Part shown: positions 1 to 64,000 of the stretch, in pieces
How positions within the stretch are numbered: position 1 is the first letter of the stretch
Layout of the letters: each line of letters begins with the position of its first letter
DNA from: a virus
Lineage: Duplodnaviria; Heunggongvirae; Uroviricota; Caudoviricetes
Strand: one strand, 5' to 3'
IMG/VR virus record: IMGVR_UViG_2700988907_000001
DNA length: 64,000 nt
Notes under the pieces: model-generated
What the model saw: only the letters and a program-made list of their open reading frames with translations
Database searches by the model: none
Told to the model about the DNA's origin: nothing
Position numbers and translations under genes: made by a program

Positions 1-573
1 GCAAACCAATTGCTTACAGCAATTTCTGAACTTACTAATGAAGTAAGAGAATTACGTGGAACATTAGGTACAGATAAAGACGGTAAAACTGTTAATGTAC
101 AAAAAGATAATTATGCAGCAGGTCAACAAACATCTGCACAAGCAGAATCAGATTCAGACCATAAAAGAATTAAAGCAGATGAAGAAAATGGTAAATATGC
201 TGGAGATAAAGAAATCGACGGCAAAGGTTCATATAACCATGACAAAAAAGTTCCAGCTGGTAAAGATGATGGTACAGTAGAAAACGAACCAGAATCACAA
301 TCTGGTAAAACAGCTTATTATGATGGTTCATTGCCAGAAGATATTCCTGGAGAACAAAACGGAGAAGATGGAAAACAAGGACGTGTTCAAGAAGATAAAG
401 ACACTTCTTCTAGTCAAACAGGCTCACAAGACGACACATCTTCATCTTCTACATCTGAAAAACAAGATGATAAAACACAATCTGACAGCACTTCAACAAG
501 TCAAGGCGAAGGACGTTCTATTTCGTTCGCAGAAGCACAAAGACGAATTGAAGAATTACGTGGAGGTAAGTAA
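1..573 (+). CDS. 5'-truncated acidic, low-complexity head protein; C-terminal part of a scaffolding protein or prohead protease
   Basis: Frame is open from nt 1, so the gene starts upstream of the window. The product is D/E/S/T/G/K-rich, and the stop overlaps the capsid gene start (..GGK* then ATG at 576). The call rests on its position immediately 5' of the major capsid gene. Confidence 0.4.
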   Translation, partial: ANQLLTAISELTNEVRELRGTLGTDKDGKTVNVQKDNYAAGQQTSAQAESDSDHKRIKADEENGKYAGDKEIDGKGSYNHDKKVPAGKDDGTVENEPESQSGKTAYYDGSLPEDIPGEQNGEDGKQGRVQEDKDTSSSQTGSQDDTSSSSTSEKQDDKTQSDSTSTSQGEGRSISFAEAQRRIEELRGGK

Positions 574-575
574 TA

Positions 576-1736
576 ATGGAATTAAAAGAGCTTAGAGAAC
601 AACGTAACAGCTTGTTAGACAAAATGGACGAAATTACTTACAAAGTGAATGAAAATGGCACTGGTAAGGAATCACGCAATTTAACAAGCAAAGAATCAGA
701 AGAATTTGAAAAACTAGTAAATGAAGTAAGAACAATTGATTCACAAATTAATGAATTAAAAAATACAAAAGGACAAAAAGTGGAGGAAAGAGAAATGGCA
801 GACAATAAATTAGTAGAACAACGTTCCGCTTTAAACTCATTCATTCGTAACGATAGAAAAGGTTTAGAGGAACGTGCTCAATATGTAAACACAACAAATG
901 ATGGCGATGTTTTAATCCCAGAACAAATCGCTGATGAAATCTTACGTAAAATGGAAGAAGCGTCTCCAGTATTCGAACAAGCTCGTAAATACCCATCAGT
1001 TAATGGTACTTTGAAAATCGCTAAAGAAAATACTGACGACCAAGCAGGTTTCGTTGGAGAAAACGAAGAAATTCCAAGTATCGCATTAAAATTCAAACAT
1101 GTTACTTTAACTCAAAAACGTGTTGGTGCAGCAGTTACTTTAACTCAACAATTGTTAAACGATTCTGCAATGGATTTATTAAGTTATTCAGCTGACCTTT
1201 TAGCACGTCGTACAGTTCGTGCAGTTGAAAAATCAATCTTTAAAGGTTTAGGTCAAGAAAGAGGATTCGTAGGTATTTTACCTAACGAAGTAACTGATTC
1301 AGAAGATTTAAACAAAGTAAAAATTTCTCCAAACGTTACTGTAGATGAATTAGCTGACATTACTGGTTCATTAAATCCATCTTACTTAGACGGTGCAGCT
1401 TTCTACATGTCACGTGAAGTATTCAACGGAATCCGTAAATTGAAAGACGGTACAGGAGATTTCTTATTACAAAATGGTACAGTCAATGGTGTTATTGGTT
1501 CTACTATTTTAGGTTTCCCTGTATACGTATCTGATGTTTTAGATAAAAAAGACGGAATCATCTTTGGCAACATTGGTGCTGCTTATGGTATCATGGTTAA
1601 ACAAGGATTCTCTCTTAAACATGTTAACGGAGATACACAACAAACATTAAATGGTACACAATTACTAGCTTTCGACGGTTATATGGACGGTAACGTTATT
1701 AACCCAGAAGCTATTACACTTGCAAATACTAAGTAA
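576..1736 (+). CDS. Major capsid protein, HK97 fold with N-terminal coiled-coil delta domain
   Basis: 386 aa. The N-terminal ~100 aa are charged and coiled-coil (MELKELREQRNSLLDKMDEI...). A Gly-rich core follows (...GTLKIAKEN...AFYMSREVFNG...) that is typical of the Phage_capsid/HK97 gp5 family. RBS GGAGG lies upstream. Confidence 0.8.
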   Translation: MELKELREQRNSLLDKMDEITYKVNENGTGKESRNLTSKESEEFEKLVNEVRTIDSQINELKNTKGQKVEEREMADNKLVEQRSALNSFIRNDRKGLEERAQYVNTTNDGDVLIPEQIADEILRKMEEASPVFEQARKYPSVNGTLKIAKENTDDQAGFVGENEEIPSIALKFKHVTLTQKRVGAAVTLTQQLLNDSAMDLLSYSADLLARRTVRAVEKSIFKGLGQERGFVGILPNEVTDSEDLNKVKISPNVTVDELADITGSLNPSYLDGAAFYMSREVFNGIRKLKDGTGDFLLQNGTVNGVIGSTILGFPVYVSDVLDKKDGIIFGNIGAAYGIMVKQGFSLKHVNGDTQQTLNGTQLLAFDGYMDGNVINPEAITLANTK

Positions 1737-1749
1737 TTGTAGTATAGAC

Positions 1750-1774
1750 GACGAGAAGGTTTTACTTTCTCGTC
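1750..1774 (+). terminator. Stem-loop downstream of capsid gene (gacgagaa-ggttttact-ttctcgtc)
   Basis: Perfect 8-bp inverted repeat directly after the capsid stop. The following T-run is weak, so this may be an attenuator rather than a full terminator. Confidence 0.35.
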
Positions 1775-1803
1775 ATATACATATTTGAAGGGAGAAGGTA
1801 AAA

Positions 1804-2028
1804 ATGTTAAGAGTTTTATTCTTCCAAGATACTTACTTATCTGATTATAACACAGCTAGGAGAGTAGGTCAAGAAATAGACCTGCAATTTGATATGGCTT
1901 ACGAACTTTACAGAGAAGGTAAGGCAGATATTTTAAACCCATATTATAACAAAGATTTATTTAAAGATATAGAAAGATACGATAAAGATTGGGAAAGATT
2001 TATAAGATTAGAGGGGGATAGACCATGA
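1804..2028 (+). CDS. Hypothetical small head-module protein
   Basis: 74-aa ORF with RBS (gaagggagaaggtaaaaATG). Its stop overlaps the next gene start (ATGA). Confidence 0.4.
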   Translation: MLRVLFFQDTYLSDYNTARRVGQEIDLQFDMAYELYREGKADILNPYYNKDLFKDIERYDKDWERFIRLEGDRP

Positions 2029-2528
2029 CCGATTCACTAGAATTAAACTATGTGAAAAATTATCTCCGTGTTGATTATGACGAAGAACAAGAAGATAAAT
2101 TTATACAAATGTGTATAACTGCTTCACGTTCTTTTGTAGAAACCTATATGAATAGGTCTCTTAGCGATTTCAACGAAGATGGTAGTTATCCAGCTGAAAT
2201 AGATATTGCAAGACTTAACGTTATATCGCAGTGGTATGACACTAGAACTATAATGTCTCCACGTTCAAACGTTAAAGAAATGGAATATGTATTTGCAGGA
2301 TTGCTAGACCCACACAGATATTGGAACTTTGCATTTATTGATGGAATGCAAGAAAGTGGTCTTGGAGATTTATCAAATATCTTTTATGACAAATCAGCTA
2401 ACAGATTCTATAGAGCACAACAAGTTGATACTTATACAGCATTAACTGGAGAAGACAATACTAATGTTCCTAATACAGGATTTTATAAACCTGTAAATGA
2501 AGTTGATTATAATCAAAGGGGGAAATAG
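2025..2528 (+). CDS. Head-tail connector / adaptor protein (gp6-like, Phage_connect_1)
   Basis: N-terminus MTDSLELNYVKNYLRVDYDEEQEDKFIQMCITASRSFVETY matches the 'LELVKxHLRIDxDDEDxLIxxLIxAAxxY' signature of gp6-like head-tail adaptors. Confidence 0.7.
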   Translation: MTDSLELNYVKNYLRVDYDEEQEDKFIQMCITASRSFVETYMNRSLSDFNEDGSYPAEIDIARLNVISQWYDTRTIMSPRSNVKEMEYVFAGLLDPHRYWNFAFIDGMQESGLGDLSNIFYDKSANRFYRAQQVDTYTALTGEDNTNVPNTGFYKPVNEVDYNQRGK

Positions 2529-2531
2529 ATA

Positions 2532-2867
2532 ATGCCTTTGTTAAATGATGCTGGAAAATTAAATCAACGTTGTACTTTTTATTCTATGCAAGAAGTTGAA
2601 ACTATAAGAGGTAACACCAAAACTGTAGAAAAAGAAGAATTTTCTTGTTGGTGTACTATTAGACAAGCTAGAATAAGTGAAGTTCAAGCTGCTATAGGAA
2701 CTGAACATATAAATAGACAAACTCTTATCGTTAGAAGACAGCAAAGAAAAGAGATAAAAAACGATTGGACTGTAAAAGTAAAAGGTCAAATGTTCGATAT
2801 AGTAAGTGTTGTACCAGATTATGAAACAGAAATGCACGACATGATTGTTCTAAAGGAAAAACATTAA
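2532..2867 (+). CDS. Head closure / head-tail joining protein
   Basis: 111 aa; size and position between adaptor and tail completion genes. Translationally coupled (stop TAATG). Confidence 0.45.
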   Translation: MPLLNDAGKLNQRCTFYSMQEVETIRGNTKTVEKEEFSCWCTIRQARISEVQAAIGTEHINRQTLIVRRQQRKEIKNDWTVKVKGQMFDIVSVVPDYETEMHDMIVLKEKH

Positions 2868-3283
2868 TGGCTAAAGATGGAACAATAATAACAATCAAAG
2901 ATTCTGGTATTTCTGATGAGTTAGCGAGATTGGCACGAAATGTACCTAAAGTTAGAAATAAAGCGTTAAGAGAAGGTGCTAAACAGTTTGCCGAAGAAGT
3001 AGAAGCTGTGACACCCGTAGGACCACCACGTTCGTCAAATAAATATGGTGGTAAATGGTATTCTACTGTTCATATGAAAGATGACGTAAAATATCAAAAA
3101 CTACAAGACGAAAGATATATTGTGGGATATGGTAAAGCTACTGGTTGGCGCGCTCATTTTATTAACGATGGTACTATATATATACAACCAACATTCTTTT
3201 TTAATAAAGTGGTAGATGCTAAACTAGGTAACTCATATACAACTATAGAAAATATATTAAGAAGAGAGTTGTTTATGAAATGA
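2867..3283 (+). CDS. Tail completion / neck protein (HK97 gp10-like position)
   Basis: 138 aa; syntenic position. Stop overlaps next start (ATGA). Confidence 0.4.
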   Translation: MAKDGTIITIKDSGISDELARLARNVPKVRNKALREGAKQFAEEVEAVTPVGPPRSSNKYGGKWYSTVHMKDDVKYQKLQDERYIVGYGKATGWRAHFINDGTIYIQPTFFFNKVVDAKLGNSYTTIENILRRELFMK

Positions 3284-3669
3284 TTAGTGTTCAATTATCA
3301 GTAAAATTAAAAAGACTTGTAGCTGAACAAGTAAAAGATATTATACCATCAAAACATGTCTATCTATATAATATTCCAGAAGATGTTGATAGATTAAAAA
3401 CATTACCGTTTGTTCGTATTAATCATATAACTTCGACAGCAACAACACATTCTAGTAACGATATTAATTTCACTAGAGAGCGTTATCAAATTCAATTCTT
3501 CTTTGATGATGAAGATGAAAGAGATATAGAAGGAATGATTATAAAAACAGACAAACAATTAAGACAACATGGTTTTTATTATTCAACGGGATATGATGGG
3601 TATGACCCAGATTTAGAAGGAGTAATAACTGTCACACGACAGTATAATTATAGAAATAAAACAGATTAA
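3280..3669 (+). CDS. Tail terminator / neck protein
   Basis: 129 aa; lies immediately upstream of the major tail protein gene. Confidence 0.35.
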   Translation: MISVQLSVKLKRLVAEQVKDIIPSKHVYLYNIPEDVDRLKTLPFVRINHITSTATTHSSNDINFTRERYQIQFFFDDEDERDIEGMIIKTDKQLRQHGFYYSTGYDGYDPDLEGVITVTRQYNYRNKTD

Positions 3670-3692
3670 AAATATATAGGAGGAAATATAAT

Positions 3693-4361
3693 ATGGCATC
3701 AACAATTGGATTTAAGCGTGCGACTTTCTTTATTTATGATAAAGATGATAAAGTTGAAGACACTTATGTAGTAGAAGGTAAAGCAAATAAAGGTGGTACT
3801 ACAGAGGCTAGTATCTCTGGTTTATCAGCAGAAGCTGTTAAAGTATACGCTTCAAACGTTGCATACTATGTTGCACAACGTGGTACTGGTTCAGTAGAAC
3901 TATCACTATCTATTTTAGATATTACAGATGTATTAGCTGCACGTTTATTAGGACGTACAGAAAACGAAGACGGTATTTATTTAGTAGGAGAAAATACAGA
4001 GCCACCATACGCTGGAGTTCTTATGGAATCAGCAGCACTTGACGGACAACCTATTTTCTTTGCATTGTTAAAAGGTAAATTCCGTTTAGATGAACAAAAC
4101 TTAGCAACAAACGAAGACGAATTATCTGAACCAGAAGCAGACGAATTAGAAGGTCAATTCGTAGCAGATGCTCATGGTAATACTTATGCAACTGCTCGTG
4201 GCGAAGATAAACGAGAAGCATTAAAACAATTATTCTACAATATTGCTGGAGACGGTTCAGAAAACACTAACTCTACTCCATCTGGTCGATTAGTAGATGA
4301 TAGTGAAAAACATGATGAAACTCCAGTAGCAGATTCAGAAGAAACTACTGACACTCCCTAA
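3693..4361 (+). CDS. Major tail protein
   Basis: 222 aa with strong RBS (taggaggaaatataatATG). The N-terminal beta-rich region (MASTIGFKRATFFIYDKDDK...) and acidic C-terminal tail are typical of siphovirus major tail proteins of Staphylococcus and Streptococcus phages. Confidence 0.7.
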   Translation: MASTIGFKRATFFIYDKDDKVEDTYVVEGKANKGGTTEASISGLSAEAVKVYASNVAYYVAQRGTGSVELSLSILDITDVLAARLLGRTENEDGIYLVGENTEPPYAGVLMESAALDGQPIFFALLKGKFRLDEQNLATNEDELSEPEADELEGQFVADAHGNTYATARGEDKREALKQLFYNIAGDGSENTNSTPSGRLVDDSEKHDETPVADSEETTDTP

Positions 4362-4408
4362 GAATGTCTCTGTATCAGCCAGAACAGATTCAGCAATAGT
4401 CGATGCAG

Positions 4409-4434
4409 AGTAATTTTTCAGCCCCTTAATTTGG
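4409..4434 (+). terminator. Stem-loop after major tail gene (agcccc-ttaatt-tggggct)
   Basis: Inverted repeat followed by a T-rich tract. Partial termination after an abundant structural gene is common in phages. Confidence 0.35.
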
Positions 4435-4470
4435 GGCTTATACATATTTAAATAAAGGAGAAGATTATTT

Positions 4471-4815
4471 ATGGCTAAAGAAGTAACAATTAAATTAGAA
4501 GACGAGAAAGGTAAAGTACAAGAATACAAAGCAGGTAAAATTATGGCTCGTACTACACGAGATGCTATGAAGATGTACTCAAAATTAGAAGAAGTAGATA
4601 AGAACGGTAATCCAGTAGTATCAGAAGCAGAATCTTTTGACATGATGATTGATTTAGTAGCAAACTCTATTTTCAAAAAGAATGACGAAGTAACAGAAGA
4701 CACTATTCTTGACGGATTAACTTCTGATGAAGTTGCTACTGTACTACAAGAAGTAATCATGTCTGCTATGGGTATTTCAGACGAAGACGTCGAAGAAGCT
4801 AAAGAGGGAAAGTAG
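4471..4815 (+). CDS. Tail assembly chaperone (G-like)
   Basis: 114-aa acidic protein between the major tail and tape measure genes. It ends in the slippery heptamer GGGAAAG. Confidence 0.6.
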   Translation: MAKEVTIKLEDEKGKVQEYKAGKIMARTTRDAMKMYSKLEEVDKNGNPVVSEAESFDMMIDLVANSIFKKNDEVTEDTILDGLTSDEVATVLQEVIMSAMGISDEDVEEAKEGK

Positions 4816-5054
4816 AAACATTTTCCTGGACAAAGACGTATTACCAATATAATGAAATGATTGGTACATTAATAAAAGATTATGGTTTTCGTTGGTCTGA
4901 TTTTGATGATATGACTGACGAAGACTTGCACGATATTGTAAATGCAAAAGCAGAATACAAAAAGAAAAGACAACAAAACCAAGAAAACAAACAAAACAAC
5001 GTTTCTCCAGAAAATTCTTTGGAGGCTTTCTTGAAATCAAACGGATTACTATAA
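4471..5054 (+). CDS. Tail assembly chaperone GT-like fusion product via -1 frameshift at 4806-4812
   Basis: After slippage the -1 frame reads GKVETFSWTKTYYQYNEMIGTLIKDYGFRWSDFDD... and continues to the stop at 5052-5054. This is the canonical G/GT arrangement upstream of the tape measure gene. Confidence 0.5.
4806..4812 (+). promoter_or_regulatory. Programmed -1 ribosomal frameshift slippery site G_GGA_AAG
   Basis: The heptamer GGGAAAG sits in the X_XXY_YYZ register of the chaperone frame, 1 codon before its stop. The -1 frame stays open to 5054. Confidence 0.55.
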
Positions 5055-5068
5055 ATAAAAATAATAGG

Positions 5069-5117
5069 AGGGGTAAGGTATCTAACAAACAGATACTTTG
5101 CCCCTGTTTATTTTTTT
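5069..5117. terminator. Bidirectional rho-independent terminator
   Basis: Stem aggggtaaggtatc / gatactttgcccct, followed by a T8 run on the plus strand and preceded by an A-rich run that serves the minus strand. It sits between the convergent GT gene and the minus-strand ORF 5152-5373. Confidence 0.55.
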
Positions 5118-5151
5118 GTATAATTTAAGACAATAAAAGGTAGATTTTACG

Positions 5152-5373
5152 TTAACAATGTTCGGATTCTGGTTCTTCAACAGTAATGATTTCATAGTCT
5201 TTTACAACAAAAGACGAATTATCAGCGAATCTTTTAGCGTCTTGTTCGATATTAAACCATACAGCATCAATAATATTTGTTATCCAACGTTTGTTGCCGT
5301 TATCATCAACACCAAAGTATAAATATTCTCCATTGAGTTTTTTATAACCAATTACATAAAAATCAGTAAACAT
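5152..5373 (-). CDS. Antisense moron gene inside tail operon (73-aa soluble protein of unknown function)
   Basis: Good RBS (aaagaaagaggttttaATG). An extended -10 promoter (TGcTATAAT) lies about 25 nt upstream on the minus strand, and its own terminator (5069-5117) lies downstream. It is the only minus-strand gene in the 26-kb plus-strand late operon. Confidence 0.5.
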   Translation of the reverse strand: MFTDFYVIGYKKLNGEYLYFGVDDNGNKRWITNIIDAVWFNIEQDAKRFADNSSFVVKDYEIITVEEPESEHC

Positions 5374-5471
5374 TTTAAAACCTCTTTCTTTAATTTGTTA
5401 ACTTTATTATAGCATACATATTTATATTGTCAACACATTTATACATATTTTTTATAAGGAGTGAAAAACAC

Positions 5472-8400
5472 ATGCCAGCTAATGGAAAGGTCGTTGGTAA
5501 ATTAGTCGCACAGCTTGATTTACAAACAGCAGGATTTATGAAATCAACAACAGGCGTAAATAAAGCTATCAGACAAATTCGTTCCAACTTAAAAACATTA
5601 GACAAATTTTATAAAGCTAGTGGCGATGAAATGAATCGTCTTAACTCTAAATATAAACAATCCAAAATTTTAATGGAAACATATAAAGAAAAACTAAATG
5701 GGTTGAAAAAAGAGTTAAGTAGCTTAAAACCTAACACACAAGCGTTTATAAAGCAACAAAGTCAAATTAGACGTACAGAAGCAGACATGAAGCAATTAGA
5801 AGCTGAAATGAAAAACTATCGTAAGCAAATGCTTTATGTCAATTCATCTATAGACCAAGCAAATGCTAAATATAAATCTCACAAAGCAGTTCTTGAAGCA
5901 AATAGAAAAATTGCTGTTGCTCAAGGAAATGCTGAAAAGAAATTAAGATACGATAAGAAATTAATGGCAGCTCAGATTCAAAGAAACAACGAGGTATTAA
6001 AAGGAGAACGAGTAATACTTGGTAGAATACGTTCAACTTTAGGTATCACAAGCAATGAATATAAAGAACAAGCTGCTAAAGTTAAACAGTTAAAAGCAGA
6101 AAATGTCGGATTAACTGCTTCAATGAAATCAGTCAACAGACAAATGTTGGCATATAGAGCATCACAAAAAAATATGAACGCTGGATTAAATCGTAGCTTG
6201 AATTTTATGAAACAAAATAAAGCTGGTTTAATTGATGTAAGAAACAGTTTAATGGGTCTTACAGCAGCAGCTACAGGTGTAGCTTATCCGATTGCTAGAG
6301 CTTTTGGTGGAGCAATCAAGGCAACGGTACAATGGGAAGATGCTCAAGCAAATGTAGCAAAAACAACTAATGCTAGTAAAGAACAGATGAAAGACTATTC
6401 TGATAGTATTAGAAGTATGGCTAAACAAATGCCAGAATCACAAGCAGAAATTGCAAATACTATGGCAATGGCTGCACAATTAGGTGTTAAGAACCTAAAA
6501 GGCTTTACTAAAGTTGCTACACAAATGAGTGTTGCTACAGATATGACAGCAGAAGATGCAGCAACAAGTATGGCAAGATTTGCGAACGCTACAGGTAAAC
6601 CTAATTCAGATTTCAAAAAATTAGGTAGTACAGTTGTTCAATTAGGTAACAATATGGCGACGCAAGAATCTACTCTTATGAATTTTGCACAGCGTCTTGC
6701 AGGTACAGCAACAGTAGTTGGAGTAAGCCAAAAAGATATTATGGCGCTATCAGCAGCTATGGCTTCAGTTGGTATTAACGCTGAATCCGGTGGCTCTGCA
6801 ATGTCTAAAGTTCTTACTAAAATGAACAATGCTGTTAAAGACGGTGGGGAGAAACTGCAAGGGTTTGCAAAAGTGGCAGGAATGTCTGGTCAAGAATTTG
6901 CTGAAGTATGGAAAAAAGACCCATATCAAGCAGTACAACAATTTGAGAAAGGCTTAGCTGACCAAAACAAGCAAGGTAAAAATGTTAAAGCAATGCTTAA
7001 AGATTTAGGTATTACTGAATTACGTGAAACTGATACAGTATTACGTTTAGCCAACGGTCATGAACAATTAGACAATGCTAGAAAAAATGCTAACAAAGGT
7101 TATAAAGAAGGTAACGCATTATCTAAAGAGGCAGAAACTAAGTATAAAACTTTAGGAAATCAAATGAAAATCTTTATGAACCATGTTAGAGATTTAGGTA
7201 TTTCTTTAGGTTCAGCACTTGCACCGGCATTAATTGGTATTATGAAAGTATTAACTCCTTTAGTTGATGCATTGGCTAAAGCGCCTACACCAATTAAAGC
7301 ATTTGTCGCAGCATTGGCACTGATTCCAGTTATTGCTGTCCCAGTATTGGGTGTAGCAGCAGCTATTACAGGTGCTATGGGATTAGTCGGACAATCAATG
7401 TTGGTAGCAGAAAAGGCGGCAATGTCAAGTTCCAGAGGATTAAGATTCTTTGTAGCTACACAAAAATTGATGTTTAGCCCTATTAAGACTACTACACAAA
7501 TGTTACAAAATTTAGCAGCAAGTTTCGGAAGAACTGGAAAAGCTAGCAAAGTAATGGCAGCAGAAACTGTCGCTTCTGAAAAGGCAGTAGAAGCGTCAAG
7601 TGTAGGAATGAGCCGAGTAGCTAGAAACTCTAACACAGCTAGTAAATCTATGCAAGGTGCAGGAGTTGCTATGGCTTCAACAGGTAAAAAAGCATCATTT
7701 ACTAGTAAATTATTTGGCGGTTTGAAAAAAGTTATTGGTCCACTTATCGGAATGGGCGGATTACTTACAGCTGCATTTGAGGCTTTAGCCGCAGTGATAG
7801 GAGCTCTTTCAGCGCCGATACTAGCAATTGTAGCCGCAGTTGCCGCAGTAGGTGTTGCATTTGTAGTTGCTTATAAGAAAGTAAAATGGTTTAGAGACGG
7901 AATCAACGGACTTGTTTATGTTCTTAAAGTTTTTGCAGGCGGAATAGTATCAAGTACAGTTAATGGAATTAAGTCTCTTGGACGTTGGTTCGGTTGGCTT
8001 GGTGGAATTGTTAAAGATAAAGCAACTTCTGCTATTAAGTCTTGGTGGAAATCTTTACCACAAGACAGCGACATTAAACAACAAGTTAAGGCTGTTCAAT
8101 CTGTAGGAAACAGTTTTAAAAACGTAATGAAAACATTAGGAACTGCTACACACAAAGCGACGGATGTTTCAAACGTTTTAGGTAAAGGTGTTTCTAAAGG
8201 AACTAAACAAGCATTAAATAATTTCGTTGATTATTCAGAGAAATCTGATAAAATATTAGCTGAGATTAAAAATAATCACGGTAGAATAACAACAGAAGAA
8301 AAAAATAAATTATTACAAATACAACAAGATACTACTAAAGATTTAATGTCAGAGTTTGAAAAGAGAGCTAAAGGTCAATTAGATATAGAACGTAAAGTTT

Positions 8401-11400
8401 TCTCTCAAAATAGTGGACTTTCAGAGAAACAAGAACAAGCTATCTTACAGAGAACTGAAAAACGTTTCAGTAAAAGTAAACAAAAATTAACGGAAATCAA
8501 CAAAGAAATTCAAGAACTTGTTAATAAACAAGCAAGAGATGGCAAATTAAGCGGCAAGGAAATGAAAAGACTTAACCAACTATACGACGAACAACGTAAG
8601 TTAGCTGTCGGAACTCTTTCTTCAACTGACAAAGAACAGAAACGTATTCTTTCAAGAATGTCAGCGAACAGAGAAGCATATAATGTTAAAGAAGCTCAAT
8701 CTATAGTAAAAGAAGCTATTAAGGCAAGAGATAATGCTAAAAAAGAAAATAAAAAACGATACGACCAAGAAGTAGACCATATTAATAGTATGACAGACTT
8801 ATCTAAAACTGAAAAAGAAAAAATGTTAAAAGATGCTGATGATAGATATAGAAAAGCTAATAAAAAAGCTGACGATAACCATAAGAAAGTTTTAGACGGC
8901 GTTAAGAAAAGCAACGAAGATATAGAAACAGAAATGGATTTATCTAACGGAAAAGTATACAGTAACGCAGAGAAATGGTGGGAAAAAACTAAGAAAGGTT
9001 TTGGCAATTTCTTTGGCGATATTGGAAAATCCTTCTCTGACATGGGTAAATCATGGAAGAAAAATTGGGATGAAATGATAAGTGATATATCTAGCGTTGA
9101 TTGGTCTGGTATGTGGGACGGTATTAAAAATACCGGTTCCAATATCGGTGGTTGGTTCTCTGAAAAAGGACAAGAATTTGCTAAATCATTTAAAGGCGGT
9201 TGGGATGAAACTGTCACTAGATTAGGAGATTTATGGTCTAAATTGAAAGGGACTGGTTCAAATCTAGGAACTTGGTTTGCTGAAAAAGGTCGACAATGGT
9301 ATACTGACTTTAAAGATAGTTGGGAAACAACTAAGCAAACAGCCGGAGATTTATGGCAAGGTCTTAAAAATACTGGAACAGGTTTAGGTCAATGGTTTGG
9401 TAAAAAAGGCGCACAGTGGTATAATAGTTTCAAAGATAGTTGGGAAACAACTAAGCAGACCGCAGGAGACCTTTGGGCTGGTATTAAAAATACTGGCGCT
9501 GGACTAGGCGAATGGTTTGGTCAAAAAGGAGCACAGTGGTATAATAATTTTAAAGGTCAATGGGACTTAACTAAATCTACTGCTGGAGACTTGTGGAATG
9601 GAATCAAATCGACAAGTGCTAATTTAGGTCAATGGTTCGGTCAAAAAGGAGCTCAATTATGGAATAGTTTGAAATCCGGTTGGACTACTGCGGTAACAAC
9701 TACAGGGAATCTTTGGGGAACTATTACTGGAAAAATGGCTGCTGGTTGGGAATCAGTTAAAGGTTGGTTCGCAACAAAAGGCGCTCAAATGGTGTCTGCA
9801 ATTGTTCAAGGCTGGAACTCTACTGTCCATATAGTAGGAGCTGCATTTGGCACTCTTTGGGGTACAGTAAAACGAATTTGGTCTGGAATGACTGGAACGA
9901 TAAGATATTGGTCTGGTGTCATTTGGGCTAGAGTTAAAACTGTCTTTGGCTGGATTGGTAATAAGATTGGCGGTTCTCTAGGCGCAGCTTGGAAAAGAAC
10001 GCAAATTATTTGGAAAGGTATTAAAGGCACTTTCACTTATTGGACTGGCGTTATATGGACTAGAGTTAAGACCGTATTCAATTGGATTAAAGGCAAGATA
10101 GGAAGCGCTTTAATGGGTGCTTGGAAATCAGCTCAAAGAATCTGGAAGGGTATGAAAGGTACATTTACCTACTGGACTGGAGCTATTTGGAATCGTGTCA
10201 AATCAGTATTTGGTTGGATTAAAAATCGTATTGGGTCAACATTAAATGGTACTTGGAAAATTGTACAACGTGTCTGGAAAGGAATCAAAGGCACGATAAC
10301 TTATTGGACAGGTGCTATCTGGAACAGAATCAAATCTATATTTGGCGCAATTAAAAACAGAATAAGTTCTGTAATGAACGCTGTTTGGAAGATTATGCAA
10401 AGAATATGGAAGGGCATTAAAGGAACAGTTACTTATTGGACAGGTGCTATTCTAGGAAGAGTTAAATCTATTTTTGGAAGTATGAGAAATACAATTTCAA
10501 AAATAATGAATAGAATCAAATCTATTATGAGCAATATTTGGCGCTCAATTAAAAGAAATAGTATTGATTTAATGACTGGTATGTGGAACAGAATCAAGAG
10601 CGTCTTCAACAATATGGTAGACGGTGTTAAAAGTTTTGGTTCGTCTGTGAAAAAACATATCGGCGACATGGTTGGTGGCGTTAAGAAAGGGCTTAATGGA
10701 TTAATCAAAGGTGTAAACTGGGTTGGTGGAAAATTAGGTATAGATAAAAAAATACCTACATTATCTACTGGTACAGAATCTACACATACACAAAACTTTG
10801 TTAGAAATGGCGCTATTAGCACACCAACTTTAGCAACAGTTAATGACAAAGGACCTGGTAATGGTACTGGTAGAAATGGACATCAAGAATTAATTCAACG
10901 TAAAAACGGTTCATTATTTGCACCACAAGGAAAAGATGTAGTAGTTCCATTAAATAAAGGCGATAAAGTTATTAATGGTAAAACTACTCAAAAAATGCGT
11001 AAACAAGGTCTTATTCCTAAGTTTTCTCGTGGTACTGATGAGGGAGACCTTGTCAGAAGAAGCATGTTAAAAGATGCAAAAAAAGCAAAACGTAAACAAA
11101 AAAGAAAACACAATCATAATCATGGTATAGACGCCGGAGAAATGATGGGTCAAGGCGGCATGGGCGGTGCTGCAAAAGAAGCATGGAAATATGTAGAAGA
11201 CAAAACCAAAAATATTGGTAAGAAAACTGGTAAAACAGTTTCATCATTGAGTAACGGCGCACAAAAAATGCTTAACACTTCTAAAGAAGCACTAGGTGCT
11301 GCTGGAGATTGGGCTAAGAAAAAAGCCGGAGACTTAATGGATTATGTTGGACATCCAGGCAAACTTTTACAAAAAGTAATGAGTGAGTTTGGTGCTGACT

Positions 11401-12659
11401 TTAGTATGGTTAAAGGGGAAATCCCTTCTATGCTTTGGGACGCAATGTGGAAACGTCTAAAAGAAGCTGTAGAATCATTATTCAATGACTGGTTAGACGA
11501 CGCTATGGAAGGCGATGGCGACGGTAAATATATCAAATATCTTGATAATATCACTACGCCATATAGTCCTAATGGACCACCACCAGGCTATGCGTTTAAT
11601 TGGGCGCATCCTGGTATTGACTTACCTTATATATACGAAAAAGTTCAAACACCATTAGAAGGTAAAGTTCAAACTAAAGATACTGGTAATGTTGGATTCG
11701 GTCATCATGTCGTTGTTAAAGCGAAGCCTTATGACGCATATTTCGGTCATATGAGTAAATGGTCAGTTAAGAATGGACAACACGTAAAACCAGGAGATGT
11801 ACTTGGTATATCTGGTAACACAGGTTCAAGTACAGGACCACACTTACACTATGAAATGAACAAGCACGGAATGGGTTCTATGACTGGTCACTCTATCGAC
11901 CCTGTTAAGTGGTTAAAATCACATAACGGAAGTAAAGGTGGACGTGGCGGTGTAAACAAATCTGCTAGTGCTTGGGCTAGTGATATTAGAAGAGCCGCTA
12001 AACAAATGCACACAAGTGTTTCTTCTGGAGATGTTAGTAGAATTGTTAGTCTTATTCAGCACGAATCCGGCGGTAATGCAGGTGTTACACAGTCTAGTGG
12101 ATTAAGAGATATTAACGTATTGCAGGGCAATCCAGCGAAAGGTTTATTACAATTTATTCCACAAACATTTAGACATTATGCTGTTCGTGGTCATCGTAAT
12201 ATTATGAGTGGTTACGACCAATTACTTGCATTCTTTAACAATAAATACTGGAGAAGTCAGTTTAATCCAGGTGGCGGTTGGTCTCCTAGTGGACCAAGAA
12301 GATATGCAAATGGTGGTATGATTAAAAAGCATGGATTATATGAAGCAGGAGAAGGTAATAGACCAGAAATGGTATTACCATTAACTAAGAAAAACCGTTC
12401 TATGCAATTAATCGAACAAGCCAAATCATTCATGGGAATCAAAGATGAACCGGTTTCTGTTGATAGTGGCAATGGTGCTATAGATATTATAGCAAAACTA
12501 TTAGAACAAAACAATAGATTATTAGAAACTATTGTCAATGTAGTAGATAATAAAGAATTAGTTGTTGACGGACAGGCTATTACAAATAGTGTCAGTCAGA
12601 ACTTAGGTAGTAAATATAATCAGTCTAGCTACCATCGTGGCAAGAAACATAAAAGATAA
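5472..12659 (+). CDS. Tail tape measure protein with C-terminal M23 peptidase and lytic transglycosylase domains
   Basis: The RBS (taaggagtgaaaaacacATG) places the start at 5472, whereas the ORF-track start at 5427 is an upstream alternative start. About 2395 aa. The N-terminal half is long and coiled-coil, followed by Ala/Gly-rich transmembrane-like segments and W-rich tandem repeats. The M23 peptidase motif is HPGIDL...GNTGSSTGPHLHYE. The soluble lytic transglycosylase motif is LIQHESGGNAGV...GLLQF. Confidence 0.9.
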   Translation: MPANGKVVGKLVAQLDLQTAGFMKSTTGVNKAIRQIRSNLKTLDKFYKASGDEMNRLNSKYKQSKILMETYKEKLNGLKKELSSLKPNTQAFIKQQSQIRRTEADMKQLEAEMKNYRKQMLYVNSSIDQANAKYKSHKAVLEANRKIAVAQGNAEKKLRYDKKLMAAQIQRNNEVLKGERVILGRIRSTLGITSNEYKEQAAKVKQLKAENVGLTASMKSVNRQMLAYRASQKNMNAGLNRSLNFMKQNKAGLIDVRNSLMGLTAAATGVAYPIARAFGGAIKATVQWEDAQANVAKTTNASKEQMKDYSDSIRSMAKQMPESQAEIANTMAMAAQLGVKNLKGFTKVATQMSVATDMTAEDAATSMARFANATGKPNSDFKKLGSTVVQLGNNMATQESTLMNFAQRLAGTATVVGVSQKDIMALSAAMASVGINAESGGSAMSKVLTKMNNAVKDGGEKLQGFAKVAGMSGQEFAEVWKKDPYQAVQQFEKGLADQNKQGKNVKAMLKDLGITELRETDTVLRLANGHEQLDNARKNANKGYKEGNALSKEAETKYKTLGNQMKIFMNHVRDLGISLGSALAPALIGIMKVLTPLVDALAKAPTPIKAFVAALALIPVIAVPVLGVAAAITGAMGLVGQSMLVAEKAAMSSSRGLRFFVATQKLMFSPIKTTTQMLQNLAASFGRTGKASKVMAAETVASEKAVEASSVGMSRVARNSNTASKSMQGAGVAMASTGKKASFTSKLFGGLKKVIGPLIGMGGLLTAAFEALAAVIGALSAPILAIVAAVAAVGVAFVVAYKKVKWFRDGINGLVYVLKVFAGGIVSSTVNGIKSLGRWFGWLGGIVKDKATSAIKSWWKSLPQDSDIKQQVKAVQSVGNSFKNVMKTLGTATHKATDVSNVLGKGVSKGTKQALNNFVDYSEKSDKILAEIKNNHGRITTEEKNKLLQIQQDTTKDLMSEFEKRAKGQLDIERKVFSQNSGLSEKQEQAILQRTEKRFSKSKQKLTEINKEIQELVNKQARDGKLSGKEMKRLNQLYDEQRKLAVGTLSSTDKEQKRILSRMSANREAYNVKEAQSIVKEAIKARDNAKKENKKRYDQEVDHINSMTDLSKTEKEKMLKDADDRYRKANKKADDNHKKVLDGVKKSNEDIETEMDLSNGKVYSNAEKWWEKTKKGFGNFFGDIGKSFSDMGKSWKKNWDEMISDISSVDWSGMWDGIKNTGSNIGGWFSEKGQEFAKSFKGGWDETVTRLGDLWSKLKGTGSNLGTWFAEKGRQWYTDFKDSWETTKQTAGDLWQGLKNTGTGLGQWFGKKGAQWYNSFKDSWETTKQTAGDLWAGIKNTGAGLGEWFGQKGAQWYNNFKGQWDLTKSTAGDLWNGIKSTSANLGQWFGQKGAQLWNSLKSGWTTAVTTTGNLWGTITGKMAAGWESVKGWFATKGAQMVSAIVQGWNSTVHIVGAAFGTLWGTVKRIWSGMTGTIRYWSGVIWARVKTVFGWIGNKIGGSLGAAWKRTQIIWKGIKGTFTYWTGVIWTRVKTVFNWIKGKIGSALMGAWKSAQRIWKGMKGTFTYWTGAIWNRVKSVFGWIKNRIGSTLNGTWKIVQRVWKGIKGTITYWTGAIWNRIKSIFGAIKNRISSVMNAVWKIMQRIWKGIKGTVTYWTGAILGRVKSIFGSMRNTISKIMNRIKSIMSNIWRSIKRNSIDLMTGMWNRIKSVFNNMVDGVKSFGSSVKKHIGDMVGGVKKGLNGLIKGVNWVGGKLGIDKKIPTLSTGTESTHTQNFVRNGAISTPTLATVNDKGPGNGTGRNGHQELIQRKNGSLFAPQGKDVVVPLNKGDKVINGKTTQKMRKQGLIPKFSRGTDEGDLVRRSMLKDAKKAKRKQKRKHNHNHGIDAGEMMGQGGMGGAAKEAWKYVEDKTKNIGKKTGKTVSSLSNGAQKMLNTSKEALGAAGDWAKKKAGDLMDYVGHPGKLLQKVMSEFGADFSMVKGEIPSMLWDAMWKRLKEAVESLFNDWLDDAMEGDGDGKYIKYLDNITTPYSPNGPPPGYAFNWAHPGIDLPYIYEKVQTPLEGKVQTKDTGNVGFGHHVVVKAKPYDAYFGHMSKWSVKNGQHVKPGDVLGISGNTGSSTGPHLHYEMNKHGMGSMTGHSIDPVKWLKSHNGSKGGRGGVNKSASAWASDIRRAAKQMHTSVSSGDVSRIVSLIQHESGGNAGVTQSSGLRDINVLQGNPAKGLLQFIPQTFRHYAVRGHRNIMSGYDQLLAFFNNKYWRSQFNPGGGWSPSGPRRYANGGMIKKHGLYEAGEGNRPEMVLPLTKKNRSMQLIEQAKSFMGIKDEPVSVDSGNGAIDIIAKLLEQNNRLLETIVNVVDNKELVVDGQAITNSVSQNLGSKYNQSSYHRGKKHKR
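9100..9720 (+). repeat. Tandem ~93-nt (31-aa) W-rich repeats within tape measure gene
   Basis: At least 6 units of W.GIKNTG.NLG.WF..KGAQWYN.FKDSWETTKQTAGDLW. Adjacent nucleotide copies are near-identical, for example around 9357-9560. Confidence 0.8.
9880..10500 (+). repeat. Second tandem repeat family (~120 nt / 40 aa) within tape measure gene
   Basis: About 5 units of GTFTYWTGAIWNRVKSVFGWIKNRIGS.LNG.WK..QRIWKGIK. Confidence 0.8.
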
Positions 12660-12672
12660 GGAGATGTAATTA

Positions 12673-13509
12673 ATGGCAGGAGATAGATGGGTAAAGGTAA
12701 TTAAGCCTAATAAAAGTGATATTTTATTAACAGACATTCCAGGTCTCCATTTTCTGGAATGGAATATCCCATCTCCTGTTACTAATTCACAAGAACTAGA
12801 ATTAACAGGCATTGACGGTGTTCTTCCTAGTAGGAACACCTACGGTGCTTTTGATTTAGAATTGTTATTTTATTTTGCTGGAACAGATTCTAAAGATTTG
12901 AATTTATTCTCTCAAAGAATGAAAAGTCTAGTAAATGAGAGAGACCCTTTTTATATAGTTCATTCTGATATGCCTAGATTTAAATATGCTGTAAATTCAG
13001 CTGAAATAGAATATGATAAAATAACAGTAGCAGATATGAATTTCACAATTAAATTTCATTGCTATAAAGGATATGCAGAATCTTTGTACAGTACAAAACA
13101 TTATAGTCTATCAGATGATAATTGGCAATTCCAAAGTGGATTAGTAACTGATGAGGAGATTAAATATACTTTCCATTCAAATGGATTTAAAGTCTTTAAT
13201 GGTGGAGACGATGAAATTAACCCACTATATAGACATAATTTAAAAATATATATCAATGTAGATGCCCCAAACGGTTTTACTATTAGAAATAAAACAAACG
13301 GGACCTCTTTAACTTATAAAGGAAGTATTAAAAAGAATAGAACTTTTGTTATAAATGGAATTTATTCTATTATAGATAATAAAAGAGTTGGAAAAGATAC
13401 TGATTACGGTATTATTACTTTAGAACAAGGATATAATGATATTGAAATAGATGGAACTTCAATAGGTTCAGCAAAATGTAGATTTGATTTTAACTTTATT
13501 TATAGATAA
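12673..13509 (+). CDS. Distal tail protein (Dit, Sipho_tail family)
   Basis: 278 aa immediately after the tape measure gene. The sequence resembles siphovirus Dit, and the position is conserved. Confidence 0.7.
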   Translation: MAGDRWVKVIKPNKSDILLTDIPGLHFLEWNIPSPVTNSQELELTGIDGVLPSRNTYGAFDLELLFYFAGTDSKDLNLFSQRMKSLVNERDPFYIVHSDMPRFKYAVNSAEIEYDKITVADMNFTIKFHCYKGYAESLYSTKHYSLSDDNWQFQSGLVTDEEIKYTFHSNGFKVFNGGDDEINPLYRHNLKIYINVDAPNGFTIRNKTNGTSLTYKGSIKKNRTFVINGIYSIIDNKRVGKDTDYGIITLEQGYNDIEIDGTSIGSAKCRFDFNFIYR

Positions 13510-13522
13510 GGGAGGTAGAAGA

Positions 13523-15079
13523 ATGCACGAAGAAATTTTAATTATAGAAGATGAAAACAAAAACGTATCAGAACCGTTTATTGATTATTTATATGAATCT
13601 TTTAACTATGAACATGAAGAAAACGGTGCTCGTTCTATCTCTTTTACTGCCTATAAAACAGATGAAAACCAAGATGTTTATTATTATTTGGTTAATGATA
13701 ATTATATAATATATGCAGGACAATATTTTGTTATTAAAAATGTTGCTATAAAATCAGACAATACAAGTATACAAGCTGACATAACCGCTGAACACATAAT
13801 GTTTGAATTGCAAAATCATTATATAGAAAAGGAAAATGAAGAAGATGTAACAGTTGAAGTTAGTGATGATACTGAATCTGAAACTGAAAAAGTAATAACA
13901 ATGACAGCAAAAGAATATATAGAAAATGGTTTAAAAGATAATAAATTAGGATATACTTTTGAATTTATTGGTAAACATGATGTTAAGAAAAAAGTTGATT
14001 CTCTTGGAGAAAAGAATGGTATGGAATATTTAACTTCTGGAGCTGAAACATTTGGTTATATTTATTTTGCTGATAATAAAAATATAAAAATATATGACCA
14101 AAAATCATACGGAACAGCAAGTGACACTGTTATTAGATATAAGTATAATACGTCTAATATGGAGCTTACTATGAACTCTGCGGATGTTAAAACAGCAATT
14201 AAAGGATATGGTAAAAAAATATCTGATAAGGAATTAAAAAATTATAATGATAAAAAAACTAAAGACATGGAATTAAATGGTAATTTTATAAAAGATGGAA
14301 CATGGAGAACAGAAAATATAGGAGATAGTTATTCATACACACTGGATTGTAAGTGGGGAGATGAAACATTAATTTGGACACTTAAAAAAATGTCTAAAGG
14401 CGGAACACTAGATGTTTATCTTGATAACAAGAAAATAGGTAGTTATGATTGTTATAGTGAGAATGCTAAAACAGAAAAGAAAACACTTTCTAAAAACCTT
14501 TCAAAAGGTAAACATACTTTTAAAGCAGTATTTACTGGAAAGAAAAATGGTGTCGATTATAAAAAATCAAAACCTTGTATGTATATTGGAACTGAAAAAT
14601 CTGTTGTTCTTAAAACAGAAAGCAAAAGAACACCAGAGAAAACTTACCATGTTGTATCTGAATATCGTTCTCCTAACTTTAATCCTAAATTGCCAAAATA
14701 TGCACCTTCTGTTTATTCAGAAGATATAGTTGACAAAAAAGAGTTGGACAAAGAATTAAAAGAAACATTACAAGATAAACCGGTTATTGAATTATCTGTT
14801 ACTTATAATGGTCTTGAAAAATTTCAAGAAGACAGTATTATAAGATTTATACATGAGCCTACTGGAATTAGCGATGATTTAAGAGTTGTTAGTTTTAAAA
14901 AGTCTTTAGACTTAATGAACCAACCATTAGAGATTGGTTTTAGTAATGCTAAGACAGATATTATAAAAATACAACAACAAATTGATAATAATATTAAACT
15001 TGCAACAACACCATTAGGATATGGTAATTCAGCACCGATTTATTCTTCGGTTATAGGGAGTGTATTAGTAGATGAGTAG
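13523..15079 (+). CDS. Tail-associated lysin / tail endopeptidase (Tal-like)
   Basis: The RBS aagggaggtagaagaATG puts the start at 13523, not the ORF-track 13484. The N-terminal region is typical of the prophage-endopeptidase-tail family and follows Dit. Confidence 0.6.
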   Translation: MHEEILIIEDENKNVSEPFIDYLYESFNYEHEENGARSISFTAYKTDENQDVYYYLVNDNYIIYAGQYFVIKNVAIKSDNTSIQADITAEHIMFELQNHYIEKENEEDVTVEVSDDTESETEKVITMTAKEYIENGLKDNKLGYTFEFIGKHDVKKKVDSLGEKNGMEYLTSGAETFGYIYFADNKNIKIYDQKSYGTASDTVIRYKYNTSNMELTMNSADVKTAIKGYGKKISDKELKNYNDKKTKDMELNGNFIKDGTWRTENIGDSYSYTLDCKWGDETLIWTLKKMSKGGTLDVYLDNKKIGSYDCYSENAKTEKKTLSKNLSKGKHTFKAVFTGKKNGVDYKKSKPCMYIGTEKSVVLKTESKRTPEKTYHVVSEYRSPNFNPKLPKYAPSVYSEDIVDKKELDKELKETLQDKPVIELSVTYNGLEKFQEDSIIRFIHEPTGISDDLRVVSFKKSLDLMNQPLEIGFSNAKTDIIKIQQQIDNNIKLATTPLGYGNSAPIYSSVIGSVLVDE

Positions 15080-15701
15080 ATATATTGATATAAGGAACTT
15101 ACAAGATAGTAAAGGTAATGTATATTATCCACAGACGCATGCAGAAGCAGTAGAAGGTCTTGATGTGAATGATATTGAAAACTCTATTACTGAACTTGAA
15201 GGCAGTGTAAACACCATAAATGAAACTTTATCGCAAAAAGCAGATGATACTCAGCAACAAGACGCAATGAATCAGCAACAAGAAAAAATAGATGGTTTAG
15301 ATAAAAACATTCAATTCTTAAATTCTGCATTATCAGATGTAGTAGGAGACACTGGTTGGAAAGATTATCAAGTAGCAAAGGGATTCGATAAGAATGGTGG
15401 CTTAAAAAGTGGTTTTGAATGTGGAATTAGAGAGATAAGAATTGGAAATAAACAATCTCCAATAGTAAGAATACGGACAATAAGAGTGAATATAGGGCTT
15501 GTGCCTCATAATCTGTCTGTAGCAAGACTTCCTATAGGTTTTGTTGATGAAGTTATTAGATTTGTACCAGGTGTTAGTAGTGGACATACTCCACCTGTAA
15601 TTGGTATTGACCCAGACGGAACCATGAAAGTATATTTCCCACCAGAGGACAGAGACGGAAATCAATGGATTTATGGACAATATACATGGATTGTAAATTA
15701 A
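15072..15701 (+). CDS. Hypothetical tail/baseplate protein
   Basis: 209 aa, overlapping the Tal stop. Its coiled-coil N-terminus suggests a trimeric fibre stem. Confidence 0.35.
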   Translation: MSRYIDIRNLQDSKGNVYYPQTHAEAVEGLDVNDIENSITELEGSVNTINETLSQKADDTQQQDAMNQQQEKIDGLDKNIQFLNSALSDVVGDTGWKDYQVAKGFDKNGGLKSGFECGIREIRIGNKQSPIVRIRTIRVNIGLVPHNLSVARLPIGFVDEVIRFVPGVSSGHTPPVIGIDPDGTMKVYFPPEDRDGNQWIYGQYTWIVN

Positions 15702-15713
15702 GAAAGGTGGTAA

Positions 15714-18392
15714 ATGATTTTGAGATTATTTTTAGATTTCCCTGTTGAATTAGGGCAAGAATTTAGATATAAAACAGTAGAAAATTTTAAAAGAATTGTT
15801 AATGCTCATGGGCGCTTAGTTGATGATTTAGAATACCATAGAAAAGAAGAGAAACACGCACATGATGCTAAACAAATTGATTACACAACAAATTATTCAA
15901 GAAGTGTTAGTGATGCATTAGATAAACAGAACAATAGAATCAATAATCTAGTAGTCGGTGCAAATGGAGATGCTATGGCAGAGGTTAAAGATAGCCGAGT
16001 TGCATTAGACGGAACAATAAGTGAATTACTTTCACAAAGACTAGATTATGATTTTGGTAAATTGAATAAAAAAATTGATGATAATTTTAAGTATCTTAAC
16101 AACAAAATTGAACGTATTGTTAATGTTAACGATTATGGTGCTGACCCTACAGGTCAAAAAGATTCAACATTAGCATTCCAAAAAGCATTTGGAGAAGGTC
16201 ATAGACATGTTCATATGACAGAAGGTACTTATATTATATCTGGTGTTAAAATGCCTAACTATACGATTTTAAGTGGGGAAGGTAAAGGAATAACATATTT
16301 AAGGATTGCAGATGATGCGCCAGCTGAAACAATTGGTATAACTAACTTAAATATGGATGGAACAGCTGAATATATTGGTGTTGATAATTTCACAATTGAC
16401 GGAAATAGAACAAGACAAGGGAATACGTTATCTCCAGCTGGTGGTTCACGTTCAAGTAACATTAGATTTGCTGGTGTTAAGCATGGCTTTGCATATTCTG
16501 TAGAATCATTTAGTAGTTTATTACATGGTATTGATATAACGTACGCTAGTGATGATTATTTTTATCAAGGAGACGGAATCAGAGTAAAAGAAGCATTAGA
16601 AAGTAAATATATTCATATACAAGAATGTGAAACTTATGATTTCGGAGACGATGGTATTACTACTCATCATAGTAGATACTTAATTCTACAAAACAACTAT
16701 TCACACGACCCAGTAAAAGATAGTGGGAACCATAACGGTATTGAAGTAGACGATGGTTCACAACATGTGTTTGTTATGGGGAATAAAACAGAAAAATGTT
16801 TTGGCGGTTTAGAGATTAAAGCGCATGAATCTACAAGCGCAGCAAGTGATGTTGTTGTAAGTGACCATCTTGATATTAAAAGTATTCGTTCTTATAATAT
16901 TCGTCATATAGGACATCATAGAGCCGGAGATGTACAATCTAAAACAGCTTATAATATTATGTTGAATAACTGTACTTCATTATATCCTCAATACAATGGT
17001 TCATATGAGAACACAACACCAAGAGCAATGGTTATTTGTGCTTACAGAAATGTAGTTGTTAATAACTTTACAGCTATTGGCGATGGCAACTTTATGGCAA
17101 ATATGCCAGTTATTGCTGTTCAATTCAGAGCAGAAAACGTTATGCTTAACAATATTAATGTAAGTGGTTTCAAAAATTCATTAGCTGATGTTAAAGTATT
17201 TGGTGGAGCAAATAGACCTAAAAAAGTATCATTATCTAATATCAATATTGTTAATTCATCTAACAATAGAGGTATTGCAGGTGGTGGAAAAATTTATGAT
17301 TTAAGAATTATAAATGCTAACTTGCAAGGTAATGGTACAGGAAATGGTGTTGAATTATATAATAACACAGCTGAAATTGTTGGAGTAAGTGCTGAGAATT
17401 ATAAGAGACCAGCGATGATTGCTGGTAAAGAATACTTTTATATGCCAACGAGTCTTAAAGGAGGGTTCAGTGGGGGGAGCACAGGTGGTGCAGCTATTGC
17501 TGAAAGAAGTGCTGTTATTGCCTCTACTGGTGGTTCCTTTGCTCATAGTAACCGTTCTTTTGTTATAGGCTCTGGTGCTGGTAGTATTGCTAATGGTTCA
17601 CGTTCTGGTGTTATTAGTTCATTGTCATCTGTTATTGAGCCAGGCGGACATACTAGAATGATTATTAATAGTAAAAACATGAAAAACAGTGAAAACTATC
17701 ACATTAAAGCTGGTTATGGAGCTGACGGTCCACCAAGTGAATCAAATACTAAACTTGATATTAGTACATTTACTGGTACAATCAAGACAGCAGGACAAGT
17801 TCAATCTGGACAAAACTTTGGGGACTATGCCGAGTATTTTGAATCACAAAGTGGTATGGCAATTCCTACTGGTAATATAGTTACACTTGATGGCAGATTT
17901 ATAAGAAAAGCACAAGTCAATGATATTCCAATCGGTGTTATATCTGAGACAGCAGGAGTTATTTTAGGGGACCAAATGTTCCATCACAAAGATAAATATC
18001 TTAAAAATGAGTTTGGCGGAGTCATTACTGAAAGCGTCAAAAAAGAATGGCAAGATGATGCTGGTAATTGGTATTCAGATACAGTAGAAATGCCAGTTAA
18101 AAATCCAGATTTTGACGAACGAGACGAAGAAGAATATCTATCTCGTGCTGAACGACCAGAATGGAACGTTGTAGGTCTTATAGGTCAAGTATATATTAGA
18201 ATAGATGGTACTGTCAAAGAAAATGATTATATTAAGCCAGTAAACGGTGTCGGAACTAAAGATAATATTAATGGTTATTATAGAGTTGAACAAATTACTA
18301 CCCCATATGATAACGATAAAGGTTATGGTGTGGCAATTGCATTTATCCACCCTATTACACCAAGCATAATTAATAAAGGAAGTGTTAAATAA
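15714..18392 (+). CDS. Tail fibre / tailspike with pectin-lyase-fold (beta-helix) depolymerase-like domain
   Basis: 892 aa. The motif VNVNDYGADPTGQKDSTLAFQKAF is the hallmark N-cap of pectate-lyase/right-handed beta-helix glycosidases, and a long Gly/Asn-rich repeat region follows. The C-terminal region is possibly an intramolecular chaperone. Confidence 0.6.
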   Translation: MILRLFLDFPVELGQEFRYKTVENFKRIVNAHGRLVDDLEYHRKEEKHAHDAKQIDYTTNYSRSVSDALDKQNNRINNLVVGANGDAMAEVKDSRVALDGTISELLSQRLDYDFGKLNKKIDDNFKYLNNKIERIVNVNDYGADPTGQKDSTLAFQKAFGEGHRHVHMTEGTYIISGVKMPNYTILSGEGKGITYLRIADDAPAETIGITNLNMDGTAEYIGVDNFTIDGNRTRQGNTLSPAGGSRSSNIRFAGVKHGFAYSVESFSSLLHGIDITYASDDYFYQGDGIRVKEALESKYIHIQECETYDFGDDGITTHHSRYLILQNNYSHDPVKDSGNHNGIEVDDGSQHVFVMGNKTEKCFGGLEIKAHESTSAASDVVVSDHLDIKSIRSYNIRHIGHHRAGDVQSKTAYNIMLNNCTSLYPQYNGSYENTTPRAMVICAYRNVVVNNFTAIGDGNFMANMPVIAVQFRAENVMLNNINVSGFKNSLADVKVFGGANRPKKVSLSNINIVNSSNNRGIAGGGKIYDLRIINANLQGNGTGNGVELYNNTAEIVGVSAENYKRPAMIAGKEYFYMPTSLKGGFSGGSTGGAAIAERSAVIASTGGSFAHSNRSFVIGSGAGSIANGSRSGVISSLSSVIEPGGHTRMIINSKNMKNSENYHIKAGYGADGPPSESNTKLDISTFTGTIKTAGQVQSGQNFGDYAEYFESQSGMAIPTGNIVTLDGRFIRKAQVNDIPIGVISETAGVILGDQMFHHKDKYLKNEFGGVITESVKKEWQDDAGNWYSDTVEMPVKNPDFDERDEEEYLSRAERPEWNVVGLIGQVYIRIDGTVKENDYIKPVNGVGTKDNINGYYRVEQITTPYDNDKGYGVAIAFIHPITPSIINKGSVK

Positions 18393-20140
18393 TGGCATCA
18401 GAAGAAATTAAAAAGACCGCTGTCATTAACATGTATGATTCTCCTTACGTTAAGGCTCCCCACGATTCTGGGGTAGTCTTTTATAATTTAGATATAGCTA
18501 CTGCTGTATTGGAGTTTCATATTAAAAAAGACAATTTTCCACTACAAATAAGTGATAAGAACGTAGACACTTATGTTTATTTAAAAGGAACTGATAGAAA
18601 CGGTAATCCTTATGGTAGACAATTAGATGTTGAATATATTGACCCATTTAATGGTATTGTATCTTTAACAGTTCCAAATGATTATCTACAAACTGTTAAT
18701 AATTCAACTGTAACAGGTCAAATGTATATTAGTTTGCATAGAGATAACAGAGTACCAGAAACAAAATCTGACACAGCAGTATTAAATGAATTTAAATTCA
18801 AAGTAAGGGATTCTCTTATTAACAGCATATCTGGTGTAACTAAGATTGAATATATAAGAATGTTTGATAAGTTAAGAGATGAAATCCAAAAAAGAATTAG
18901 TGACATTGAAGAAGCTATAGCAAATGGCGAAGATTATGTTGCAGAAATGAAAACAGTTTTATCAGACGGAACAAAACTTATAAAAGACACAGCAGATAAA
19001 GCAGTAGACACTGTTAATACCACTTCAGACAATGCTATTAACACAGTAAACACTACTAAAGATTCAGCAGTTAACACAATAACTAGTGCTCGTGATGAAG
19101 TGTTAAACGCTATTAACGATAATGAAGTAGTAAGAAAAACTGAAATGTCTGGGTACTTTGATGAACAAGATTGGCAAAAATATAAATTAACTAACGATGA
19201 TGGTACTAGTTTTTATGATAGTGATATGCGTATAGACTTTGATAACAACGAACAATTAGACAGTTTACATTGTGATACTAGATATGTTATTAATTCAAAA
19301 GGGTTACCTAGTAATATACCCTCAAATTCTGGCTGGCTAACTAAATATTCTAGACAGGACGGAAACTCTACACTATTAATATTTAAACCTTATAATTCAT
19401 CATATCTATATACTAAAGAGAAGTTTTATAATACTTGGGGAGATTGGAAAATATTAAACCCAAACTATGAAAAAGATTTAAACTGGCAAAAATATAAGTT
19501 TACTGAAGATGATGGAACAATAAAGTATATATCAAAAGGGTCTATAACAGATGTAAAAACTTTACCGCCAGGTTTTTACGAAACTGTATCTAACGATGAT
19601 GCATCAAGTCAAGATATACCTTTAGATAACAGTTATGTACAAATAAAAGTATGGGAAGCTAACGAAGGACGAAAAGAGATAGAGCTTACTTCTACTTATA
19701 ATAACAAAAAATACTTTAGACTGCTCCATACAAACGGCGATAGAGATTCGGGCTGGATAGAAGTAGGTCCTACACAAGAAGACACAGGTTGGATTCCATT
19801 CCAACTATTAAACGGCGCTCAATCAAATACTGAATATAGCGATAGTTTAGGGAATGGTTTTAAATGTTCTTATAGAACTGTTGTTAACGGTAGTCTTGTT
19901 ACGAACTATTTAAGAATAAATGGTAGAAATATACAAACTGATACTGTTATTGCAAAAATACCAGAAAAAATGGTAAAACATGATCAAACATTTATACCTA
20001 GAACGCCTACAAATAGACCTATGGGATATATTATATTATATACTAATGGAGAAGTTAAGTTTTTTGTAAACGGTGGTACTGGGACAGCTTCTTGGGACAG
20101 TAGTGCATATATGTATGGAGAGTTTAGTTGGACTAATTAA
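18392..20140 (+). CDS. Tail fibre / receptor-binding protein
   Basis: 582 aa, translationally coupled to the previous gene (TAATG). The internal direct repeat D.QKYK.T.DDGT..Y occurs twice, and the C-terminus is beta-rich. Confidence 0.5.
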   Translation: MASEEIKKTAVINMYDSPYVKAPHDSGVVFYNLDIATAVLEFHIKKDNFPLQISDKNVDTYVYLKGTDRNGNPYGRQLDVEYIDPFNGIVSLTVPNDYLQTVNNSTVTGQMYISLHRDNRVPETKSDTAVLNEFKFKVRDSLINSISGVTKIEYIRMFDKLRDEIQKRISDIEEAIANGEDYVAEMKTVLSDGTKLIKDTADKAVDTVNTTSDNAINTVNTTKDSAVNTITSARDEVLNAINDNEVVRKTEMSGYFDEQDWQKYKLTNDDGTSFYDSDMRIDFDNNEQLDSLHCDTRYVINSKGLPSNIPSNSGWLTKYSRQDGNSTLLIFKPYNSSYLYTKEKFYNTWGDWKILNPNYEKDLNWQKYKFTEDDGTIKYISKGSITDVKTLPPGFYETVSNDDASSQDIPLDNSYVQIKVWEANEGRKEIELTSTYNNKKYFRLLHTNGDRDSGWIEVGPTQEDTGWIPFQLLNGAQSNTEYSDSLGNGFKCSYRTVVNGSLVTNYLRINGRNIQTDTVIAKIPEKMVKHDQTFIPRTPTNRPMGYIILYTNGEVKFFVNGGTGTASWDSSAYMYGEFSWTN

Positions 20141-20153
20141 GGAGGGTTATATA

Positions 20154-20582
20154 ATGGATTTTAAACAAGTTTTTTTATATGATGGAACACCATATTTAGC
20201 ATTTCGTGGCTCCGATGGGGAATATGATTATCCTAATGACGAGTGGACAGAAACTCCACCACCAGAAGGATTATATGAGCCTATATATTTTAATGGGAAT
20301 GAGTGGAAAGGTGCAAGTAAAGAAGAATGGGAAAAGTCTATACAAAAGAAGAAGGAAGAAGAGTTATCTAAACTTCCACCGTATGAACCAACACCTATAG
20401 AACGTTTAGCTGCAACGTCACAGTTACAAACTGCTAAAACAGCAAGAAGACTACAGACATTGGAACAGACACAAGCAAAAAGTTTAGTCAACGATGCTGA
20501 AAAAGACAGAAAGATAAAAGTTTTAGAAGAGCAAGTGGCTAGATTAATGCTTGAATTAACTAAAAAAGGAAGTGTTGAATAA
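20154..20582 (+). CDS. Hypothetical tail-fibre-associated protein with C-terminal coiled coil
   Basis: The RBS aaggagggttatataATG sets the start at 20154, not the ORF-track 20073. The stop overlaps the next start. Confidence 0.4.
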   Translation: MDFKQVFLYDGTPYLAFRGSDGEYDYPNDEWTETPPPEGLYEPIYFNGNEWKGASKEEWEKSIQKKKEEELSKLPPYEPTPIERLAATSQLQTAKTARRLQTLEQTQAKSLVNDAEKDRKIKVLEEQVARLMLELTKKGSVE

Positions 20583-20734
20583 TGTATCCAGGTTTTGACG
20601 CTATTAAATATTTTTATGATATTAATTGCTATACTAATGAAGATATTCAAACATATGTAGAATTAGGTTGTATTAATAAAGAAGAATATAAAAAAATCAC
20701 TAAAGAAGACTATCCAGAAGACACTGAATTATAG
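20582..20734 (+). CDS. XkdX-like mini-protein (50 aa)
   Basis: MYPGFDAIKYFYDINCYTNEDIQTYVELGCINKEEYKKITKEDYPEDTEL. The ...YY..G.YT.ED...YV..G.I...EY..IT pattern matches the XkdX family found downstream of tail fibres in Firmicute phages. It falls below the 60-aa cutoff of the ORF track. Confidence 0.5.
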   Translation: MYPGFDAIKYFYDINCYTNEDIQTYVELGCINKEEYKKITKEDYPEDTEL

Positions 20735-20745
20735 TAGGTGTTATT

Positions 20746-20949
20746 ATGATAATTAAATTAAAAGATAATAAAAATTTATCTGATTTAGACGCTACTATTT
20801 ATATAATTATAAATGGTGGCGTTTTTAAATATAGAACTTTTGTTCATAATGATAATGTGATTTTTATTGAAAAATATTTCGACAATATATATAAATTATA
20901 TATAGATACGAAAGAATTTAACGTAGAAAATATAGAAATAGGAGAGTAA
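20746..20949 (+). CDS. Hypothetical small protein
   Basis: 67-aa ORF between the XkdX-like gene and the next structural gene. Confidence 0.3.
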   Translation: MIIKLKDNKNLSDLDATIYIIINGGVFKYRTFVHNDNVIFIEKYFDNIYKLYIDTKEFNVENIEIGE

Positions 20950-20953
20950 TATA

Positions 20954-21520
20954 ATGGAAAAGAAACTAAGACTTTTTTCTAAAGACGGTAAAGTATTAAA
21001 AACATCAAATGCTATTGAAGATAAGACAGGACAAATAGTTATTGATAATTTAACTCCTAACACAACATATAACGATGGAGACTTCAAAGTTTCATGGGTT
21101 ATTGATGGTAAAGAATCATCTAAAGCTGATGTTCCAGGATTTAAAACTTTAGATAATCCAGAAAGAATTGTTGTTGTTACGTTCAACGGATTAGATGAAC
21201 TAGATACAGAAGCACTAAAAGGACAAGACGGTGCAGATGGAGAAGATGGTAAATCTATCACAGTTATTAGTTCTGATTTAGATGAGCAGGGAAACACGGT
21301 AATCACTTTTAGTGACAATACTAAAGTGACAGTTAATAAAGGTCAAGACGGAAAATCATTTGATGTTTCAGATTTTACAGAAGATGATTATAAAAAAATA
21401 CTTGATTATGGTATAGCAAATGGTTATTTCAAACAACAAGAAAATACTGAAAATATTGTTATGAGTGAAACTGAACCAGAAGACAAATCAAAAATTTGGA
21501 TAGATACTAGTAATCAATAA
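20954..21520 (+). CDS. Tail/baseplate-associated protein with short collagen-like Gly-X-Y stretch
   Basis: 188 aa containing KGQDGADGEDGKS and KGQDGKS motifs. Confidence 0.35.
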   Translation: MEKKLRLFSKDGKVLKTSNAIEDKTGQIVIDNLTPNTTYNDGDFKVSWVIDGKESSKADVPGFKTLDNPERIVVVTFNGLDELDTEALKGQDGADGEDGKSITVISSDLDEQGNTVITFSDNTKVTVNKGQDGKSFDVSDFTEDDYKKILDYGIANGYFKQQENTENIVMSETEPEDKSKIWIDTSNQ

Positions 21521-21542
21521 AACAAAAGGAGTATAAAAAATA

Positions 21543-21980
21543 ATGAAGAATGGAATATTTTCTGATTCAGAAAAACTATCTACTATTCTTCTTATCATTC
21601 TTGGTTTAATACCAGCTTCAAGAGGTGTTTATTGGATAACAAACAGTCAAGTGGCTATTGATGATTCTCCTTTATATGAAAAATTAGATAGTATAGCTCC
21701 TTTATTTGTGTGGGGGCTACCTATTTTAATAGGAGGATTATTCTTAATAGTAGCGAGTATATTTATAGTATCGCCCAAAACAAGAACTCATTATTATATA
21801 TTTCTTATAATTGGAGGATTGTTATGTGGTCTAGGTTCTATTGTAATAGCTGCTGCGTCAGTTGAGAACAACTTAAATTGGCTGACGCCAGTTCATAACA
21901 CGTGTTTATCTATAGGCTTTTTTGCAATAACTTGGATAGGGATTAGTTCTCTGTGGAACCAGAAAAAAGAAAAGACTTAG
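21543..21980 (+). CDS. Integral membrane protein (about 4 TM helices)
   Basis: Hydrophobic segments throughout. Its position before the holin suggests a lysis- or structure-associated role. Confidence 0.4.
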   Translation: MKNGIFSDSEKLSTILLIILGLIPASRGVYWITNSQVAIDDSPLYEKLDSIAPLFVWGLPILIGGLFLIVASIFIVSPKTRTHYYIFLIIGGLLCGLGSIVIAAASVENNLNWLTPVHNTCLSIGFFAITWIGISSLWNQKKEKT

Positions 21981-22408
21981 ACTATTCTTATTACGTTCCT
22001 AGACATGAATTTGAGATTGAAAAAAATGAAATTTATAAGGATTTAAACAAAAAAGCCGAAACACTTAGAGATAAAATTGAAGAAGTTGATGATAAGCATT
22101 TACAAAACTTTCATCAAATACAAAGAAATTTAGACCAATATGTAAGAAGTACAGATAGCTTAAATGAAAGTGTTAGAGAACTTAATCAAAGTTTTAATAC
22201 AATGTCTAAAACGATAAATGAAAATATCGGAGACATTAAAGATGTTAAAACTAGAGTAGAAAAAACAGAATCAACTATAACTGAAAAAGAATTATTAAAA
22301 GAACAAAGAAGAATAGAAATAATAAAATCATTCTTTGCTCTCATTACTACTCTATTAGGTGCTGGTGGATTAATTTCATGGCTAGGTCCTTTAATATTTG
22401 GAAAATAA
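21953..22408 (+). CDS. Coiled-coil protein with C-terminal transmembrane anchor
   Basis: 151 aa. The C-terminus FFALITTLLGAGGLISWLGPLIFGK is hydrophobic. The ORF uses an alternative start, so its true start is uncertain. Confidence 0.3.
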   Translation: MEPEKRKDLDYSYYVPRHEFEIEKNEIYKDLNKKAETLRDKIEEVDDKHLQNFHQIQRNLDQYVRSTDSLNESVRELNQSFNTMSKTINENIGDIKDVKTRVEKTESTITEKELLKEQRRIEIIKSFFALITTLLGAGGLISWLGPLIFGK

Positions 22409-22429
22409 TTATAGAAAGGAATTAATAAA

Positions 22430-22909
22430 ATGTCAAAAATTAATTGGAAAGTAAGAGCTAAAAAGAAATCATTTTGGGTTGCTATTGTATCAGCAGTCGC
22501 TCTTTTCATTAACAATATTACTGGTGCGTTTGGGTTAGATTATTCAGCGCAAGTTCAAACTGGTGTTGATATTGTTAGTACAATTTTAACATTGTTAGCA
22601 GGTCTTGGTATTGTTACTGATATGACTACTAAAGGAATTGGAGATAGTGAGATTGCGCAAACTTATTCTAAACCACGTAACTCCAAAGACCCAGAGCAAT
22701 ATGTTGATTGGATGAAAAATAACGCAACAGATATTACACCAGAAAGACAAGAAAAAGAAGCAGAGGAATATGATACTAGCAAACCTTTTACTGATGATAG
22801 CGATGAAGTAGAATTTGACGTATCTGATTATGAACATGAAGATATTGGTATTCATGGTAAAAGTGGAATGCACGATGAAAAAATAAACGAAAAAGAAGTA
22901 GATAAGTAG
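22430..22909 (+). CDS. Holin (phi11-type Staphylococcus phage holin)
   Basis: MSKINWKVRAKKK...FGLDYSAQVQ...ILTLLAGLGIVTDMTTKGIGDSEIAQTY...EYDTSKPFTDDSDEVEFDVSDYEH closely parallels the phi11 holin (MDINWKLRFKNK...FGLDLSTQLN...ILTLLTGIGVITDPTSKGVSDSSIAQTY...EYDTSQPFTDASNDVGFDVNEY). Confidence 0.8.
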   Translation: MSKINWKVRAKKKSFWVAIVSAVALFINNITGAFGLDYSAQVQTGVDIVSTILTLLAGLGIVTDMTTKGIGDSEIAQTYSKPRNSKDPEQYVDWMKNNATDITPERQEKEAEEYDTSKPFTDDSDEVEFDVSDYEHEDIGIHGKSGMHDEKINEKEVDK

Positions 22910-22919
22910 AGTTACAGAG

Positions 22920-22942
22920 CAGACTAGTTTTATACTAGTCTG
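22920..22942 (+). terminator. Rho-independent terminator after holin (cagactagt-tttat-actagtctg)
   Basis: Perfect 9-bp inverted repeat followed by a T-rich tract. Confidence 0.5.
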
Positions 22943-22976
22943 TCTTATTTATTATAAAAAAGGAGACAGATAATTT

Positions 22977-23501
22977 ATGGCTATTATTAAAACATTTGAC
23001 AAAGAAAAACAACAATGGTTAGAAGTTTTTGCTAGACCAGTTGCAGAAGAAGTGGTTAAAATTATGAAAGATGATTGGTTAGATAACAAAAATACAATCG
23101 ACTATTGGTTATTGCAATATACAGAAGGTGTAGCTGAGCCTATACAAGTCGCTATATTTACTGACGGCAATGAAGTTGATGATACGTTAAAAAGTAATTT
23201 AGAATGGGCTTTTAATGATTATATATCTGGCTTAGAAAATAAGAAATTATTTAATTTACAAGATTTTATAAATGATTGCTATAGTAGAAAGATAGAATTA
23301 CCTAAACAATTCAAAGTTAGTGCTACAGTTCAATTTGATAGTTTAGATTATCCTATTCATTTGCAAGAAATAGATAATATGACTACTAATGTTGATGTAA
23401 TAGGTATGTTAGACGAATCTTCTAAAGGTTCAGTTGAAGTGAAATATATTTACAATGACCACCCTATAGAAGATAAGAAATTAGTAAAAGAAAATAAATA
23501 G
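22977..23501 (+). CDS. Hypothetical protein inserted between holin and endolysin
   Basis: 174 aa with its own RBS (aaaaaggagacagataatttATG). It has no counterpart in the phi11 holin-lysin junction. Confidence 0.4.
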   Translation: MAIIKTFDKEKQQWLEVFARPVAEEVVKIMKDDWLDNKNTIDYWLLQYTEGVAEPIQVAIFTDGNEVDDTLKSNLEWAFNDYISGLENKKLFNLQDFINDCYSRKIELPKQFKVSATVQFDSLDYPIHLQEIDNMTTNVDVIGMLDESSKGSVEVKYIYNDHPIEDKKLVKENK

Positions 23502-23513
23502 GAGAGATGATAT

Positions 23514-23601
23514 ATGGTAGCAAGTTTAACACACAAAGAAGCCGTAGAATATATTAAATCATTAGAAGGAAAATATGTTGACTTTGATGGCTGGTATGGG
23601 T
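23514..23601 (+). CDS. Endolysin exon 1 (CHAP domain N-terminus)
   Basis: RBS ggagagatgatatATG. MVASLTHKEAVEYIKSLEGKYVDFDGWYG parallels the phi11 lysin N-terminus (...GKQFNVDLWYGFQCFD). The exon ends with a U that pairs in P1. Confidence 0.8.
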
Positions 23602-23876
23602 TAATTGGTAGCCCATGTAAAACTTTTTGAATTGCTGGGAACCCCTAACGTAAAGACGAGGGCAATCAGCAGCGAAGCTCACATGGTAACAGTGTGTGAA
23701 CGTTCAACGACTATGTACTATCAATTGATAGGCAGCGGAAAGCACATTTGATATATGTGATGATATAGTCTGGTCTCATATGAAAATATGAGGCTTTCTT
23801 TATGAAAGCTATTAAATGTTATACAATATTATATAGAAATATATAATAGGAAAGGCATTTAATAAAACAAAAAACG
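23602..23876 (+). ncRNA. Group I self-splicing intron (ORF-less, 275 nt) in endolysin gene
   Basis: P1: exon atgggT pairs with intron gcccat (23611-23616), with a G.U pair at the splice site. P10: exon-2 accaat pairs with intron attggt (23604-23609). Four conserved elements are present: P (gaattgctgggaac), Q (caatcagcagcg), R (gttcaacgactatg) and S (gatgatatagtctgg). The intron ends in G. Splicing gives the in-frame junction WYG-Y-QCFDL, which is the canonical CHAP motif. Confidence 0.8.
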
Positions 23877-25240
23877 ACCAATGTTTTGATTTAGCTAACA
23901 AATATTGGAATAAATTATTTGGTGGACAATTAAAAGGTCAAGGCGCAGCTGATATTCCTAATGTTAATGATTTTAGTGGAAAAGCTACTGTTTATCAAAA
24001 TACAACAAGTTTCTTAGCAAAACCAGGAGACATTGTTGTATGGGGTAGAAACTTTGGTCAAGGATATGGTCATGTAGCAGTTGTTGTTGAAGCAACATTA
24101 GATTATATTGTTGTAATTGAGAATAACTGGTTAGGTGGTGGATGGACTAGTGGACCGGCACAAGGTGGTACTGGTTGGGAAAAAGCAACTAGACGACGTC
24201 ACAATTACGAGTTTCCTATGTGGTTCATTAGACCTATTTATAAAGATGATAAGAAAGTCAAATCCTACTCTACCAAAACTACAACTAAAAAACCAGCAGC
24301 TAAAAAGAAAAAAGCTAAAAAATTAAAATATATTAAAGATAATGTAAGAGGATATAAGCTACCCAAACGTAAAAAGAAAACACCAGATTTTATTGTATTA
24401 CACAACGATGCGGGAAGTAAAGGTGCTACTGCAACAGCTTATCGTAATGGATTAGTTAATGCACCATTATCAAGACTTGAAGCAGGTATAGCTGCATCTT
24501 ATATTGACAGAGATACTGTATGGCAAGCATTAGACGAAAATCAGGTTAACTGGCATTGTGCAAACTCATATGCTAATGAACATGGTTATGGGATAGAAAT
24601 ATGTCAGTCAATGGGTGCAGATAACAAAACATTCTTACAAAATGAGCAGGCGGCTTTCCAAGAAGCAGCTAGACTATTAAAAAAGTGGGGACTACCAGCT
24701 AACAGAAATACTGTAAGATTACATTGTGAATTTTATAGCACTAGTTGTCCACATAGAAGTGCTAAACTACACACAGGATTTGACCCTGTTACTCAAGGTT
24801 TATTACCTAAAGACAAACAGTTACAATTAAAAGATTATTTCATTAAACAAATCAGACAATATATGGATGGTAAAATACCTACTGCAACAGTTGTTAAAAG
24901 TACAAGTGCTTCTAGTAACACTGTTAAACCAGTAGCATCTGGTTGGAAACGTAATAATTACGGCACTTATTATAAATCAGAAAATGCAACTTATAGCAAT
25001 GGTAACACACCAATTATCACACGTACAGTAGGACCACTTAGAAGCTGTCCTCAAGCAGGATTGTTACCAGCTGGAGCAACTATTGTATATGATACAGTTT
25101 GTTTACAAGACTATCATGTTTGGGTAAGTTATGTAACTAACAAAGGTTACAGAGTATGGCTACCTATTAGAACATGGAATGGTGTAGCTCCTGGAAACGC
25201 AGGATATGCTGTAGGACCATTATGGGGATATATCAGCTAA
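23877..25240 (+). CDS. Endolysin exon 2 (rest of CHAP, then amidase_2 and SH3b cell-wall-binding domain)
   Basis: The frame is open from 23837 and contiguous to 25240. [10 protein letters not shown]...[26 protein letters not shown]...PMWFIRP (CHAP) is followed by [35 protein letters not shown]...[15 protein letters not shown] (amidase_2/PGRP) and an SH3_5-like C-terminus. Near-colinear with the phi11 endolysin. Spliced product about 483 aa. Confidence 0.85.
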
Positions 25241-25383
25241 AATAAAAACAATAAAAGACAGGTTTTATTCTGTATAAAAGTCGTCAACCATGCGCTTTAT
25301 AAGCGTTTTGTTAGGCGCACCTAAATTTTTTACCCTCTACTTTTTATGTAGGGGGTGTTTACATATTAATGGAGGTTATTATA

Positions 25384-26364
25384 ATGGAAAGAAACAATAT
25401 TTATAGTGAAGAAATATATAAAAAAGTAAATGATGAATCAAAAGAGCTTTTAAATGATTATATATTAGAGTTAAAGGTTCGTAATCGAGCAGAAAAGACA
25501 ATTACACAATATGAATTTGATTGTAAAATGTTTATGTGTTATGTTTATGATAACATGAACAACAAATCATTACTTGATTTAAAACGCCGAGATTTTAGAA
25601 ATTTCTTTTTATTCTTAAAAGAGAGTGGAAAATCAGCAGCAAGAATCAACCGTGTTCAATCTTCAATAAGAAATCTCTTACAGTTTGCCGAAGACGACGA
25701 AGAAATATACGAAGATTATGAAGTTAATCCTATGAGAAAAATTAAATCAGTTGAGAAAGAACCTGTTAGAGAGATTGTGTTCTTAACAGATGAACAAGTT
25801 ACTTATTTAATTGATTATTTATTAGAGAAAGGTAAAACACAAAAAGCATTGTTTGTTAGTTTTGCTTATGATAGTGTAGCTCGTAGAAATGAAATATCAC
25901 AAGTTCAAAAATATAGTTTCCAAGACACAACTAAATCAAGCACTAATGAAGTTGTGGGTAAACGTGGAAAGAAATTTAAGTTAATGTATTCTCAGCGTAC
26001 TAAAGACCTTGCTAAAGAATGGTTAGCTGAACGTGGAGAAGATGATGTTGATAGCTTGTGGATAAGTTATTATAATGGCAAACCACGTGCTATTGTATAT
26101 GACACATTTTATTCTTGGGCTATATCATTTAGAAGTATATTAGAAGAAAAATACGATGTAGATTTACCATTAAATGCTCACTCGTTCCGTCATAGTGGAG
26201 CTGAGAATTATGAAAATGGTACACATAGCTCATTACAATTTATGGGTAAAGATAGCTTAAACATAAACGAACTAAAAATATTAATGAATCATGAAAGTAT
26301 TGATATTACTAATAGTTATTTAAGAAATAAAGACCAAGAAATATTGGAAAATTTATTCTCATAA
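25384..26364 (+). CDS. Tyrosine-type site-specific recombinase / integrase
   Basis: C-terminal catalytic motifs AHSFRHSGA (HxxR) and ...NSYL (Tyr nucleophile), with an N-terminal SAM-like core-binding domain. GGAGG at 25371-25375 favours the ATG at 25384, whereas the ORF track starts at 25369. Confidence 0.7.
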   Translation: MERNNIYSEEIYKKVNDESKELLNDYILELKVRNRAEKTITQYEFDCKMFMCYVYDNMNNKSLLDLKRRDFRNFFLFLKESGKSAARINRVQSSIRNLLQFAEDDEEIYEDYEVNPMRKIKSVEKEPVREIVFLTDEQVTYLIDYLLEKGKTQKALFVSFAYDSVARRNEISQVQKYSFQDTTKSSTNEVVGKRGKKFKLMYSQRTKDLAKEWLAERGEDDVDSLWISYYNGKPRAIVYDTFYSWAISFRSILEEKYDVDLPLNAHSFRHSGAENYENGTHSSLQFMGKDSLNINELKILMNHESIDITNSYLRNKDQEILENLFS

Positions 26365-26370
26365 AAAACA

Positions 26371-26391
26371 AGACTACTGTAACAGTAGTCT
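26371..26391. terminator. Bidirectional terminator at the strand-switch point (agactact-gtaac-agtagtct)
   Basis: Perfect inverted repeat flanked by an A-run on the 5' side and a T-rich tract on the 3' side. It separates the plus-strand recombinase from the minus-strand block. Confidence 0.55.
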
Positions 26392-26400
26392 TTATACATA

Positions 26401-26721
26401 TTATTCTAGTTCTAAATAGGAGCCTATTATTTTAATATCTTTTGAATCGAAGTTAGCTAGACTTTCAACAATATTAGCATTCAATCCTCTAATATTAGCT
26501 ACACCATCTATAATTTCATCAACGTAGAACATAAGACCATCAATTTCTAACATATCAAATGTAAATATATTATTATTATTCTTGTCCACTTTTCCTACTG
26601 TTACACATGTAGTACAATGAATATTGTGATGTAGTCTACCAAAATTCCATTTATCATCATCAATAAGTTCTGCATTGTGATACATTATTTTATTAGCATT
26701 ATCCCAAATTTTAAATTCCAT
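26401..26721 (-). CDS. Hypothetical protein
   Basis: 106-aa ORF, last gene of the minus-strand operon. Confidence 0.35.
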   Translation of the reverse strand: MEFKIWDNANKIMYHNAELIDDDKWNFGRLHHNIHCTTCVTVGKVDKNNNNIFTFDMLEIDGLMFYVDEIIDGVANIRGLNANIVESLANFDSKDIKIIGSYLELE

Positions 26722-26952
26722 TCATTCATCAACCTTTTCTAATTTTACTTTAGATAATACAGAATAATCTACTTCTCCTAGTTCAACTAAATCTAATAAC
26801 ATTTCGTCATAAGATACATTGTTCATTATATATGAATACCTTTTAGCAATAACTTTTCTTAGTTGTTGAATAAATGTGTTAAATGACACTCTTCTATTTA
26901 TTTGGTGGTGCAATTGAGCAAACCACTCTTTACTAGTTATTTGTTGCTCCAT
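26722..26952 (-). CDS. Hypothetical protein
   Basis: 76 aa; contiguous with flanking ORFs. Confidence 0.35.
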   Translation of the reverse strand: MEQQITSKEWFAQLHHQINRRVSFNTFIQQLRKVIAKRYSYIMNNVSYDEMLLDLVELGEVDYSVLSKVKLEKVDE

Positions 26953-27236
26953 ACATCCTCCTTAAGTGAATAGTAGTCTTCTGATATATTGTTTAAAATA
27001 TATTCTTTGACTAAATTATACTTTAAATTTTGATAACTATACCATCTTTCTAACATATCATAAGGGAAATAGATATAGTGTTTTTGTTTTGTTATCATAT
27101 TGGTAATTTCAGCTTCTACCATATCTGGCAAATTATTATCTATTTCAGTCACTTTAAAATACTCAAAAGTCATTCTCTTTAGAATATTAGTGATTCTCTC
27201 TTTTATCATTAATAAATTCCTCCGGATAACTTGCAA
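26937..27236 (-). CDS. Hypothetical protein
   Basis: 99 aa; overlapping stop/start with neighbours. Confidence 0.35.
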   Translation of the reverse strand: MQVIRRNLLMIKERITNILKRMTFEYFKVTEIDNNLPDMVEAEITNMITKQKHYIYFPYDMLERWYSYQNLKYNLVKEYILNNISEDYYSLKEDVWSNK

Positions 27237-27441
27237 TTGTTTTTACTGATGTTTCATATGGCGCTTTTAATGATAATGTTACTTGCGCTCCTAAAAATTC
27301 CTTGTTTAAACTAGTGTAATGAGATTTAACATTCACATTTAATACTTTATATCGTGGATAATTTTCAACAAACTCATTTAATCTATCGTTTAATTCTAAA
27401 ATATCATTTCCATATACTTCATCAATAATTATTTTTCCCAT
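27187..27441 (-). CDS. Hypothetical protein
   Basis: 84 aa. Has an RBS (revcomp of 27442-27455 contains ggaggaaaaacaATG). Confidence 0.35.
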   Translation of the reverse strand: MGKIIIDEVYGNDILELNDRLNEFVENYPRYKVLNVNVKSHYTSLNKEFLGAQVTLSLKAPYETSVKTIASYPEEFINDKRENH

Positions 27442-27707
27442 TGTTTTTCCTCCTGTAAATTAACATCAATCTTAGTTGCCATATCTAATTTAATAAACAT
27501 GCTTTGTAGTTCGAATTTAATTTTCTTTCCAATTATTTTGTTTTTTACTCCTTTTAATTTTCCTATTAAGGATATAGTTTCAAAAATCATATAACAAATA
27601 TCATTATAATCAGAAAGATATATGGCTTTTCTATTTTTATTATAGCATCTATTAAACTCAAAGTCAATTTGTCTTTTTAATTGTTTGATTTCTTCTAATA
27701 GCTCCAT
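27429..27707 (-). CDS. Hypothetical protein
   Basis: 92 aa. Confidence 0.35.
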   Translation of the reverse strand: MELLEEIKQLKRQIDFEFNRCYNKNRKAIYLSDYNDICYMIFETISLIGKLKGVKNKIIGKKIKFELQSMFIKLDMATKIDVNLQEEKQWEK

Positions 27708-27710
27708 TTA

Positions 27711-28244
27711 TCATTCTCCTTTTATCTCATTACACATATATTGTAACATATCTTGACTGTCTGCGTCAAGTACAATATCAGCAAAATATGGAGCCGAAAC
27801 AAATAAATCTCTGTCAACTGATAATCTTCTATTTACTTCATCAATAGAATCTCCACGTTCTTTTGCTCTCTGTCTGATTAAATCTTCAGAAGCATTTATA
27901 TAAACGGAGGTTACTAAACTCCCAAACTCATCTTTAATAGCTCTAAGACCTTGTGGGTCAGTTATAACTATCTTTTCTTGTATTGGGATTAAATCTTCTT
28001 TTTTCATTGCATAAATAAATGGCTCTTCTCTATATTTAGTATAAAAATATCTATGTCCAAAATATTGTGGCTTTTCTAGTTCTTCTGTTGAAACAAAATG
28101 ATAATCTTTGCCATTAATTTCTCCATCTCTCATAGGTCTGTTAGTATATGTTGTTACTTGCTCAATTCCTGTAGATGTTACCAAATCTTTTACTAAAGTT
28201 GTTTTCCCACTTAACATTTGACCAATTATTGCATATATTTTCAT
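27711..28244 (-). CDS. Guanylate kinase-like nucleoside monophosphate kinase
   Basis: P-loop GQMLSGKTTL followed by TTYTNRPMRDGEINGKDYHFVSTEEL. The latter matches the guanylate kinase signature TTRxPRxGEvdGvdYhFvsxeeF. Confidence 0.6.
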   Translation of the reverse strand: MKIYAIIGQMLSGKTTLVKDLVTSTGIEQVTTYTNRPMRDGEINGKDYHFVSTEELEKPQYFGHRYFYTKYREEPFIYAMKKEDLIPIQEKIVITDPQGLRAIKDEFGSLVTSVYINASEDLIRQRAKERGDSIDEVNRRLSVDRDLFVSAPYFADIVLDADSQDMLQYMCNEIKGE

Positions 28245-28258
28245 AATAATTTTCTCCT

Positions 28259-28606
28259 TTATTTTTTGATATATACATCATATTTAGTGTCTAATTCTCT
28301 ATGACCTGTTATGAAATAAATTTTACTTTTCTTTGATACTGTATATGTTGTTTTCTTTATATAACTTTTATTGCTTTCATGTACTTTCACATCAACAGAA
28401 GATACTTCTGCTGTTTCATTGAATTGTTCTGCTGAAATTACTGTGCTAGTACTTTCTCTTAAAGCAAATGATTTAGGTAAATATAAAATGAGTATTAATG
28501 TTATAAAACCTACAATAGCTAAAATATAAAAGAAATTATTAAATCTAGTTACCCCTACATACAATGATACTACTGTCAAAACTAAAATAATAAAATAAAA
28601 AACCAT
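28259..28606 (-). CDS. Membrane protein (N-terminal TM helices)
   Basis: MVFYFIILVLTVVSLYVGV...ILAIVGFITLILILYL are hydrophobic segments. Confidence 0.4.
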   Translation of the reverse strand: MVFYFIILVLTVVSLYVGVTRFNNFFYILAIVGFITLILILYLPKSFALRESTSTVISAEQFNETAEVSSVDVKVHESNKSYIKKTTYTVSKKSKIYFITGHRELDTKYDVYIKK

Positions 28607-28624
28607 ACTAATAATAAACCCCCC

Positions 28625-28825
28625 TTAAATTATTCTATTAGCTTTCTCTAAAGCTAACAATAGTTCAGTCATTACATTTCTTTTTTCAGAATTAGAAACT
28701 GGTAAATCAAGATACTCCTTAATAATTTTATGTGCTTGAACATAACTTAGGTCATCAATACTTTCTGATTTACTTACTACTTTGTTTGCTTCATCATGTA
28801 AATTTTTAATTTGTTTATTATTCAT
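28625..28825 (-). CDS. Hypothetical small protein
   Basis: 66 aa. Confidence 0.3.
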   Translation of the reverse strand: MNNKQIKNLHDEANKVVSKSESIDDLSYVQAHKIIKEYLDLPVSNSEKRNVMTELLLALEKANRII

Positions 28826-28902
28826 AATAGATTCTCCTTTATCCTTTTATTATATTATATTTTACGTTATACCTGTATATTTGTCAAGGTTTTTATCGTT
28901 GT

Positions 28903-29298
28903 TTATTTTAGATTGTCTATTGTTTCTTTAATTAAATAGCCTTCTGGATTTGTTATTTCTTGAATACTCATAGGTATTCCTAGAATTACAGCACCTAGTA
29001 AAAGAAGAGTAAGAAAACCACTAACAATAAGAGCTATATAACCCAAATAAGTAGGGTCTACGTTTGAATTATAATCTTTTTCAAATAACATTGAAACATT
29101 ACATTTAACACATTTTTTATAAGATTTATATAAAACAATCCATGATATAATTGTAACAATTAAAATTGCTATAATAGATATTAAATCAAAAATCCCTTGC
29201 ATAACGGTGTGTTTAATTAAACTTTCATATCCATGTGAACCAACTTTTTCTAACTTTTCCCCTAATTGATTAAAACTTTCTAATGTTTCTTTATTCAA
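28903..29298 (-). CDS. Membrane protein (2 TM)
   Basis: 131 aa with two long hydrophobic helices. Confidence 0.4.
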   Translation of the reverse strand: MNKETLESFNQLGEKLEKVGSHGYESLIKHTVMQGIFDLISIIAILIVTIISWIVLYKSYKKCVKCNVSMLFEKDYNSNVDPTYLGYIALIVSGFLTLLLLGAVILGIPMSIQEITNPEGYLIKETIDNLK

Positions 29299-29362
29299 AA
29301 TAATTACCTCACTTTTTTATTATATTAATATCTAAAGAATTGTATCTTTCATTCTTACATTA

Positions 29363-29782
29363 TCAATTATCTTTCTCCTTTATTGTTTTAATTATTATTA
29401 CTATAACACCCATCACAATAATTGTCAATATAATGTATAGAAATAATATTGGATGAATAATACATAATGCTAATATTAAAAATACACAACCGTATAGTAC
29501 ACCATACAACAATAACTTATACCATTTAACTTTTTCTTCCTCATTAAAATAACCAAGAAAAACAATAGTTATACCAAAGACAGAAAAAAACCAAACCATA
29601 GCTGGTATGGTTAAAAAATATGATTGAATATTGAAATGATTTAATAGTAAACTAGGGAGTATTGCAATAAAGGATATTACACCAATTGTAATGACAAGTG
29701 TAATTAAAACTAATAATACTAATACTAAAGGCAGTAATAAGTATTCCCATAAATTTTTTATTAATATATTAATAAACTTCAT
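29363..29782 (-). CDS. Polytopic membrane protein (about 4 TM)
   Basis: 139 aa, almost entirely hydrophobic. Confidence 0.4.
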   Translation of the reverse strand: MKFINILIKNLWEYLLLPLVLVLLVLITLVITIGVISFIAILPSLLLNHFNIQSYFLTIPAMVWFFSVFGITIVFLGYFNEEEKVKWYKLLLYGVLYGCVFLILALCIIHPILFLYIILTIIVMGVIVIIIKTIKEKDN

Positions 29783-29806
29783 TAATTTTGTCTCCTTTAA
29801 TTATAT

Positions 29807-30322
29807 TTATGAAAAAACATCTTTCATCTTGTTATAAGCATCTAATAGTTTATTATATTCTTGTTTAGAGATAGTTACTTTCTCTTGTAAATCTGATTTC
29901 TTAAAATATTCTTCATAATCTCTTTTACAAGGTCTGATAATATAATCAATATTTTTCTTTGGAAATAGATGTTTTTCTACAGGTTTATTTCCTTTACCAT
30001 CTCTATTTTGAGTAATAACAGTTACGTTATCAAAATTATGGTTGTGAACAACAATACCATTAAACCCAAATATAGATAGTTTTTCTGATACAAATATATC
30101 TCCTTCTCTGTAATCATCAGTTTTTAATAATTCTTTAGACTTAATTATTTTCCAAGAATTAGGTAGTTTTTCATATTTCATTTTATTGGCATTTAATTTA
30201 GTTCTATATTTATTTAAAGTTAATCTTCTTACATAATTATTTACCAAATCTGTAGACTGATAGCCTGGACTTATATTATCTTCATCTTTTAAAAAGTTCC
30301 CTACATAATCATTTAAATACAC
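29807..30322 (-). CDS. Hypothetical protein
   Basis: 171 aa. Confidence 0.35.
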   Translation of the reverse strand: MYLNDYVGNFLKDEDNISPGYQSTDLVNNYVRRLTLNKYRTKLNANKMKYEKLPNSWKIIKSKELLKTDDYREGDIFVSEKLSIFGFNGIVVHNHNFDNVTVITQNRDGKGNKPVEKHLFPKKNIDYIIRPCKRDYEEYFKKSDLQEKVTISKQEYNKLLDAYNKMKDVFS

Positions 30323-30758
30323 AATAACACTTCCTTCTACTATAAAATTCCTATTTTTTTACTTAAAAAATAATTATTTTTTAATTTATTTATTTATTTT
30401 ATACGCTATTTTATTTTTTATATTTTGCTCTTCTTGTTTTTTAATTCTTCTTTTCTCATATGTAATACTTGAAGCATCTCTCATACATAATTGAATAAAC
30501 AAGATAATACATAATATTGATATAATAAGTAAAGTCATGCCAAATATCCTTTCTAAACTATTTATACTTTACCATGATAAAATGATTCTTCTATTCTGTA
30601 ATTTTAACGTCAACGACGGGCTTCATCGACTATTATTTAGGCTTGCCTAACTTTTATAAGCTACTTGTTCCATAGCGTAATTTTTCCTTTTAATTTTATA
30701 TTTAAACTATACTATAATACTTACATATTGTCAAAACTTTTATTTAGAAGCGGCGCTA

Positions 30759-31479
30759 CTAATCAATTGTAGCACCTAAAAAGAATTGATAAGCATTAAA
30801 AATATTCCTTTTTTCTTTTTCATCGTCCTCATTTATCATTAATCCTCTCTCTAAAAACTCTTCTAAATTACCTTTCCAGCAACCAGCAAATACTTTATCT
30901 ATTGAAGGTATATAAGTTACTTTACCTTTAAAAGAACCTATGTTATCAATTGAATATATTTCTAGTCCTTCAATACATCGTGTATTAGCTTGAGATAAGT
31001 TAACATCTTTTAAGTTACAATTTTCTAAAACAACGTTATCTAAATTAGCTCTCTTTAAACTAGCATTTTTCAAATTAACACATCTTAAATAAGCACTATC
31101 TAAATTAGAACCATATAAGGTAGTGTTTTTAAAATTAACACTATTTAAGTAAATATTTTCTAAATTAGAAAAACTTATAACAGCCTTTGTTAAATCCGTC
31201 TTTGCTAAATCAGCATCTTTTAAAGTAGAAAAACTTAAATTAGCATTGATTAAGTTTACATTGCTTAAAGTAGAACCACTTAAGCTAGAGTGACTTAAAT
31301 CAGAATTAGTTAAATCTACATTACTTAAAATAGAATTACTTACGTTAGTATAACTTAAATCTAAACATCTTAAATCACAACTAATCAATTTTAATCTTTT
31401 TCCTTTACTATTATCTTCTAGCCATTCTTTATGCAATTTAATTTTCTTATCTAATTCTTCTTGTGTAATTTTTCTCATT
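30759..31479 (-). CDS. Pentapeptide-repeat protein (Qnr/MfpA-like DNA-mimic fold)
   Basis: About 25 tandem A(D/N)LxX pentapeptides (NLSFSTLKDADLAKTDLTKAVISFSNLENIYLNSVNF...). The RBS aataaggagagtgtaacaATG sets the start at 31479. The ORF-track extension to 31550 runs through the upstream gene's terminator. Confidence 0.65.
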
Positions 31480-31528
31480 GTTACACTCTCCTTATTTATT
31501 ATTATATATAAACTATAACATAAAAAAA

Positions 31529-31548
31529 GACCCCTGTCAATAGGGGTC
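31529..31548 (-). terminator. Rho-independent terminator downstream of SPFH gene
   Basis: On the minus strand, gacccct-attgac-aggggtc is followed by T7. This confirms that the pentapeptide gene starts further downstream. Confidence 0.55.
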
Positions 31549-31592
31549 AAGTCAAAAGTTTAACATTTTTTCATTTTCAATAATAAGTTACG

Positions 31593-32387
31593 TTACTTCA
31601 AGTTAACAATAGGGTCTCCACCAATGTTAATTGGTTGGTCACCTTTCCATTTTTCGATAAGTTGTTTTTGTAATAATTCATCACTTAATGATTGTTCCAC
31701 GATTTCGTTTGCTTTCTTAGTACCTTTTGCTTCAATTTCTTTACGTTCAGCTTCCTCTTTAGCAATTTGTTTGTCTACTTTTTTACGTTCCAATTCTTGG
31801 TTTGCCTTAACACGACTGTCAATTGCTTTTTGAGTGTTCTTGTCAGCTTTTGGAGAACTTAAAGCAATATCCTCAACAATAAATCCTTGACCTTTAAGAT
31901 TCTCTTCAAGTTTATCTAAAGTAGATTTTTTAATTTCACTTGTTTTAACACCGAAAGCATCAATTACTGAATACTTAGAAACAGATTGACGTACGTTATC
32001 TTGTACTCTTGAACGTAGATAACCTTTTTCTAATTGCTCAATATCTGCGCTGCCAAAACGATTAAATAATTCAACTGCTTTTGAACTATCAACTTTATAG
32101 TTTACATCAATATCTAAATTAAGGTTTTTACCATCTGACGTTGATACGTTCATATCTTTGTAGCTAATTGTTTGTGTTCTTGTAGGGTATTCATTTACTC
32201 TGTTCATAGGTGCTACTAAGTGCCAGCCAGGACTTAAAGTATTATCTTTAACACCTTTAGGAGAGTAAACAACTCCAACTGTTCCTTGTGGAACTCTTTC
32301 AATACATAAAATTGCTATAACAAACAATACAATAACTCCTACCACTAATGCTGATAAGATACCACCTGCTTTAATTTTACTATTCAT
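31593..32387 (-). CDS. SPFH/band-7 (stomatin/prohibitin/HflK-like) membrane protein
   Basis: N-terminal TM anchor. The SPFH core is RVPQGTVGVVYSPKGVKDNTLSPGWHLVAP...DIDVNYKV, followed by a long charged coiled-coil tail. Confidence 0.65.
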   Translation of the reverse strand: MNSKIKAGGILSALVVGVIVLFVIAILCIERVPQGTVGVVYSPKGVKDNTLSPGWHLVAPMNRVNEYPTRTQTISYKDMNVSTSDGKNLNLDIDVNYKVDSSKAVELFNRFGSADIEQLEKGYLRSRVQDNVRQSVSKYSVIDAFGVKTSEIKKSTLDKLEENLKGQGFIVEDIALSSPKADKNTQKAIDSRVKANQELERKKVDKQIAKEEAERKEIEAKGTKKANEIVEQSLSDELLQKQLIEKWKGDQPINIGGDPIVNLK

Positions 32388-32389
32388 AA

Positions 32390-32665
32390 TTAATCTTCTC
32401 CTCTTCTAATATCATCATGTAGTTTTTCTAATTCCTCAATATCATTGTCTAATTGTGCAACTTCTGATTCATAACCAGTAATTTTTTGTAGTGCTTTTCT
32501 TTTATGCTGTTTAAAATTTATTTCTCGTTCTATCCATGTTATTTCTCTATCAGTTTCATTTTTTTCAATATGCTCTGTTACATAAGGAATTGTCTTTCTT
32601 ATGAAAATATATGAAACCATAAATATAATGCTAAACACTAACAAAAAGATTAATACCCATACCAT
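32390..32665 (-). CDS. Small membrane protein with C-terminal coiled coil
   Basis: 91 aa with one N-terminal TM helix. Translationally coupled to the SPFH gene. Confidence 0.4.
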   Translation of the reverse strand: MVWVLIFLLVFSIIFMVSYIFIRKTIPYVTEHIEKNETDREITWIEREINFKQHKRKALQKITGYESEVAQLDNDIEELEKLHDDIRRGED

Positions 32666-32787
32666 TTATAGCCTCCTATAATAACCTTTTTCCTCTATCG
32701 TAAGTTTTGTTTATTGTATCTCTAACCCATTTTTCTTTATCTTCATTATACTCTTTTAGCCATTGGTCTCTAATTCTTATGGCTTCT

Positions 32788-33177
32788 TCAATGTTTTTTT
32801 AAAGAATATGATATTCTACTTACCTTATATCTAGAAACCCTTGCTCTAAAAGTATGCCCATTTGTTTTTATATTAGGTTGATTGGTAACTCCTCCACGAA
32901 ATCTCTGATTATAATTTTGCTCTGTTCTATCAGACCATTTACAATTAGAGGGTTCATAGTTGCCATTTACATCTATTCTATCTAAAGAATGGTTTGGAGA
33001 TGGTCTGTCTCCCATATCCTCATAAAAATTCTCAAATGATTCTAGCCATCTATCGCATACTTTAATTCCACGTCCTCCATAATTTTTATACCCCTTTCTA
33101 TTTTTATTATAGCATCTTCTTTTCATTTCAAACCATGCTTTATATTCTGGAGTATTTGACATTCCGTGTGTTCTCAT
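32788..33177 (-). CDS. HNH-family homing endonuclease-like protein
   Basis: ...PEYKAWFEMKRRCYNKNRKGYKNYGGRGIKVCDRW...SLDRIDVNGNYEPSNCKW fits the phage HNH_3/AP2-associated endonuclease pattern. Confidence 0.45.
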   Translation of the reverse strand: MRTHGMSNTPEYKAWFEMKRRCYNKNRKGYKNYGGRGIKVCDRWLESFENFYEDMGDRPSPNHSLDRIDVNGNYEPSNCKWSDRTEQNYNQRFRGGVTNQPNIKTNGHTFRARVSRYKVSRISYSLKKH

Positions 33178-33866
33178 GTTAAAACATTTAGAGCCATTTT
33201 ACTCCAATTTTCCAAATTCATTTTTTTGATTTCATCAATAGTTTCAAATTTTCCTTTTAGTGTGTCAGTCTCTTTTACTTTAATGTCCCAATTTTCTGGT
33301 ATTACCAATAAAGAGAAAATAGCTAAATGTACAGAGTCAACATCTGTTTTATCTGTATATCCCAATCCTAATACAGTTAATTCTTTAGATAACTCATAAT
33401 GATTTTTAATTTCTTCTCCACTTTCATCAAGAATATAAACCTCTTCCTCTAATTCTCTTGCTGTATTTACAGCCATAAGATGCTCAAAATTCCAAGCATA
33501 TTCTATATCATTAGCATGTCCGCCCAATGTTAGAGAACTCATATTATGCAGTCTTTCTTCACCACTGCCTTCTAGTCTTGTGTATGCAAAGTATTCGTTG
33601 CCACGTTTAACTACTACAGAAGGAATTGGTTGAACGAAATCAAAATTCTCTTCTAAATCTCCACGTCTATCAACAACCCCTGCAATTTCCCATAAATTAT
33701 TTAAAGTATTAACCATTGCATCATAGTCTTCTAAGTTAGTAGGAGCCAACACTTCTACATTTAACATGTCTTGAATTAAATTAATTTTTTCTAGTGCTGA
33801 CTTATTAAGTGCTAAAATTTGTTCATCATTTTTATTCATAAATAATTTCTCCTTTTTAATATTCAA
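33174..33866 (-). CDS. Hypothetical protein
   Basis: 230-aa acidic protein with no firm motif recognised. Confidence 0.35.
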   Translation of the reverse strand: MNIKKEKLFMNKNDEQILALNKSALEKINLIQDMLNVEVLAPTNLEDYDAMVNTLNNLWEIAGVVDRRGDLEENFDFVQPIPSVVVKRGNEYFAYTRLEGSGEERLHNMSSLTLGGHANDIEYAWNFEHLMAVNTARELEEEVYILDESGEEIKNHYELSKELTVLGLGYTDKTDVDSVHLAIFSLLVIPENWDIKVKETDTLKGKFETIDEIKKMNLENWSKMALNVLT

Positions 33867-34125
33867 ATTTTAATTCAGCATTTTCTGTGTCAGATACTAG
33901 GACATAGTCATCTGATACAGTGCTTAAATCAATAGGCTCGTCAAAAGCTAATACAATAGATTTTTCGTTAGGTTCATATTTTTGGAATTTAACCAAGTTG
34001 TATTTATCAGCGTGTTTAACTACCATCATAATGTGGTGTTCATCATTTTTGGATAACTTGTGTTTAACTAAATCCCCCACTTTTAAATCTAACTTACGAT
34101 TTCCTTCTTGAAAAATAAACTTCAT
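33856..34125 (-). CDS. Hypothetical protein
   Basis: 89 aa. Confidence 0.35.
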   Translation of the reverse strand: MKFIFQEGNRKLDLKVGDLVKHKLSKNDEHHIMMVVKHADKYNLVKFQKYEPNEKSIVLAFDEPIDLSTVSDDYVLVSDTENAELKFEY

Positions 34126-34185
34126 AATATTTTCTCCTTTCTAACAATCTAATAATAGTATAACAGACAACTAAGTGCCTGTCAA

Positions 34186-36573
34186 CTATTTTTTATCTAA
34201 AATATAAATATATTCTTTTCCACGTTTTTCGATTTTGATAACTGGTTTTCTATATATCTTGTTACCTTTTACATTAAATGCCTCACCATTCTTATAACCT
34301 AATACAACTAGTTTAGTTCCACGTTCCCACCAACTACCATCATTTTCAAGTTTCTCTTGATAATGAGCATAGTGTCGTCTATTTATTTTTAGTGTAACTA
34401 CACCAGACTCTTTAGTTAAAAGATAAACAAGTCTTTTCATGTTGTTATATCCAACTACTACACCAGTGATAGCACTAATTTTATACTCCTTAAAACCACG
34501 TGAATTAGTTTTTAAGAAAGGTAAGTTCTCTAAATCTTTAAACTCTGAAATATCATGAGTTTTACTTACTTGTTCTGTGTCTATAACAAATTCATCAGAA
34601 TTGAATAATATAGTATCAATTTCCCATTCTGGAATAGTGCCTTGACATTCTTTTACCCAATATTCTTGTCGTTTTTTCTTAGTAAATTCTTTGGCGTATT
34701 GTGGTTTTTTAATTTCTTCTTTTAAAGGTTTTATTTCTTTGTTGTAATATTTCTCAAATGATTTAATATCTATTTCTAGTTTATCTGAGAACTTGTAATC
34801 TACATGTTTAGAATAGTTTTTAATAAATTCTTGCTCTATTTCTTTATTCATTGGTTCTTTATTTCGACCTTTGATTCTACTTCTAAAATCATGCAGCGCC
34901 AATAGTTTATTGTATTTATCTGGTATTATATCCTTATAATAATCTAATTGAGACATTGTTACTTTTTCTTTTTGTGGTATTTCTAGCTTTACTAATTTAG
35001 CCATTATATGGCGTCTATCTAATTCTTCTAATGAATCCATAGCACCAGATTTAATTAATGAAATAGTTTTTTTAGTGCTTGTTAGTTTAGTATCAACCAT
35101 TTTTTCATAATAATCTTTTAATGATTTAAATGGTCTATTTTCAATAATAGCATCTAATGTGTTAGTATCTAAACCAATTATAGGTTTTAATCCATATAAT
35201 ACCTTCCCGTCTTTAGCTATAAATTTCAACTCTGATTTATTAATATCTGGCGTAACAACATCATCAGACATACTATTTACAGCTTTAGATACCTCACCAT
35301 AATCTGTACCTTTTTCTAAATCACCTTCAAGCCCAGACAAAATATTGAGGCAACTTGTTTTCCATGTATCTACACCATAATAATAACAGATATTCATTTC
35401 AATCATTAGTATTAATGTATACGCTACTACATGAGGCAGTGAAAATGCGTAGGAAAATTGAAGTGCAAACTGTTCTTCAAGTATATATCTAGCAAATTCT
35501 TCTCGTTGACCATTTTTTTTCATAATTTTCATAAACTCTTGAGAAGCACTTTCAATCTTTTTCTCATCTTTTTTCCCTACTGATTTTCTAAATTTATTTG
35601 CAAAAGTTAATCCGCCATCGGCTATTTTAGGGTCAATGATAATATTCATCAAGATTTCCTGTGTGTCGCAAATACCAGTTCTTGGCAATAAATGTTTTTC
35701 CATGAGTTCTTGTTCATGTTTAGTTAGTCCATACTTATCCATATCTTGATACCATTCATTAATATCCTGTTTATATCTTACAAACTTATCAATTGGCTGT
35801 TCTCCCTCTGTTTGTAAACGAATAATAGTATTAGTAATAGCTACCTCGTCAAAAGTATTAGGTTTAATTTTTCTCATAGCATTTCTTGCTACTAAACTTG
35901 ACATTTGAAAAGCATCAAATACTTCACCATCTGATAATAATTTAAACATTTGTTTTGAAGTTAAATCTAATACATCTGGGTGTAAATATTTATTATAAGT
36001 TTCTCTTAATGTACCTTGCCATTTTATTTTGCCATTTTCTAACAATAAATCCATTGCTTCTCTAATACGACCTAATGCAGAAATTGAAAGAAAATCTTCC
36101 TTCAACTCCCCTGCAAATATTCCATCATCAGCATTAAATTGAGTGACTTCTAAACCTTTTGTAGTTTTCATCATTGCGTTTACATCTAAAAATGAACGAG
36201 GATAGAAGATAACAGAACTAGCGTGTTGAGAACGACCGCTAGTTAACCCTTCTATAGATAACATAACTTCTTTTAATCCTTCATGCTTCTCTACACGTTC
36301 AATAAATTCTTTAACAGGTTTTCTATCTTTTTTTTCATTTCCAAAAAAACAGTCAGAAACAGACCATAAAGCAGCTCCTTCTGATGGTATTAAGTTGGCT
36401 ATATTGTGTTGTTCAGCAACATCTAATCCATAACCTCTAGTTGCTGTGATAACTGTCGACTTAGGTCCTTCTGTAGTAAAAGTACAGCTATTTAGAATCT
36501 TTTCTGAACCATAACGTTGTTTAGCAAGTTCGATAATTTCTTCACGTTTAGATGCTTCTGTATCAATATCAAT
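34186..36573 (-). CDS. dnaE: DNA polymerase III alpha (DnaE-type) exon 2
   Basis: The frame is open upstream of the ORF-track Met, back to IDIDTEASKREEIIELAKQRYGSEKILNSCTFTT... This is the DnaE 'DIDIDF...ITFGT' region. The downstream GRSQHASSVIF corresponds to the HAAGVVIS palm motif. Confidence 0.75.
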   Translation of the reverse strand: MDIDTEASKREEIIELAKQRYGSEKILNSCTFTTEGPKSTVITATRGYGLDVAEQHNIANLIPSEGAALWSVSDCFFGNEKKDRKPVKEFIERVEKHEGLKEVMLSIEGLTSGRSQHASSVIFYPRSFLDVNAMMKTTKGLEVTQFNADDGIFAGELKEDFLSISALGRIREAMDLLLENGKIKWQGTLRETYNKYLHPDVLDLTSKQMFKLLSDGEVFDAFQMSSLVARNAMRKIKPNTFDEVAITNTIIRLQTEGEQPIDKFVRYKQDINEWYQDMDKYGLTKHEQELMEKHLLPRTGICDTQEILMNIIIDPKIADGGLTFANKFRKSVGKKDEKKIESASQEFMKIMKKNGQREEFARYILEEQFALQFSYAFSLPHVVAYTLILMIEMNICYYYGVDTWKTSCLNILSGLEGDLEKGTDYGEVSKAVNSMSDDVVTPDINKSELKFIAKDGKVLYGLKPIIGLDTNTLDAIIENRPFKSLKDYYEKMVDTKLTSTKKTISLIKSGAMDSLEELDRRHIMAKLVKLEIPQKEKVTMSQLDYYKDIIPDKYNKLLALHDFRSRIKGRNKEPMNKEIEQEFIKNYSKHVDYKFSDKLEIDIKSFEKYYNKEIKPLKEEIKKPQYAKEFTKKKRQEYWVKECQGTIPEWEIDTILFNSDEFVIDTEQVSKTHDISEFKDLENLPFLKTNSRGFKEYKISAITGVVVGYNNMKRLVYLLTKESGVVTLKINRRHYAHYQEKLENDGSWWERGTKLVVLGYKNGEAFNVKGNKIYRKPVIKIEKRGKEYIYILDKK

Positions 36574-36891
36574 CTTATAGCACCCCTAGTTTCCTAGTAT
36601 TTTTAAGGGAATAGACTATTTATTCATTCTATAAAGAATGGGTGTATTTTCGATTTAAAGGGTTTTCACCTACTGTTATTTCAAACAGCCCTACTCCTAT
36701 TGCTAGTATTTATTAATTGCCCTAGCTTATGGATAGTCGTTGAACCTCTACTATAAAAGTAGTTGGCACACCGTTGTCATATGTTAAAAACACTTAGACT
36801 TTCAGTGTTAGCAGATTTGTAATCCACACCTCATTATGAGTTAAACACCTCGTAATCTACAATATTACTATTATAGACGACTATATTATTA
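36574..36891 (-). ncRNA. Group I intron (ORF-less, about 318 nt) in dnaE
   Basis: Exon 1 ends ...RFLSKERQSLPD with a terminal U. The intron begins TAATAA. Its RNA sense contains the R element ggttcaacgactatcc, an S-like aaatagtctatt and a P-like aaatctgctaac, and it ends ...ctataaG. Joining restores SLPD-IDID, the universal DnaE SMPDIDIDF motif. Exact splice sites are +/- a few nt. Confidence 0.65.
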
Positions 36892-38259
36892 ATCAGGCAA
36901 TGACTGTCTTTCTTTACTTAAGAAACGATAATATGGTAAATCATAATCTAATGGATTAAACTGAACAATATCTAACAAATAGTTTGTATAATAGCATGCA
37001 GCTGAACCACGTGCAGGTCCTACTAAACTAACTTTCCACATCATGTCAATAATATCTTGTGTTAACACAAAATAACTTGATAATGGCTGTCCTAATCCTT
37101 CTGATATTTCCCATATTTGCTCTAGCTCAATCTCAATTCTATCTAAATGCTCTTTATTAAATTCTTGATTATGTGACAACATACCTTCTCCAATAAGGTG
37201 CAGATAGTATCTATCCATATCTCTTTCAGAGTGTTTAAATTTATTGATATATTCATAATCATTTAGATAATCTTTGAATAAATTCCTATCTGTATATTCT
37301 GGAATATCAATATTAGGAACCTGTGTTTCTTTTTCGAACTCAATAGGCTCTAATTTATCCATTATCTCATGAGTGTTTCTAATCAGCTCATCTAATAATT
37401 CTTTATCAAAGTATTCTAACAGCTCATCTCTATCCATTACATATGTTGTATTATAAAAACTATCAACCTCTCTATCACCCTGAGAGGCGTTTAAATAGAC
37501 CTTATGAGCAAAGGCTTGGTCTTTGTGTAAATAATGGGCGTCTGTTGTTACGATAGGTTTTAAATCATATACTTTACAAAGTTTTAATAACATATCATTT
37601 ATAATTTGTTGTTCTTGTTTCACATCAGCATTTGATTTATCATGTTTAATTGCTGGTTGTAATTCAAGATAGAAATTATCTTTGCCTACTAGATTAATAA
37701 AGAACATAATAAACTCATGTATTTTCTTTTTATCTTCTTTAGAGTTTGATTTATGATAATCTAAAATATATTGGCTCAATGGCGACCCAGCACATGCCGA
37801 GCTGAAAACAATATCATCTTCATATCCTTTTATCAATTCAGTTAAATCATCATAATACGTCGGAGTTCTTTCCATACCTCTAAAAAAGAAGCTATTTTGC
37901 CACTCTCTAGTTGTTAAACGCTTTAGAAATTCATATCCATTTTGATTCTTGGCTAAAACTAAGAAATGATAAAATTTTGTCTTTTCATTGTTTTCTCTTG
38001 CATGATTAACAGTTTCTCTATCTAACAGATAGAACTCGTCACCATAACCGAGAGTAAAGTCTTTAAATTTATCTGGATTGTTCTTAATGTGCCTATGCGC
38101 CCTTATATGACTACTAATTGTTGCATGGTCTGTGATAGCTATACCCGGTAAACCAAGTTCTAAAGCATAATCTAATAAATCCTCTGGCTTATTGATTGAA
38201 TCTAGGAGACGAAAATTACTCGCATCTGTATGGTTGTGAGTAAGGAAAGGTTCGTTCAA
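36892..38259 (-). CDS. dnaE: DNA polymerase III alpha (DnaE-type) exon 1 (PHP domain)
   Basis: FLTHNHTDASNFRLLDS...GIAITDHATI is the PHP domain. ...GPARGSAACYYTNYLLDIVQFNPLDYDLPYYRFLSKERQSLPD matches GRGSAAGSLVAYxLGITxxDPLxYDLLFERFLNPERVSMPD. Confidence 0.8.
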
Positions 38260-38260
38260 T

Positions 38261-38638
38261 TTATTGTTCCTCCATTTCTTTTAAAACTTCTATAAACTCT
38301 TTATTAATCTTATCAGAATCAACAATCTGTTTCATTTTTTCTTTTATGAAACCATTTATTTCATCCTTGTTATTAATTTCACTGTCTACGATTGGTTCAT
38401 AAATATTTGGTCTTGAAGTTATATCTATAATATCCTCTTGTGAAACTATATGTTTTACTCCTTTTACTTTATCTGTTACATGCCACATCTTAAACATTAA
38501 ATAATGATTTACTTTATTATCTCTCATTCCATATGATAATTGAATTTCAAATAATTCATTTTCATATTCTCTTGTAAATTCTATTTGTTTTATTAAACTC
38601 ATAATATTTCCTCCTACTAAAAAACTTGTTAAGTACAT
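38261..38638 (-). CDS. Hypothetical protein
   Basis: 125 aa, translationally coupled to dnaE. Confidence 0.35.
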   Translation of the reverse strand: MYLTSFLVGGNIMSLIKQIEFTREYENELFEIQLSYGMRDNKVNHYLMFKMWHVTDKVKGVKHIVSQEDIIDITSRPNIYEPIVDSEINNKDEINGFIKEKMKQIVDSDKINKEFIEVLKEMEEQ

Positions 38639-38667
38639 TATAGCATACTCAACAAGTTCTGTAAAGT

Positions 38668-39252
38668 CTAATTTAATTTTTTGTTTAAAATAATTGTTAT
38701 CAACGTAGCAATTCCCATCATAACAAGGTTTACTGATTCTGTAATAATAGCACTTAAAGGCGCATGAGTTACACTCATATTAATAATCATAATACCTAAT
38801 CCAGCGCTAAATCCTACATAAAGAAAATAGTTAACACCTTGAGCTGTCTTTTTATACATAAGGTGTGCGATTTGTTCTAAATATGCAAATGCAATTAGAA
38901 ATGATGACCAATGTTGAACAATATCATTTGGAACCCAATATATAAGAACACTAGAAGCAAATGCAAACATCATTAAATATACCCATAAACCATATACTTT
39001 ATGTTTTTTAAATGATACTAATAACAGTATCAATAATGCAATTACTGCATTAATACATTGTGGCACTATAACATACCAAACAGATTGTTCTTCTATAAGC
39101 GTTGACGCTGTAATTGTAGTAGCTAAAGCTATACATAACCAAAATACTTTAGAAACTCCCCTTATATTTTTAACTGAAAACAACGTTTTTATCTGTGGGA
39201 TATATGCTAAAATAAATAACACAGATACTATTAAACCAAGAATAGCTTGCAT
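38668..39252 (-). CDS. Polytopic membrane protein, possibly PnuC-like (nicotinamide riboside/NMN) transporter
   Basis: About 6-7 TM helices with an N-terminal PQ-like motif (YIPQI). Size and topology fit PnuC-type transporters found in large Staphylococcus phages. The assignment is tentative. Confidence 0.3.
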   Translation of the reverse strand: MQAILGLIVSVLFILAYIPQIKTLFSVKNIRGVSKVFWLCIALATTITASTLIEEQSVWYVIVPQCINAVIALLILLLVSFKKHKVYGLWVYLMMFAFASSVLIYWVPNDIVQHWSSFLIAFAYLEQIAHLMYKKTAQGVNYFLYVGFSAGLGIMIINMSVTHAPLSAIITESVNLVMMGIATLITIILNKKLN

Positions 39253-39314
39253 ACAACATTTCTCCTATTTATAAAATTAGGGCAAGTGAAAACCTGCCCT
39301 TTAAAAGTTAAGTT

Positions 39315-40103
39315 TTATTCTTTAATTAATTTTAAATCATCCGCTGCATGGAACCACATTGTCGAAAATATTCCTGTTTCATCAAATCCAGCTAAATTTA
39401 CATCTCCATCTGAATCATATCCTAAAACAATCCCATAATTTCCCTCTTTGACTCCACCACTATAAATACTGTCTAATACTTCTACAATATTTCCTCTTTC
39501 AAATTTCGTTTGATTTTCTTCTGTTTCTTCGAGTTTTGGAATCAATTTGACATTTTTTAATTGTTCTTCAAAATCATTAGTTTTCATAACAACGGGAAGT
39601 ATACTTTCTTTACTATCAATACGTACTAACCCTTCATTAATTTTGTTAGTTATTTCAACATGTTCATTTTGGACAAAGTCGCCAAATTGGTCTTCTATTT
39701 TGCCTTCAATAAAGTAAGTTCCGTCTTTTAAATCTTCAATTTTTAATTCAGTGTCGGATTCATCGTCTTCATAAAACTCAATTTCATTAATTTTGTCAAT
39801 ATCATCAAAATAAACTAATACCATATTTCTAGTCTCTTCCTCAATGAATAAATAACTAATTTCATCAATACTTAGTCTTACAGCTCCAGAAACCTTATCA
39901 GTATCATCTCTTAGTGGTTTAATATAATAAATCTTATCATCTTCTAAGTTTAAAGGATTCTTTTCCTGTTCTACATTATCTTCTTTTTTATTTACAAGCT
40001 CATCTTGGTCGTCTTCTTTAATTTTTCGTAAAAAATCACATACTTCTTCAATAGTACCTTCTGTCGTAACTTCATTTCCATTAATAGTTGTTGTAATTTT
40101 CAT
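39315..40103 (-). CDS. Highly acidic hypothetical protein
   Basis: 262 aa, D/E-rich; possible DNA mimic. Confidence 0.35.
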   Translation of the reverse strand: MKITTTINGNEVTTEGTIEEVCDFLRKIKEDDQDELVNKKEDNVEQEKNPLNLEDDKIYYIKPLRDDTDKVSGAVRLSIDEISYLFIEEETRNMVLVYFDDIDKINEIEFYEDDESDTELKIEDLKDGTYFIEGKIEDQFGDFVQNEHVEITNKINEGLVRIDSKESILPVVMKTNDFEEQLKNVKLIPKLEETEENQTKFERGNIVEVLDSIYSGGVKEGNYGIVLGYDSDGDVNLAGFDETGIFSTMWFHAADDLKLIKE

Positions 40104-40215
40104 AATAATTATTCTCCTTTTTTATTAATCTAATATTATTATATCGTATAAGTAATAATTTGTCAAGTTTTTTATAAAAATCAAAGGTGGAATTTTCCAC
40201 CAATGATTGATATAA

Positions 40216-40644
40216 TTATAATTCTTTAATATCTCCTTCTTCAACATAACAAAAACTAATTAAATAAGCATCATACTCATCGTCTTCATCAATAAATAGA
40301 TAAGATGTTTTGTCGATATTGTCTAAGATTAATTCTCTTTCAATTGTTTTTCCTTTGTAGCTTGACAAGAAATATTTTTCTCCCTCATAAAGATTTAAAG
40401 GGTTGTTATCGCTAATACTGCCTACTACTTTTACAATATCTTCAACATCTTCTAATTCTGCGACAAATAAATTCTCCGCTGCATGTACTAAATACTCTCC
40501 GTCTACATTAATAACACAGCCTCTATCGCCTTTCTTAAAATTATTTTTATCGTCGAAAGCAAAGAAAAAGTGTGTTGGTATAATACTATCAAAATTATCT
40601 AAAAATTCTACTACATCATGTTCTTTAATATTAGGTTTTACCAT
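40216..40644 (-). CDS. Hypothetical acidic protein
   Basis: 142 aa. Confidence 0.35.
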   Translation of the reverse strand: MVKPNIKEHDVVEFLDNFDSIIPTHFFFAFDDKNNFKKGDRGCVINVDGEYLVHAAENLFVAELEDVEDIVKVVGSISDNNPLNLYEGEKYFLSSYKGKTIERELILDNIDKTSYLFIDEDDEYDAYLISFCYVEEGDIKEL

Positions 40645-40724
40645 AAATAATCTCTCCTAGTTATTGTTTTATATTACATATATATCTTAACATGACAGTA
40701 TATATCTTGTCAATATATTTTTAA

Positions 40725-41318
40725 TTAATTTCCACCTAATTTTTCTAATTCTTTTTTAACTTCTTCCCAAGACATAAACCCTTTACCATTGGTTAATGAT
40801 AAAATCATGCCATAAACGAATTGGTTCGTACTAAATTCAGCTCTATCTGGGTCATAGTATGGTTTACCATTTCCTTGACGAATATCTGAACAGTAAATTA
40901 GAACAGGTTTCTCTAATATTTTTTTAGATTTAGATGCAATATAATGTACATTATTGTATTCTGGGTGGTCGTAGTGTATTTGAGATTCAATTAATGATAA
41001 GGTTTTATCTGCTTGGTGCTTCATACCTAATAAAATACCAAGTTCTGCAATAGTTCCTAACCCTTCATTTAGTACATCGAAAACAAGTATATCAGATTCT
41101 TGCATAGCTTTAAAATCATTGTGAAGAATTCTTTCTGCTAGACCTTCTTGAACAGCATTTTCCTTGTCATTAATTGATTTATCATCTAATACATTATAAC
41201 ATTTAATACCAATGATACTATTAATTTGGTCTGCCTGTTTATTTCTATACTCCACCATTGCATCGTTTAATATGTGCCCACCATGATAAACTTGTAGTTC
41301 TTTTACTAAATTTGCCAT
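40725..41318 (-). CDS. Nucleoside 2-deoxyribosyltransferase / Rcl-like protein (tentative)
   Basis: N-terminal VYHGGHIL resembles IYFGAGWF. NEGLGTIAELGILLG resembles the catalytic DVGLGMELGYA segment of NDT-family enzymes. Confidence 0.35.
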   Translation of the reverse strand: MANLVKELQVYHGGHILNDAMVEYRNKQADQINSIIGIKCYNVLDDKSINDKENAVQEGLAERILHNDFKAMQESDILVFDVLNEGLGTIAELGILLGMKHQADKTLSLIESQIHYDHPEYNNVHYIASKSKKILEKPVLIYCSDIRQGNGKPYYDPDRAEFSTNQFVYGMILSLTNGKGFMSWEEVKKELEKLGGN

Positions 41319-42245
41319 TTATTCTCTTAACTCCTTTGTTATTTTAGTATAGTTTCTATTACTTTTAATAAAATATATACCAGACTCACTCATATTATAC
41401 TCTCTTGCTAATTCCTTACATGTTTTATTAGACAAATAAATATGTTTAACATCTTCTTCTGTTAATTTAGATTTTTTATTAACTTCAACTTTACCCTTAT
41501 TCATGTTTTTTGTTATATTTCTGTAAGATTTTCCGTTTTTTATATTACTTACAATAGCTCTATCTATATTATATTTCTCTGATATTTCTTTATTTGATAA
41601 ATCACTTATAAATATATCTTTAACAGTATCTTCTGATAAAAACTTATCATTTTTATAATTACCTTTTATTAAATTTTTAGTTACATGAGTCCATGTATTG
41701 TCTCCACGTATATTAGAAATAGTATGTTTGGAAACATTATATTTTTTTGACATGTGTATTCTACTTTTATTGCTTGTGTAAATATCTATTACTTGTTTAT
41801 CATTAAGTATAGCAATACTTTGTTTTTCTCCTTTTTTATCTGCAACCAATCCATTGTTTACGGCATGTTCTCTATTTTCTTGATTGGTACACCACTCTAA
41901 ATTTTCTACTTTGTTATTTTCTTTATTACCATCAATGTGATTTACTTGGTTCTTTATTTTTGGATTGTTGTTGTATATAAAAGTTTCAGCCACTATTCTA
42001 TGTACCGCTTTTGTTTTTAGTTTGTATTCATTATTATCTTTTTTATAGTACATAGAAACTATAGGGTATCCTTTGTGATTTCTTCCTTGTTTGTAAATAT
42101 TTAATTGTTTACCTAAAATTTCTCCTTTTTTATTAACCCAATAACCTGGATAATCTTTTATATTAGACCATAATTCACCGTTAATTTGTTTAAATATTTG
42201 TCTATAATTAATTTCGTTAATCATTAAAATCAACCTTAATTTCAT
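41319..42245 (-). CDS. Free-standing HNH homing endonuclease with NUMOD-like C-terminal repeats
   Basis: AVHRIVAETFIYNNNPKIKNQVNHIDGNKENNKVENLEWCTNQEN is the HNH_3 core. It is followed by three IxxIxxx...Y..IT helix-turn-helix-like repeats. Confidence 0.7.
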   Translation of the reverse strand: MKLRLILMINEINYRQIFKQINGELWSNIKDYPGYWVNKKGEILGKQLNIYKQGRNHKGYPIVSMYYKKDNNEYKLKTKAVHRIVAETFIYNNNPKIKNQVNHIDGNKENNKVENLEWCTNQENREHAVNNGLVADKKGEKQSIAILNDKQVIDIYTSNKSRIHMSKKYNVSKHTISNIRGDNTWTHVTKNLIKGNYKNDKFLSEDTVKDIFISDLSNKEISEKYNIDRAIVSNIKNGKSYRNITKNMNKGKVEVNKKSKLTEEDVKHIYLSNKTCKELAREYNMSESGIYFIKSNRNYTKITKELRE

Positions 42246-42266
42246 TTACCATTATTTTATCTCCTT

Positions 42267-42560
42267 TTATAAATATTTTTGTGTAAATTTACTGTAAGAG
42301 TCTCGGTCACGTACTTTAGGATATCTTACAATACTAAATGCAATAATCCCTAATGCTACAATTGGTGCTAAGATAATTAACCCCCAAAATGTTAATACAG
42401 TTTGTAAGAAAAACATCACACTATCTACTACACACCAAGTTAAAATTAATAATGCTGTAATTCCAACAATCCATAATAATTTACTCCAAAAATTACCTTT
42501 TTGAAAACTGTATGATAGTTTTTTCATAATTTTATTCTCCTTTATTATAAATATATACAA
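42267..42560 (-). CDS. Small membrane protein (3 TM)
   Basis: 97-aa hydrophobic protein. Confidence 0.35.
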   Translation of the reverse strand: MYIFIIKENKIMKKLSYSFQKGNFWSKLLWIVGITALLILTWCVVDSVMFFLQTVLTFWGLIILAPIVALGIIAFSIVRYPKVRDRDSYSKFTQKYL

Positions 42561-42624
42561 AGTATAGCACTCTAGTTAAAGAGTGTCAATATTTTGTTAA
42601 AATAAAATAGTATAGGTGTTATTT

Positions 42625-43206
42625 TTATACCAACCATTCTATTGTTGGTTTACCTTTATAACCATGTTCAAACACAAACCATGCAAAACACATTGTACTA
42701 GCCCATTTCTTACCATTCTCATCTACTGGACTACCATTACGCCAAGGGTTCTGTCTTTTAGTAAATACGTAGACTGTTTTTAAAGGGGAATCTTGAAACA
42801 TTTCATATCTAGATACACCTTCTAATAATTGTATTTTACAAAACATAGCTACTTTTTTATTCGTAATTTCTAGTGACTTTTCAATAAATTCTTTAGCATA
42901 TTTATAAGGTGGATTTGTAATAATATTGTCATAAGTTCTAAAACCTTCTTTTAAAAAGTCTTTGTTATCTTCCCCATAACCTCTGTTTATTAAATCATTG
43001 GAGTGTACTTCAAACCCTTTTTCCTTTAATACTTCTGATATATGTCCTTCCCCACAACAGGGCTCTAATACATTCCCTTTAAATTCCTCTACTTCTAATA
43101 ATTTTAAAGTACTCTCTGGTGGAGTAGCATAATAATCATTCTCTACCCTATCTCTTGTAGTTGATGTTCCTGATAAAGATGTTCCTGTTAAATATTTTTC
43201 ACTCAT
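42625..43206 (-). CDS. DNA N6-adenine methyltransferase
   Basis: Motif I is EPCCGEG. Motif IV is NPPY (DNIITNPPYKYAKEF). Confidence 0.7.
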   Translation of the reverse strand: MSEKYLTGTSLSGTSTTRDRVENDYYATPPESTLKLLEVEEFKGNVLEPCCGEGHISEVLKEKGFEVHSNDLINRGYGEDNKDFLKEGFRTYDNIITNPPYKYAKEFIEKSLEITNKKVAMFCKIQLLEGVSRYEMFQDSPLKTVYVFTKRQNPWRNGSPVDENGKKWASTMCFAWFVFEHGYKGKPTIEWLV

Positions 43207-43210
43207 AATT

Positions 43211-43888
43211 TTATTCTCCTTTATAATCTTCTAATCTTTTAATTGCAATATCAAAGTACCCTTTATCCAATTCAAAACCAATAAAATTACGTTCTAATTC
43301 TTTACAAGCAATAGCAGTAGTTCCACTTCCTGCAAAACCATCAAACACTAAATCCCCTTTATCTGAATGCTTTTCAATACACTGTTTAATTAAATCTAAA
43401 GGTTTTTGGTTTTGATGAAGTTGGTTTTTACCACTTACTTTATCAAATCCCCAAATATCTGTTAGTCTTTTTCCATTAAAGTGTTTTTTACCTTTAACAA
43501 CTAAAAATATGATTTCATATTTTCTACCGAATGAACCTTTTAAATCACCCGCAGTATGATTATTTTTAACCCAAATAATCATATTTTTTATTTTAAATTT
43601 CTTTTCTAACTGTTGTTTAAAGAAGTCTACTTTATCTGATGAGCAAAACATATACATAGCACTATTATTTTTTAGTATTCGATAACACTCGTTAATGTAG
43701 TTAATAATAAGCTGTTCATTATCATCATTTAAAATAACTTTATTAAACCTATGTGTTTTATCTTTTCTACGCCCTGTTTTATAGTTAACAAGGTAAGGAG
43801 GGTCTGTAACAACTAAATCTACTGACCCGCTTTCCATATTTTTCATTCCTGCTACACAATCTTCATTGTATATTTTATTTAGTTCCAT
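43211..43888 (-). CDS. DNA methyltransferase (beta-class N6A/N4C, DPPY type)
   Basis: Has VDLVVTDPPYLVNY and ...LVFDGFAGSGTTAIACKELERNFIGFELDKGYFDIAIKRL (AdoMet motif I at the C-terminus). Confidence 0.75.
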   Translation of the reverse strand: MELNKIYNEDCVAGMKNMESGSVDLVVTDPPYLVNYKTGRRKDKTHRFNKVILNDDNEQLIINYINECYRILKNNSAMYMFCSSDKVDFFKQQLEKKFKIKNMIIWVKNNHTAGDLKGSFGRKYEIIFLVVKGKKHFNGKRLTDIWGFDKVSGKNQLHQNQKPLDLIKQCIEKHSDKGDLVFDGFAGSGTTAIACKELERNFIGFELDKGYFDIAIKRLEDYKGE

Positions 43889-43955
43889 TACTTTATACTC
43901 CTTTATTTTTAAATTATACCACTCAACTTTTAATAAGTCAAGTGGTGTAATTCTA

Positions 43956-44207
43956 TTATTTTTTTAATACTCTATTTTTATCTTCTAATTCTAAATATAT
44001 AGTATTTCTTTTAGGTTTTATGCTTATTAAATTTGACTCATAATTTTTAATACAATAATCTTTAAAGAAATTAAATGTATCTTCATATAAATATTGTAAT
44101 TCTTCTTCACTATATCTGGTTTCATATTTTTCTATAAAACCGTAAGAATTAAGTACTAAGAAATTATCTGCATTTATTTTTGCTTTATTTAAATTCATGT
44201 TAAACAC
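43956..44207 (-). CDS. Hypothetical protein
   Basis: 83 aa. Confidence 0.3.
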   Translation of the reverse strand: MFNMNLNKAKINADNFLVLNSYGFIEKYETRYSEEELQYLYEDTFNFFKDYCIKNYESNLISIKPKRNTIYLELEDKNRVLKK

Positions 44208-44252
44208 CTCTTTATTAGTATAACCTAATTATATACTAATAAATATAAGGTG

Positions 44253-45047
44253 TCAACACTTTTTTATCTCCATTTTTAAACTTCCATATCTTCCTATATT
44301 TTTTAATGGTAAACCCATTTTTATAAATCGTTTTTTTATAGTAAATGTCGATATTCCTGTTTCCATAGCTATAACTCTTAAACTTTGATTTTTATTTACA
44401 TAATTATATAACCATTTATAGTAATAAAAACTATCTGGTATTTGTTTTATTTTATCATTATTAATTTGAGTGTATGATTTTCCTTTTACTAAATTTTCTG
44501 TTATATCTTTATAAGTTCTATCATGTCTTATATCATAGTGTGTGGTGTTAGTCAAAGAAGGATACTTTTCTTTTAATTCTTCTCTTGTTAATCTTGATGT
44601 ATATATGTCTATAACTTCGTCTTTAGTAAATAATCTACTGTTTTCTTTTTTGCTTTTATAATTTTTTACTCCTAAGGAGTGGTGGGTATTTTCATAAGAA
44701 TATACCCACTCTATATTTTTTATTCGGTTGTCGTTTCTTTTGCTATTTTTATGATTTATACAATTTCTATCATCTTTTTTGAGTAACATCATTTCTGCTA
44801 TAGCTCTATGATAAAATATTTTTCCTTGATTATGTTTTTCCTTTTGTATATTATTATAATAATACCCTTCTTTTACTTGTGTTGTTAATATTTTTTTGTA
44901 TATGTTAGAGTATAATTTATTACCTTCTATATTTATATAATATCTTCCTCTTGTGCTATATACAGGGATAAAAATATAACCATCAATACTTTTTATATTT
45001 ATTGGCATAATTTGATTTTTTAATTCCATATTTATCTTCCTTACCAT
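44253..45047 (-). CDS. Free-standing HNH homing endonuclease (second copy) with NUMOD-like repeats
   Basis: ...IFYHRAIAEMMLLKKDDRNCINHKNSKRNDNRIKNIEWVYSYEN is an HNH_3 core. Repeated ...Y..IT.. modules follow. Confidence 0.6.
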   Translation of the reverse strand: MVRKINMELKNQIMPINIKSIDGYIFIPVYSTRGRYYINIEGNKLYSNIYKKILTTQVKEGYYYNNIQKEKHNQGKIFYHRAIAEMMLLKKDDRNCINHKNSKRNDNRIKNIEWVYSYENTHHSLGVKNYKSKKENSRLFTKDEVIDIYTSRLTREELKEKYPSLTNTTHYDIRHDRTYKDITENLVKGKSYTQINNDKIKQIPDSFYYYKWLYNYVNKNQSLRVIAMETGISTFTIKKRFIKMGLPLKNIGRYGSLKMEIKKC

Positions 45048-45787
45048 TCTAAAGAATCTGCCACTGTGCTTATTACCCCTCTGAAATTATGAGTAAATTC
45101 GTGATGTCTAGCAAAATCATGTTTTTTAAATAACTCTATATAAGGTTCAAATCCAGATTTATTTCTTTTAATATCAGATTGCTCTGGTTGACCCTCTATA
45201 ACAACTGTACAAGAATCGTGCATACGAGTTAAAGTTTTCTTTAATTCACCTCTTGTAAAGTTTTGTGATTCACTAATTATACATGTTACATTTTGTATAT
45301 TAGAACCTCTAAGGAAAGTATGGAGGGTTTGTGTGACAAAAGCACCATCTATTTTTTCCTTATCTACATTAGGGTCTAACTCTAATAATGTTTTTATTAC
45401 TTGCATTGGATTTAAATTTAATTCAATCAAAGCATCATGTAAAGGAGAAAAATAGTCTAAGGCTTTAGTGTTTAAATCTCCTGGTCTATGACCTACAGAA
45501 TTTTCTTCTGCTGGACTCATAATAAACATAATTTCTTTTCCTTTGTTTAAATAATCTGCGTAAGCACAAACAATACTTGTAAACGTTTTTGCACTTCCAC
45601 TCTTTGATGAGTTAGTTAAAACTAAAACTTTATCATTAAAGAAATCCTCACAAAACTGTAATTGTTCTTGTGTAGCTTTATTTAAAAAATCATCAAATAC
45701 TGTATGTTCTAGCATGTTGTATTGTACTAACGGAAAATTTTGTAATTTATATTTTAACTCTTTATCCATTTTTGCCAAAGTTATCAT
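45041..45787 (-). CDS. PhoH-like protein
   Basis: GHRPGDLNTKALDYFSPLHDAL parallels GFLPGDLxEKVDPYLRPLYDAL. IISESQNFTRGELKKTLTRMHDSCTVVIEGQPEQSDIKRNKSGF parallels ILDEAQNTTxxQMKMFLTRxGxxSKMVITGDxTQIDL. The Walker A is degenerate (SSKSGSAKT). Confidence 0.6.
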   Translation of the reverse strand: MITLAKMDKELKYKLQNFPLVQYNMLEHTVFDDFLNKATQEQLQFCEDFFNDKVLVLTNSSKSGSAKTFTSIVCAYADYLNKGKEIMFIMSPAEENSVGHRPGDLNTKALDYFSPLHDALIELNLNPMQVIKTLLELDPNVDKEKIDGAFVTQTLHTFLRGSNIQNVTCIISESQNFTRGELKKTLTRMHDSCTVVIEGQPEQSDIKRNKSGFEPYIELFKKHDFARHHEFTHNFRGVISTVADSLEW

Positions 45788-46318
45788 CCTTTATATATGT
45801 TCTCATAATAGTATACATTGAGAGCAATAGCATCTGCTACGTCATCAAGTAACTTACCTCTTTCTGTGTATATTTCTGGCATATCACTTGAAAAATAAGC
45901 CTTTAAAAATTCTGCTACTATTTCTTTTTTATTGAATTGTTTTAACTCTTCTTTTGTATAAAAACATTTATTAATTAAATACTTTTTACAATATGCTTTT
46001 AATGTCGCATTATGAATATCTATAGCTTCACTGTTATTATTATATAAGTAATATTCAAGTATCGCATGTGAATATAGTACATTTTGCGCTGTTGCAGAAC
46101 GTCCAACAAATGGCTCTTCTTTACATATAACATTTGGATTATAATTGTCTATTTTTGATATTATATCTGATATATGTCTATCTATGCGTTCTATTGTATC
46201 TTTTTTCTTGTCTGAAACCATTAATTCACACAATAAAACATTGATTTTACTAGAACTGTATTCAGCGACACAAATACCTGTCTTAGCGAAATGAATAGTC
46301 TAAACTTACAACAATCAT
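45784..46318 (-). pseudogene. RuvC-like Holliday junction resolvase with frameshift near 46285
   Basis: A strong RBS (ggaggagaagtctaccATG) at 46318 starts MIVVSLDYSFR*, a RuvC-like N-terminus (compare MKILSLDLS). The protein continues in another frame, ..AKTGICVAEYSSS...DAIALNVYYY, as the rest of the RuvC fold to 45784. A one-nucleotide frame offset lies between 46283 and 46295. Confidence 0.55.
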
Positions 46319-46357
46319 GGTAGACTTCTCCTCCCTGTCTATAATTTTCCAAAACTT

Positions 46358-46591
46358 TTATTTATAAAACACATCATATCCTACAATAAATTTAGGAACT
46401 ATTATTGAATACCCATCTTCATTTCTATGTGATATCTTAATAAGGTTGTGTCTATTTTCTAAACCTTTTTCTATTTTGTTCAATACTTCTTTTAAAGGCG
46501 TACTAGTTAATTCATCAGTAATACATAGTATTCCACCATCTTTAAAATTTGCACAATCTGTTATTACAATTATTGCTTTTATCTTATCCAT
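46358..46591 (-). CDS. Hypothetical protein
   Basis: 77 aa. Confidence 0.3.
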   Translation of the reverse strand: MDKIKAIIVITDCANFKDGGILCITDELTSTPLKEVLNKIEKGLENRHNLIKISHRNEDGYSIIVPKFIVGYDVFYK

Positions 46592-46608
46592 TATTACTTC
46601 TCCCCTTT

Positions 46609-46848
46609 TTATAAATCCTCATTATTTTTTATTTCCTTAAGTGTTGAATTTACTATAATTTCAGTATAATTTTTTACTATAAAGATAGTATAAACAATAA
46701 ATGTAACCAACCAAATATTAATATCTCCTTTAAATAACAAATTTACTAGCCACATAACACCAAAAGTAAAAAAGAATGATACGATTTGGTGGATTATTGT
46801 CACTACATAAGCAAATAATTTAATTACTTTAAATCTTGTATCTTCCAA
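46609..46848 (-). CDS. Small membrane protein (2 TM)
   Basis: 79 aa, hydrophobic. Confidence 0.35.
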   Translation of the reverse strand: MEDTRFKVIKLFAYVVTIIHQIVSFFFTFGVMWLVNLLFKGDINIWLVTFIVYTIFIVKNYTEIIVNSTLKEIKNNEDL

Positions 46849-47006
46849 TGTTATTTCTCCTTTTTAAAAATTTAAAGGGGAAATATCCCTTTATTTAAAC
46901 TTTAATCGCCTATTCATCATAATTATTTTCTCCTTCTTAATTGATATTTTTTATTACATATACATAATATCATGTGTATTATATAATTATATAATGTCAA
47001 TACTTT

Positions 47007-48743
47007 TTAAAAATCAATCCCCCACAACCCTAGCTCATCATTTTCTTCAACTTTTAAAATTTCATAATCTTTAATTACAATTTGAGATTGCTGCTTGTTA
47101 CCAAAGTAGTTTATACGTGGCTCTCCTACAATATTCATTGTGATTTTATTATTTACAATGTGATTATCAATAATATTTTTAATGTCTTCTGGTGCATTGA
47201 ATAAAATAAATGTTACATTATTATCAAAGAAAGATAGCACAGAACCTCTTATATTGATACAAGCCTTATTAAACGTAATTTCTTCATAACCAAATAAAGG
47301 ATATACTACGTCTCCTCCTAGCACGTCTTTTTCTAACTCTACTCTAATAATATCTTGTTCATTAGGTCTGTTAGTTAAAACATCAACCTCATATACGTTA
47401 GATGTTTTAAACTTATATTCTTCTATATATTCATATAGACTGTTTAAATATCCTTTTGGAATACTAAAACCAGCTGCTTGACTATGACCTTGTACAAAAT
47501 AAAATAATTCACTTTTTGCTAGAATAGACTTAAAGTCTATATTTTGTGCTCTTATAGAACCAGAAAAATAATCATTTTTAAATTTACCAACCATCACTGG
47601 CTTTCTATATTTGTCTGCTAGTTTCATAGCAACTAAACCATTAATAGATGATGGAGAATTGTCATCAGATACAGCTACGATAATTTTTTCGTTATATAAA
47701 AATTCAATATTCTTAATAGCATCTTTAACAATCTTGTCTTGTTTAGTTTTAATACTTTCACATTGTTTTGCTACAATTTCTGGTAATGTCATTTCTGTAG
47801 GAATCTTATCAAACTTGCCAGTTTTTCTGTTTTTCTTTCTAACCTCAATTGTTTCAGTTTCTTTTGAATCTGTAATCATAGCTTCAAATAACCTTTGCTT
47901 CTCTTCTAGTGTACCAATACGAGTAACAGCATTAATCATTGATATAATACTGAAAGACCAGTCTCTTGTCGTTGGATTGTCAATTCCTTTACGTTCCATT
48001 ACTGCTTTAATAAATGGGTTGTTTATATTTCTTACTCCTGTATATGTTAAGTATCTAATTTCTGGGTCAGCAATATTACTAACATCCCCAGTTTGACCTA
48101 GAGTAACCAAGTCTAAATATTTATCAACCAATTCTTTGGAGTATATTTTATTATTAAAATTAAAACGATACAATGCACATTTACAGAACAAATAAACCAT
48201 TCCTACACCAGTAAAATTTTTATTAATATCAGAAATAATTTGATTATTAAAAACATTTTCGTGAACATTTTTAACATTGATTTCGTGGTGGTCTAACACC
48301 AGTGTTTCAATATTCTCTGAATTAAGTTCTTCTAATTGTTTTGTATCGTTTGAAGCAGCGTCGGGTATTACTACTAACGTAGAATCATTACTCATATTTT
48401 TTAGTTCTGTCATTACTTCGGTAGTTAATCCATGTGTTTTACCGTCTGGGATAATAAAATTAATATTGTCGTACTCTAAATCGTTTTTAATAAATCTATA
48501 TAATAATGCCGAAGCTGAAAAACCGTCCATATCTTGGTCAATTAAAATTACAATATTTTTATTTTCTTTTAAAGCATTGTACAATATGTTTGTTGCTTGA
48601 GAAAACTCTTCTGGAATATTTTTCATAATAGTTAACATTTTTTTATCTGGATTCTTATGATATTCTAAATCGCTAACCCCACCTCTAATTAAAATATCAT
48701 CTATTAAATCTCCTGTAATCTGTTCTTTTAGCTCAAGTTCCAT
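47007..48743 (-). CDS. DHH-family phosphoesterase, RecJ-like single-strand DNA exonuclease
   Basis: Motifs ILIDQDMDGFSA (DxD...DG) and LVLDHH (DHH), then a DHHA1-like region. Confidence 0.7.
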   Translation of the reverse strand: MELELKEQITGDLIDDILIRGGVSDLEYHKNPDKKMLTIMKNIPEEFSQATNILYNALKENKNIVILIDQDMDGFSASALLYRFIKNDLEYDNINFIIPDGKTHGLTTEVMTELKNMSNDSTLVVIPDAASNDTKQLEELNSENIETLVLDHHEINVKNVHENVFNNQIISDINKNFTGVGMVYLFCKCALYRFNFNNKIYSKELVDKYLDLVTLGQTGDVSNIADPEIRYLTYTGVRNINNPFIKAVMERKGIDNPTTRDWSFSIISMINAVTRIGTLEEKQRLFEAMITDSKETETIEVRKKNRKTGKFDKIPTEMTLPEIVAKQCESIKTKQDKIVKDAIKNIEFLYNEKIIVAVSDDNSPSSINGLVAMKLADKYRKPVMVGKFKNDYFSGSIRAQNIDFKSILAKSELFYFVQGHSQAAGFSIPKGYLNSLYEYIEEYKFKTSNVYEVDVLTNRPNEQDIIRVELEKDVLGGDVVYPLFGYEEITFNKACINIRGSVLSFFDNNVTFILFNAPEDIKNIIDNHIVNNKITMNIVGEPRINYFGNKQQSQIVIKDYEILKVEENDELGLWGIDF

Positions 48744-48754
48744 ATAATCTCTCC

Positions 48755-49210
48755 TTATTTAATATTTTTCTGTTCCCATAAATCCATAGCTCTATTCACT
48801 TCAAAATCAGCTATTTCATTAAGTTCGTCTCCATTGTGCCCTTTAATTTTGACATATTTAACATTCATTTCTTTATCTAACTCAATTAATTCTTGCCATA
48901 GTTCTTTGTTTTTTACAGGTTCTTTCTTAGAGTTTAACCATTTATTTAATACCCATTTATCAAACCATCTTTGATTCATTCCGTTTACACAATATGCACT
49001 ATCTGATAATATCCCAATCTCTTCATTAGGAAAATTATTTTTTGCATATTTTAAAGCCTCAATAATTGCTTTTAATTCCATTTTTTGATTAGTTGTCCCT
49101 TCTTCTGTACCAAAATCTACTATAGAAATATCTCCTTCAACTACAAAAGCCCAAGCTCCAATATTAGTTGAAGAACGATAACCTCCATCTGTAGCTATAA
49201 AACGTATCAT
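48755..49210 (-). CDS. rnhA: Ribonuclease H (RNase HI)
   Basis: ATDGGYR.., ..NQKMELKAI.., SDSAYCVNGMN, ..GHNGDELNEIAD. These place the conserved DEDD catalytic residues in order. Confidence 0.7.
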   Translation of the reverse strand: MIRFIATDGGYRSSTNIGAWAFVVEGDISIVDFGTEEGTTNQKMELKAIIEALKYAKNNFPNEEIGILSDSAYCVNGMNQRWFDKWVLNKWLNSKKEPVKNKELWQELIELDKEMNVKYVKIKGHNGDELNEIADFEVNRAMDLWEQKNIK

Positions 49211-49222
49211 AAAAATCTCTCC

Positions 49223-50269
49223 TTATCTAATTAAACTTATTCTATTTTTAAACAATTCTAACCAAATACTCTTTCCTCTATCTGTGGGGGAATTCTTCAT
49301 ATCTAACAATCCTTTTTTATCCCATATTACACTAACTGAAAAATATGGTTTCAATTTATTGGCTATTGTTTTTTCAACTTTTTCTGCATAATATTTTTCC
49401 AATGTATCTCCTATATTTTCAAATTCCTTATCAACAGCAATAATAACTTCTTCAATTGGTAAATTCTTTATTAAATTTAATTGTCTATCGCTGAAAGCAC
49501 TACCAGACATACATACTCCTATACCATGTCCATTATAAAAACTGTCTAATTGTAATACAGATTTTTCAGATTCAAATAAAACAAGTTTCTTTGTAGACAT
49601 TATATTATCCATATTTTCATACAAACCATATAAAGTAGCACCTGTAGGGTGGTTAAGAAATACATTCTTTTGTTTTACAGGTGTATACTTTAATCCTTTA
49701 TCTACGAGCATTGGGTCAAGGTTTCTTGCTCTCACACCGACAATATGTCCATCTTCGTTTCTGTGTGGTATTACTATTTGTTTATTTTCTATAGACATTT
49801 TAATATCAAATTTTTTCATTGTGCTAGGCATAATCCCTTCTTTTACCCAAGATATATGATATTTGTCATCATATCTATTCAAAACACTGTCAGATAAGGT
49901 TTTTAATGGTTCATAATGAATTACTTTATTAAATTTATTAAAGAAAGACAAGTCTATTATATCATCATAGTTGTACTCTGTCAATTCATTTTCATAACCA
50001 AAATAGTCTTTAATGTATTTAAATGCTTCTGAAAATTCAACGTTTTTTAATTTTTGAATTAGTTCAAATATATCCATAGAACCACAATTAGTATAACAAT
50101 GTATCATTTTAGTATCATCATAATAATACATTTTATGTGAGTGTCCATTATGACAAATGGTGCGTGCTATTATTTGACCATTTTGTTCATAAGGTTCAGC
50201 ACCTAATTGTGTTAGGAGGGTTATTATATCATTAGGACTAAGCTGTTCTTTTAGGCTTTGAGCATCCAA
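49223..50269 (-). CDS. DNA primase (DnaG-like: zinc-binding domain plus TOPRIM)
   Basis: Zinc ribbon CHNGHSHKMYYYDDTKMIHCYTNCG. The TOPRIM-like region is LVLFESEKSVLQLD...VDKEFENIGD. Confidence 0.6.
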   Translation of the reverse strand: MDAQSLKEQLSPNDIITLLTQLGAEPYEQNGQIIARTICHNGHSHKMYYYDDTKMIHCYTNCGSMDIFELIQKLKNVEFSEAFKYIKDYFGYENELTEYNYDDIIDLSFFNKFNKVIHYEPLKTLSDSVLNRYDDKYHISWVKEGIMPSTMKKFDIKMSIENKQIVIPHRNEDGHIVGVRARNLDPMLVDKGLKYTPVKQKNVFLNHPTGATLYGLYENMDNIMSTKKLVLFESEKSVLQLDSFYNGHGIGVCMSGSAFSDRQLNLIKNLPIEEVIIAVDKEFENIGDTLEKYYAEKVEKTIANKLKPYFSVSVIWDKKGLLDMKNSPTDRGKSIWLELFKNRISLIR

Positions 50270-50280
50270 AACAATCCCCC

Positions 50281-51936
50281 CTAAAAATCAATATCGCTAT
50301 TATCGTTACTTCTGTCTACAACGTCCCCAAAAACGCCATCCTTAGAATAATATTCTTCTCGTTTAAAATCTTTTTCAGTTTTTCCTTCTGTAAATTCATA
50401 TTGTAAATCTGTAATATCTTCAATAATGTTATAGTCATAATCTGTTGCAAATAAACATTCTTCTCTGATTGTTGACTTGTCTAAATGTGTAAAAAGAATA
50501 ACTTCTGGTATACCGTCACGGTTTTTATATAAGAATCTTAACATATTTGGCTCTTTTCCAAATCCGTTTTCTTCAACAATGTCTTTTACATTTTCTAAAT
50601 CACGTTCTCTTGCTTTGTGTAAAATCATACCATAGTCAACCTTATCTGCTACAGCTGAACTACCACGTAAAGCATTACTGTTCATTTCAGCATCTTTACC
50701 TACACCACTTCTATTTAGTTGTGTAGCAGATTGCATAGCAATATTGTATTTTTCTGCAATAGCTCTAAGACTGTCAGATAAATATAATAGGACTTGGTCT
50801 TCACGTTGAACAGAGCCATACAATTCATTAATGCTTCTTTGTAATGAGCTTCTATTTTGGATATAGTCAAACGCAACATATTGAACATCGTGGTCTAAAA
50901 TATGTCTTTCTATAGTATCTTCCATATCACTAATTGTAAAGTTAGGCATATGGACTAAGTATAAAGGACTTTCTTCTAATATGTTACCAGCTTGTTCCAA
51001 CAGCTTTCTCTGTTCCATATTGAATAACCCGTTTTTTATTACTTTTCTACTAATACCAGTTAAATAACTTAGTGCCATATAGTTAAGGTCTGCTTCGTCT
51101 AATTCAGTAGAAATAAACAAACTAGGTATTGATACACCATGACTAATCCATTCTCCATTTAAATAAATCTTATCAACTGCAACATCTATCATATCTCTAA
51201 TTTGTAATGATGACTTCATAGAACCTGTACTACCAGAACGTAAAAGCAATTTGCCTTTTTTCAATCCACCAAATGAACTGTTTTCAAAACCACAAGCTGT
51301 AGGATAACCAAACCCCATACCTTCTCTTGTTTCATCAAGTAGTTGGCTTATATTTTGACCTGCTTTAAAACTTTTAATATCAGTTTCAATATTGAAATCA
51401 TCTTTTACTCTAAGATTCTTTAAAGTAAAATGCTCAAAAATATCTTTCATATCTTTTTTTCTTAATTCTTTTATTGATTTCTCTCTAGCTAAAAAGTCCT
51501 CAGATTCCCAATCATATAAATCGGACACATCAAATCCTTCTAATACATAAGCTCTCAATATAGACATTTTTTTTAATAGGTCATATGATTGCCAAAATGT
51601 CTCTTTGTTGGCGTGTTCTAAACAGTTTTGAATATATTCATATCCTTTTTGTTCGTTCCATACTTTATATTGTGTGGGATATGAACTTAAATAGTTATCA
51701 ATGTCTATTGCTGTAATATTTGTTACTCTATCCCCACTAGCATTGAACACAATATTATTTATAGCCTTAAACACAATTCTGTGCAATGATTGCATAAAAT
51801 CTTCTGGCTTTAATTGACAATCATTATGTCTTAACAATTCTGTATCTTGACATATTGAACCAATTACAGTATACACACTTCTAATCGCATTTAAATTAGT
51901 CATATTTTTATTTCCCATAATTACACTCCATTTCAA
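50281..51936 (-). CDS. DnaB-like replicative helicase (divergent Walker A)
   Basis: 551 aa. The C-terminal RecA-like domain has GSTGSMKSS plus downstream DE and arginine-finger-like segments. It is adjacent to the primase. Confidence 0.45.
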   Translation of the reverse strand: MKWSVIMGNKNMTNLNAIRSVYTVIGSICQDTELLRHNDCQLKPEDFMQSLHRIVFKAINNIVFNASGDRVTNITAIDIDNYLSSYPTQYKVWNEQKGYEYIQNCLEHANKETFWQSYDLLKKMSILRAYVLEGFDVSDLYDWESEDFLAREKSIKELRKKDMKDIFEHFTLKNLRVKDDFNIETDIKSFKAGQNISQLLDETREGMGFGYPTACGFENSSFGGLKKGKLLLRSGSTGSMKSSLQIRDMIDVAVDKIYLNGEWISHGVSIPSLFISTELDEADLNYMALSYLTGISRKVIKNGLFNMEQRKLLEQAGNILEESPLYLVHMPNFTISDMEDTIERHILDHDVQYVAFDYIQNRSSLQRSINELYGSVQREDQVLLYLSDSLRAIAEKYNIAMQSATQLNRSGVGKDAEMNSNALRGSSAVADKVDYGMILHKARERDLENVKDIVEENGFGKEPNMLRFLYKNRDGIPEVILFTHLDKSTIREECLFATDYDYNIIEDITDLQYEFTEGKTEKDFKREEYYSKDGVFGDVVDRSNDNSDIDF

Positions 51937-52894
51937 TCATAACATCTTTTTCTTCAATATTAAAATCTTTAAAGAAATCTATATCTTTGATATTATTAAT
52001 AATAAATGATAAATCAGATTTTCTACTATCAACGATTATTAAATTTATACCATTATTAACACAATAATTCTCTTTTTCTTTATCACTGGTTTTTACATCA
52101 TACTTAAAATAATCAACTTTTTCATAGTGTTGTAGTCCATGAGTTTCTATTATTGTATTATGTTTTGGTAGATAAAAATCGAATCTCCTACCTTTTAAAT
52201 TATTAAAAGTATACTCATTAATAAAAGGTATATTGTTCAAAGTTAGAATAGAACCCATTACTCTTTCTGGGAAACTTCTTATTTTGGAACATCTATCACA
52301 TCCAAATCCTTGTTTTACAAGATTTTTAATTATAATATATTTTTCACTACCACACAAAGGGCATTTACATAATATTTTTTTACTGCTTTTTCTATGGTAC
52401 TTTTTTGTTTCTTCGACATTTTTAATATATTTTAATAAATGCTTCTGTGTATATAAACAATTTCCCCACCAAACTCTTTTACCATTTAAATAAGGATTAA
52501 AATTACCTTCTTTTAAATGATGTTCATCAACATGATATTCTAAGCCAGTATATAAACATTCCATTAGATAACCTTTTTTGTTCCATTTCCCAGTATTTAT
52601 TTTTATTTGTTTTTTAATTATTCCGCCATTTATAACAGTTCCGACACTATATGAATGAGAGGTATCAAAAACAATCCCGCCTATAAATCCTCTGGTTAAA
52701 TTAGTGTGACTAATTAACTTTTCTCGTTTATTATATCTTGCTTTTAGTGTACTGTTTTTTCCTGTGTGAGTAACATATATAGTTCCTCCAACTCCTTTAT
52801 ACTTAAAAGGTATAGGTGTGTTATTACATTCAACCCATCGTCTTCTGCCATCAGACGTTAAAGGAATAAAAGAAAAATCTATTCTATCTTCCAT
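51908..52894 (-). CDS. Putative Vsr-like (PD-(D/E)XK) homing endonuclease with zinc ribbon
   Basis: CKCPLCGSEKY...GCDRCS forms a Zn ribbon. RFDFYLPKHNTIIETHGLQHYE matches the Vsr/DUF559 catalytic pattern (PDFvfP..k.iIEvDG.qH), as in I-Bth0305I-type homing endonucleases. It overlaps the helicase start by 29 nt. Confidence 0.4.
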   Translation of the reverse strand: MEDRIDFSFIPLTSDGRRRWVECNNTPIPFKYKGVGGTIYVTHTGKNSTLKARYNKREKLISHTNLTRGFIGGIVFDTSHSYSVGTVINGGIIKKQIKINTGKWNKKGYLMECLYTGLEYHVDEHHLKEGNFNPYLNGKRVWWGNCLYTQKHLLKYIKNVEETKKYHRKSSKKILCKCPLCGSEKYIIIKNLVKQGFGCDRCSKIRSFPERVMGSILTLNNIPFINEYTFNNLKGRRFDFYLPKHNTIIETHGLQHYEKVDYFKYDVKTSDKEKENYCVNNGINLIIVDSRKSDLSFIINNIKDIDFFKDFNIEEKDVMIEMECNYGK

Positions 52895-53382
52895 TATTCA
52901 TCTTCCTCCATGTCATATAATATATCATTTTTATATTTGTTTCTATTAAAAAGCTCGCTATTTACTGTTATAGTTTCTTTTTTGTTCTCTTTTCCTTTAT
53001 TGTTGTTTTTATTTTCTTTTCGTTGTTTTATATAATCAATAAATTCTTTGTATGAGTTTTGATATAATGTTAACCCATATTTCATATCATATTTACGTTT
53101 TTCGATATTAATAGTAAATTTTATAAGAGCTTCTATCCTTTTGTAACTCCAACCATTACTATTGTGCATTTCTTTTGCATGTTTTTTCATTAAAGGTGTT
53201 ACAAAGCCATATTCATTAGTTAAATATTTGTATAAACTTTCTCGTTCTTCTTTTTCTTTAATGACTACTTTATAACATTCTGGACAATAATTCTTTCCAG
53301 AAATCTTTCTTACGTTTTCTTTTTCATGTTTAATTCCATATGGTTCACAATAAGGACCATAACATTTTACTTTACGTGACAT
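52894..53382 (-). CDS. Zinc-ribbon protein, hypothetical
   Basis: CYGPYCEP...CPECYK form two CxxC pairs. 162 aa. Confidence 0.35.
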   Translation of the reverse strand: MSRKVKCYGPYCEPYGIKHEKENVRKISGKNYCPECYKVVIKEKEERESLYKYLTNEYGFVTPLMKKHAKEMHNSNGWSYKRIEALIKFTINIEKRKYDMKYGLTLYQNSYKEFIDYIKQRKENKNNNKGKENKKETITVNSELFNRNKYKNDILYDMEEDE

Positions 53383-53449
53383 GCTTTCACTTCCTTATAT
53401 AATGTATGTATATATTATAGCATAGAACTATGTCTTTTGTCAATAAAAA

Positions 53450-53473
53450 AAGACTAGAATTAAATCTAGTCTT
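53450..53473 (-). terminator. Rho-independent terminator (aagactaga-attaaa-tctagtctt)
   Basis: Perfect 9-bp inverted repeat. A T7 run follows on the minus strand. Confidence 0.45.
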
Positions 53474-53669
53474 ATAGTCTAAAACTACTTAATAGCAATT
53501 CTATAAGAAAAACAACTCCTACACAAGCCCAAAAACTAACATACTTACCTGTAAACGCACCAATTACTCCATATAGTACCCACGCAGGTATAAAAATAGC
53601 TGCTAAAATAACCAATAATGCTAATAATACTATTAATAAAATAGTCCCAATCGCTTTAAATAATTCCAT
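53472..53669 (-). CDS. Small membrane protein
   Basis: 65 aa with two TM helices. Confidence 0.35.
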   Translation of the reverse strand: MELFKAIGTILLIVLLALLVILAAIFIPAWVLYGVIGAFTGKYVSFWACVGVVFLIELLLSSFRL

Positions 53670-53670
53670 T

Positions 53671-53925
53671 TTAAACCTCTCCGTTCTCTCGTTTTTCTTT
53701 TATTTCTTGCTCCAACTCACTAATAGTTTCTTTTATCTTTTCAATATCAGTTTCATTTTTTGTTCTTCTATAAATTTCTAAAGCAGTATCTGTACGTTCT
53801 AATTTTTCACTATTACTCATATTTTTATTTTTAAATATTTCTTGAATAGCACCACATGCAAAAGAATTACACATCTCTTTAGTAGAATTTAGAATATCTT
53901 CTTGATTGACATATAAATTATCCAT
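53671..53925 (-). CDS. Hypothetical protein
   Basis: 84 aa. Confidence 0.3.
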   Translation of the reverse strand: MDNLYVNQEDILNSTKEMCNSFACGAIQEIFKNKNMSNSEKLERTDTALEIYRRTKNETDIEKIKETISELEQEIKEKRENGEV

Positions 53926-54133
53926 AATTTCCTCCTAATTACAGTATACTATTATAGTTATATTACTACTTATCTTTATACTCTTTTAATTTTTCATTTC
54001 CTTTATCAACTTTGTCTTTAATATCTTCTATGTTCTCCTTAATTTCTAATGTTGCTTCTTTAATCTCTTTGTCTTTTTGATATGTTTTGTAGTGCATATC
54101 ATCTCTTTCCGTCATATTCTTTGCTCCTTATAA

Positions 54134-54541
54134 TTATACTATATGATAAAAATCATCAACTTTTTCTTTTAAGTCTTCTCTAAAATTCTTATAATATTTT
54201 TTGTTTCTGTAGTATTTTTTGTCTTTTTTAAACTCTTTATCTTGTTTAACCTTTTTAAAATCAAGGGCTTTTTTATATCTATTATATTGTTCTTCTCCAC
54301 CTAACACTTCAAACTGAATTTTCATTTCTTCTATTTGAGCTTTTAACAATCTTCTTTCTTGTAAAAATTCTTGGAGCTTTTTATACATTTCTACAGATTG
54401 TACCACATTAAATTCTGTTTCTCTAATATCAGTTAAAATGTCTTCAAATTTACTATTTATTTCTTTCATTTCTAACTCTAAAATATTTATCGTTCCTTTT
54501 AAATCTAACATTTCACTATAAATTTTCTCAATGTAGTTCAT
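54134..54541 (-). CDS. Coiled-coil hypothetical protein
   Basis: 135 aa. Confidence 0.3.
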   Translation of the reverse strand: MNYIEKIYSEMLDLKGTINILELEMKEINSKFEDILTDIRETEFNVVQSVEMYKKLQEFLQERRLLKAQIEEMKIQFEVLGGEEQYNRYKKALDFKKVKQDKEFKKDKKYYRNKKYYKNFREDLKEKVDDFYHIV

Positions 54542-55091
54542 ATATATTCACTCCAATATCTGTTAAGTAGCTTTTTAATTTTAAATATAATTGTATACCA
54601 CCCAATGAATCAAAAGTTTTCTTAATATTTTCTTTTTTTCTTTGAACTTTTTCTTGTTTATGTACTCTTAATTGATATTGTAAAGCATGTATCATATTGT
54701 ACATATCATAACCACTCATTTTTTCTGTTTCTATTGTATGATATATTTCTTGTATTTCATTTTTTAGGATAGGTATTCTATTAGTGTTTACTGAATCAGA
54801 GCAATTATATAATTGCACTTTAATATCCTGTAATTTTCTAAACTTTTTCTTTAAGTCCTCTGTTGACTTATTACACATGTTATATTTCAATGGTTTTATT
54901 TGTGTGGGTTTGTTGTCAACAAAGTCATATTTATTTTCTAATCCTTTTAATACTTTTTGTCTTTGCTTTCTTTTATTTAGTCTCTTTTGTAGTATCTCAG
55001 CCGTAGGATTGTTTCTATAATCATCTAATTTTAATGATTGTAAGATTGATTTTCTTTGCTGCTCCACTTCTTTTGTTGGTACTTTTTTCAT
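54528..55091 (-). CDS. Coiled-coil hypothetical protein
   Basis: 187 aa. Confidence 0.3.
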   Translation of the reverse strand: MKKVPTKEVEQQRKSILQSLKLDDYRNNPTAEILQKRLNKRKQRQKVLKGLENKYDFVDNKPTQIKPLKYNMCNKSTEDLKKKFRKLQDIKVQLYNCSDSVNTNRIPILKNEIQEIYHTIETEKMSGYDMYNMIHALQYQLRVHKQEKVQRKKENIKKTFDSLGGIQLYLKLKSYLTDIGVNIYELH

Positions 55092-55159
55092 ATTGCTTCA
55101 TTCCTTTATATCTAAGATACTTATATTATATATGTATACCCCCTTAATGTCAAGGGGGT

Positions 55160-55597
55160 TTAGATATTATTCAAAATAATTGTGACAATATTCTTTAGTT
55201 GTTGTTCCTGTTCGCTGTCTAAATCATTAGGCAAAAAACGTTGTTCGTATTTAAAGGTCTCTAATACAGTATTATTAGTATCATTTAATATTTTACATAT
55301 ACTATCTACCGCTTCACAAAAGTGTGCAAATATTGAATTACCAGTACCGAACACTATCCATTTTTTATTATATTTAGTAGCATTATCTATAATAAATTGT
55401 TTGCATGATTTAGGGATTTTACCATCTCCCCAAGTGTTAGAACCTACGATAATTAAGTCATAATCTTTCACATCTAGGTCTATATGTTCATTTATATCAA
55501 ATCTATACTCATCTATATTGTTATTAAACTTCTTCAAGTAGTCCATGAACATATAAGTGTTTCCTGTTTTAGAGAAACCAACCATTAATATATTCAT
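55160..55597 (-). CDS. nrdI: NrdI flavodoxin-like protein (class Ib RNR accessory)
   Basis: MNILMVGFSKTGNTYMF...IIVGSNTWGDGKIP is flavodoxin-like. It lies immediately downstream of nrdF. Confidence 0.7.
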   Translation of the reverse strand: MNILMVGFSKTGNTYMFMDYLKKFNNNIDEYRFDINEHIDLDVKDYDLIIVGSNTWGDGKIPKSCKQFIIDNATKYNKKWIVFGTGNSIFAHFCEAVDSICKILNDTNNTVLETFKYEQRFLPNDLDSEQEQQLKNIVTIILNNI

Positions 55598-56637
55598 TAT
55601 AAATCATCCCAGCCATTTTCATCAGTTGTTAATTCATAATTCTTCTCACGTTTTTCAAAGAAATCTTCTTTCTTTCTGTTTCTGTTTTGAGGGTCAAAAG
55701 CATCAATCCAAGCCATAGGATTCTTTTTAGTATCAAATATCTTACTTAATCCTAAATTGTCTAGCATAATGTTTGCTCTATATTCTATAAACTTAATTAC
55801 TTCATACATATCAATGTCATCAGTATCTTTATACAAATCTTTACAATATTCTTGTTCATGTAAAACAATCTCTCTTGTGAAATCATATATCCACTGAGAT
55901 AATTCTTCTGTATTATACTCTGGATATTGTGTTAGTACATCTCTTACTATTGTTCCTTGTACCATAGAATGAATTTGTTCTTCTTTTTGAATATATTCAA
56001 TAATCTCTGCCATACCAAACATTTTACCATTTCTAGCAAAGTGATAGAAAGGAGTAAATCCGTTAGTAAAAGAAATCCCCTCTAATAAAGCATTTCCTAC
56101 TTGTGCCTTAACAAATGTTTCAATTGTTGGATTATCAATAAACCCATTTAACACTTCCATAATACGCTCATTACGTTTAATCATATAAGGGTCAACTTTA
56201 GGATAATTAAAAATCTCTCTTGCCTCTTCATCTGGAACAATAGATGATAACACATAAGAATAACTTTCATTATGGGTAATTTCATCATATGCAATCATAC
56301 TCATCAATGCTTTGATACTGGGGTCTTTAATATATTGTGATAAATGGTAGTCAAATACTTCTGCCACACTATCCAAACTTGCAAGAATACCAACACCACG
56401 TTTAAATACTTTCTTTTCTTTATCACTCATCTTGTTTTGCCAATCGGTATAGTCTTTAGCTATTGAGACCTCAGATGGAATCCAGAAGGCTTGTCTCAGC
56501 TGTTTCATGAAATCATAATAGAAATCATTGCTAATATCATTCCAGTTTAAGATTCCTGATTGTTCATCAAACATTCTTTTTTGTGAGTTTGGTCTGTCTA
56601 TGTTATAGATTCTTACCATTTTTTCTAATTTCTCCAT
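55597..56637 (-). CDS. nrdF: Ribonucleotide reductase class Ib beta subunit
   Basis: 346 aa ferritin-like R2. Iron-ligand segments are ..AYDEITHNESYSYV.. and ..EEQIHSM.., with a C-terminal ..WDDL. Confidence 0.8.
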   Translation of the reverse strand: MEKLEKMVRIYNIDRPNSQKRMFDEQSGILNWNDISNDFYYDFMKQLRQAFWIPSEVSIAKDYTDWQNKMSDKEKKVFKRGVGILASLDSVAEVFDYHLSQYIKDPSIKALMSMIAYDEITHNESYSYVLSSIVPDEEAREIFNYPKVDPYMIKRNERIMEVLNGFIDNPTIETFVKAQVGNALLEGISFTNGFTPFYHFARNGKMFGMAEIIEYIQKEEQIHSMVQGTIVRDVLTQYPEYNTEELSQWIYDFTREIVLHEQEYCKDLYKDTDDIDMYEVIKFIEYRANIMLDNLGLSKIFDTKKNPMAWIDAFDPQNRNRKKEDFFEKREKNYELTTDENGWDDL

Positions 56638-56705
56638 TGTTACATATCTCCTTTTTTATATTATAACAATAGGATAGCATACAAGCTACCCTATTATCAA
56701 CAACT

Positions 56706-57635
56706 CTATGCTGAGCAAGCTAGACAAGCATCTTCTTGTCTACTATCCCAAGAACGTACATAGTAAGTTGTTTTAATACCTTTTTTCCATACTGCCATGT
56801 GCATTGTCAATAAATGTTTTACCTTAATACCTGTTGGAATATATAAGTTAAATGATGATGATTGGTCTATCCATTGTTGTCTAGCTCCATTATGATTAAT
56901 AGCCCACATATGTGCTAATTGTTTCTCCCCATCGTAACTCATTTTCATTGTAGGTTTATAATAGAACCAAGTCTTAGATGAAAGGTTAGGCACAACAATA
57001 GGTAATAAAGCATTTCCTTTACCATCATTGTATATCACGTCAAAGATAGGGTCAATTCCTGGTGTACTTCCCATGAGTATTGACGTACCCCCTGTAGGCA
57101 TTGGACTTGCTAAGTATGAGTTTCTCATATATTTCATAGATAGCTCTTTTACTTCATCCCATTCTGGTAAAGTAGTTTCTTTTCTATCAATCCACTCACC
57201 AGTGTTCCATTGAGAGCCTTTATATACTTTATAAGAACCTTTCTCCTTACCAAGTAAAGCTGAATTTTTGATTCTATATAGCATAATTTTTTCTTCTAAT
57301 TTGTTAATAAAGTCAGTTGCTTTATCACTATCCCACATGATGCCTTCTTTTGCAAGTAAAGCAGCAATTCCTTGTTCTCCTGCACCAACAGCTCTATATT
57401 TATCATTGGTAATGCTAGCATCTGGAACAGTTAATCTATTTAGTGAGATAACATTATCCAACGCTCTCATTTGTACTGATATAACATCTTCTAATTCTTT
57501 TAAATTATGAATATCAATATTATTTAATACTAGTGCTGATAAATTACAAGTTACTAAATCTCCTGAATCATACTCCACAACAATATCTCCATCATCTGTT
57601 GAGATAGTTTCTGTGGTTCTTTGAGACGCTGTCAT
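56706..57635 (-). CDS. nrdE: Ribonucleotide reductase class Ib alpha subunit, exon 2 (5' boundary uncertain, 57614-57632)
   Basis: ...TETISTDDGDIVVEYDSGDLVTCNLSALVLNNID... aligns with NrdE 'SEILQV...DISCNLGSLNIAH'. The C-terminus ...YYVRSWDS...CLACSA carries the radical-transfer Tyr and Cys pair. The ORF-track Met at 57635 is probably intronic read-through. Confidence 0.7.
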   Translation of the reverse strand: MTASQRTTETISTDDGDIVVEYDSGDLVTCNLSALVLNNIDIHNLKELEDVISVQMRALDNVISLNRLTVPDASITNDKYRAVGAGEQGIAALLAKEGIMWDSDKATDFINKLEEKIMLYRIKNSALLGKEKGSYKVYKGSQWNTGEWIDRKETTLPEWDEVKELSMKYMRNSYLASPMPTGGTSILMGSTPGIDPIFDVIYNDGKGNALLPIVVPNLSSKTWFYYKPTMKMSYDGEKQLAHMWAINHNGARQQWIDQSSSFNLYIPTGIKVKHLLTMHMAVWKKGIKTTYYVRSWDSRQEDACLACSA

Positions 57636-58559
57636 GTTCTGGGCTATTTCGGTCCTTTGTGTTCAATAGAGGTCGTTAATCTCTACCAGTTCTCTGATGA
57701 ACTTCTACATGTCTCCATGCAGAGCAGACTATATCATTCTTCCACGTGGGAAGTCTGCCGTTTCGATTTAAACAAGTTTTATATGATTATTACTCAATAC
57801 TTGTACCACTTGGCTCTAACCTTGTCCCTTCACATATGTAAATAGGTTACGGATAGTCGTTAGGCATTTATTCATTAATATAAAACCAATTTTTAAATCT
57901 TTCAGTTTTAGAACTTAAACGATAACAAGCTGTGTTAACTCTTATATTATATGTCTTCGCAGCCTCTGTAACAGAAGAGAATACAACACCATTGATAGAT
58001 ACCTTTTTAGAATTTGCTTCTTTAACACTATCTAGCATTTTTTGAGATTTTTTACGACCATACATAGGATTACCTTTCCCAGAGAAAATTTTTGACTTTA
58101 GTTTTAAAGTCTCTTCTCTTCTTGGATTATGAATCATTCTATCCCCACCATCTTTTGAACCACCAATATTATAACCTATTCCTAGATTTTTGTCTATATA
58201 ATATTGTTCTTTTTCTATACTTTCTTCTAGTGAGTGAAACTCATGTATAATAACAAACTCAAAATTTTCTTCTCCGTATTTATTCCAGTCATCTTGTAAA
58301 TACATATTCCTGTGTTCGTTTTTTCTCAACATATTTTTATGTGCTCTAAATCGTTTCTCTATTTCTTGACTTCTTCCATAATAAACTTTTTTATTGATTT
58401 TACAAACTATTTTATATACATTATAAACCATAATAACATCTCCTTCATATTCTTGAAGGCTTTATATTAATGAATTTTAGCACGGTATTATCTTTAAAAG
58501 ACTTTCACCGTTTAGGCAGATTTTTCGATAACGATTGCTCGTTAAAGGTGCTAATGTTA
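57636..58559 (-). mobile_element. Group I intron in nrdE carrying a GIY-YIG homing endonuclease gene
   Basis: Exon 1 ends ...GIIYSSNLC at the active-site Cys, with TGT at 58560-58562, and the intron begins TAACAT. The IGS candidate agcac pairs with exon gtgt through a G.U pair. The intron RNA contains a P-like aaaaatctgcctaaacgg, the R element cctaacgactatcc (plus 57845-57860) and the S element gaatgatatagtctgc (plus 57728-57745). The HEG ORF sits in a peripheral loop. Confidence 0.65.
57868..58431 (-). CDS. GIY-YIG homing endonuclease (intron-encoded)
   Basis: The N-terminal motif KVYYGRS...R...H is GIY-YIG. The C-terminal INGVVFSSVTEAAKTYNIRVNTA is a NUMOD-like DNA-binding region. RBS aaggagatgttattATG. 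Confidence 0.75.
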   Translation of the reverse strand: MVYNVYKIVCKINKKVYYGRSQEIEKRFRAHKNMLRKNEHRNMYLQDDWNKYGEENFEFVIIHEFHSLEESIEKEQYYIDKNLGIGYNIGGSKDGGDRMIHNPRREETLKLKSKIFSGKGNPMYGRKKSQKMLDSVKEANSKKVSINGVVFSSVTEAAKTYNIRVNTACYRLSSKTERFKNWFYINE

Positions 58560-60011
58560 ACACAAGTTACTACTATAAATAATTCCTTCGTGACTATTAG
58601 GATTCTCTCTGTTCACTGTATCACGATAAAACATAAATAATTTACCTTTTTCTAATTGTTGCTTCATAATCTTTTTCATGATTTCAATAGCTTCTACACG
58701 TTTCTTTTTAAGATTAGGATTATCCACACATTCATAGTATCTATATGTCCAAGCATGGTCTTGCTTGTTAGGTTTTTCTTTTTCTCCTAATTTTTTCTTA
58801 TCATAGTAATCTTCTAAACTATAGCCCATTTCTTTTCTAATCTCATGAGGGTCAAATAAATACCAGTCCCCACGTTTATCAACTTGTCTCATAAATTCAT
58901 CGGGAATACATAGCGCAGGGAATATATTATATGCTCTCATGTTCTGGTCTCCAACTGGTGATTGTATATCTAAAAACATTTCTAAATCTAAATGCCACGC
59001 ATCTAAATAGACGGCGCCAGCCCCACTACGAGTTCCGAGCTGATTCACTGACTCTAATGTTTTATCTAATATTTTAATCCAGGGAATAATACCACTAGAC
59101 GCTCCTACATTGCCTCTAATATCAGAACCATTGGCTCTAATTTTCCCTATATATGTCCCCAAGCCTGCACCATTCTTACTAAACTCTGCCACTTTTGAAA
59201 TACTATCAAAAATACTAGTTAAAGAGTCATCAAATGTTACGACATGACATGAACTTAAAGAACCATATGGCGTGCCACTATTCATAAATGTTGGTGTAGC
59301 ACTTGATATTTGTAACTTAGAAAATCTATCATATAATCTTAATGCTTCTTTTAATCTATTTTGTGGTTCCTCTGCTGATGAAATGTGTAAAGCCATTGTC
59401 ATAAATCTTTCTTGAGGCAATTCTAAAATAGATTTATCATAGTCTGTTACTAAGTATCTATCTTTTAATTGGTTTACTCCCGCATAATCAAATAGCATAT
59501 CGTTATCTGGTTTAATATACTCTCCTGCTTCCTTGATTTCTTCTTGAGAATACTTTTCAAATAATTCTTTTGTGTATAAACCTTTCTCAGCCATCATAAG
59601 TATAAAGCCCAAGTAGTCTCCATACTTATCATTAGAATCAAAAGAGCGGTTCTTACTTGCTCTTTTATATAGCTCATTCAATAATACATATCTAGCAAAT
59701 TTGTTCCAATTAATACTATTAAGGGATTCTTGCGTAATTCTATCTTTATCATCTTTAATATCATCTACTAATGATAAAGAGTCTTGGATTAAAATTCTAT
59801 TAATAGATTTAGCTTCAATTTCATCTTTATATTGAATCTTACCAATTACTTTATCAATGAAGAAGTCTTTAGATTCTTTAGGTACTTTTAAACCATCTAA
59901 TCCCTTATTAATAAAGTTGATGAGTCTTTGAGGCTCAAACTCTTTTATTCTTTCATTGACTTTTCCTTTATCTTTAATTACTATCGTCATATAAAATTTC
60001 CTCCTAATCAT
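58560..60011 (-). CDS. nrdE: Ribonucleotide reductase class Ib alpha subunit, exon 1
   Basis: 484 aa ending SSNLC, where the thiyl-radical Cys sits in the N-x-C-x-E active-site motif. The cone-less NrdE-type N-terminus is followed by a stop codon inside the intron. Confidence 0.8.
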
Positions 60012-60071
60012 ATCTCAATATATATTATATCATAAAAGAACAGTTTTGTCAACTGTTCTTGTAAAAAATTA

Positions 60072-60305
60072 TTATTTTTTCCCACTTCTAAACGTAATTA
60101 AATCTTCATATAAAACAACTTTAACAAGGGCTGGAACCCCATCTTTTGTTTCTTCTATAATTTCTACATTGTCATATATCTTACATAACCTAGTTATATG
60201 TGGAATATTGGAACTATATATAATCCACCTATTTAATTCTTTATCATAAGAGCATGTTGTTTCTGCTTCGTGCTTAGAATATCTACTATCTACTATTTTA
60301 GCCAT
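60072..60305 (-). CDS. Hypothetical protein
   Basis: 77 aa upstream of nrdE in the same operon. Confidence 0.3.
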   Translation of the reverse strand: MAKIVDSRYSKHEAETTCSYDKELNRWIIYSSNIPHITRLCKIYDNVEIIEETKDGVPALVKVVLYEDLITFRSGKK

Positions 60306-60458
60306 TTGTCAATCTCTTTATTTACTTCGATTTTAGCAAAACCTTTAAGATTTTTATGTTTGGAAATAACCTTATCTTTTAATGCTTCAGTAGAAACTGC
60401 TCCCATATAGTCCCCGTCTTTATTAAAAATCGCATAAACTGTGTATTGTGGTAATTTA

Positions 60459-60947
60459 TTATCCATGCTTTAACCCCTCATTTCTTATTAATGAATCAAT
60501 TTGTGTAACTTTGTCTCTAATATCATCAAATCTTATATTATTTTCAATATCGTTATTACCATATATTTTTTTATATAATTCTATTTTATAAATTAATGAA
60601 TCTAACTCATTATTTGCCATACCTATATCTTTATTTATCTCGTTTACTAAATGTCGTTTCTTTCTCTTTATTTCAGTGTTGTTTGCTAGTTCTTGTAGTT
60701 TAGCTTCTGGGTAGTAGCTCAATTCTATAAAGTTTTCAATTACCTTTATTTTATTAAGAGAGCTAGTTTTAATTACTTCATCATTATAAACATAGTTGAC
60801 AACTAATAAACCAGCTGTTCCTTGTGTTTTTTTAACATCTATATAATTCCCTCCACCTAAATCTACACCTACAAATTCATTTATTTTATGTTCTTCTAAC
60901 TCATAATAGCTTTCTTCAAATTTCTCTCTTAATCCATCGTTTACCAT
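60459..60947 (-). CDS. Hypothetical protein
   Basis: 162 aa. Confidence 0.3.
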   Translation of the reverse strand: MVNDGLREKFEESYYELEEHKINEFVGVDLGGGNYIDVKKTQGTAGLLVVNYVYNDEVIKTSSLNKIKVIENFIELSYYPEAKLQELANNTEIKRKKRHLVNEINKDIGMANNELDSLIYKIELYKKIYGNNDIENNIRFDDIRDKVTQIDSLIRNEGLKHG

Positions 60948-60967
60948 AAATAACCTCTCCTTTTATA

Positions 60968-61333
60968 TTATTCATTATCCCAACGAACAGACACCATAAC
61001 ACCATCTTGTGAATCTTCATATACTGTATGGAAACCTTCATTGTCTAATTCTTTAAGAACTGCTAATATTTCTTGTTTATTATACCCTTCTATAGGTTCT
61101 TTAAACTTAAATATTTTATAATACAATATACAACTAAACCTACCTTTTTCACTGGCTGTTTTAATATCTGATTTAGCTTGTTTTAAAAATTCATTAATAT
61201 TTTTCTTTTTAGGTTTAGCTGTATTAAAGTCATTTCTTGTTCCTTGAAACCAACGTTTTGCTTTAATAGTATTATCATAGGTTCGTTGTGCTAAATTTTT
61301 CTTTGCCATTACACTAATTCGCCATCTTTCCAA
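60968..61333 (-). CDS. Hypothetical protein
   Basis: 121 aa. Confidence 0.3.
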   Translation of the reverse strand: MERWRISVMAKKNLAQRTYDNTIKAKRWFQGTRNDFNTAKPKKKNINEFLKQAKSDIKTASEKGRFSCILYYKIFKFKEPIEGYNKQEILAVLKELDNEGFHTVYEDSQDGVMVSVRWDNE

Positions 61334-61716
61334 ATAAGCGTCATTGTCATATCATCATTTAAGATGTAAATAGAAACGCTATGTTCATTTTTAACTTCCG
61401 AAATAGTGCGGTTACCGTACATATAAGATTTTAATATTTTTAAGTCTTTCCAACCTTCCTCTTTTGAAGGTATTGCATTTCTAACTTCTAAAAGTCTAGG
61501 AATTGCCGTTTCTTCTGTGATTGATTCTTCAATTTCTACTGTGAAAGTCTCGTTTACAGCAATTTCATGCTCTATTGATATATTTTGAAGCATATCGAAA
61601 TACACAGAACCACCATCGAGATTACTATAAAACGCTTTTTCTGTAATACGGTTCTTCCAACCCCACTGAATTAATTCCGGTAGTGTCATTTCAACTTCCT
61701 TTTTAATCTTTGCCAT
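61309..61716 (-). CDS. Hypothetical protein (paralogue of 62623-63027)
   Basis: 135 aa. Its C-terminus ...MTMTLIWKDGELV compares with ...MNTQLIWKNGEMV in the other copy. Confidence 0.35.
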   Translation of the reverse strand: MAKIKKEVEMTLPELIQWGWKNRITEKAFYSNLDGGSVYFDMLQNISIEHEIAVNETFTVEIEESITEETAIPRLLEVRNAIPSKEEGWKDLKILKSYMYGNRTISEVKNEHSVSIYILNDDMTMTLIWKDGELV

Positions 61717-61731
61717 AATATCTCTCCTTAT

Positions 61732-61914
61732 TTATTTCTCCTTTACATAATCCAAAGGCATATCAATGTCGTCTTCTGATTCTATTATAACAAAAAATCT
61801 TTCTAATGTCAACAACAATATCCCAATTATACCACATAAAACCGTTATTTTAACTAGTATTTTCATTTTTAAAACCCTTTCATGACGGGCTTCGTGACAC
61901 CCGCCTATTTTCAA
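61732..61914 (-). CDS. Small membrane protein
   Basis: 60 aa with a central TM helix. Confidence 0.3.
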   Translation of the reverse strand: MKIGGCHEARHERVLKMKILVKITVLCGIIGILLLTLERFFVIIESEDDIDMPLDYVKEK

Positions 61915-62154
61915 AAAATATTTTTATCCATTTCTTTAATCAAAAACCCTATAACGACGCGGTTTATAGCACTTTATTTATTCTTGGATTAGCTTTTATT
62001 GTGTATTTTAACCTTAAAATGTTCAATTATTTTTCATTCATGATTTCTTCAACTTCTACAATTTCTCTTTGTAATTTCACATTGTTTGGATGGCTATTAA
62101 ATATCTCTTGTGCTTTCTCTTTAGCTTCTTCAACGTTATTTTCTTCGACATTTC

Positions 62155-62577
62155 CTAGCTATATATCCATTTTTGGATAACATCTTCTATTTTTTCTATA
62201 TATTCTTCACTAAGAAGTTCATCTTTATCGACGTTAATATCTAAAATCTCATCAAACGTCTTCGCTTTTTCTTTTACCTCCAATATATCATTTTCTTTAT
62301 ATTTATTATTCTCCAATATATCATATGTTTGTTTAAAAATATCTGGTTTAACCGCATAGAACTCCCCTTGTACACCTTTTACAACATAATCATTTTCAGA
62401 GACCACTAAAACTCCTTCTAATGTATCAATACCAAAACGAATATCAAAAGTAGTTAAATCATAAAATTCATGAGCTTTACCTTTAGTCCAATCAAAAATC
62501 TCTTGTTTACTTTCTTTAGTTCCTTTATACTGAATATATTCGATTTCTACAGGTTTCTTTTTTGCTTTTTTAATCAT
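62155..62577 (-). CDS. Hypothetical protein
   Basis: 140 aa. Confidence 0.3.
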   Translation of the reverse strand: MIKKAKKKPVEIEYIQYKGTKESKQEIFDWTKGKAHEFYDLTTFDIRFGIDTLEGVLVVSENDYVVKGVQGEFYAVKPDIFKQTYDILENNKYKENDILEVKEKAKTFDEILDINVDKDELLSEEYIEKIEDVIQKWIYS

Positions 62578-62622
62578 TATTTATATCTCTCCTTTATTAT
62601 TCCATTTCTATAAAATAATTCT

Positions 62623-63027
62623 TCAAACCATTTCTCCGTTTTTCCAAATTAATTGAGTATTCATTGCATCATCTAAATAATAAACTTCTTTTATTTTTAA
62701 CGGGGTTTCATTCACAAGATGTGAAATATTTACATTTTTGTAGTAATCTATCATTGTGGTAGAACTATATGGATTAAAATGTTTTACAATAATATTTTCT
62801 AATATTGTGTGTTCATTAATCTCTATTTCCTTCTGTATAATTAAATCTTCCCCATTGTCAGCATAAGTAACATTGTCCTTAGTTTCAAAATTGACTATTT
62901 TCAAGAATGACTTATCATTTGAATAAGCAATCTGTTCGACAAAAAAGTTTTCTGCGCCTTGTTCATCAATCAATTTTTTAAGATATTCTCCATGACTAAT
63001 AACTTCTTCTACTTTAATTTTTGTCAT
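62623..63027 (-). CDS. Hypothetical protein (paralogue of 61309-61716)
   Basis: 134 aa with shared C-terminal motif. Confidence 0.35.
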   Translation of the reverse strand: MTKIKVEEVISHGEYLKKLIDEQGAENFFVEQIAYSNDKSFLKIVNFETKDNVTYADNGEDLIIQKEIEINEHTILENIIVKHFNPYSSTTMIDYYKNVNISHLVNETPLKIKEVYYLDDAMNTQLIWKNGEMV

Positions 63028-63244
63028 TATTTAATTTCTCCTTATATAAACCCATTAATTTTATTGAACGGTCACTAGCTTGTTCTATTAAAAACTTATC
63101 CTTATTTGTCATACTATTTAATAACTCTTGTGTTGTCTTTTCTTGATAGTTATTAACATTGATAGTGCTATCATATTTATGTAATAACTCCATAACTTTT
63201 ACTTGTTCGTTTAAGATTTCTGAAATTAACTCTTTTCTACTCAC
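63014..63244 (-). CDS. Hypothetical protein
   Basis: 76 aa. Confidence 0.3.
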   Translation of the reverse strand: MSRKELISEILNEQVKVMELLHKYDSTINVNNYQEKTTQELLNSMTNKDKFLIEQASDRSIKLMGLYKEKLNNDKN

Positions 63245-63360
63245 TTTATTTTTTCCTCCTTGTTTTTATAGTTTAATACTAGCATATGTATAAACCAAAG
63301 TCAACAATATATTAATAAAGACTAGAGAAAAAACTCTAGCCTTAACATATTTTTATCTTA

Positions 63361-63915
63361 TTAAGCAATCTCTTTTAGTTTATCGACTAATACTGATAGA
63401 ATTTCTGCTTGACTTTCATCTAAATCTTTTACTTTTCTACCATTCCCCAACACATCTTCAATAACTTTATTACGCTCTTCTGTTTTGCCTTCTTTTTGTA
63501 GTTTTTTACCTAATTCAGCAGTCTCTTTCATTAAGGCATCAAAATCATATTCTGTATCGTTATCAGTCGGTTTTTCTTTAGGTTTATCAGTAATATTGTT
63601 TTTTCCTTCTTTTTCTACTGCGTCTTTAAATGCTTCGAGATATGATTTAGCAGAAAGTTTTGTCCATTCTGGCATATATTTCAAAGAACTACCAGCTGTG
63701 TGAGATACGCTATCTCTATAATAAATTCTACGTTCTTCATTTCCACTATCATCAATTAAAACATCAAAGAATAAAATATTATCGCATACACGATTTAAAG
63801 CATTAAATGTTGCATTTTTTAAATCTGGTACTTCTTTATTAAATTCATACACTTGTTGTCTAGTCTTTTTATCTGTAGTTAAAGACATATCATCTGTAAC
63901 ATATTCTTCTGGCAT
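63361..63915 (-). CDS. Hypothetical protein with charged C-terminal half
   Basis: 184 aa. Confidence 0.3.
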   Translation of the reverse strand: MPEEYVTDDMSLTTDKKTRQQVYEFNKEVPDLKNATFNALNRVCDNILFFDVLIDDSGNEERRIYYRDSVSHTAGSSLKYMPEWTKLSAKSYLEAFKDAVEKEGKNNITDKPKEKPTDNDTEYDFDALMKETAELGKKLQKEGKTEERNKVIEDVLGNGRKVKDLDESQAEILSVLVDKLKEIA

Positions 63916-64000
63916 GTCTGCTTTTGGTACTTGTTTTGTTTGTGTTTTTGTATGAACGATAAAATGTGGAACAAGTCCAGATTGCTCAATTAATTCAACA

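Follow-up and report, generated by a model that had tools for sequence, protein, structure and literature searches.

The endolysin gene of Staphylococcus phage vB_SepS_SEP9, a phage of Staphylococcus epidermidis, raises the question of how a complete enzyme can be made from a gene that is found in two pieces. A CHAP reading frame starting from the ATG at 23514 is closed by a TGA at 23628-23630 (reading ...VDFDGWYGLIGSPCKTF*), and by 23877 the lysin has resumed in a different frame, which is open from upstream of that position; an ORF check agreed with an earlier note on this DNA, in which this interruption had been described. The window (the whole stretch of 64,000 nucleotides that was analysed) is 100% identical to KF929199. 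The reading favoured here, and judged very probable from the sequence, is that a single pre-mRNA carries both exons as well as an ORF-less intron of group I, splicing of which at 23601|23877 would give a lysin of 483 amino acids (Table 1).

In GenBank, SEP9_028 corresponds to exon 1 and is annotated as a hypothetical protein of 38 amino acids, while SEP9_029 is a CDS that begins past the catalytic cysteine, with the ATT at 23954 (residue 56). The codon of this cysteine, Cys32, is the TGT at 23882-23884 and lies 6 nt into exon 2. The deposited lysin (GenBank AHG23952.1, RefSeq YP_009007699.1, UniRef W5RV91) is a truncated form of 428 amino acids without this cysteine, and it is entered as a 'Single gene' of 428 amino acids in a curated table of staphylococcal phage lysins (PMC6507118). 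The 483-aa product was absent from about 15 billion deposited proteins. Among the sister-phage records inspected none had an annotated intron, and exon 1, where annotated, was a 'hypothetical protein'. A search of the literature other than the original SEP9 paper found no description of an intron in the lysin of SEP9 or of Sextaecvirus.

Table 1. Features of the SEP9 endolysin gene and its putative group I intron (positions in the window)
Feature	Position	Strand	Remarks and basis
Shine-Dalgarno AGGAG	23500..23504	+	9 nt upstream of the lysin ATG; read from sequence
Endolysin exon 1	23514..23601	+	29 codons and first base of codon 30; ends ...FDGWYG + T; ORF list
Group I intron	23602..23876	+	275 nt, without endonuclease ORF; RF00028 match, covariation, fold, intron-less allele
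TGA closing the exon-1 read-through	23628..23630	+	27 nt into the intron, in 5' strand of P3
Terminal guanosine (omega-G)	23876..23876	+	last intron base; read from sequence
Endolysin exon 2, including stop codon	23877..25240	+	rest of CHAP, Amidase_2, SH3_5; Pfam, PDB alignment, translation
P1	23596..23616	+	exon ATGGGT 23596-23601 with internal guide GCCCAT 23611-23616; U.G wobble 23601/23611 at 5' splice site
P10 guide ATTGGT	23604..23609	+	pairs with exon-2 ACCAAT 23877-23882
P3	23623-23629/23736-23742	+	encloses P4, P5, P6, P6a, P7.1; mapped structure
P4	23633-23638/23666-23671	+	invariant in seven copies
P5	23643-23646/23659-23662	+	invariant in seven copies
P6	23672-23673/23702-23703	+	2 bp
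P6a	23678-23683/23693-23698	+	5 pairs changed on both sides
P7	23709-23713/23766-23770	+	GACUA with UAGUC; pseudoknot with P3; within conserved R and S elements
P7.1	23718-23722/23727-23731	+	3 pairs changed on both sides
P8	23743..23759	+	minimal 17-nt hairpin; variable slot in related introns
P9	23775-23781/23786-23792	+	GAAA loop; 2 pairs changed on both sides
P9.1	23793-23798/23804-23809	+	4 pairs changed on both sides
P9.2	23810-23818/23856-23864	+	5 pairs changed on both sides
P9.2a	23827-23835/23840-23848	+	GAAA loop; 6 pairs changed on both sides

The covariance-model search for a group I intron, which the earlier note had suggested as a check, was positive: Rfam model RF00028 matched 23592-23792 (model positions 1-253) with 91.5 bits (E = 3.6e-22; gathering score 50), and this was the only match at the gathering threshold within the 64-kb window. 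The P, Q, R and S elements, whose presence had been claimed in the earlier note, were located at 23630, 23664, 23702 and 23762 and agree with the Rfam consensus; the P, R and S strings each occur once in the window and the Q string three times. P7, J8/7 and J4/5 are intact at the sequence level, and the strands of P7, which is invariant in all seven copies compared, are also paired in the unconstrained minimum free energy fold. The guanosine-binding site would probably lie in this P7 region (R/S elements). The length of the intron and its final G, likewise part of the original reading, were verified. P2 is absent from the mapped structure and P6 comprises only 2 bp; the ribozyme is therefore exceptionally compact and might require assistance in folding. 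A single covarying hairpin, P7.1 (23718-23731; 3 pairs), occupies the P7.1/P7.2 region with no second hairpin, and because of its presence the intron may be IA-like in subgroup. The RF00028 match ends at P9 (23792), and the last 84 nt, which are outside the model, form a conserved P9.1/P9.2 extension.

Covariation was counted over thirteen helices, including P1, P10 and the P9.1/P9.2 tail, in seven aligned copies from three phage lineages (five from Sextaecvirus phages and one each from PMBT8 and Sazerac). In this comparison 98.4% of the cells were paired and 31 of the 78 pairs had changed on both sides, a signal resting mostly on PMBT8 and Sazerac because five of the seven copies are near-identical. 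When partners were slid, 34-46% of cells were paired and 0-6 pairs had changed on both sides, and none of 500 shuffles reached the observed values. As the structure was drawn on SEP9 itself, the comparison with the slid controls is biased in its favour. P8 was left out of the count, as its four versions differ in length and register, and these were folded one by one; that of SEP9, folded alone, was marginally better than shuffles (z = -1.6). The pairing of P1 with its U.G at the cleavage site and that of P10, both proposed from the SEP9 letters, were confirmed at 23601/23611 and between 23604-23609 and 23877-23882, respectively. In P1 all 42 cells are paired, with one compensatory change (G-C to A-U) in Sazerac, where the exon and guide bases have changed together; in P10 two of six pairs have changed on both sides, and two unpaired cells derive from a 1-nt register shift in PMBT8. 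The compensatory changes in P1 and P10 follow each host gene's own exon sequence: SEP9 has ATGGGT/GCCCAT and ATTGGT/ACCAAT, Sazerac has ATGGAT/GTCCAT and ATTGAT/ATCAAT, and the P10 guide of PMBT8 fits the different exon 2 of its own host, an Amidase_3 gene. P3 has three pairs changed on both sides, and in the five copies from Sextaecvirus one position of P6a is a mismatched U-U.

The whole intron folds with an MFE z of -5.0, and its 3' tail with a z of -6.7 to -6.9, with none of 200 shuffles as good. The idea that the AT-rich tail (23793-23876, 20% GC) is the scar of a deleted endonuclease gene was ruled out by this fold (z = -6.9) and by covariation, the variable slot being P8. Two terminator-like matches (23594-23618 and 23772-23795) are the P1 and P9 hairpins.

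The borders can be read from the product and from a natural allele without the intron. Splicing at 23601|23877 would create a 483-aa protein in which Pfam domains CHAP (28-113), Amidase_2 (196-322) and SH3_5 (394-460) are all above their cut-offs, and in an alignment with the CHAP domain of LytN from the PDB the splice junction is crossed with no gap (DFDGWYGYQCFD vs DFDGSFGWQCFD). Translation, Pfam and this alignment bear out the proposal that the CHAP catalytic-Cys motif is restored. S-CoN_Ph10, a sister phage of the same genus, carries the intron-less allele; in an ungapped comparison with the spliced SEP9 sequence the two are collinear, exon 1 included, with 96.8% identity over 312 nt, and the allele differs by a 4-nt recoding at the junction, where it reads GGAA|TG against GGGT|AC for SEP9 joined at its splice sites. 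No 3' end other than G 23876 gives both a restored frame and collinearity with this allele. G 23855, considered as an alternative, would also keep the frame, yet with 7 extra residues (SFNKTKND) within the CHAP motif and with no P10; it was excluded because the intron-less allele disagrees. Exon 1 shares 93% amino acid identity with exon 1 of phages 6ec, CF1 and CF9. The N-terminal 119 amino acids of the spliced lysin are 63-66% identical to lysins of the S. aureus siphoviruses phiMR25, 52A and 29; the description of the enzyme as phi11-like holds for its domain architecture and not beyond that level. Four independent lines, namely the covariance model, covariation, the gapless CHAP alignment and the intron-less allele, agree on a group I intron whose splice sites are exactly those first proposed, and the predicted ribozyme fold and its borders together draw their support from the first two and the last of these lines.

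The chemistry of splicing is common to the group I introns of model phages. In SEP9, the ribozyme core (P3-P9) would fold with its P3/P7 pseudoknot, and an external guanosine would attack the phosphodiester after U23601 in the U.G wobble of P1. The internal guide would then hold exon 2 via P10, and the freed 3' OH of exon 1 would attack after G23876 and join the exons, as reviewed for such introns (PMC3984707). The ligated mRNA is predicted to read ...TGG TAT GGG T|AC CAA TGT..., with the junction TGGTATGGGT|ACCAATGTTTT, and to encode a CHAP/Amidase_2/SH3_5 endolysin of 483 amino acids with Cys32 restored. That this occurs in vivo, and efficiently, we infer from the sequence. On unspliced RNA ribosomes would stop at the TGA 27 nt into the intron, and a complete CHAP active site would therefore come from spliced RNA only.

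This dependence invites a reading in which splicing is conditional or slow and serves as a timer or switch for lysis. Besides the fact that full-length lysin with its catalytic cysteine could be obtained from spliced RNA only, it is in keeping with the retention of an endonuclease-free intron whose conservation exceeds that of its flanks (SEP9 and CF1 share 98.5% identity in the intron and 91-94% in the flanking exons and the DNA upstream), and with its location in a lysis gene, where timing matters. However, no sensor or regulatory element is indicated in the sequence, recent horizontal spread explains the high conservation equally well, and such introns are treated as largely neutral selfish elements in reviews (PMC3984707). 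Both S-CoN_Ph10 and phage SA2, whose lysin is intron-less (PMC6507118), do without it, and because close relatives lack one the intron is dispensable for the lysis programme. Such a timer is thus considered improbable, and any role of the intron in lysis timing is speculation: the statement in the earlier note that timing would depend on ribozyme activity is right only trivially, in that no full-length enzyme would be made unless the RNA is spliced, and nothing points to regulation.

A second possibility, rated as highly improbable, is that the insertion is a dead, non-splicing relic and that the phage makes a 38-aa peptide and a truncated lysin, starting at 23954 or at ATG 24218, which would bring about lysis by means of its amidase and SH3b domains, with no active CHAP. 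It agrees with the deposited annotation of SEP9_028 and SEP9_029 and with the table entry in PMC6507118, where an internal start is also reported for the lysin of phage 2638A. Against it, no Shine-Dalgarno sequence comparable to AGGAG was found before the annotated ATT or before ATG 24218, the sole in-frame ATG, GTG or TTG in early exon 2, and the product would keep most of CHAP yet lack the catalytic Cys32. A relic would not be expected to hold 98.4% paired cells, 31 doubly changed pairs or conservation above that of the exons, nor would exon 1 be expected to keep an open, conserved frame in three lineages, with amino acid identity as low as 41%. To regard the 275 nt as an assembly or sequencing artefact, or as a translational bypass or frameshift element, there is nothing beyond the difference between the two reading frames, and this reading is effectively refuted by the RF00028 match as a group I ribozyme, by covariation, by the recurrence of the insert in about 29 phage genomes that were sequenced independently and on many metagenomic contigs and, as regards bypass, by a stop codon 27 nt into a 275-nt gap, which to our knowledge is far beyond any known bypass.

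The SEP9 lysin gene joins a known group of genes. Group I introns are well documented in staphylococcal phage endolysin genes, with cases in phage K, in phages 85 and G1 and in 20 of 205 phages (Oliveira et al. 2019, PMC6507118), and they are also discussed in a 2025 preprint (bioRxiv 10.1101/2025.02.06.636829). As in SEP9, a self-splicing intron interrupts a CHAP/Amidase/SH3b gene in these phages and annotation splits the gene in pieces. Most of the recognised staphylococcal lysin introns were found via an intron-encoded endonuclease, whereas that of SEP9 has no ORF; the preprint defines a putative intron by its embedded endonuclease gene, and its lysin insertions lie between domains, while that of SEP9 falls within the catalytic motif of CHAP, 29 codons into the gene. 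In another staphylococcal siphovirus, an endonuclease-less insertion of 349 bp similarly splits a CHAP-domain gene some 35 residues from the N-terminus; comparison with an uninterrupted homologue revealed it, and its host gene encodes a virion-associated hydrolase rather than an endolysin.

Sister phages of Sextaecvirus (6ec, CF1, CF9, the S-CoN_Ph series and the PG-2021 series) have the same intron at the same site with 86-98.5% identity. In many of them the amidase portion of the gene is interrupted once or twice more. The insertions examined in 6ec and CF9 code for HNH endonucleases, PG-2021_46 contains a second intron that scores with Rfam, and SEP9 is free of all of these. The lysin intron of Sazerac (ON550478) occupies the same insertion codon (G | [Y/.]QC) in a lysin that is 41-57% identical to that of SEP9. 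It is a homologous ribozyme (first 115 nt 84% identical) with the same P9-P9.2 architecture, but it measures 1005 nt and, unlike that of SEP9, holds in its P8 loop a promoter close to consensus together with an HNH endonuclease of 227 amino acids (phrog_374). Lacachita, a close relative of Sazerac, has been reported to have one group I intron (PMC10286716). The closest ribozyme outside this site family is that in the lysin of PMBT8, a phage of S. hyicus (82% identical; RF00028 101 bits); every counted helix is common to both, while the site differs, lying in an Amidase_3 domain at the motif GHG|YNDPG, and the P10 guide is adapted to the PMBT8 exon. The introns of T4 td, nrdB and sunY, Twort orf142 and nrdE, and the DNA polymerase genes of SPO1 and Bastille belong to the same ribozyme class and likewise meet a stop codon shortly past the 5' splice site. 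Segments of the SEP9 intron core are 75-88% identical to the Bacillus phage DNA polymerase introns. Compared with these model introns, that of SEP9 differs in its host gene and in having neither P2 nor an ORF.

Lysis genes of staphylococcal phages are already well known to harbour such introns, and the main value of the SEP9 case is the correction of the annotation; knowledge of how group I introns work is unchanged by it. A recombinant enzyme cloned from the deposited SEP9 record would have a CHAP domain without its catalytic cysteine, and surveys keyed on an embedded endonuclease gene systematically miss ORF-less lysin introns.

No homing endonuclease was found in the SEP9 intron. Besides the exon-1 read-through, the intron strand has a single ORF of at least 30 amino acids, a TTG frame of 48 aa (23605-23751) that runs through the ribozyme core, and P8, the slot of the HNH gene in relatives, is a 17-nt hairpin; the intron had rightly been called ORF-less. 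A promoter inside the intron was also considered, and the candidate (23820-23847) was rejected with a 10/12 match, a position in conserved P9.2 and no usable start codon after it. At this one insertion site P8 forms a series: Sazerac has a promoter and the HNH gene, 6ec, CF9 and PG46 have 59 nt with a perfect sigma-70 promoter consensus inside and (as seen in 6ec) no gene, S-CoN_Ph17 has 26 nt, and SEP9 and CF1 have 17 nt. The Sazerac ORF was assigned to HNH endonucleases by PHROGs (phrog_374), and no Pfam domain was found in it. A Silviavirus lysin is interrupted about 2 nt downstream of the SEP9 site (judged by eye) with a phrog_374 HNH gene. The SEP9 intron is the most reduced member of an intron family that targets the CHAP catalytic-Cys motif in several staphylococcal phage lineages, and its endonuclease was probably lost rather than never present. 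Nothing similar to the Sazerac enzyme that might act in trans was found in the 64 kb analysed of the 92-kb SEP9 genome; the free-standing HNH genes at 41319-42224 and 44253-45029 (minus strand) belong to phrog_59/959, with E values of 0.12 and 0.42 against it.

The intron is absent in S-CoN_Ph10 and present in about 29 relatives, a presence/absence polymorphism, and the commonest version of its read-through peptide was found on 172 contigs. The P8 series and the intron-less allele at the same site provide a ready-made system for the gain-decay-loss cycle of homing elements. It is conceivable, though unlikely, that the endonuclease-less intron is kept for a benefit, namely immunity against superinfecting homing elements. 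It would split the CHAP-motif DNA that is targeted by the phrog_374 HNH enzymes of co-infecting phages of the Sazerac/Lacachita group and Silviavirus, and because an occupied site is uncuttable the intron would act as immunity; the 4-nt recoding of the S-CoN_Ph10 allele might then be an alternative escape route. A weaker variant, in which the benefit lies in a splicing rate that tunes lysis timing, is speculative. The RF00028 search at the gathering threshold did not report the S-CoN_Ph17 copy (95% identical) or the ORF-containing copies. The S-CoN_Ph17 record itself looks indel-rich: it has 268 features over 88 kb, and its lysin contains stops.

Across 23400-25300 the window matches Staphylococcus phage vB_SepS_SEP9 (KF929199 / NC_023582; window coordinate + 10213 = SEP9 record coordinate) at 100% identity. 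The phage is a lytic siphovirus of S. epidermidis belonging to the genus Sextaecvirus. The endolysin gene of this phage very probably carries an active self-splicing group I intron with boundaries 23601|23877. The earlier note had read the gene as split by such an intron without an ORF, and a search with the Rfam covariance model bore this out: RF00028 (group I intron) matched 23592-23792 with full model coverage (91.5 bits, gathering score 50, E = 3.6e-22), the sole intron match in the whole window at the gathering threshold and at E <= 0.1. The exon-1 ORF begins at ATG 23514, reads MVASLTHKEAVEYIKSLEGKYVDFDGWYG and continues to a TGA at 23628-23630. The remaining lysin frame, different from that of exon 1, is open from just upstream of 23877. 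The intervening 275 nt end in G. In these points, as in the P1 and P10 pairings (P1 with its U.G) and the four conserved elements P, Q, R and S, the sequence reads as the note had claimed. Elements P, R and S are unique in the 64-kb window, and Q is present three times.

Coordinates of the SEP9 endolysin locus, its intron and related features (window positions unless a record is named)
Feature	Position	Strand	Remark
Holin	22430-22909		upstream of endolysin, lysis module
Shine-Dalgarno AGGAG	nine bases upstream of ATG 23514	plus	from sequence
Exon 1	23514-23601	plus	
Predicted intron	23602-23876	plus	
Exon 2	23877-25240	plus	
P1	23596-23601 / 23611-23616		exon ATGGGT / GCCCAT, U.G at splice site
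P10	23604-23609 / 23877-23882		ATTGGT / exon-2 ACCAAT
P, Q, R, S elements	start 23630, 23664, 23702, 23762		
Predicted spliced endolysin	CHAP 28-113, Amidase_2 196-322, SH3_5 394-460		residues of 483 aa
Tyrosine recombinase	25369-26364		directly downstream of endolysin
P8 length			17 nt SEP9, CF1; 26 nt Ph17; 59 nt 6ec, CF9, PG46; 68 nt PMBT8
Extra lysin insertions, sister phages	L002 (6ec) 2523-3491; L004 ~2523-3462 and 3664-4467; L006 (PG-2021_46) 2122-2393		homologous SEP9 sites near 24377-24392, 24491, 24560
Putative polymerase intron	36591-36882	minus	gap between ORFs 36889-38259 and 34186-36264

The structure drawn for the intron comprises P1, P10, P3, P4, P5, P6, P6a, P7, P7.1, P8, P9, P9.1, P9.2 and P9.2a, with P7 forming a pseudoknot with P3; P2 is absent from it. 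Covariation was counted on seven aligned copies: SEP9, CF1, S-CoN_Ph17, 6ec, CF9, the divergent PMBT8 and Sazerac (with only its P8 loop interior removed). In this sample, where five copies are nearly identical, PMBT8 and Sazerac supply most of the signal and the structure was drawn on SEP9 itself, standard pairs filled 98.4% of 546 cells with P8 left out, against 34-46% when 3' partners were slid by 1-3 columns. Both sides had changed in 31 of the 78 pairs (0-6 in slid controls), and none of 500 shuffles attained the observed pairing values. Despite these caveats the effect is large and distributed across ten helices. Folding the entire intron without constraints recovered most helices (z = -5.0). 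The AT-rich 3' tail (23793-23876, 84 nt) lies outside the Rfam match and folds as P9.1 and P9.2/P9.2a (-21.8 kcal/mol, z = -6.9, 0/200 shuffles as good). Because of this fold and the 15 pairs within it that change on both sides, the tail is part of the ribozyme and not filler.

Three independent arguments fix the splice sites at 23601|23877, the positions that had been proposed. In each host gene, P1 and P10 covary with the adjoining exon sequences: Sazerac has P1 ATGGAT/GTCCAT and P10 ATTGAT/ATCAAT, while in PMBT8, where a different gene is interrupted, the P10 guide fits its own exon 2 (ATAACG). The spliced junction aligns without gaps to CHAP domains of solved structure, such as that of LytN, DFDGSFGWQCFDLVNVYW (E = 1.6e-35), and agrees with FDGWFGFQCFD in the lysin of phage SA2, which is uninterrupted (from the supplement of PMC6507118). 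The third and strongest argument comes from S-CoN_Ph10, of the same genus: its natural intron-less allele is collinear with spliced SEP9, gap-free and 96.8% identical over 312 nt. An alternative 3' site at G 23855, the sole other in-frame G, would add seven residues and was ruled out by this collinearity. Four of the ten differences over the 312 nt are the bases across the insertion site (L009, the S-CoN_Ph10 record, 2685-2692, against SEP9 23598-23601 and 23877-23880): GGAA|TG replaces GGGT|AC, giving Met in place of Tyr30. These could reflect exon bases co-adapted to P1/P10 in intron carriers, or a site resistant to a homing endonuclease. The joined exons encode the expected CHAP-amidase-SH3b lysin, with the catalytic Cys at residue 32, its codon 6 nt into exon 2.

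Judging from family membership, splicing would proceed by two transesterifications begun by an external guanosine (reviewed in PMC3984707), in which P1 and P10 hold the exons in place. Translation of unspliced RNA would end at the TGA 27 nt inside the intron, and the CHAP active site would be complete only in lysin made from spliced RNA. An added role of the intron as regulator or timer is possible but unsupported, and unlikely given that the intron is missing from close relatives. The GenBank annotation implies a dead relic with an internal start: SEP9_028 is exon 1 plus read-through (a 38-aa hypothetical protein), and SEP9_029, the "endolysin", starts at ATT 23954 (residue 56). This is very improbable, as sequence inspection found no ribosome-binding site before that start, the truncated product would lose the catalytic Cys, exon 1 is conserved in three lineages and helix pairing is maintained. 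Assembly artefact and translational bypass are excluded.

In the endolysin table that Oliveira et al. 2019 curated by hand (PMC6507118), SEP9 is entered as "Single gene" (428 aa, MPNVNDF...) and 6ec as spliced across its HNH insertion only. The 428-aa and 38-aa products occur in NCBI and UniRef, with read-through peptide versions on >170 contigs, and the exact 483-aa protein was not found among ~15 billion proteins. All sister-phage records inspected leave the intron unannotated, and exon 1, where annotated, is a hypothetical protein. By contrast, the SEP9 DNA polymerase was annotated by its depositors as a two-piece join (label 049 is missing); the putative intron there scored 31 bits (gathering 50, E = 6.6e-6), and was seen only when an 851-nt region was searched alone. 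Group I introns have long been known from the genes of staphylococcal phages, among them endolysin genes: they were reported in lysins of 20 of 205 staphylococcal phages (PMC6507118), that of phage K is named as correctly annotated (bioRxiv 10.1101/2025.02.06.636829), an ORF-less candidate lies in the CHAP tail hydrolase of DW2 (PMC4124061), and, according to papers citing it, Lavigne and Vandersteegen 2013 reviewed such introns. The SEP9 lysin intron, unannotated until now, adds a member to a known class; its value lies in correcting the record, since the deposited enzyme is truncated, and it offers a clean case of endonuclease decay inside one intron family.

The same intron was identified at the same site in ~29 related phage records, P8 being its sole variable part. 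The introns of SEP9 and CF1 are 98.5% identical, compared with 91-94% for flanking exons and upstream DNA, which would fit either constraint or recent spread. The S-CoN_Ph17 copy (L005 1201-1484), unreported at the Rfam gathering threshold, is 95% identical to that of SEP9 and differs mainly in P8; its record (268 features in 88 kb, stop codons within the lysin) suggests indel-rich sequence. Sister-phage lysins carry one or two extra insertions in the amidase half, at sites where SEP9 has none. Those of 6ec and CF9 encode endonucleases of the NUMOD4/HNH_3 and HNH_3/NUMOD1 types, and in PG-2021_46 the residues ...RLEAGIA are followed by a second group I intron that Rfam recognises (77 bits). 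The Sextaecvirus lysin gene is, on these sequences, an intron hot spot.

The unrelated 46-kb phage Sazerac, with a lysin only 41-57% identical, has a homologous intron of 1005 nt in the same codon. The P8 of this intron consists of a perfect 12-bp stem and a loop that holds a 227-aa HNH endonuclease (phrog_374, E = 3.6e-69) and, ~30 nt upstream of that ORF, a near-consensus sigma-70 promoter (L008 2647-2674, 11/12 with TG). A related intron containing a phrog_374 gene interrupts the CHAP gene of the Silviavirus myovirus CIFT_MFB_MRSA21 at virtually this position, the 5' splice site being, by eye, 2 nt downstream of that of SEP9. In 6ec, the P8 insert (L002 1847-1875) bears a perfect 12/12 sigma-70 consensus with TG (extended -10) and no gene downstream inside P8; it looks like an orphan left after loss of an endonuclease gene. 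The PMBT8 ribozyme (L007 2465-2791), 82% identical to that of SEP9, splits the Amidase_3 motif GHG|YNDPG; its exon 1 ends in CATGGGT, nearly as in SEP9, and its P10 is adjusted to the new exon 2, so the intron may have moved to a new site. PMBT8 also has TTGACA-15 nt-TATAAT, seen by eye and unreported by the promoter scanner, which requires a 16-18 nt spacer. The simplest reading is a mobile intron family targeting the CHAP catalytic-Cys motif, with SEP9 as its most decayed, endonuclease-free version; we infer that the direction of change was endonuclease loss, not gain. A trans-acting homing partner inside the window is not supported, since the free-standing HNH genes there belong to other families and show no similarity to the Sazerac intron endonuclease.

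The occurrence of the tyrosine recombinase gene beside the endolysin has been remarked before (PMC6507118), the phage being described as strictly lytic. The same paper gives the G+C content of SEP9 as 45.8% and discusses it as unusually high. This figure cannot be right, since the window, which covers 64 kb of a 92-kb genome, has 30.2% and the other 28 kb would need ~80%. Matches to RF02897 ('Staphylococcus sRNA 808', 189-212 bits) lie wholly within the lysin coding sequence at 24796-25050, and also in L002 (6ec, 3896-4150), L009 (S-CoN_Ph10, 4563-4817) and records L003 (3856-4110) and L004 (4788-5042). They run from the last part of Amidase_2 through the linker into the first part of SH3_5, and it looks as if this family was derived from lysin mRNA of a phage or prophage, not from an independent sRNA gene.

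What the first reader, a model, noticed from the sequence alone, without database searches (positions are those of the whole stretch)
34186..38259. dnaE (Pol III alpha) interrupted by a 318-nt ORF-less group I intron of the same family
The PHP-domain ORF ends ...RFLSKERQSLPD* and the next ORF is open upstream to IDIDTEASK... Joining them recreates the invariant DnaE SMPD-IDIDF junction.

The intervening RNA (minus strand, 36574-36891) begins UAAUAA and ends in G. It carries the same R-element core (GGUUCAACGACUAUCC) seen in the lysin intron, plus P-like and S-like elements. The exon-1 tail UGAU can pair with intron GUCG (nt 11-14) as P1.

I could not find a clean P10. Boundaries are therefore placed by protein homology plus the U / omega-G rule.
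Basis: partly seen in the sequence, partly recalled or inferred. Interest (0 to 1): 0.7.

Follow-up and report, generated by a model that had tools for sequence, protein, structure and literature searches.

The report
Group I intron splitting phage polymerase gene
The DNA polymerase gene of Staphylococcus phage SEP9 is interrupted, between the codons for two of its catalytic aspartates, by a 318-base self-splicing-type (group I) intron that has lost its homing-endonuclease gene; this is a real but ordinary phage feature, and the public record of this genome already joins the two halves at this junction.

Summary
The observation and the interpretation both hold. The window is Staphylococcus phage vB_SepS_SEP9 (KF929199).

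- **Gene layout (minus strand).** The DnaE-type polymerase gene runs 38259-34186. Exon 1 is 38259-36892. A 318-nt insert occupies 36891-36574; it starts UAAUAA and ends in G. Exon 2 is 36573-34186.
- **Spliced product.** Removing the insert gives a 1251-aa protein. It aligns without a gap to Pol III alpha across ...SLPD|IDID..., and it is identical to GenBank AHG23972.1, which is annotated as a two-piece join.
- **Group I core.** The insert has P1 with a U·G pair, P2, P3-P9, the R and S elements, P7.1/P7.2 and a terminal G. RF00028 scores it only 31 bits (gathering score 50), but the accepted phage K lysK intron scores just 33 bits.
- **Relatives.** Nine other phage or metagenome copies sit at the same codon boundary. 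In the ten-sequence alignment, 15 base pairs show compensatory changes. Five copies carry a LAGLIDADG endonuclease gene in the P1 loop and five, including SEP9, do not. Close relatives (6ec, CF9, S-CoN_Ph14) have an uninterrupted site.

This is a mobile IA2-like intron caught after loss of its endonuclease gene. Splicing has not been shown experimentally. The kind is known and this instance is already annotated, so interest is low. The one atypical feature is a covariation-supported hairpin between P3 and P4.

The parts
36892..38259 (-). Exon 1 of the DnaE-type DNA polymerase (456 codons, TTG start). It encodes the PHP domain and the start of the palm, and ends with the codon for Asp456.
   Evidence: ORF list. 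Pfam PHP at residues 8-202. Asp456 aligns with Thermus aquaticus D463 in the printed alignment; that D463 is a catalytic residue is from my memory of the Pol III alpha structure papers.
36574..36891 (-). ORF-less group I intron (IA2-like), 318 nt, beginning UAAUAA (two in-frame stops) and ending in omega-G.
   Evidence: Boundaries fixed by intron-less alleles.
34186..36573 (-). Exon 2 of the polymerase (795 codons plus stop). It begins IDID (Asp458) and has no in-frame ATG/GTG/TTG for 103 codons.
36878..36881 (-). Internal guide sequence GUCG (intron nt 11-14). It pairs with the exon-1 tail UGAU, giving U(-1)·G11 at the 5' splice site; u1-a10 and a2-u9 extend P1.
   Evidence: Read from the sequence. 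Invariant in all 10 homologues, so there is no covariation test.
36856..36877 (-). P2 hairpin (nt 15-36), 9 bp, capped by a GNRA tetraloop (GUAA here; GAGA or GUGA in relatives).
   Evidence: Two pairs with compensatory changes (helix 1). Also predicted by RNAalifold.
36845..36849 (-). P3 5' strand GGUGU (nt 43-47), preferred assignment. An identical GGUGU at nt 62-66 (36826-36830) is the alternative.
   Evidence: U45-A249 becomes C-G in the L006/L010/L062/L023 clade. The alternative gives U·G instead.
36813..36825 (-). Extra hairpin (nt 67-79) between P3 and P4, where canonical group I introns have only a ~3-nt J3/4.
   Evidence: Three of its five pairs show compensatory changes (helix 4). 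Absent from phage K lysK and from other related introns.
36745..36808 (-). P4-P5-P6 domain (nt 84-147): P4 84-89/119-124, J4/5 AAA, P5 93-95/114-116, P6 126-127/146-147 plus 130-134/140-144.
   Evidence: Matches the RF00028 consensus. Compensatory changes in P5 and P6; P4 is invariant.
36734..36745 (-). R element GUUCAACGACUA, with the P7 5' strand (G154-A158).
   Evidence: P7 is invariant in all homologues.
36659..36733 (-). P7.1/P7.2 peripheral subdomain (nt 159-233): UCC...GGA closing GCUAG/CUAGC, then CUGUU/AACAG, then a third small hairpin 221-223/231-233.
   Evidence: Compensatory changes in P7.2 and in the third hairpin. About 75% identity to the same region of Kayvirus lysK introns.
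36625..36645 (-). P3 3' strand ACACC (nt 247-251) followed directly by the P8 hairpin (nt 252-267).
   Evidence: Two compensatory pairs in P8 (helix 12); P3 as above.
36574..36618 (-). S element / P7 3' strand UAGUC (nt 274-278), P9.0, the P9 hairpin with a GAAA loop, and the terminal omega-G (nt 318 = 36574).
   Evidence: These pairs are invariant.

Best explanation
The 318 nt at 36574-36891 (minus strand) are a group I intron of the IA type (IA2-like, with P7.1/P7.2). It interrupts the phage's only DnaE-type replicative polymerase gene between the codons for Asp456 and Ile457.

**Inferred mechanism.** The gene is transcribed as one pre-mRNA. The two UAA codons at the start of the intron stop ribosomes on unspliced RNA. 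The ribozyme folds, pairs the exon-1 tail UGAU with its guide GUCG (U·G at the splice site) and binds guanosine in P7. It then carries out the two transesterifications, using its terminal G at the 3' splice site. This joins ...CCU GAU to AUU GAU... and restores the PD-IDID active-site motif of a 1251-aa polymerase.

**Evolutionary state.** The intron belongs to a mobile family. In some relatives the family carries a LAGLIDADG homing endonuclease gene in the P1 loop. SEP9 holds the endonuclease-less state of the homing cycle.

**Shown:** exact boundaries, restoration of the ORF, the conserved core with compensatory changes, and site polymorphism among relatives.

**Inferred:** that the RNA actually splices, and whether it needs any cofactor.
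For: - **ORF restoration.** Excision restores one ORF identical to AHG23972.1, and GenBank annotates a two-piece join. The product aligns without a gap to Pol III alpha across the junction.
- **Family match.** RF00028 is the only meaningful RNA-family hit: 31 bits, E = 6e-6 over an 801-nt search. The phage K lysK intron scores only 33.4 bits with the same model, and the PMBT8 copy of this intron scores 39.3 bits. The gathering score of 50 therefore misses this subclass.
- **Homologues.** Ten homologues all sit at LPD|IDID.
- **Covariation.** The proposed structure is 92.7% paired. Fifteen pairs changed on both sides, against 6.8 +/- 1.6 in shuffles (0 of 500 reach it) and 0-2 in slid controls. 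RNAalifold independently recovers P2, P3, P4, P5, P6, P7.1, P7.2, P8 and P9.
- **Folding energy.** MFE z-score is -2.7.
- **Polymorphism.** Intron-less alleles occur in 6ec, CF9 and S-CoN_Ph14, and SA2 has an uninterrupted 1256-aa orthologue (PMC6787349). A LAGLIDADG ORF is present in RQ1, L006, L010 and L023 (and probably L062, whose upstream end is cut off) and absent in SEP9, L007, L030, L051 and PMBT8.
- **Transcription and translation.** No terminator and no above-background promoter lie in the insert. Exon 2 has no canonical start codon for 103 codons.
Against: - No transcript or splicing data exist for this phage in anything I could read. The 2014 SEP9 paper is not in the library.
- The Rfam score is below the curated gathering threshold (31 against 50).
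- P1 has only four exon pairs, no P10 can be drawn, and P1, P4, P7 and P9 are invariant and so untested by covariation.
- The ten homologues are closely related (mean column identity 92%). The compensatory changes therefore reflect few independent events.
- One or two hairpins between P3 and P4 do not fit the canonical layout, and the choice of P3 5' strand (nt 43-47 or 62-66) is not settled.
Confidence: 0.93

Rival explanations
1. The insert is not removed. The polymerase is made as two separate polypeptides (PHP/N-terminal part and palm-fingers-C-terminal part) that associate non-covalently.
For: Automatic annotation of relatives calls two separate genes: RQ1 and PMBT8 and the IMG proteins P0002/P0003. 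An SD-like AGGGG lies 9 nt upstream of the AUU codon that opens exon 2 (read).
Against: - Exon 2 has no ATG/GTG/TTG in frame for 103 codons, so a conventional start would lose Asp458 and about 100 palm residues.
- The break falls between two adjacent active-site aspartates.
- A spacer would not keep a group I core with compensatory base changes.
- Close relatives encode the same protein uninterrupted.
Confidence: 0.03
2. The insert is a group I intron by descent but is no longer an autonomous ribozyme. It is either a decaying remnant that splices poorly or an intron that depends on a phage or host protein cofactor.
For: It has lost its endonuclease gene. P1 is short and P10 is absent. The Rfam score is low. 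The atypical P3-P4 insertion could disturb J3/4.
Against: SEP9 was isolated as a plaque-forming lytic phage, and this is the only DnaE-type polymerase seen in the window. The core helices and the R and S elements are intact and invariant across ten copies, whereas the loops vary; that pattern indicates purifying selection on the ribozyme. The known lysK intron scores equally low with RF00028.
Confidence: 0.04

Closest known systems
Group I introns of Staphylococcus Kayvirus/Twort-like phages (e.g. the phage K lysK intron encoding I-KsaI, and the Twort orf142 introns)
   Same: Same host genus. Same 3'-half layout: P7, P7.1 (UCC...GGA), P7.2, AAAUCGAAA, P3', P8, J8/7, UAGUC, P9 with a GAAA loop, ending CUAUAAG. 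About 75% identity over intron nt 145-244. P2 has the same GUAA tetraloop. Both score below the RF00028 gathering threshold.
   Different: A different host gene (a DnaE-type polymerase rather than the lysin or a family-A polymerase). The 5' half is not alignable. In phage K the ORF (annotated 'putative endonuclease', HNH in related records) lies downstream of the P4-P5 region, whereas this family carries a LAGLIDADG ORF in the P1 loop or none. Extra hairpin(s) lie between P3 and P4.
Self-splicing IA2 introns in phage DNA polymerase genes (Bacillus phage SPO1, Bastille I-BasI, cyanophage Pf-WMP3)
   Same: Group IA2-type ribozymes inserted in conserved polymerase motifs of lytic phages, often with a homing endonuclease (PMC3984707, PMC3428280).
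   Different: Those polymerases are family A (Pol I-like). Here the host gene is a family C (DnaE/Pol III alpha-like) polymerase, and the site lies between Asp456 and Asp458 of the PDxD motif.
The lysin-gene group I intron in the same window (23592-23792, plus strand)
   Same: Both are RF00028-type introns, share GUUCAACGACUAU and the UAGUC S element, and lie in one phage genome.
   Different: No specific sequence relationship is detectable. The lysin intron is compact, has a single P7.1-like hairpin and a canonical J3/4, and scores 91.5 bits against 31 here.
Inteins in DnaE and other replisome genes
   Same: A selfish element with a LAGLIDADG endonuclease lodged in a conserved motif of the same gene. 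6ec and two metagenome relatives carry a 404-405-aa Hint+LAGLIDADG intein at residue 156 of this very polymerase.
   Different: An intein is removed at the protein level and is in frame. The SEP9 insert has in-frame stops and is removed, by inference, at the RNA level.

Membership tests
Group I intron (Rfam RF00028) | Score at or above the curated gathering threshold of the covariance model | tested here: not met
   31.0 bits against 50 (E = 6e-6 in an 801-nt search); no hit in the whole-window gathering scan. The annotated phage K lysK intron scores 33.4 bits and the PMBT8 copy 39.3 bits. The threshold is therefore insensitive for this subclass and is not a criterion that excludes membership.
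Group I intron (Rfam RF00028) | Conserved core helices P3-P8 with the P3/P7 pseudoknot, supported by comparative analysis | tested here: met
   Across 73 proposed pairs the structure is 92.7% paired. Fifteen pairs carry double changes against 6.8 +/- 1.6 in shuffles, and slid controls give 0-2. RNAalifold agrees. P4 and P7 are invariant and so uninformative.
Group I intron (Rfam RF00028) | U at the last exon position forming a U·G wobble with the internal guide sequence in P1 | tested here: met
   Exon 1 ends ...CCUGAU, and G11 of GUCG pairs with U(-1). All intron-bearing alleles have GAU, while the intron-less alleles examined have GAC. The pairing itself is invariant and has no covariation support.
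Group I intron (Rfam RF00028) | Terminal guanosine (omega-G) at the 3' end of the intron | tested here: met
   The intron ends ...CUAUAAG, with G at 36574. The same is true in all ten homologues.
Group I intron (Rfam RF00028) | Precise excision restores an uninterrupted, conserved coding sequence | tested here: met
   with comparison to intron-less alleles.
Group I intron (Rfam RF00028) | GTP-dependent self-splicing, or splicing in vivo | not testable with these tools
   No transcript data are available. The SEP9 paper is not in the library.
Subgroup IA (IA2-like) | Extra helices P7.1 and P7.2 between P7 and the 3' strand of P3; P2 present; no P5abc extension | tested here: met
   Hairpins at nt 159-197 and 203-220, plus a third at 221-233, lie between P7 and P3' and show compensatory changes. 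They are homologous to the same region of the phage K lysK intron. The definition of the subgroup is from my knowledge of the Michel-Westhof classification and PMC3984707.
Subgroup IA (IA2-like) | Short (~3 nt) J3/4 joining P3 directly to P4 | tested here: not met
   Between 16 and 36 nt separate P3 from P4, including a covariation-supported hairpin at nt 67-79. Related introns have the canonical UAAUU/AAUU linker.
Mobile (homing) intron | Intron-encoded homing endonuclease | tested here: not met
   No ORF in the SEP9 copy. Homologues RQ1, L006, L010 and L023 carry a roughly 270-aa LAGLIDADG ORF between the 5' splice site and the guide sequence. The Pfam match (LAGLIDADG_3, E = 2.5e-10) was obtained for the RQ1 ORF.
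Mobile (homing) intron | Presence/absence polymorphism at one identical site among close relatives | tested here: met
   Present in SEP9, RQ1, PMBT8 and 7 metagenome/virome contigs. Absent in 6ec, CF9, S-CoN_Ph14, S-CoN_Ph1 and S-CoN_Ph11.

The most novel reading that the evidence does not exclude
This intron family may be a structural variant of IA2 introns. In it, the normally 3-nt J3/4 linker has been expanded into one or two hairpins. A duplicated GAGGUGU also offers two alternative 5' partners for P3, and a competitor for the P4 strand ACACU. That arrangement could act as a folding switch, for example one coupled to translation of exon 1.
Probability: 0.12. Interest if true: 0.4.

Novelty: already known. 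Interest (0 to 1): 0.22.

Why it matters
**Practical value: annotation.** In RQ1, PMBT8 and the IMG contigs the same polymerase is called as two or three unrelated genes. Rfam's gathering threshold misses this intron family entirely. A family-specific model would repair these annotations.

**Biological value: a compact illustration of established ideas.**
- Selfish elements lodge in the most conserved codons. Here one intron lies between Asp456 and Asp458, a second intron in PMBT8 lies after Asp616, and an intein lies in the PHP domain of 6ec.
- One genus shows all stages of the homing cycle: empty site, intron with endonuclease, and intron without endonuclease.

None of this changes current understanding.

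Tried and rejected
- **Whole-window Rfam gathering scan**: no hit at the dnaE site; only the local E-value scan finds it.
- **Global MAFFT of SEP9 against intron-less CF9**: the gap was misplaced, so I read the junction by eye and confirmed it with a regex over translations.
- **Canonical P3 next to P4.** The Rfam alignment's P3 (AUCUGCU) is full of mismatches. UGCUA/UAGCA (nt 79-83/187-191) conflicts with the P7.1 hairpin, which is homologous to the one in phage K. UCUGCU/AGUAGG (nt 77-82 with 197-202) would leave two extra hairpins between P8 and P7. All three were rejected.
- **My first P7.2 outer stem** (nt 201-203/230-232): replaced by the covarying hairpin 221-223/231-233.
- **My first P9a numbering** was off by one, giving 0% paired; it is corrected in the text (295-298/303-306).
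- **Rfam gathering scan of eight metagenome loci sharing the R-P7.1 motif**: only one unrelated hit, so it did not help with the structure.
- **Literature.** Searches for a description of this intron found none. The SEP9 paper could not be read.
- **Flanking ORFs.** A Pfam scan found nothing, including the 129-aa ORF at 32788-33177 that looked HNH-like to me.
- **Other explanations.** An intein is excluded by the in-frame stops. A group II intron is excluded by the size and the absence of any Rfam hit. Translational bypass would not explain a conserved ribozyme core.
Full report
**Identity of the window.** The 4074-nt region is 100% identical to Staphylococcus phage vB_SepS_SEP9 (KF929199/NC_023582, genus Sextaecvirus), record positions 44399-48472. 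The record annotates SEP9_050 'DNA polymerase' over exactly these coordinates as a CDS joined from two pieces.

**The observation.**
- On the minus strand, a 456-codon ORF (38259-36892, TTG start) ends ...RFLSKERQSLPD and is followed by TAA TAA.
- The downstream frame is open from just after a TAG inside the insert and reads ...KIDIDTEASKREE.... Its first ATG/GTG/TTG is 103 codons further on, at 36264.
- The insert is 318 nt (36891-36574) with 33% G+C, against 30-31% in the exons. It has no ORF of 40 aa or more on either strand.
- Joining 36892 to 36573 gives a 1251-aa protein with one stop, at the end.
- Pfam finds PHP (8-202), DNA_pol3_alpha (364-618, one stretch spanning the junction at 456/457), the finger domain and HHH_6.
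- phmmer against the PDB aligns residues 8-983 to Thermus aquaticus Pol III alpha (E = 6e-62). There is no gap at 'rflskerqslpdididteaskree' against 'RFLNPERVSMPDIDTDFSDRERD'.
- Counting along that printed alignment, SEP9 Asp456 and Asp458 correspond to Taq D463 and D465, and SEP9 Asp616 to Taq D618. That these are the catalytic residues is from my memory of the Pol III alpha structure papers. The insert therefore separates the first two catalytic aspartates onto different exons.
- The spliced sequence is found, residue for residue, as AHG23972.1/YP_009007719.1. The depositors therefore used the same junction in 2014.

**Boundaries.**
- Intron-less relatives fix the junction. CF9, 6ec and S-CoN_Ph14 read ...TTA CCC GAC|ATC GAC ATC GAT..., and phage SA2 has an uninterrupted 1256-aa orthologue (PMC6787349).
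- SEP9 reads ...TTG CCT GAT|[318 nt]|ATT GAT ATT GAT.
- The first intron base (T) differs from the first exon-2 base (A), and the last intron base (G) differs from the last exon-1 base (T). There is thus no sliding ambiguity.
- The exon ends in U and the intron in G, as group I chemistry requires.

**Is it a group I intron?**
- The whole-window Rfam scan at gathering thresholds reports only the lysin intron (23592-23792, 91.5 bits) and an S808 match.
- A local scan finds RF00028 at 36591-36882 (minus strand) with 31.0 bits, E = 6e-6, below the gathering score of 50.
- This shortfall is a property of the model, not of the sequence. The annotated two-exon lysK intron of phage K scores 33.4 bits, and the PMBT8 copy of the present intron scores 39.3 bits.

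**Homologues.**
- blastn against phage records finds full-length relatives (about 87% identity) in phages RQ1 and PMBT8. It also finds roughly 75% matches of nt 145-244 to the lysK introns of many Kayvirus phages.
- Pattern scans of virome, metagenome and genome collections, followed by an nhmmer profile, added seven more full-length copies: L006, L007, L010, L023, L030, L051 and L062.
- All are flanked by ...LPD and IDID... of a DnaE-type gene, where the flank is present.

**Structure.** All numbers below are SEP9 intron positions; window coordinate = 36892 - nt.

| Element | Positions | Notes |
|---|---|---|
| P1 | exon UGAU with G11-G14 | U(-1)·G11; extended by u1-a10 and a2-u9 |
| P2 | 15-23/28-36 | GNRA loop |
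| P3 | 43-47/247-251 | preferred assignment |
| P4 | 84-89/119-124 | J4/5 is AAA |
| P5 | 93-95/114-116 | |
| P6 | 126-127/146-147 and 130-134/140-144 | |
| R element | 147-158 | GUUCAACGACUA |
| P7 | 154-158/274-278 | probably also A152-U279 with C153 bulged |
| P7.1 | 159-161/195-197 closing 166-170/186-190 | |
| P7.2 | 204-208/215-219 | |
| Third hairpin | 221-223/231-233 | |
| P8 | 252-257/262-267 | J8/7 is AAUAAA |
| P9.0 | 280-281/314-315 | |
| P9 | 283-285/307-309 with 295-298/303-306 | GAAA loop |
| Omega-G | 318 | |

**Comparative support for the structure.**
- On the ten-sequence alignment (A2) the structure is 92.7% paired. Fifteen pairs changed on both sides, against 6.8 +/- 1.6 in column shuffles (0 of 500 reach it) and 0-2 when the partners are slid by 1-3 columns.
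- The compensatory changes lie in P2, P3, the nt 67-79 hairpin, P5, P6, P7.2 and P8.
- P1, P4, P7, P7.1 and P9 never vary and are therefore neither supported nor contradicted.
- RNAalifold, run without my structure, recovers the same helices, including P3 = 43-47/247-251. It also adds the covarying 221/233 pair.
- The single-sequence MFE is -73.4 kcal/mol, z = -2.7.
- The sequences are close (92% mean column identity), so these changes represent few independent events.
The 3' exon AUUGAU has no complement next to the guide sequence.

**An atypical feature.**
- Canonical group I introns join P3 to P4 by about 3 nt. This is so in the lysin intron of this window, in phage K lysK and in more distant relatives that share the R-P7.1 motif.
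- Here 16-36 nt intervene. They contain a hairpin (nt 67-79) in which three of five pairs covary.
- GAGGUGU occurs twice (nt 41-47 and 60-66). Either copy can pair with ACACC at 247-251.
- The U45C/A249G double change in the L006 clade favours the first copy. With the second copy the same change gives a U·G pair. I could not settle this point.
- Alternative canonical placements of P3 were examined and rejected.

**Mobility.**
- In RQ1, L006, L010 and L023, an insertion of roughly 850 nt lies between the third intron nucleotide and the guide sequence, that is, in the P1 loop. It carries a roughly 270-aa double-motif LAGLIDADG ORF. The last codons of that ORF run through the guide sequence, and its stop lies in the 5' strand of P2. 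The Pfam match (LAGLIDADG_3, E = 2.5e-10) was obtained for the RQ1 ORF. L062 shows the same ORF tail, but its upstream end is cut off.
- SEP9, L007, L030, L051 and PMBT8 have only 8-10 nt there.
- RQ1 (ORF present) and L051 (ORF absent) have the most similar ribozymes. The endonuclease gene was therefore gained or lost recently.
- All intron-bearing alleles read TTGCCTGAT|ATTGAY. The intron-less ones examined read TTACCCGAC|ATCGAC. This fits co-conversion of flanks, the U(-1) requirement, or target immunity.
- The same gene hosts other selfish elements. A 404-405-aa Hint+LAGLIDADG intein (C...HN|C) sits at residue 156 in 6ec, L010 and L023.
- A second group I-like insert with a NUMOD4/HNH ORF lies directly after the Asp616 codon in PMBT8. 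It has U at -1, R-like and S elements, and ends in G.

**Rival readings.**
- Separate translation of the two halves is unlikely. Exon 2 lacks a canonical start and would lose Asp458. There is no terminator and no above-background promoter in the insert. A spacer would not conserve a ribozyme core.
- A decayed, non-autonomous intron cannot be excluded without experiments. It is disfavoured by the invariant core set against variable loops, and by the fact that SEP9 is a viable lytic phage.

**Relation to the lysin intron.** Both are RF00028-type introns and share GUUCAACGACUAU. Neither blastn (one place in the SEP9 record) nor the nhmmer family profile links them. 'Same family' holds only at the level of group I.

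**Novelty.**
- Group I introns in phage polymerase, ribonucleotide reductase and lysin genes are textbook material (PMC3984707). The split of SEP9_050 has been in GenBank since 2014.
- I found no paper in the held library that describes the RNA, its endonuclease-bearing relatives or its position in the active site. The SEP9 paper itself could not be read.
- Verdict: the finding is correct, well placed and ordinary.

Noticed in passing
window 23514-23954 (+), Rfam hit 23592-23792: The lysin-gene group I intron (RF00028, 91.5 bits) is not reflected in the GenBank annotation. The short N-terminal exon is called 'hypothetical protein' SEP9_028 (window 23514-23630), and the endolysin CDS starts only at window 23954. 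The in-frame continuation ...[11 protein letters not shown]... begins near 23880, so the intron probably extends about 85 nt beyond the Rfam match.
   Followed up: partly
window 24796-25050 (+): A strong Rfam match to 'Staphylococcus sRNA 808' (207.6 bits) lies inside the annotated endolysin coding sequence (window 23954-25240). A weaker match lies in the phage K lysK gene (L070 1957-2219, 31.5 bits). The Rfam family may simply model a conserved lysin coding segment.
   Followed up: no
L066 (phage 6ec) 1265-2479; also L010 1451-2662 and L023 1028-2239: The orthologous polymerase carries an in-frame 404-405-aa intein (starts Cys, ends His-Asn, followed by Cys; Hint plus LAGLIDADG_3/Hom_end domains). 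It lies at SSA|C, residue 156 of the SEP9 protein, in the PHP domain. The 6ec genome paper does not mention it, and the CDS is annotated as one 1655-aa 'DNA polymerase'.
   Followed up: partly
L005 (phage PMBT8) 4294-5186: A second group I-like insert with a NUMOD4+HNH_3 ORF (4477-5034) lies directly after the codon for the third catalytic aspartate (SEP9 Asp616, ELKxD|FLSISALG). It has a GAUGAUAUAGUC S element and ends in G. RF00028 gives no hit at E <= 0.01, and the three exons are annotated as unrelated hypothetical proteins.
   Followed up: partly
L004 (RQ1) 2659-3520; L006 about 415-1275: The LAGLIDADG homing-endonuclease ORF of this intron family sits in the P1 loop and reads through the internal guide sequence into P2 (...YSRL*). 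The endonuclease gene and the ribozyme therefore share sequence.
   Followed up: partly
whole window: A comparative-genomics paper (PMC6507118) states that SEP9 has 45.8% G+C, 10% above other staphylococcal phages. This 64-kb window, about 70% of the genome, is 30.2% G+C, so that figure looks wrong.
   Followed up: no
L002 (CF9) 3101-3161; L067-L069 (S-CoN phages): The polymerase of several relatives is annotated as 2-4 overlapping CDSs, with frame changes at positions that carry no insert (for example CF9 near residue 540). These look like frameshifts, either sequencing errors or real, rather than introns.
   Followed up: no
L062 (genome contigs CAAFUL010000045.1): A contig binned as 'uncultured Johnsonella sp.' MAG carries the Sextaecvirus-type polymerase exon 2 with this intron (87% aa identity to SEP9). 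It is probably a staphylococcal phage contig mis-binned into the MAG.
   Followed up: no
window 32788-33177 (-): A 129-aa ORF about 1 kb downstream of the polymerase (GenBank SEP9_046, hypothetical) contains ...SLDRIDVNGNYEPSNCKW.... This reminded me of phage HNH endonucleases, but Pfam gives no match at E <= 0.01.
   Followed up: partly

What the first reader, a model, noticed from the sequence alone, without database searches (positions are those of the whole stretch)
56706..60011. nrdE split by a group I intron carrying a GIY-YIG homing endonuclease; the 3' splice site is non-obvious
Exon 1 stops exactly after the radical Cys (…SSNLC*). A 0.9-kb insertion carries a complete GIY-YIG endonuclease gene with its own RBS, plus group I P/R/S elements. 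NrdE homology resumes at ...TETISTDDG...

The catalytic Glu must lie two residues after the Cys (N-x-C-x-E). That requires joining TGT (58560-58562) to ACA GAA (57612-57607).

However, the nucleotide preceding ACAGAA on the minus strand is C, not the expected omega-G. Every G-terminated alternative either alters the C-x-E spacing or inserts about 6 residues (C-TASQRT-TE).

This points to a non-canonical 3' splice site, an unusual insertion tolerated in the active site, or a split-protein RNR like the mobE-split nrdA of Aeromonas phage Aeh1.
Basis: partly seen in the sequence, partly recalled or inferred. Interest (0 to 1): 0.75.

Follow-up and report, generated by a model that had tools for sequence, protein, structure and literature searches.

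The report
Ordinary group I intron in RNR gene

Summary
The window is Staphylococcus phage vB_SepS_SEP9 (100% identity). The split RNR alpha gene, the 906-nt insertion and the GIY-YIG gene are all real.

The supposed puzzle comes from one wrong premise: that the catalytic Glu is the E of "TTE". An uninterrupted allele in the related phage S-CoN_Ph10 reads ...SSNLC-QEISQNMSATQKTTETIS.... The C-x-E glutamate is therefore encoded 13 codons upstream, by GAA 57650-57648.

- **Junction:** exon 2 starts at A57653 (ACC GAA ATA GCC...) and is preceded by G57654, a canonical omega-G. Joining TGT (58562-58560) to ACC gives a 792-aa protein that aligns with the 792-aa intronless homologue at 87% identity with no gaps.
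- **Homologous introns:** five copies at the same site all end ...AGG | x-Glu-Ile.
- **Fold:** a covariation-supported IA2-type structure (P1-P9.2, U·G at the 5' site, P9.0 next to omega-G) backs the boundaries. One homologue passes Rfam's Intron_gpI threshold.

This is a known kind of element. The only new point is a correction: the deposited SEP9 protein (AHG24001.1/W5RV23) uses a junction 21 nt too far downstream and lacks the catalytic Glu. Splicing itself is inferred, not shown.

The parts
60024..60052 (-). sigma-70-type promoter of the RNR operon (TTGACA-17-TATAAT with TG)
   Evidence: 12/12 consensus match. Annotated as a promoter in the SEP9 record.
58560..59990 (-). Exon 1 of the RNR alpha-subunit gene (477 codons, ends ...SSNLC). 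The radical Cys codon TGT is at 58562-58560 and the last base U58560 is the 5' splice site.
   Evidence: ORF list and sequence. 83% nt / 87% aa identity to intronless S-CoN_Ph10. dN/dS 0.07.
57654..58559 (-). Group I intron, 906 nt, IA2-like. It begins with an in-frame TAA and ends with omega-G at G57654.
   Evidence: Boundaries come from the gap-free alignment of the spliced product to the intronless allele. Homologous introns at the same site occur in 5 other phages. Covariation supports the fold. Rfam RF00028 matches.
58548..58563 (-). P1 hairpin GUGU|UA-ACAU-UAGCAC. It contains the 5' splice site, with U58560 in a U·G wobble with the internal guide.
   Evidence: The U·G pair and three flanking pairs are invariant in 6/6 homologues. 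The pair just inside the intron shows a compensatory U-A/A-U change (helix 1).
58529..58544 (-). P2 hairpin with GCAA loop
   Evidence: 6 pairs, 4 with compensatory double changes, 100% paired (helix 2).
58515..58520 (-). P3, 5' strand (UCUGCC). It pairs with 57759-57754.
   Evidence: 2 pairs with double changes, 97% paired (helix 3). Matches P3 of the Rfam model in the Romulus homologue.
58482..58511 (-). P4-P5-P4' domain
   Evidence: P4 has 3 of 5 pairs with double changes and is 100% paired. P5 is 94% paired (helices 4-5).
58458..58475 (-). P6, 5' strand (18 nt). It pairs with 57887-57870, and the loop of P6 holds the endonuclease gene.
   Evidence: An 18-bp complementarity in SEP9. Equivalent 15-17-bp stems with different sequences occur in Twillingate, PT94, F1 and PT1-4.
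58440..58459 (-). Hairpin CCUUCA-AGAAUA-UGAAGG covering the endonuclease Shine-Dalgarno sequence (GAAGGAG)
   Evidence: Sequence. Reported by the stem-loop scan. Its function (translational down-regulation as for I-TevI) is inferred only.
57868..58431 (-). GIY-YIG homing endonuclease gene (187 aa). Its last six sense codons and the first two bases of its stop codon form the 3' strand of P6 (57887-57870).
   Evidence: Pfam GIY-YIG 47.5 bits and I-TevI_DNA-bd 40.4 bits. TIGR01453 96.5 bits against a cut-off of 56. Deposited as AHG24002.1 'group I intron endonuclease'.
57853..57858 (-). P7, 5' strand GACUAU (within the R element AACGACUAUCC). It pairs with 57732-57727.
   Evidence: 6 pairs invariant in 6/6 sequences (helix 6).
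57826..57846 (-). P7.1 hairpin
   Evidence: 8 pairs, 2 with double changes (helix 7).
57772..57804 (-). P7.2 hairpin
   Evidence: Outer stem has 4 of 6 pairs with double changes. Inner stem has 1 of 3 (helices 8-9).
57754..57759 (-). P3, 3' strand (GGCAGA)
   Evidence: helix 3.
57739..57753 (-). P8 hairpin
   Evidence: 5 pairs, 93% paired (helix 10). Aligned to P8 of RF00028.
57727..57732 (-). P7, 3' strand AUAGUC (S element AAUGAUAUAGUC)
   Evidence: The highest-confidence stretch of the RF00028 alignment. Invariant.
57664..57724 (-). P9.0 5' strand (CU 57724-57723), P9 with GAGA loop (57722-57705), P9.1 (57702-57689) and P9.2 (57688-57664)
   Evidence: P9 and P9.2 each have 2 pairs with double changes (helices 12-13). 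A P9.1 hairpin can form in every homologue but was not scored, because the alignment is not in register there.
57654..57656 (-). AG of the P9.0 3' strand (57656-57655), followed by omega-G (G57654), the 3' splice site
   Evidence: AGG is invariant in 6/6 introns and always followed by x-Glu-Ile codons. P9.0 CU/AG is paired in 6/6 (helix 11).
56706..57653 (-). Exon 2 (315 codons plus stop). It begins ACC GAA ATA GCC CAG AAC ATG = T-E-I-A-Q-N-M, and the catalytic Glu codon GAA is at 57650-57648.
   Evidence: Colinear with the intronless allele. In SEP9/PT94/F1 the first 7 codons differ only at synonymous third positions. Aligns to NLCHEI/NLCTEI of solved RNRs. dN/dS 0.08.
55597..56637 (-). RNR beta-subunit gene
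   Evidence: Pfam Ribonuc_red_sm 220.8 bits.
55160..55597 (-). Flavodoxin gene downstream of the RNR genes
   Evidence: Pfam Flavodoxin_1 36.3 bits. NrdI models score below cut-off.

Best explanation
The class I ribonucleotide reductase alpha-subunit gene of Staphylococcus phage SEP9 is interrupted, directly after the codon of the thiyl-radical cysteine, by a 906-nt mobile group I intron of the phage IA2 type (58559-57654, minus strand).

How it most likely works:
- **Folding.** The pre-mRNA folds into the ribozyme core (P1-P9.2 with P7.1/P7.2).
- **First step.** Exogenous GTP attacks after U58560, which sits in a U·G wobble in P1.
- **Second step.** The freed exon 1 attacks after the canonical omega-G, G57654, which is positioned by the two-base-pair P9.0.
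- **Product.** The ligated mRNA reads ...AAC TTG TGT|ACC GAA ATA... = N-L-C-T-E-I. This restores the N-x-C-x-E active-site motif and a 792-aa protein.
- **Translation stop.** The in-frame TAA at the first intron codon stops ribosomes that reach the unspliced 5' splice site.
- **Mobility.** The loop of P6 carries a GIY-YIG (I-TevI-like) homing endonuclease gene. Its product presumably cuts intronless RNR alleles of co-infecting phages near the NLC-xEI codons and so spreads the intron.

Shown here: the sequence features, the colinearity with intronless alleles, the covariation-supported fold, and homology to a bona fide Rfam group I intron. Inferred: splicing itself, the endonuclease activity and its target.
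For: - **Identity of the window.** It is phage SEP9 at 100% identity, and the record already annotates a two-piece CDS plus an intron endonuclease.
- **Intronless allele.** In S-CoN_Ph10 the gene reads SSNLC-QEISQNMSATQKTTETIS. The TGT|ACC junction gives 792 aa against 792 aa, 87% identity and 0 gaps.
- **Solved structures.** C-T-E-I aligns gap-free with NLCHEI (7agj) and NLCTEI (human R1).
- **Homologous introns.** Copies at the same site in Twillingate, PT94, F1, PT1-4 and Romulus all end AGG followed by A[CG]N GA[AG] AT[ACT].
- **Codon-type variation.** In the three closest intron-bearing relatives, the seven codons TEIAQNM differ only synonymously (GAA/GAG, ATA/ATC, GCC/GCA/GCT).
- **Independent check of the homologous junction.** The junction I predicted for Twillingate equals its deposited protein, and phage 110 carries a 99.7% identical uninterrupted allele.
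- **Structure.** Of 71 proposed pairs, 96% of cells are paired and 22 pairs carry compensatory double changes. Slid controls give 0-3 double changes and 32-50% paired.
- **Rfam.** RF00028 scores 63.7 bits (gathering score 50, E = 1.3e-15) on the Romulus copy. On the SEP9 3' half alone it scores 26.4 bits, E = 4.7e-5.
- **Wider homology.** The 3' half is homologous to introns in 491 phage records, including a Twort intron in the tail tube gene.
- **Selection.** Both exons are under strong purifying selection (dN/dS 0.07 and 0.08).
- **Endonuclease.** Its domains score above the curated cut-offs.
Against: - There are no RNA or protein data for SEP9, so splicing is inferred.
- Rfam's Intron_gpI does not reach its gathering score on SEP9 itself. 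It found nothing in a 5-kb scan and 26.4 bits on the 3' half. The likely reason is that the 566-nt P6 insertion splits the core.
- P10 is essentially absent. In SEP9, exon 2 base +1 (A) faces an A in the guide sequence. Choice of the 3' site therefore rests on P9.0 and omega-G alone.
- The public annotation uses a different junction (after G57633).
- With only six homologues, the covariation counts are partly phylogenetically dependent.
Confidence: 0.93

Rival explanations
1. One reading: the intron uses a non-canonical 3' splice site after C57615, joining TGT to ACA GAA (57614-57609), so that the E of 'TTE' serves as the catalytic glutamate.
For: It gives a formal C-x-E spacing, and the frame is kept.
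Against: - It would delete 13 residues (TEIAQNMTASQRT) that are present and colinear in the uninterrupted homologue and in 7agj.
- It requires a C at the omega position, while a canonical, invariant AGG lies 39 nt upstream.
- The 'deleted' codons evolve like coding sequence.
Confidence: 0.01
2. Junction as deposited in GenBank/RefSeq/UniProt (AHG24001.1, YP_009007748.1, W5RV23): the 3' splice site is after G57633, the G of the ATG. This gives ...SSNLC|TASQRTTE... and a 785-aa protein.
For: The site is G-terminated and in frame, and this exact 785-aa sequence is the public record.
Against: - It removes TEIAQNM, including the catalytic Glu of N-x-C-x-E, and leaves a 7-residue gap against the intronless allele.
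- Those 21 nt show only synonymous differences among SEP9, PT94 and F1.
- In the more distant hosts (PT1-4, Romulus, Twillingate) there is no equivalent ATG-G at that distance, but the AGG|xEI junction is conserved.
- The P9.0 pairing sits next to G57654, not G57633.
Confidence: 0.03
3. Genes-in-pieces RNR as in Aeromonas phage Aeh1. There is no splicing. Two polypeptides (exon 1 product ending ...NLC, and a product starting at Met 57635) assemble into an active alpha subunit.
For: Exon 1 ends with a stop codon, and exon 2 contains an in-frame ATG. A functional split nrdA is described for Aeh1 (PMC3653736).
Against: - The only in-frame start (ATG 57635) lies downstream of the Glu codon, and no good Shine-Dalgarno sequence precedes it.
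- Between the in-frame stop at 57665-57663 and the Glu codon there is no ATG, GTG or TTG. A split product would therefore lack the catalytic Glu.
- A complete ribozyme, conserved with compensatory changes, separates the pieces. The Aeh1 case has no intron.
Confidence: 0.02
4. The intron no longer splices and the RNR gene is a decaying pseudogene.
For: No experimental evidence of splicing. SEP9's P5 is 9 nt shorter than in its relatives, and P10 is weak.
Against: - Both exons are intact, with dN/dS of about 0.07-0.08 against an intronless relative.
- All core helices, the U·G pair, P7 and omega-G are intact.
- The endonuclease ORF is intact.
Confidence: 0.02

Closest known systems
The same intron at the same NLC|xEI site in other Staphylococcus phages: Sepunavirus Twillingate/phiIPLA-C1C (GIY-YIG ORF in P6), Sextaecvirus PT94, PT1-1, PT1-4 and vB-SscS-F1, Silviavirus Romulus/Remus (ORF in P9.1)
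   Same: - Same insertion point (after the TGT of N-L-C).
- Same core, with 87% mean column identity once the ORF loops are removed.
- Same AGG 3' end and the same helices.
- For Twillingate, 'introns with precise boundaries' were published (PMC6597688). Its deposited product uses the junction homologous to the one proposed here.
   Different: - The host RNR genes are only distantly related. PT1-4 and Twillingate have class Ib-like SEILQ/TEIAQLQ contexts.
- The endonuclease ORFs differ in sequence, and in Romulus in position.
- SEP9 has a shorter P5 and a different P1 loop.
- The SEP9, PT94, F1 and PT1-4 records do not annotate the correct junction.
Phage Twort group I introns (orf142/tail-tube introns, whose ribozyme has a crystal structure; nrdE-I1 and nrdE-I2 of Landthaler et al. 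2002)
   Same: - Phage IA2-type self-splicing introns in conserved genes of staphylococcal phages.
- The SEP9 3' half is 72.9% identical over 217 nt to a Twort intron in the tail tube gene.
- Twort nrdE introns also sit next to functionally important residues (PMC3653736).
   Different: - Twort's two nrdE introns lie at other positions (Twillingate residues 241/242 and 583/584).
- Twort's NLC site is uninterrupted and reads TGC, with C instead of U at position -1.
- Twort nrdE-I2 carries an HNH endonuclease, not a GIY-YIG one.
T4 td intron with I-TevI
   Same: - A group IA2 phage intron in a nucleotide-metabolism gene, with the GIY-YIG endonuclease ORF looped out of P6.
- The SEP9 enzyme has both the GIY-YIG catalytic domain and the I-TevI-type DNA-binding domain.
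- The ribosome-binding site lies in a hairpin, as is known for I-TevI (this last point rests on my own knowledge of the I-TevI literature, not on a test here).
   Different: A different host gene and insertion site. The only nucleotide similarity seen to T-even-type phage records is 23-38% of the 217-nt query at about 80-84% identity; what those stretches are was not checked. The endonuclease's activity and cleavage site are untested.
Aeromonas phage Aeh1 split nrdA (mobE insertion)
   Same: An RNR alpha gene interrupted near the active site by a homing-endonuclease gene (PMC3653736).
   Different: Aeh1 has no intron, and two polypeptides assemble. Here a complete ribozyme is present, and the downstream piece cannot be translated on its own with the catalytic Glu.

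Membership tests
Group I intron (Rfam RF00028) | 5' exon ends in U, which forms a U·G wobble with the internal guide sequence in P1 | tested here: met
   U58560·G in GUGU|UA...UAGCAC. The U·G pair is present in 6/6 homologues (pair 8-17).
Group I intron (Rfam RF00028) | Intron ends in a conserved G (omega-G) immediately before exon 2 | tested here: met
   G57654. AGG is invariant in 6/6 and always followed by x-Glu-Ile codons. The junction is confirmed by a gap-free alignment to the intronless allele.
Group I intron (Rfam RF00028) | Conserved catalytic core P3-P8, including the P3/P7 pseudoknot and the R and S sequence elements | tested here: met
   P3, P4, P5, P7 and P8 are 93-100% paired, with compensatory changes in P3, P4 and P5. 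P7 GACUAU/AUAGUC is invariant. The S element aligns with high posterior probability.
Group I intron (Rfam RF00028) | Score at or above Rfam's gathering threshold (50 bits) | tested here: inconclusive
   SEP9 itself gave no hit in a 5-kb scan and 26.4 bits, E = 4.7e-5, on the 3' half alone. The 566-nt ORF insert in P6 splits the model. The homologous Romulus copy, with a contiguous core, scores 63.7 bits, E = 1.3e-15.
Group I intron (Rfam RF00028) | Self-splicing with a guanosine cofactor | not testable with these tools
   Needs in vitro transcription and GTP labelling, or RT-PCR from infected cells.
Subgroup IA2 (phage type) | Extra helices P7.1 and P7.2 between P7 and P3', and P9.1/P9.2 extensions | tested here: met
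   P7.1 has 8 pairs (2 with double changes). P7.2 has 9 pairs (5 with double changes). P9.2 has 8 pairs (2 with double changes). 72.9% identity to a Twort tail-tube-gene intron. The subgroup assignment rests on my own knowledge of IA2 architecture.
GIY-YIG homing endonuclease (I-TevI-like) | N-terminal GIY-YIG catalytic domain plus C-terminal I-TevI-type DNA-binding domain, above curated cut-offs | tested here: met
   PF01541 47.5 bits (cut-off 22.6). PF20987 40.4 bits (cut-off 27). TIGR01453 96.5 bits (cut-off 56).
GIY-YIG homing endonuclease (I-TevI-like) | Site-specific cleavage of the intronless allele | not testable with these tools
   Needs a cleavage assay on, for example, the S-CoN_Ph10 allele.
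Class I ribonucleotide reductase alpha subunit (NrdA/NrdE) | RNR all-alpha and barrel domains, with the active-site N-x-C-x-E motif intact | tested here: met
   PF00317 and PF02867 (449 bits) match the spliced product. TIGR02506 scores 496 bits (cut-off 341). NLCTEI aligns to NLCHEI/NLCTEI of solved structures.
   TIGR04170 314.5 bits (cut-off 750). The beta subunit scores 164.8 on TIGR04171 (cut-off 355). The flavodoxin scores 24.3 on TIGR00333 NrdI (cut-off 74.65). The best matches are generic 'subunit alpha' models.
Genes-in-pieces RNR (Aeh1 nrdA-a/nrdA-b type) | No ribozyme between the pieces, and a downstream piece with its own translation start that includes its share of the active site | tested here: not met
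   A complete ribozyme is present. There is no ATG, GTG or TTG between the in-frame stop (57665-57663) and the Glu codon (57650-57648). The first start, ATG 57635, lies after the Glu.

The most novel reading that the evidence does not exclude
The most novel reading that the evidence does not exclude is that P10 is essentially absent and a second in-frame G-terminated site lies 21 nt downstream (G57633, the junction in the public record). The ribozyme might then use both 3' sites. A fraction of the alpha subunits would lack the catalytic Glu, and these could poison or regulate RNR complexes. Alternatively, the intron might not splice at all, so that the enzyme works as two pieces.
Probability: 0.03. 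Interest if true: 0.45.

Novelty: already known. Interest (0 to 1): 0.08.

Why it matters
It matters little for biology. Group I introns with homing endonucleases in phage RNR genes, inserted next to catalytic residues, have been described since the 1980s-2000s (T4 nrdB/nrdD, SPbeta bnrdE, Twort nrdE). This very intron is annotated, with what I infer to be the correct junction, in Twillingate-type phages.

The practical value is a curation point. The deposited SEP9 protein (AHG24001.1 / YP_009007748.1 / UniProt W5RV23) was built with a 3' junction 21 nt too far downstream. It therefore lacks seven residues, including the essential active-site glutamate. Several related records (PT94, PT1-4, F1) list the exons as separate genes and call spurious small ORFs inside the ribozyme.

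The case also shows a general trap. An exon does not have to begin at the first ATG of its ORF, and active-site residues should be assigned by alignment to an uninterrupted homologue, not by motif spacing alone.

Tried and rejected
1. An Rfam scan of 56000-61000 at E <= 1 found no group I intron, because the ORF in P6 splits the model. Restricting the scan to the 3' half and scanning a homologue with a contiguous core resolved this.
2. My first guess was that omega-G was G57644, because nucleotide homology with the Twillingate intron runs to 57643. That would force an 11-residue insertion between Cys and Glu. I rejected it once the intronless allele showed that the last roughly 10 'homologous' bases are conserved exon 2 (ACC GAA ATA GC).
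3. I examined every in-frame G-terminated junction (starts at 57653, 57632 and 57626, among others), as well as frame-shifted 5' sites (TGTT|, TG|). Only TGT|ACC keeps the Cys, the frame and the Glu.
4. An exact look-up of the 792-aa product found nothing. The deposited protein turned out to be the 785-aa variant.
5. An apparent three-way covariation between the base after P7 3' (57725), P3 and P3' was rejected, because Romulus breaks the pattern.
6. P10: I found no convincing pairing between exon 2 and the guide sequence in SEP9.
7. Landthaler et al. 2002 (PMC113830) is not held in the library. I determined the Twort intron positions directly by tblastn instead.
8. Structure prediction and the large protein searches were not needed and were not run.

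Full report
**What is there.** The window is Staphylococcus phage vB_SepS_SEP9 (KF929199 / NC_023582), matched at 100% identity over the whole finding. That record already annotates a two-piece 'ribonucleotide reductase alpha subunit' CDS and a 'group I intron endonuclease'. On the minus strand I confirm three ORFs:
- an ORF ending ...IIYSSNLC-TAA, with TGT at 58562-58560;
- a 187-aa ORF (58431-57868) preceded by GAAGGAG;
- an ORF 57635-56706 that continues the RNR homology.

The middle ORF matches Pfam GIY-YIG and the I-TevI DNA-binding domain, and NCBIfam TIGR01453 'group I intron endonuclease', all above cut-off. Two coordinates need correcting. ACA GAA of 'TTE' is at 57614-57609, not 57612-57607. 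The true start codon is ATG 59990, behind AGGAGG, not 60011.

**Where the puzzle comes from.** The closest uninterrupted allele is in the sextaecvirus S-CoN_Ph10 (L005 3516-5894, 792 aa). It reads ...IYSSNLC-QEISQNMSATQKTTETISTDEG.... The C-x-E glutamate therefore lies 13 codons upstream of 'TTE'.

In SEP9 the exon 2 frame is open back to 57662. It reads ...ACC GAA ATA GCC CAG AAC ATG ACA... = T-E-I-A-Q-N-M-T..., and the base before ACC is G57654. Joining TGT (58560) to ACC (57653) gives a 792-aa product. This product aligns with the 792-aa Ph10 protein at 87% identity with no gap at all. It contains N-L-C-T-E-I, which aligns gap-free with NLCHEI of PDB 7agj and NLCTEI of human R1. The intron is thus 58559-57654 (906 nt). 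It is bounded by U at position -1 and a canonical omega-G.

**Comparative support for the boundary.** The same intron sits at the same place in five other staphylococcal phages, whose RNR genes range from closely to distantly related:
- Twillingate: ...CACAGG|ACA GAA ATA GCA
- PT94: ...ATATAGG|ACC GAA ATC GCA
- vB-SscS-F1: ...ATATAGG|ACC GAG ATA GCT
- PT1-4: ...ATATAGG|AGT GAA ATA CTT
- Romulus: ...ATGTAGG|AGT GAA ATT ATG

In all six phages the intron ends AGG and is followed by x-Glu-Ile. Among SEP9, PT94 and F1 the seven codons TEIAQNM differ only at synonymous third positions. That is the signature of translated sequence, not of ribozyme.

For Twillingate, the junction predicted this way gives exactly the deposited 705-aa protein AXF38570.1. 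Phage 110 carries a 99.7% identical uninterrupted allele. The Twillingate authors reported 'introns with precise boundaries' in the RNR gene (PMC6597688).

**The ribozyme.** I removed the ORF-bearing loops and aligned the six cores with 8 nt of exon 1 and 9 nt of exon 2 (A1; 87% mean column identity). I then wrote a structure by hand with these elements:
- P1: GUGU|UA / UAGCAC, with U58560·G
- P2 with a GCAA loop
- P3, P4, P5
- P7: GACUAU / AUAGUC, the R and S elements
- P7.1, P7.2, P8
- P9.0: CU / AG directly before omega-G
- P9 with a GAGA loop
- P9.2

On this structure, 96% of 426 cells are standard pairs and 22 of 71 pairs carry compensatory double changes. When the 3' partners are slid by 1-3 columns, only 32-50% of cells pair and 0-3 pairs show double changes. 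None of 500 shuffles reached the observed covariation score. With only six related sequences these numbers are not independent events, but the contrast with the slid controls is large.

P6 is an 18-bp stem. Its 3' strand is the end of the endonuclease ORF, stop codon included (58475-58458 with 57887-57870). Equivalent stems of different sequence exist in the other copies.

Rfam's Intron_gpI model misses SEP9 in a 5-kb scan, because the 566-nt P6 insert splits the core. It does find the 3' half (26.4 bits, E = 4.7e-5). It passes its gathering score on the Romulus copy, where the ORF sits in P9.1 and the core is contiguous (63.7 bits against 50, E = 1.3e-15). The 3' half has nucleotide matches in 491 phage records. 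They include an intron in the Twort tail tube gene (72.9% identity over 217 nt) and a Vibrio phage stretch annotated 'Intron_gpI'.

**Mechanism (inferred).** This is standard group I splicing. GTP attacks after U58560. Exon 1 then attacks after G57654, which is held at the G-binding site of P7 with help from P9.0. P10 is essentially absent in SEP9. The intron opens with an in-frame TAA, a common phage arrangement that stops ribosomes at the unspliced 5' splice site (review PMC3984707).

The GIY-YIG enzyme presumably cleaves intronless alleles near the NLC-xEI codons and drives homing. Consistent with repeated homing or co-conversion, identity between SEP9 and the intronless Ph10 falls to 57% in the first 30 nt of exon 2, against 82% overall. 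Both exons are under strong purifying selection (dN/dS 0.07 and 0.08). This argues that the interrupted gene is functional.

**Rivals.**
It would delete 13 conserved residues and ignores an invariant AGG.
- **Deposited junction (after G57633).** Exact look-up shows the public protein AHG24001.1 / YP_009007748.1 / W5RV23 is the 785-aa ...NLC|TASQRT... version. It omits TEIAQNM, including the catalytic Glu, so I regard it as an annotation error of 21 nt.
- **Aeh1-type split protein.** This is unlikely. A complete ribozyme is present, and no ATG, GTG or TTG lies between the in-frame stop at 57665-57663 and the Glu codon. A separately translated C-terminal piece would therefore lack the Glu.
- **Decay.** The dN/dS values and the intact core contradict it.

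None of these can be formally excluded without RNA or protein data. Together I give them about 7%.

**Comparison with what is known.** Group I introns with homing endonucleases in phage RNR genes are textbook cases: T4 nrdB and nrdD, SPbeta bnrdE and Twort nrdE (PMC3653736; PMC3984707). The Twort nrdE introns are at other positions, and Twort's NLC codon is TGC and uninterrupted. The closest relatives are therefore the copies in Sepunavirus, Silviavirus and other Sextaecvirus genomes listed above.

The gene is better called a class I RNR alpha subunit than 'nrdE'. It passes only the generic TIGR02506 model and fails the class Ib model. The beta subunit and the flavodoxin fail the NrdF and NrdI models.

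**Verdict.** The 3' splice site is canonical, at G57654 | ACC GAA. The feature is an already known kind of element in an already annotated genome. The only new output is the correction of the deposited exon junction. Interest is low.

Noticed in passing
window 57633-57653 (minus strand): The public SEP9 RNR alpha protein (AHG24001.1 / YP_009007748.1 / UniRef100_W5RV23, 785 aa) was built with the 3' junction after G57633. It lacks TEIAQNM, including the active-site Glu. The 792-aa product proposed here is not in the protein collection.
   Followed up: yes
window 58440-58459 and 57870-57887 (minus strand): The endonuclease Shine-Dalgarno sequence (GAAGGAG) lies inside the hairpin CCUUCA...UGAAGG, and that hairpin shares two bases with the 5' strand of P6. 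The last six sense codons plus the first two bases of the stop codon of the ORF form the 3' strand of P6. This suggests that endonuclease translation and ribozyme folding are coupled or competing, as in T4 I-TevI.
   Followed up: partly
L008 (Romulus) 2392-3231 compared with window 57654-58559: The same ribozyme at the same RNR site carries its endonuclease ORF in P9.1 in Romulus but in P6 in SEP9, PT94, PT1-4, F1 and Twillingate. The P6 ORFs are of two lengths (187 aa in SEP9, PT94 and PT1-4; 189-193 aa in F1 and Twillingate), whose relatedness was not tested. The position difference suggests independent endonuclease-gene invasions of one intron lineage.
   Followed up: partly
window 57624-57653 and 58560-58619: Nucleotide identity between SEP9 and the intronless S-CoN_Ph10 allele drops to 57% in the first 30 nt of exon 2 and to 70-73% in the last 60 nt of exon 1, against 82% overall. 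Intron-bearing alleles of different phages share ACC/ACA GAA ATA GC. This looks like co-conversion or target-site divergence around the homing site.
   Followed up: partly
whole window (1-64000): The window has 30.2% G+C. A comparative paper states that vB_SepS_SEP9 has an unusually high G+C of 45.8% (PMC6507118). The two do not agree, at least for these 64 kb of the 92-kb genome.
   Followed up: no
window 55160-60011: The RNR genes are not class Ib by NCBIfam cut-offs. The alpha subunit fails TIGR04170, the beta subunit fails TIGR04171, and the downstream flavodoxin scores below the NrdI models. Its best matches are generic flavodoxin models, also below their curated cut-offs (Pfam Flavodoxin_1 does pass). 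Public records label these genes variously as class Ia, class Ib, nrdA or nrdE.
   Followed up: partly
L004 (PT94) 2660-2831; L007 (PT1-4) 3808-4003; L006 (F1) 3516-6829: Related phage records annotate the two exons as separate genes or 'hypothetical proteins'. They also call small antisense ORFs inside the ribozyme core.
   Followed up: no
L009 (Twort) 11004-14634: Twort nrdE is interrupted at two other positions (Twillingate residues 241/242 and 583/584). Its NLC codon is TGC, with C instead of the U needed at position -1, and that site is uninterrupted.
   Followed up: yes
one search hits H124, H127, H129, H130: tblastn matches of the Twillingate RNR alpha protein break exactly at residue 383/384 (the NLC position) in a Staphylococcus SPbeta-like phage, Lactococcus phage P1048, Corynebacterium phage Zion and Enterococcus phage LG1. 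This hints that the position is a recurrent insertion hot spot (intron or intein) across Firmicutes and Actinobacteria phages.
   Followed up: no
window 60024-60052 and 59990-60011 (minus strand): A perfect extended -10 sigma-70 promoter (TTGACA-17-TG-TATAAT) precedes the RNR gene. The ORF's first ATG (60011) lies within the ribosome-binding region, and the real start is ATG 59990.
   Followed up: yes
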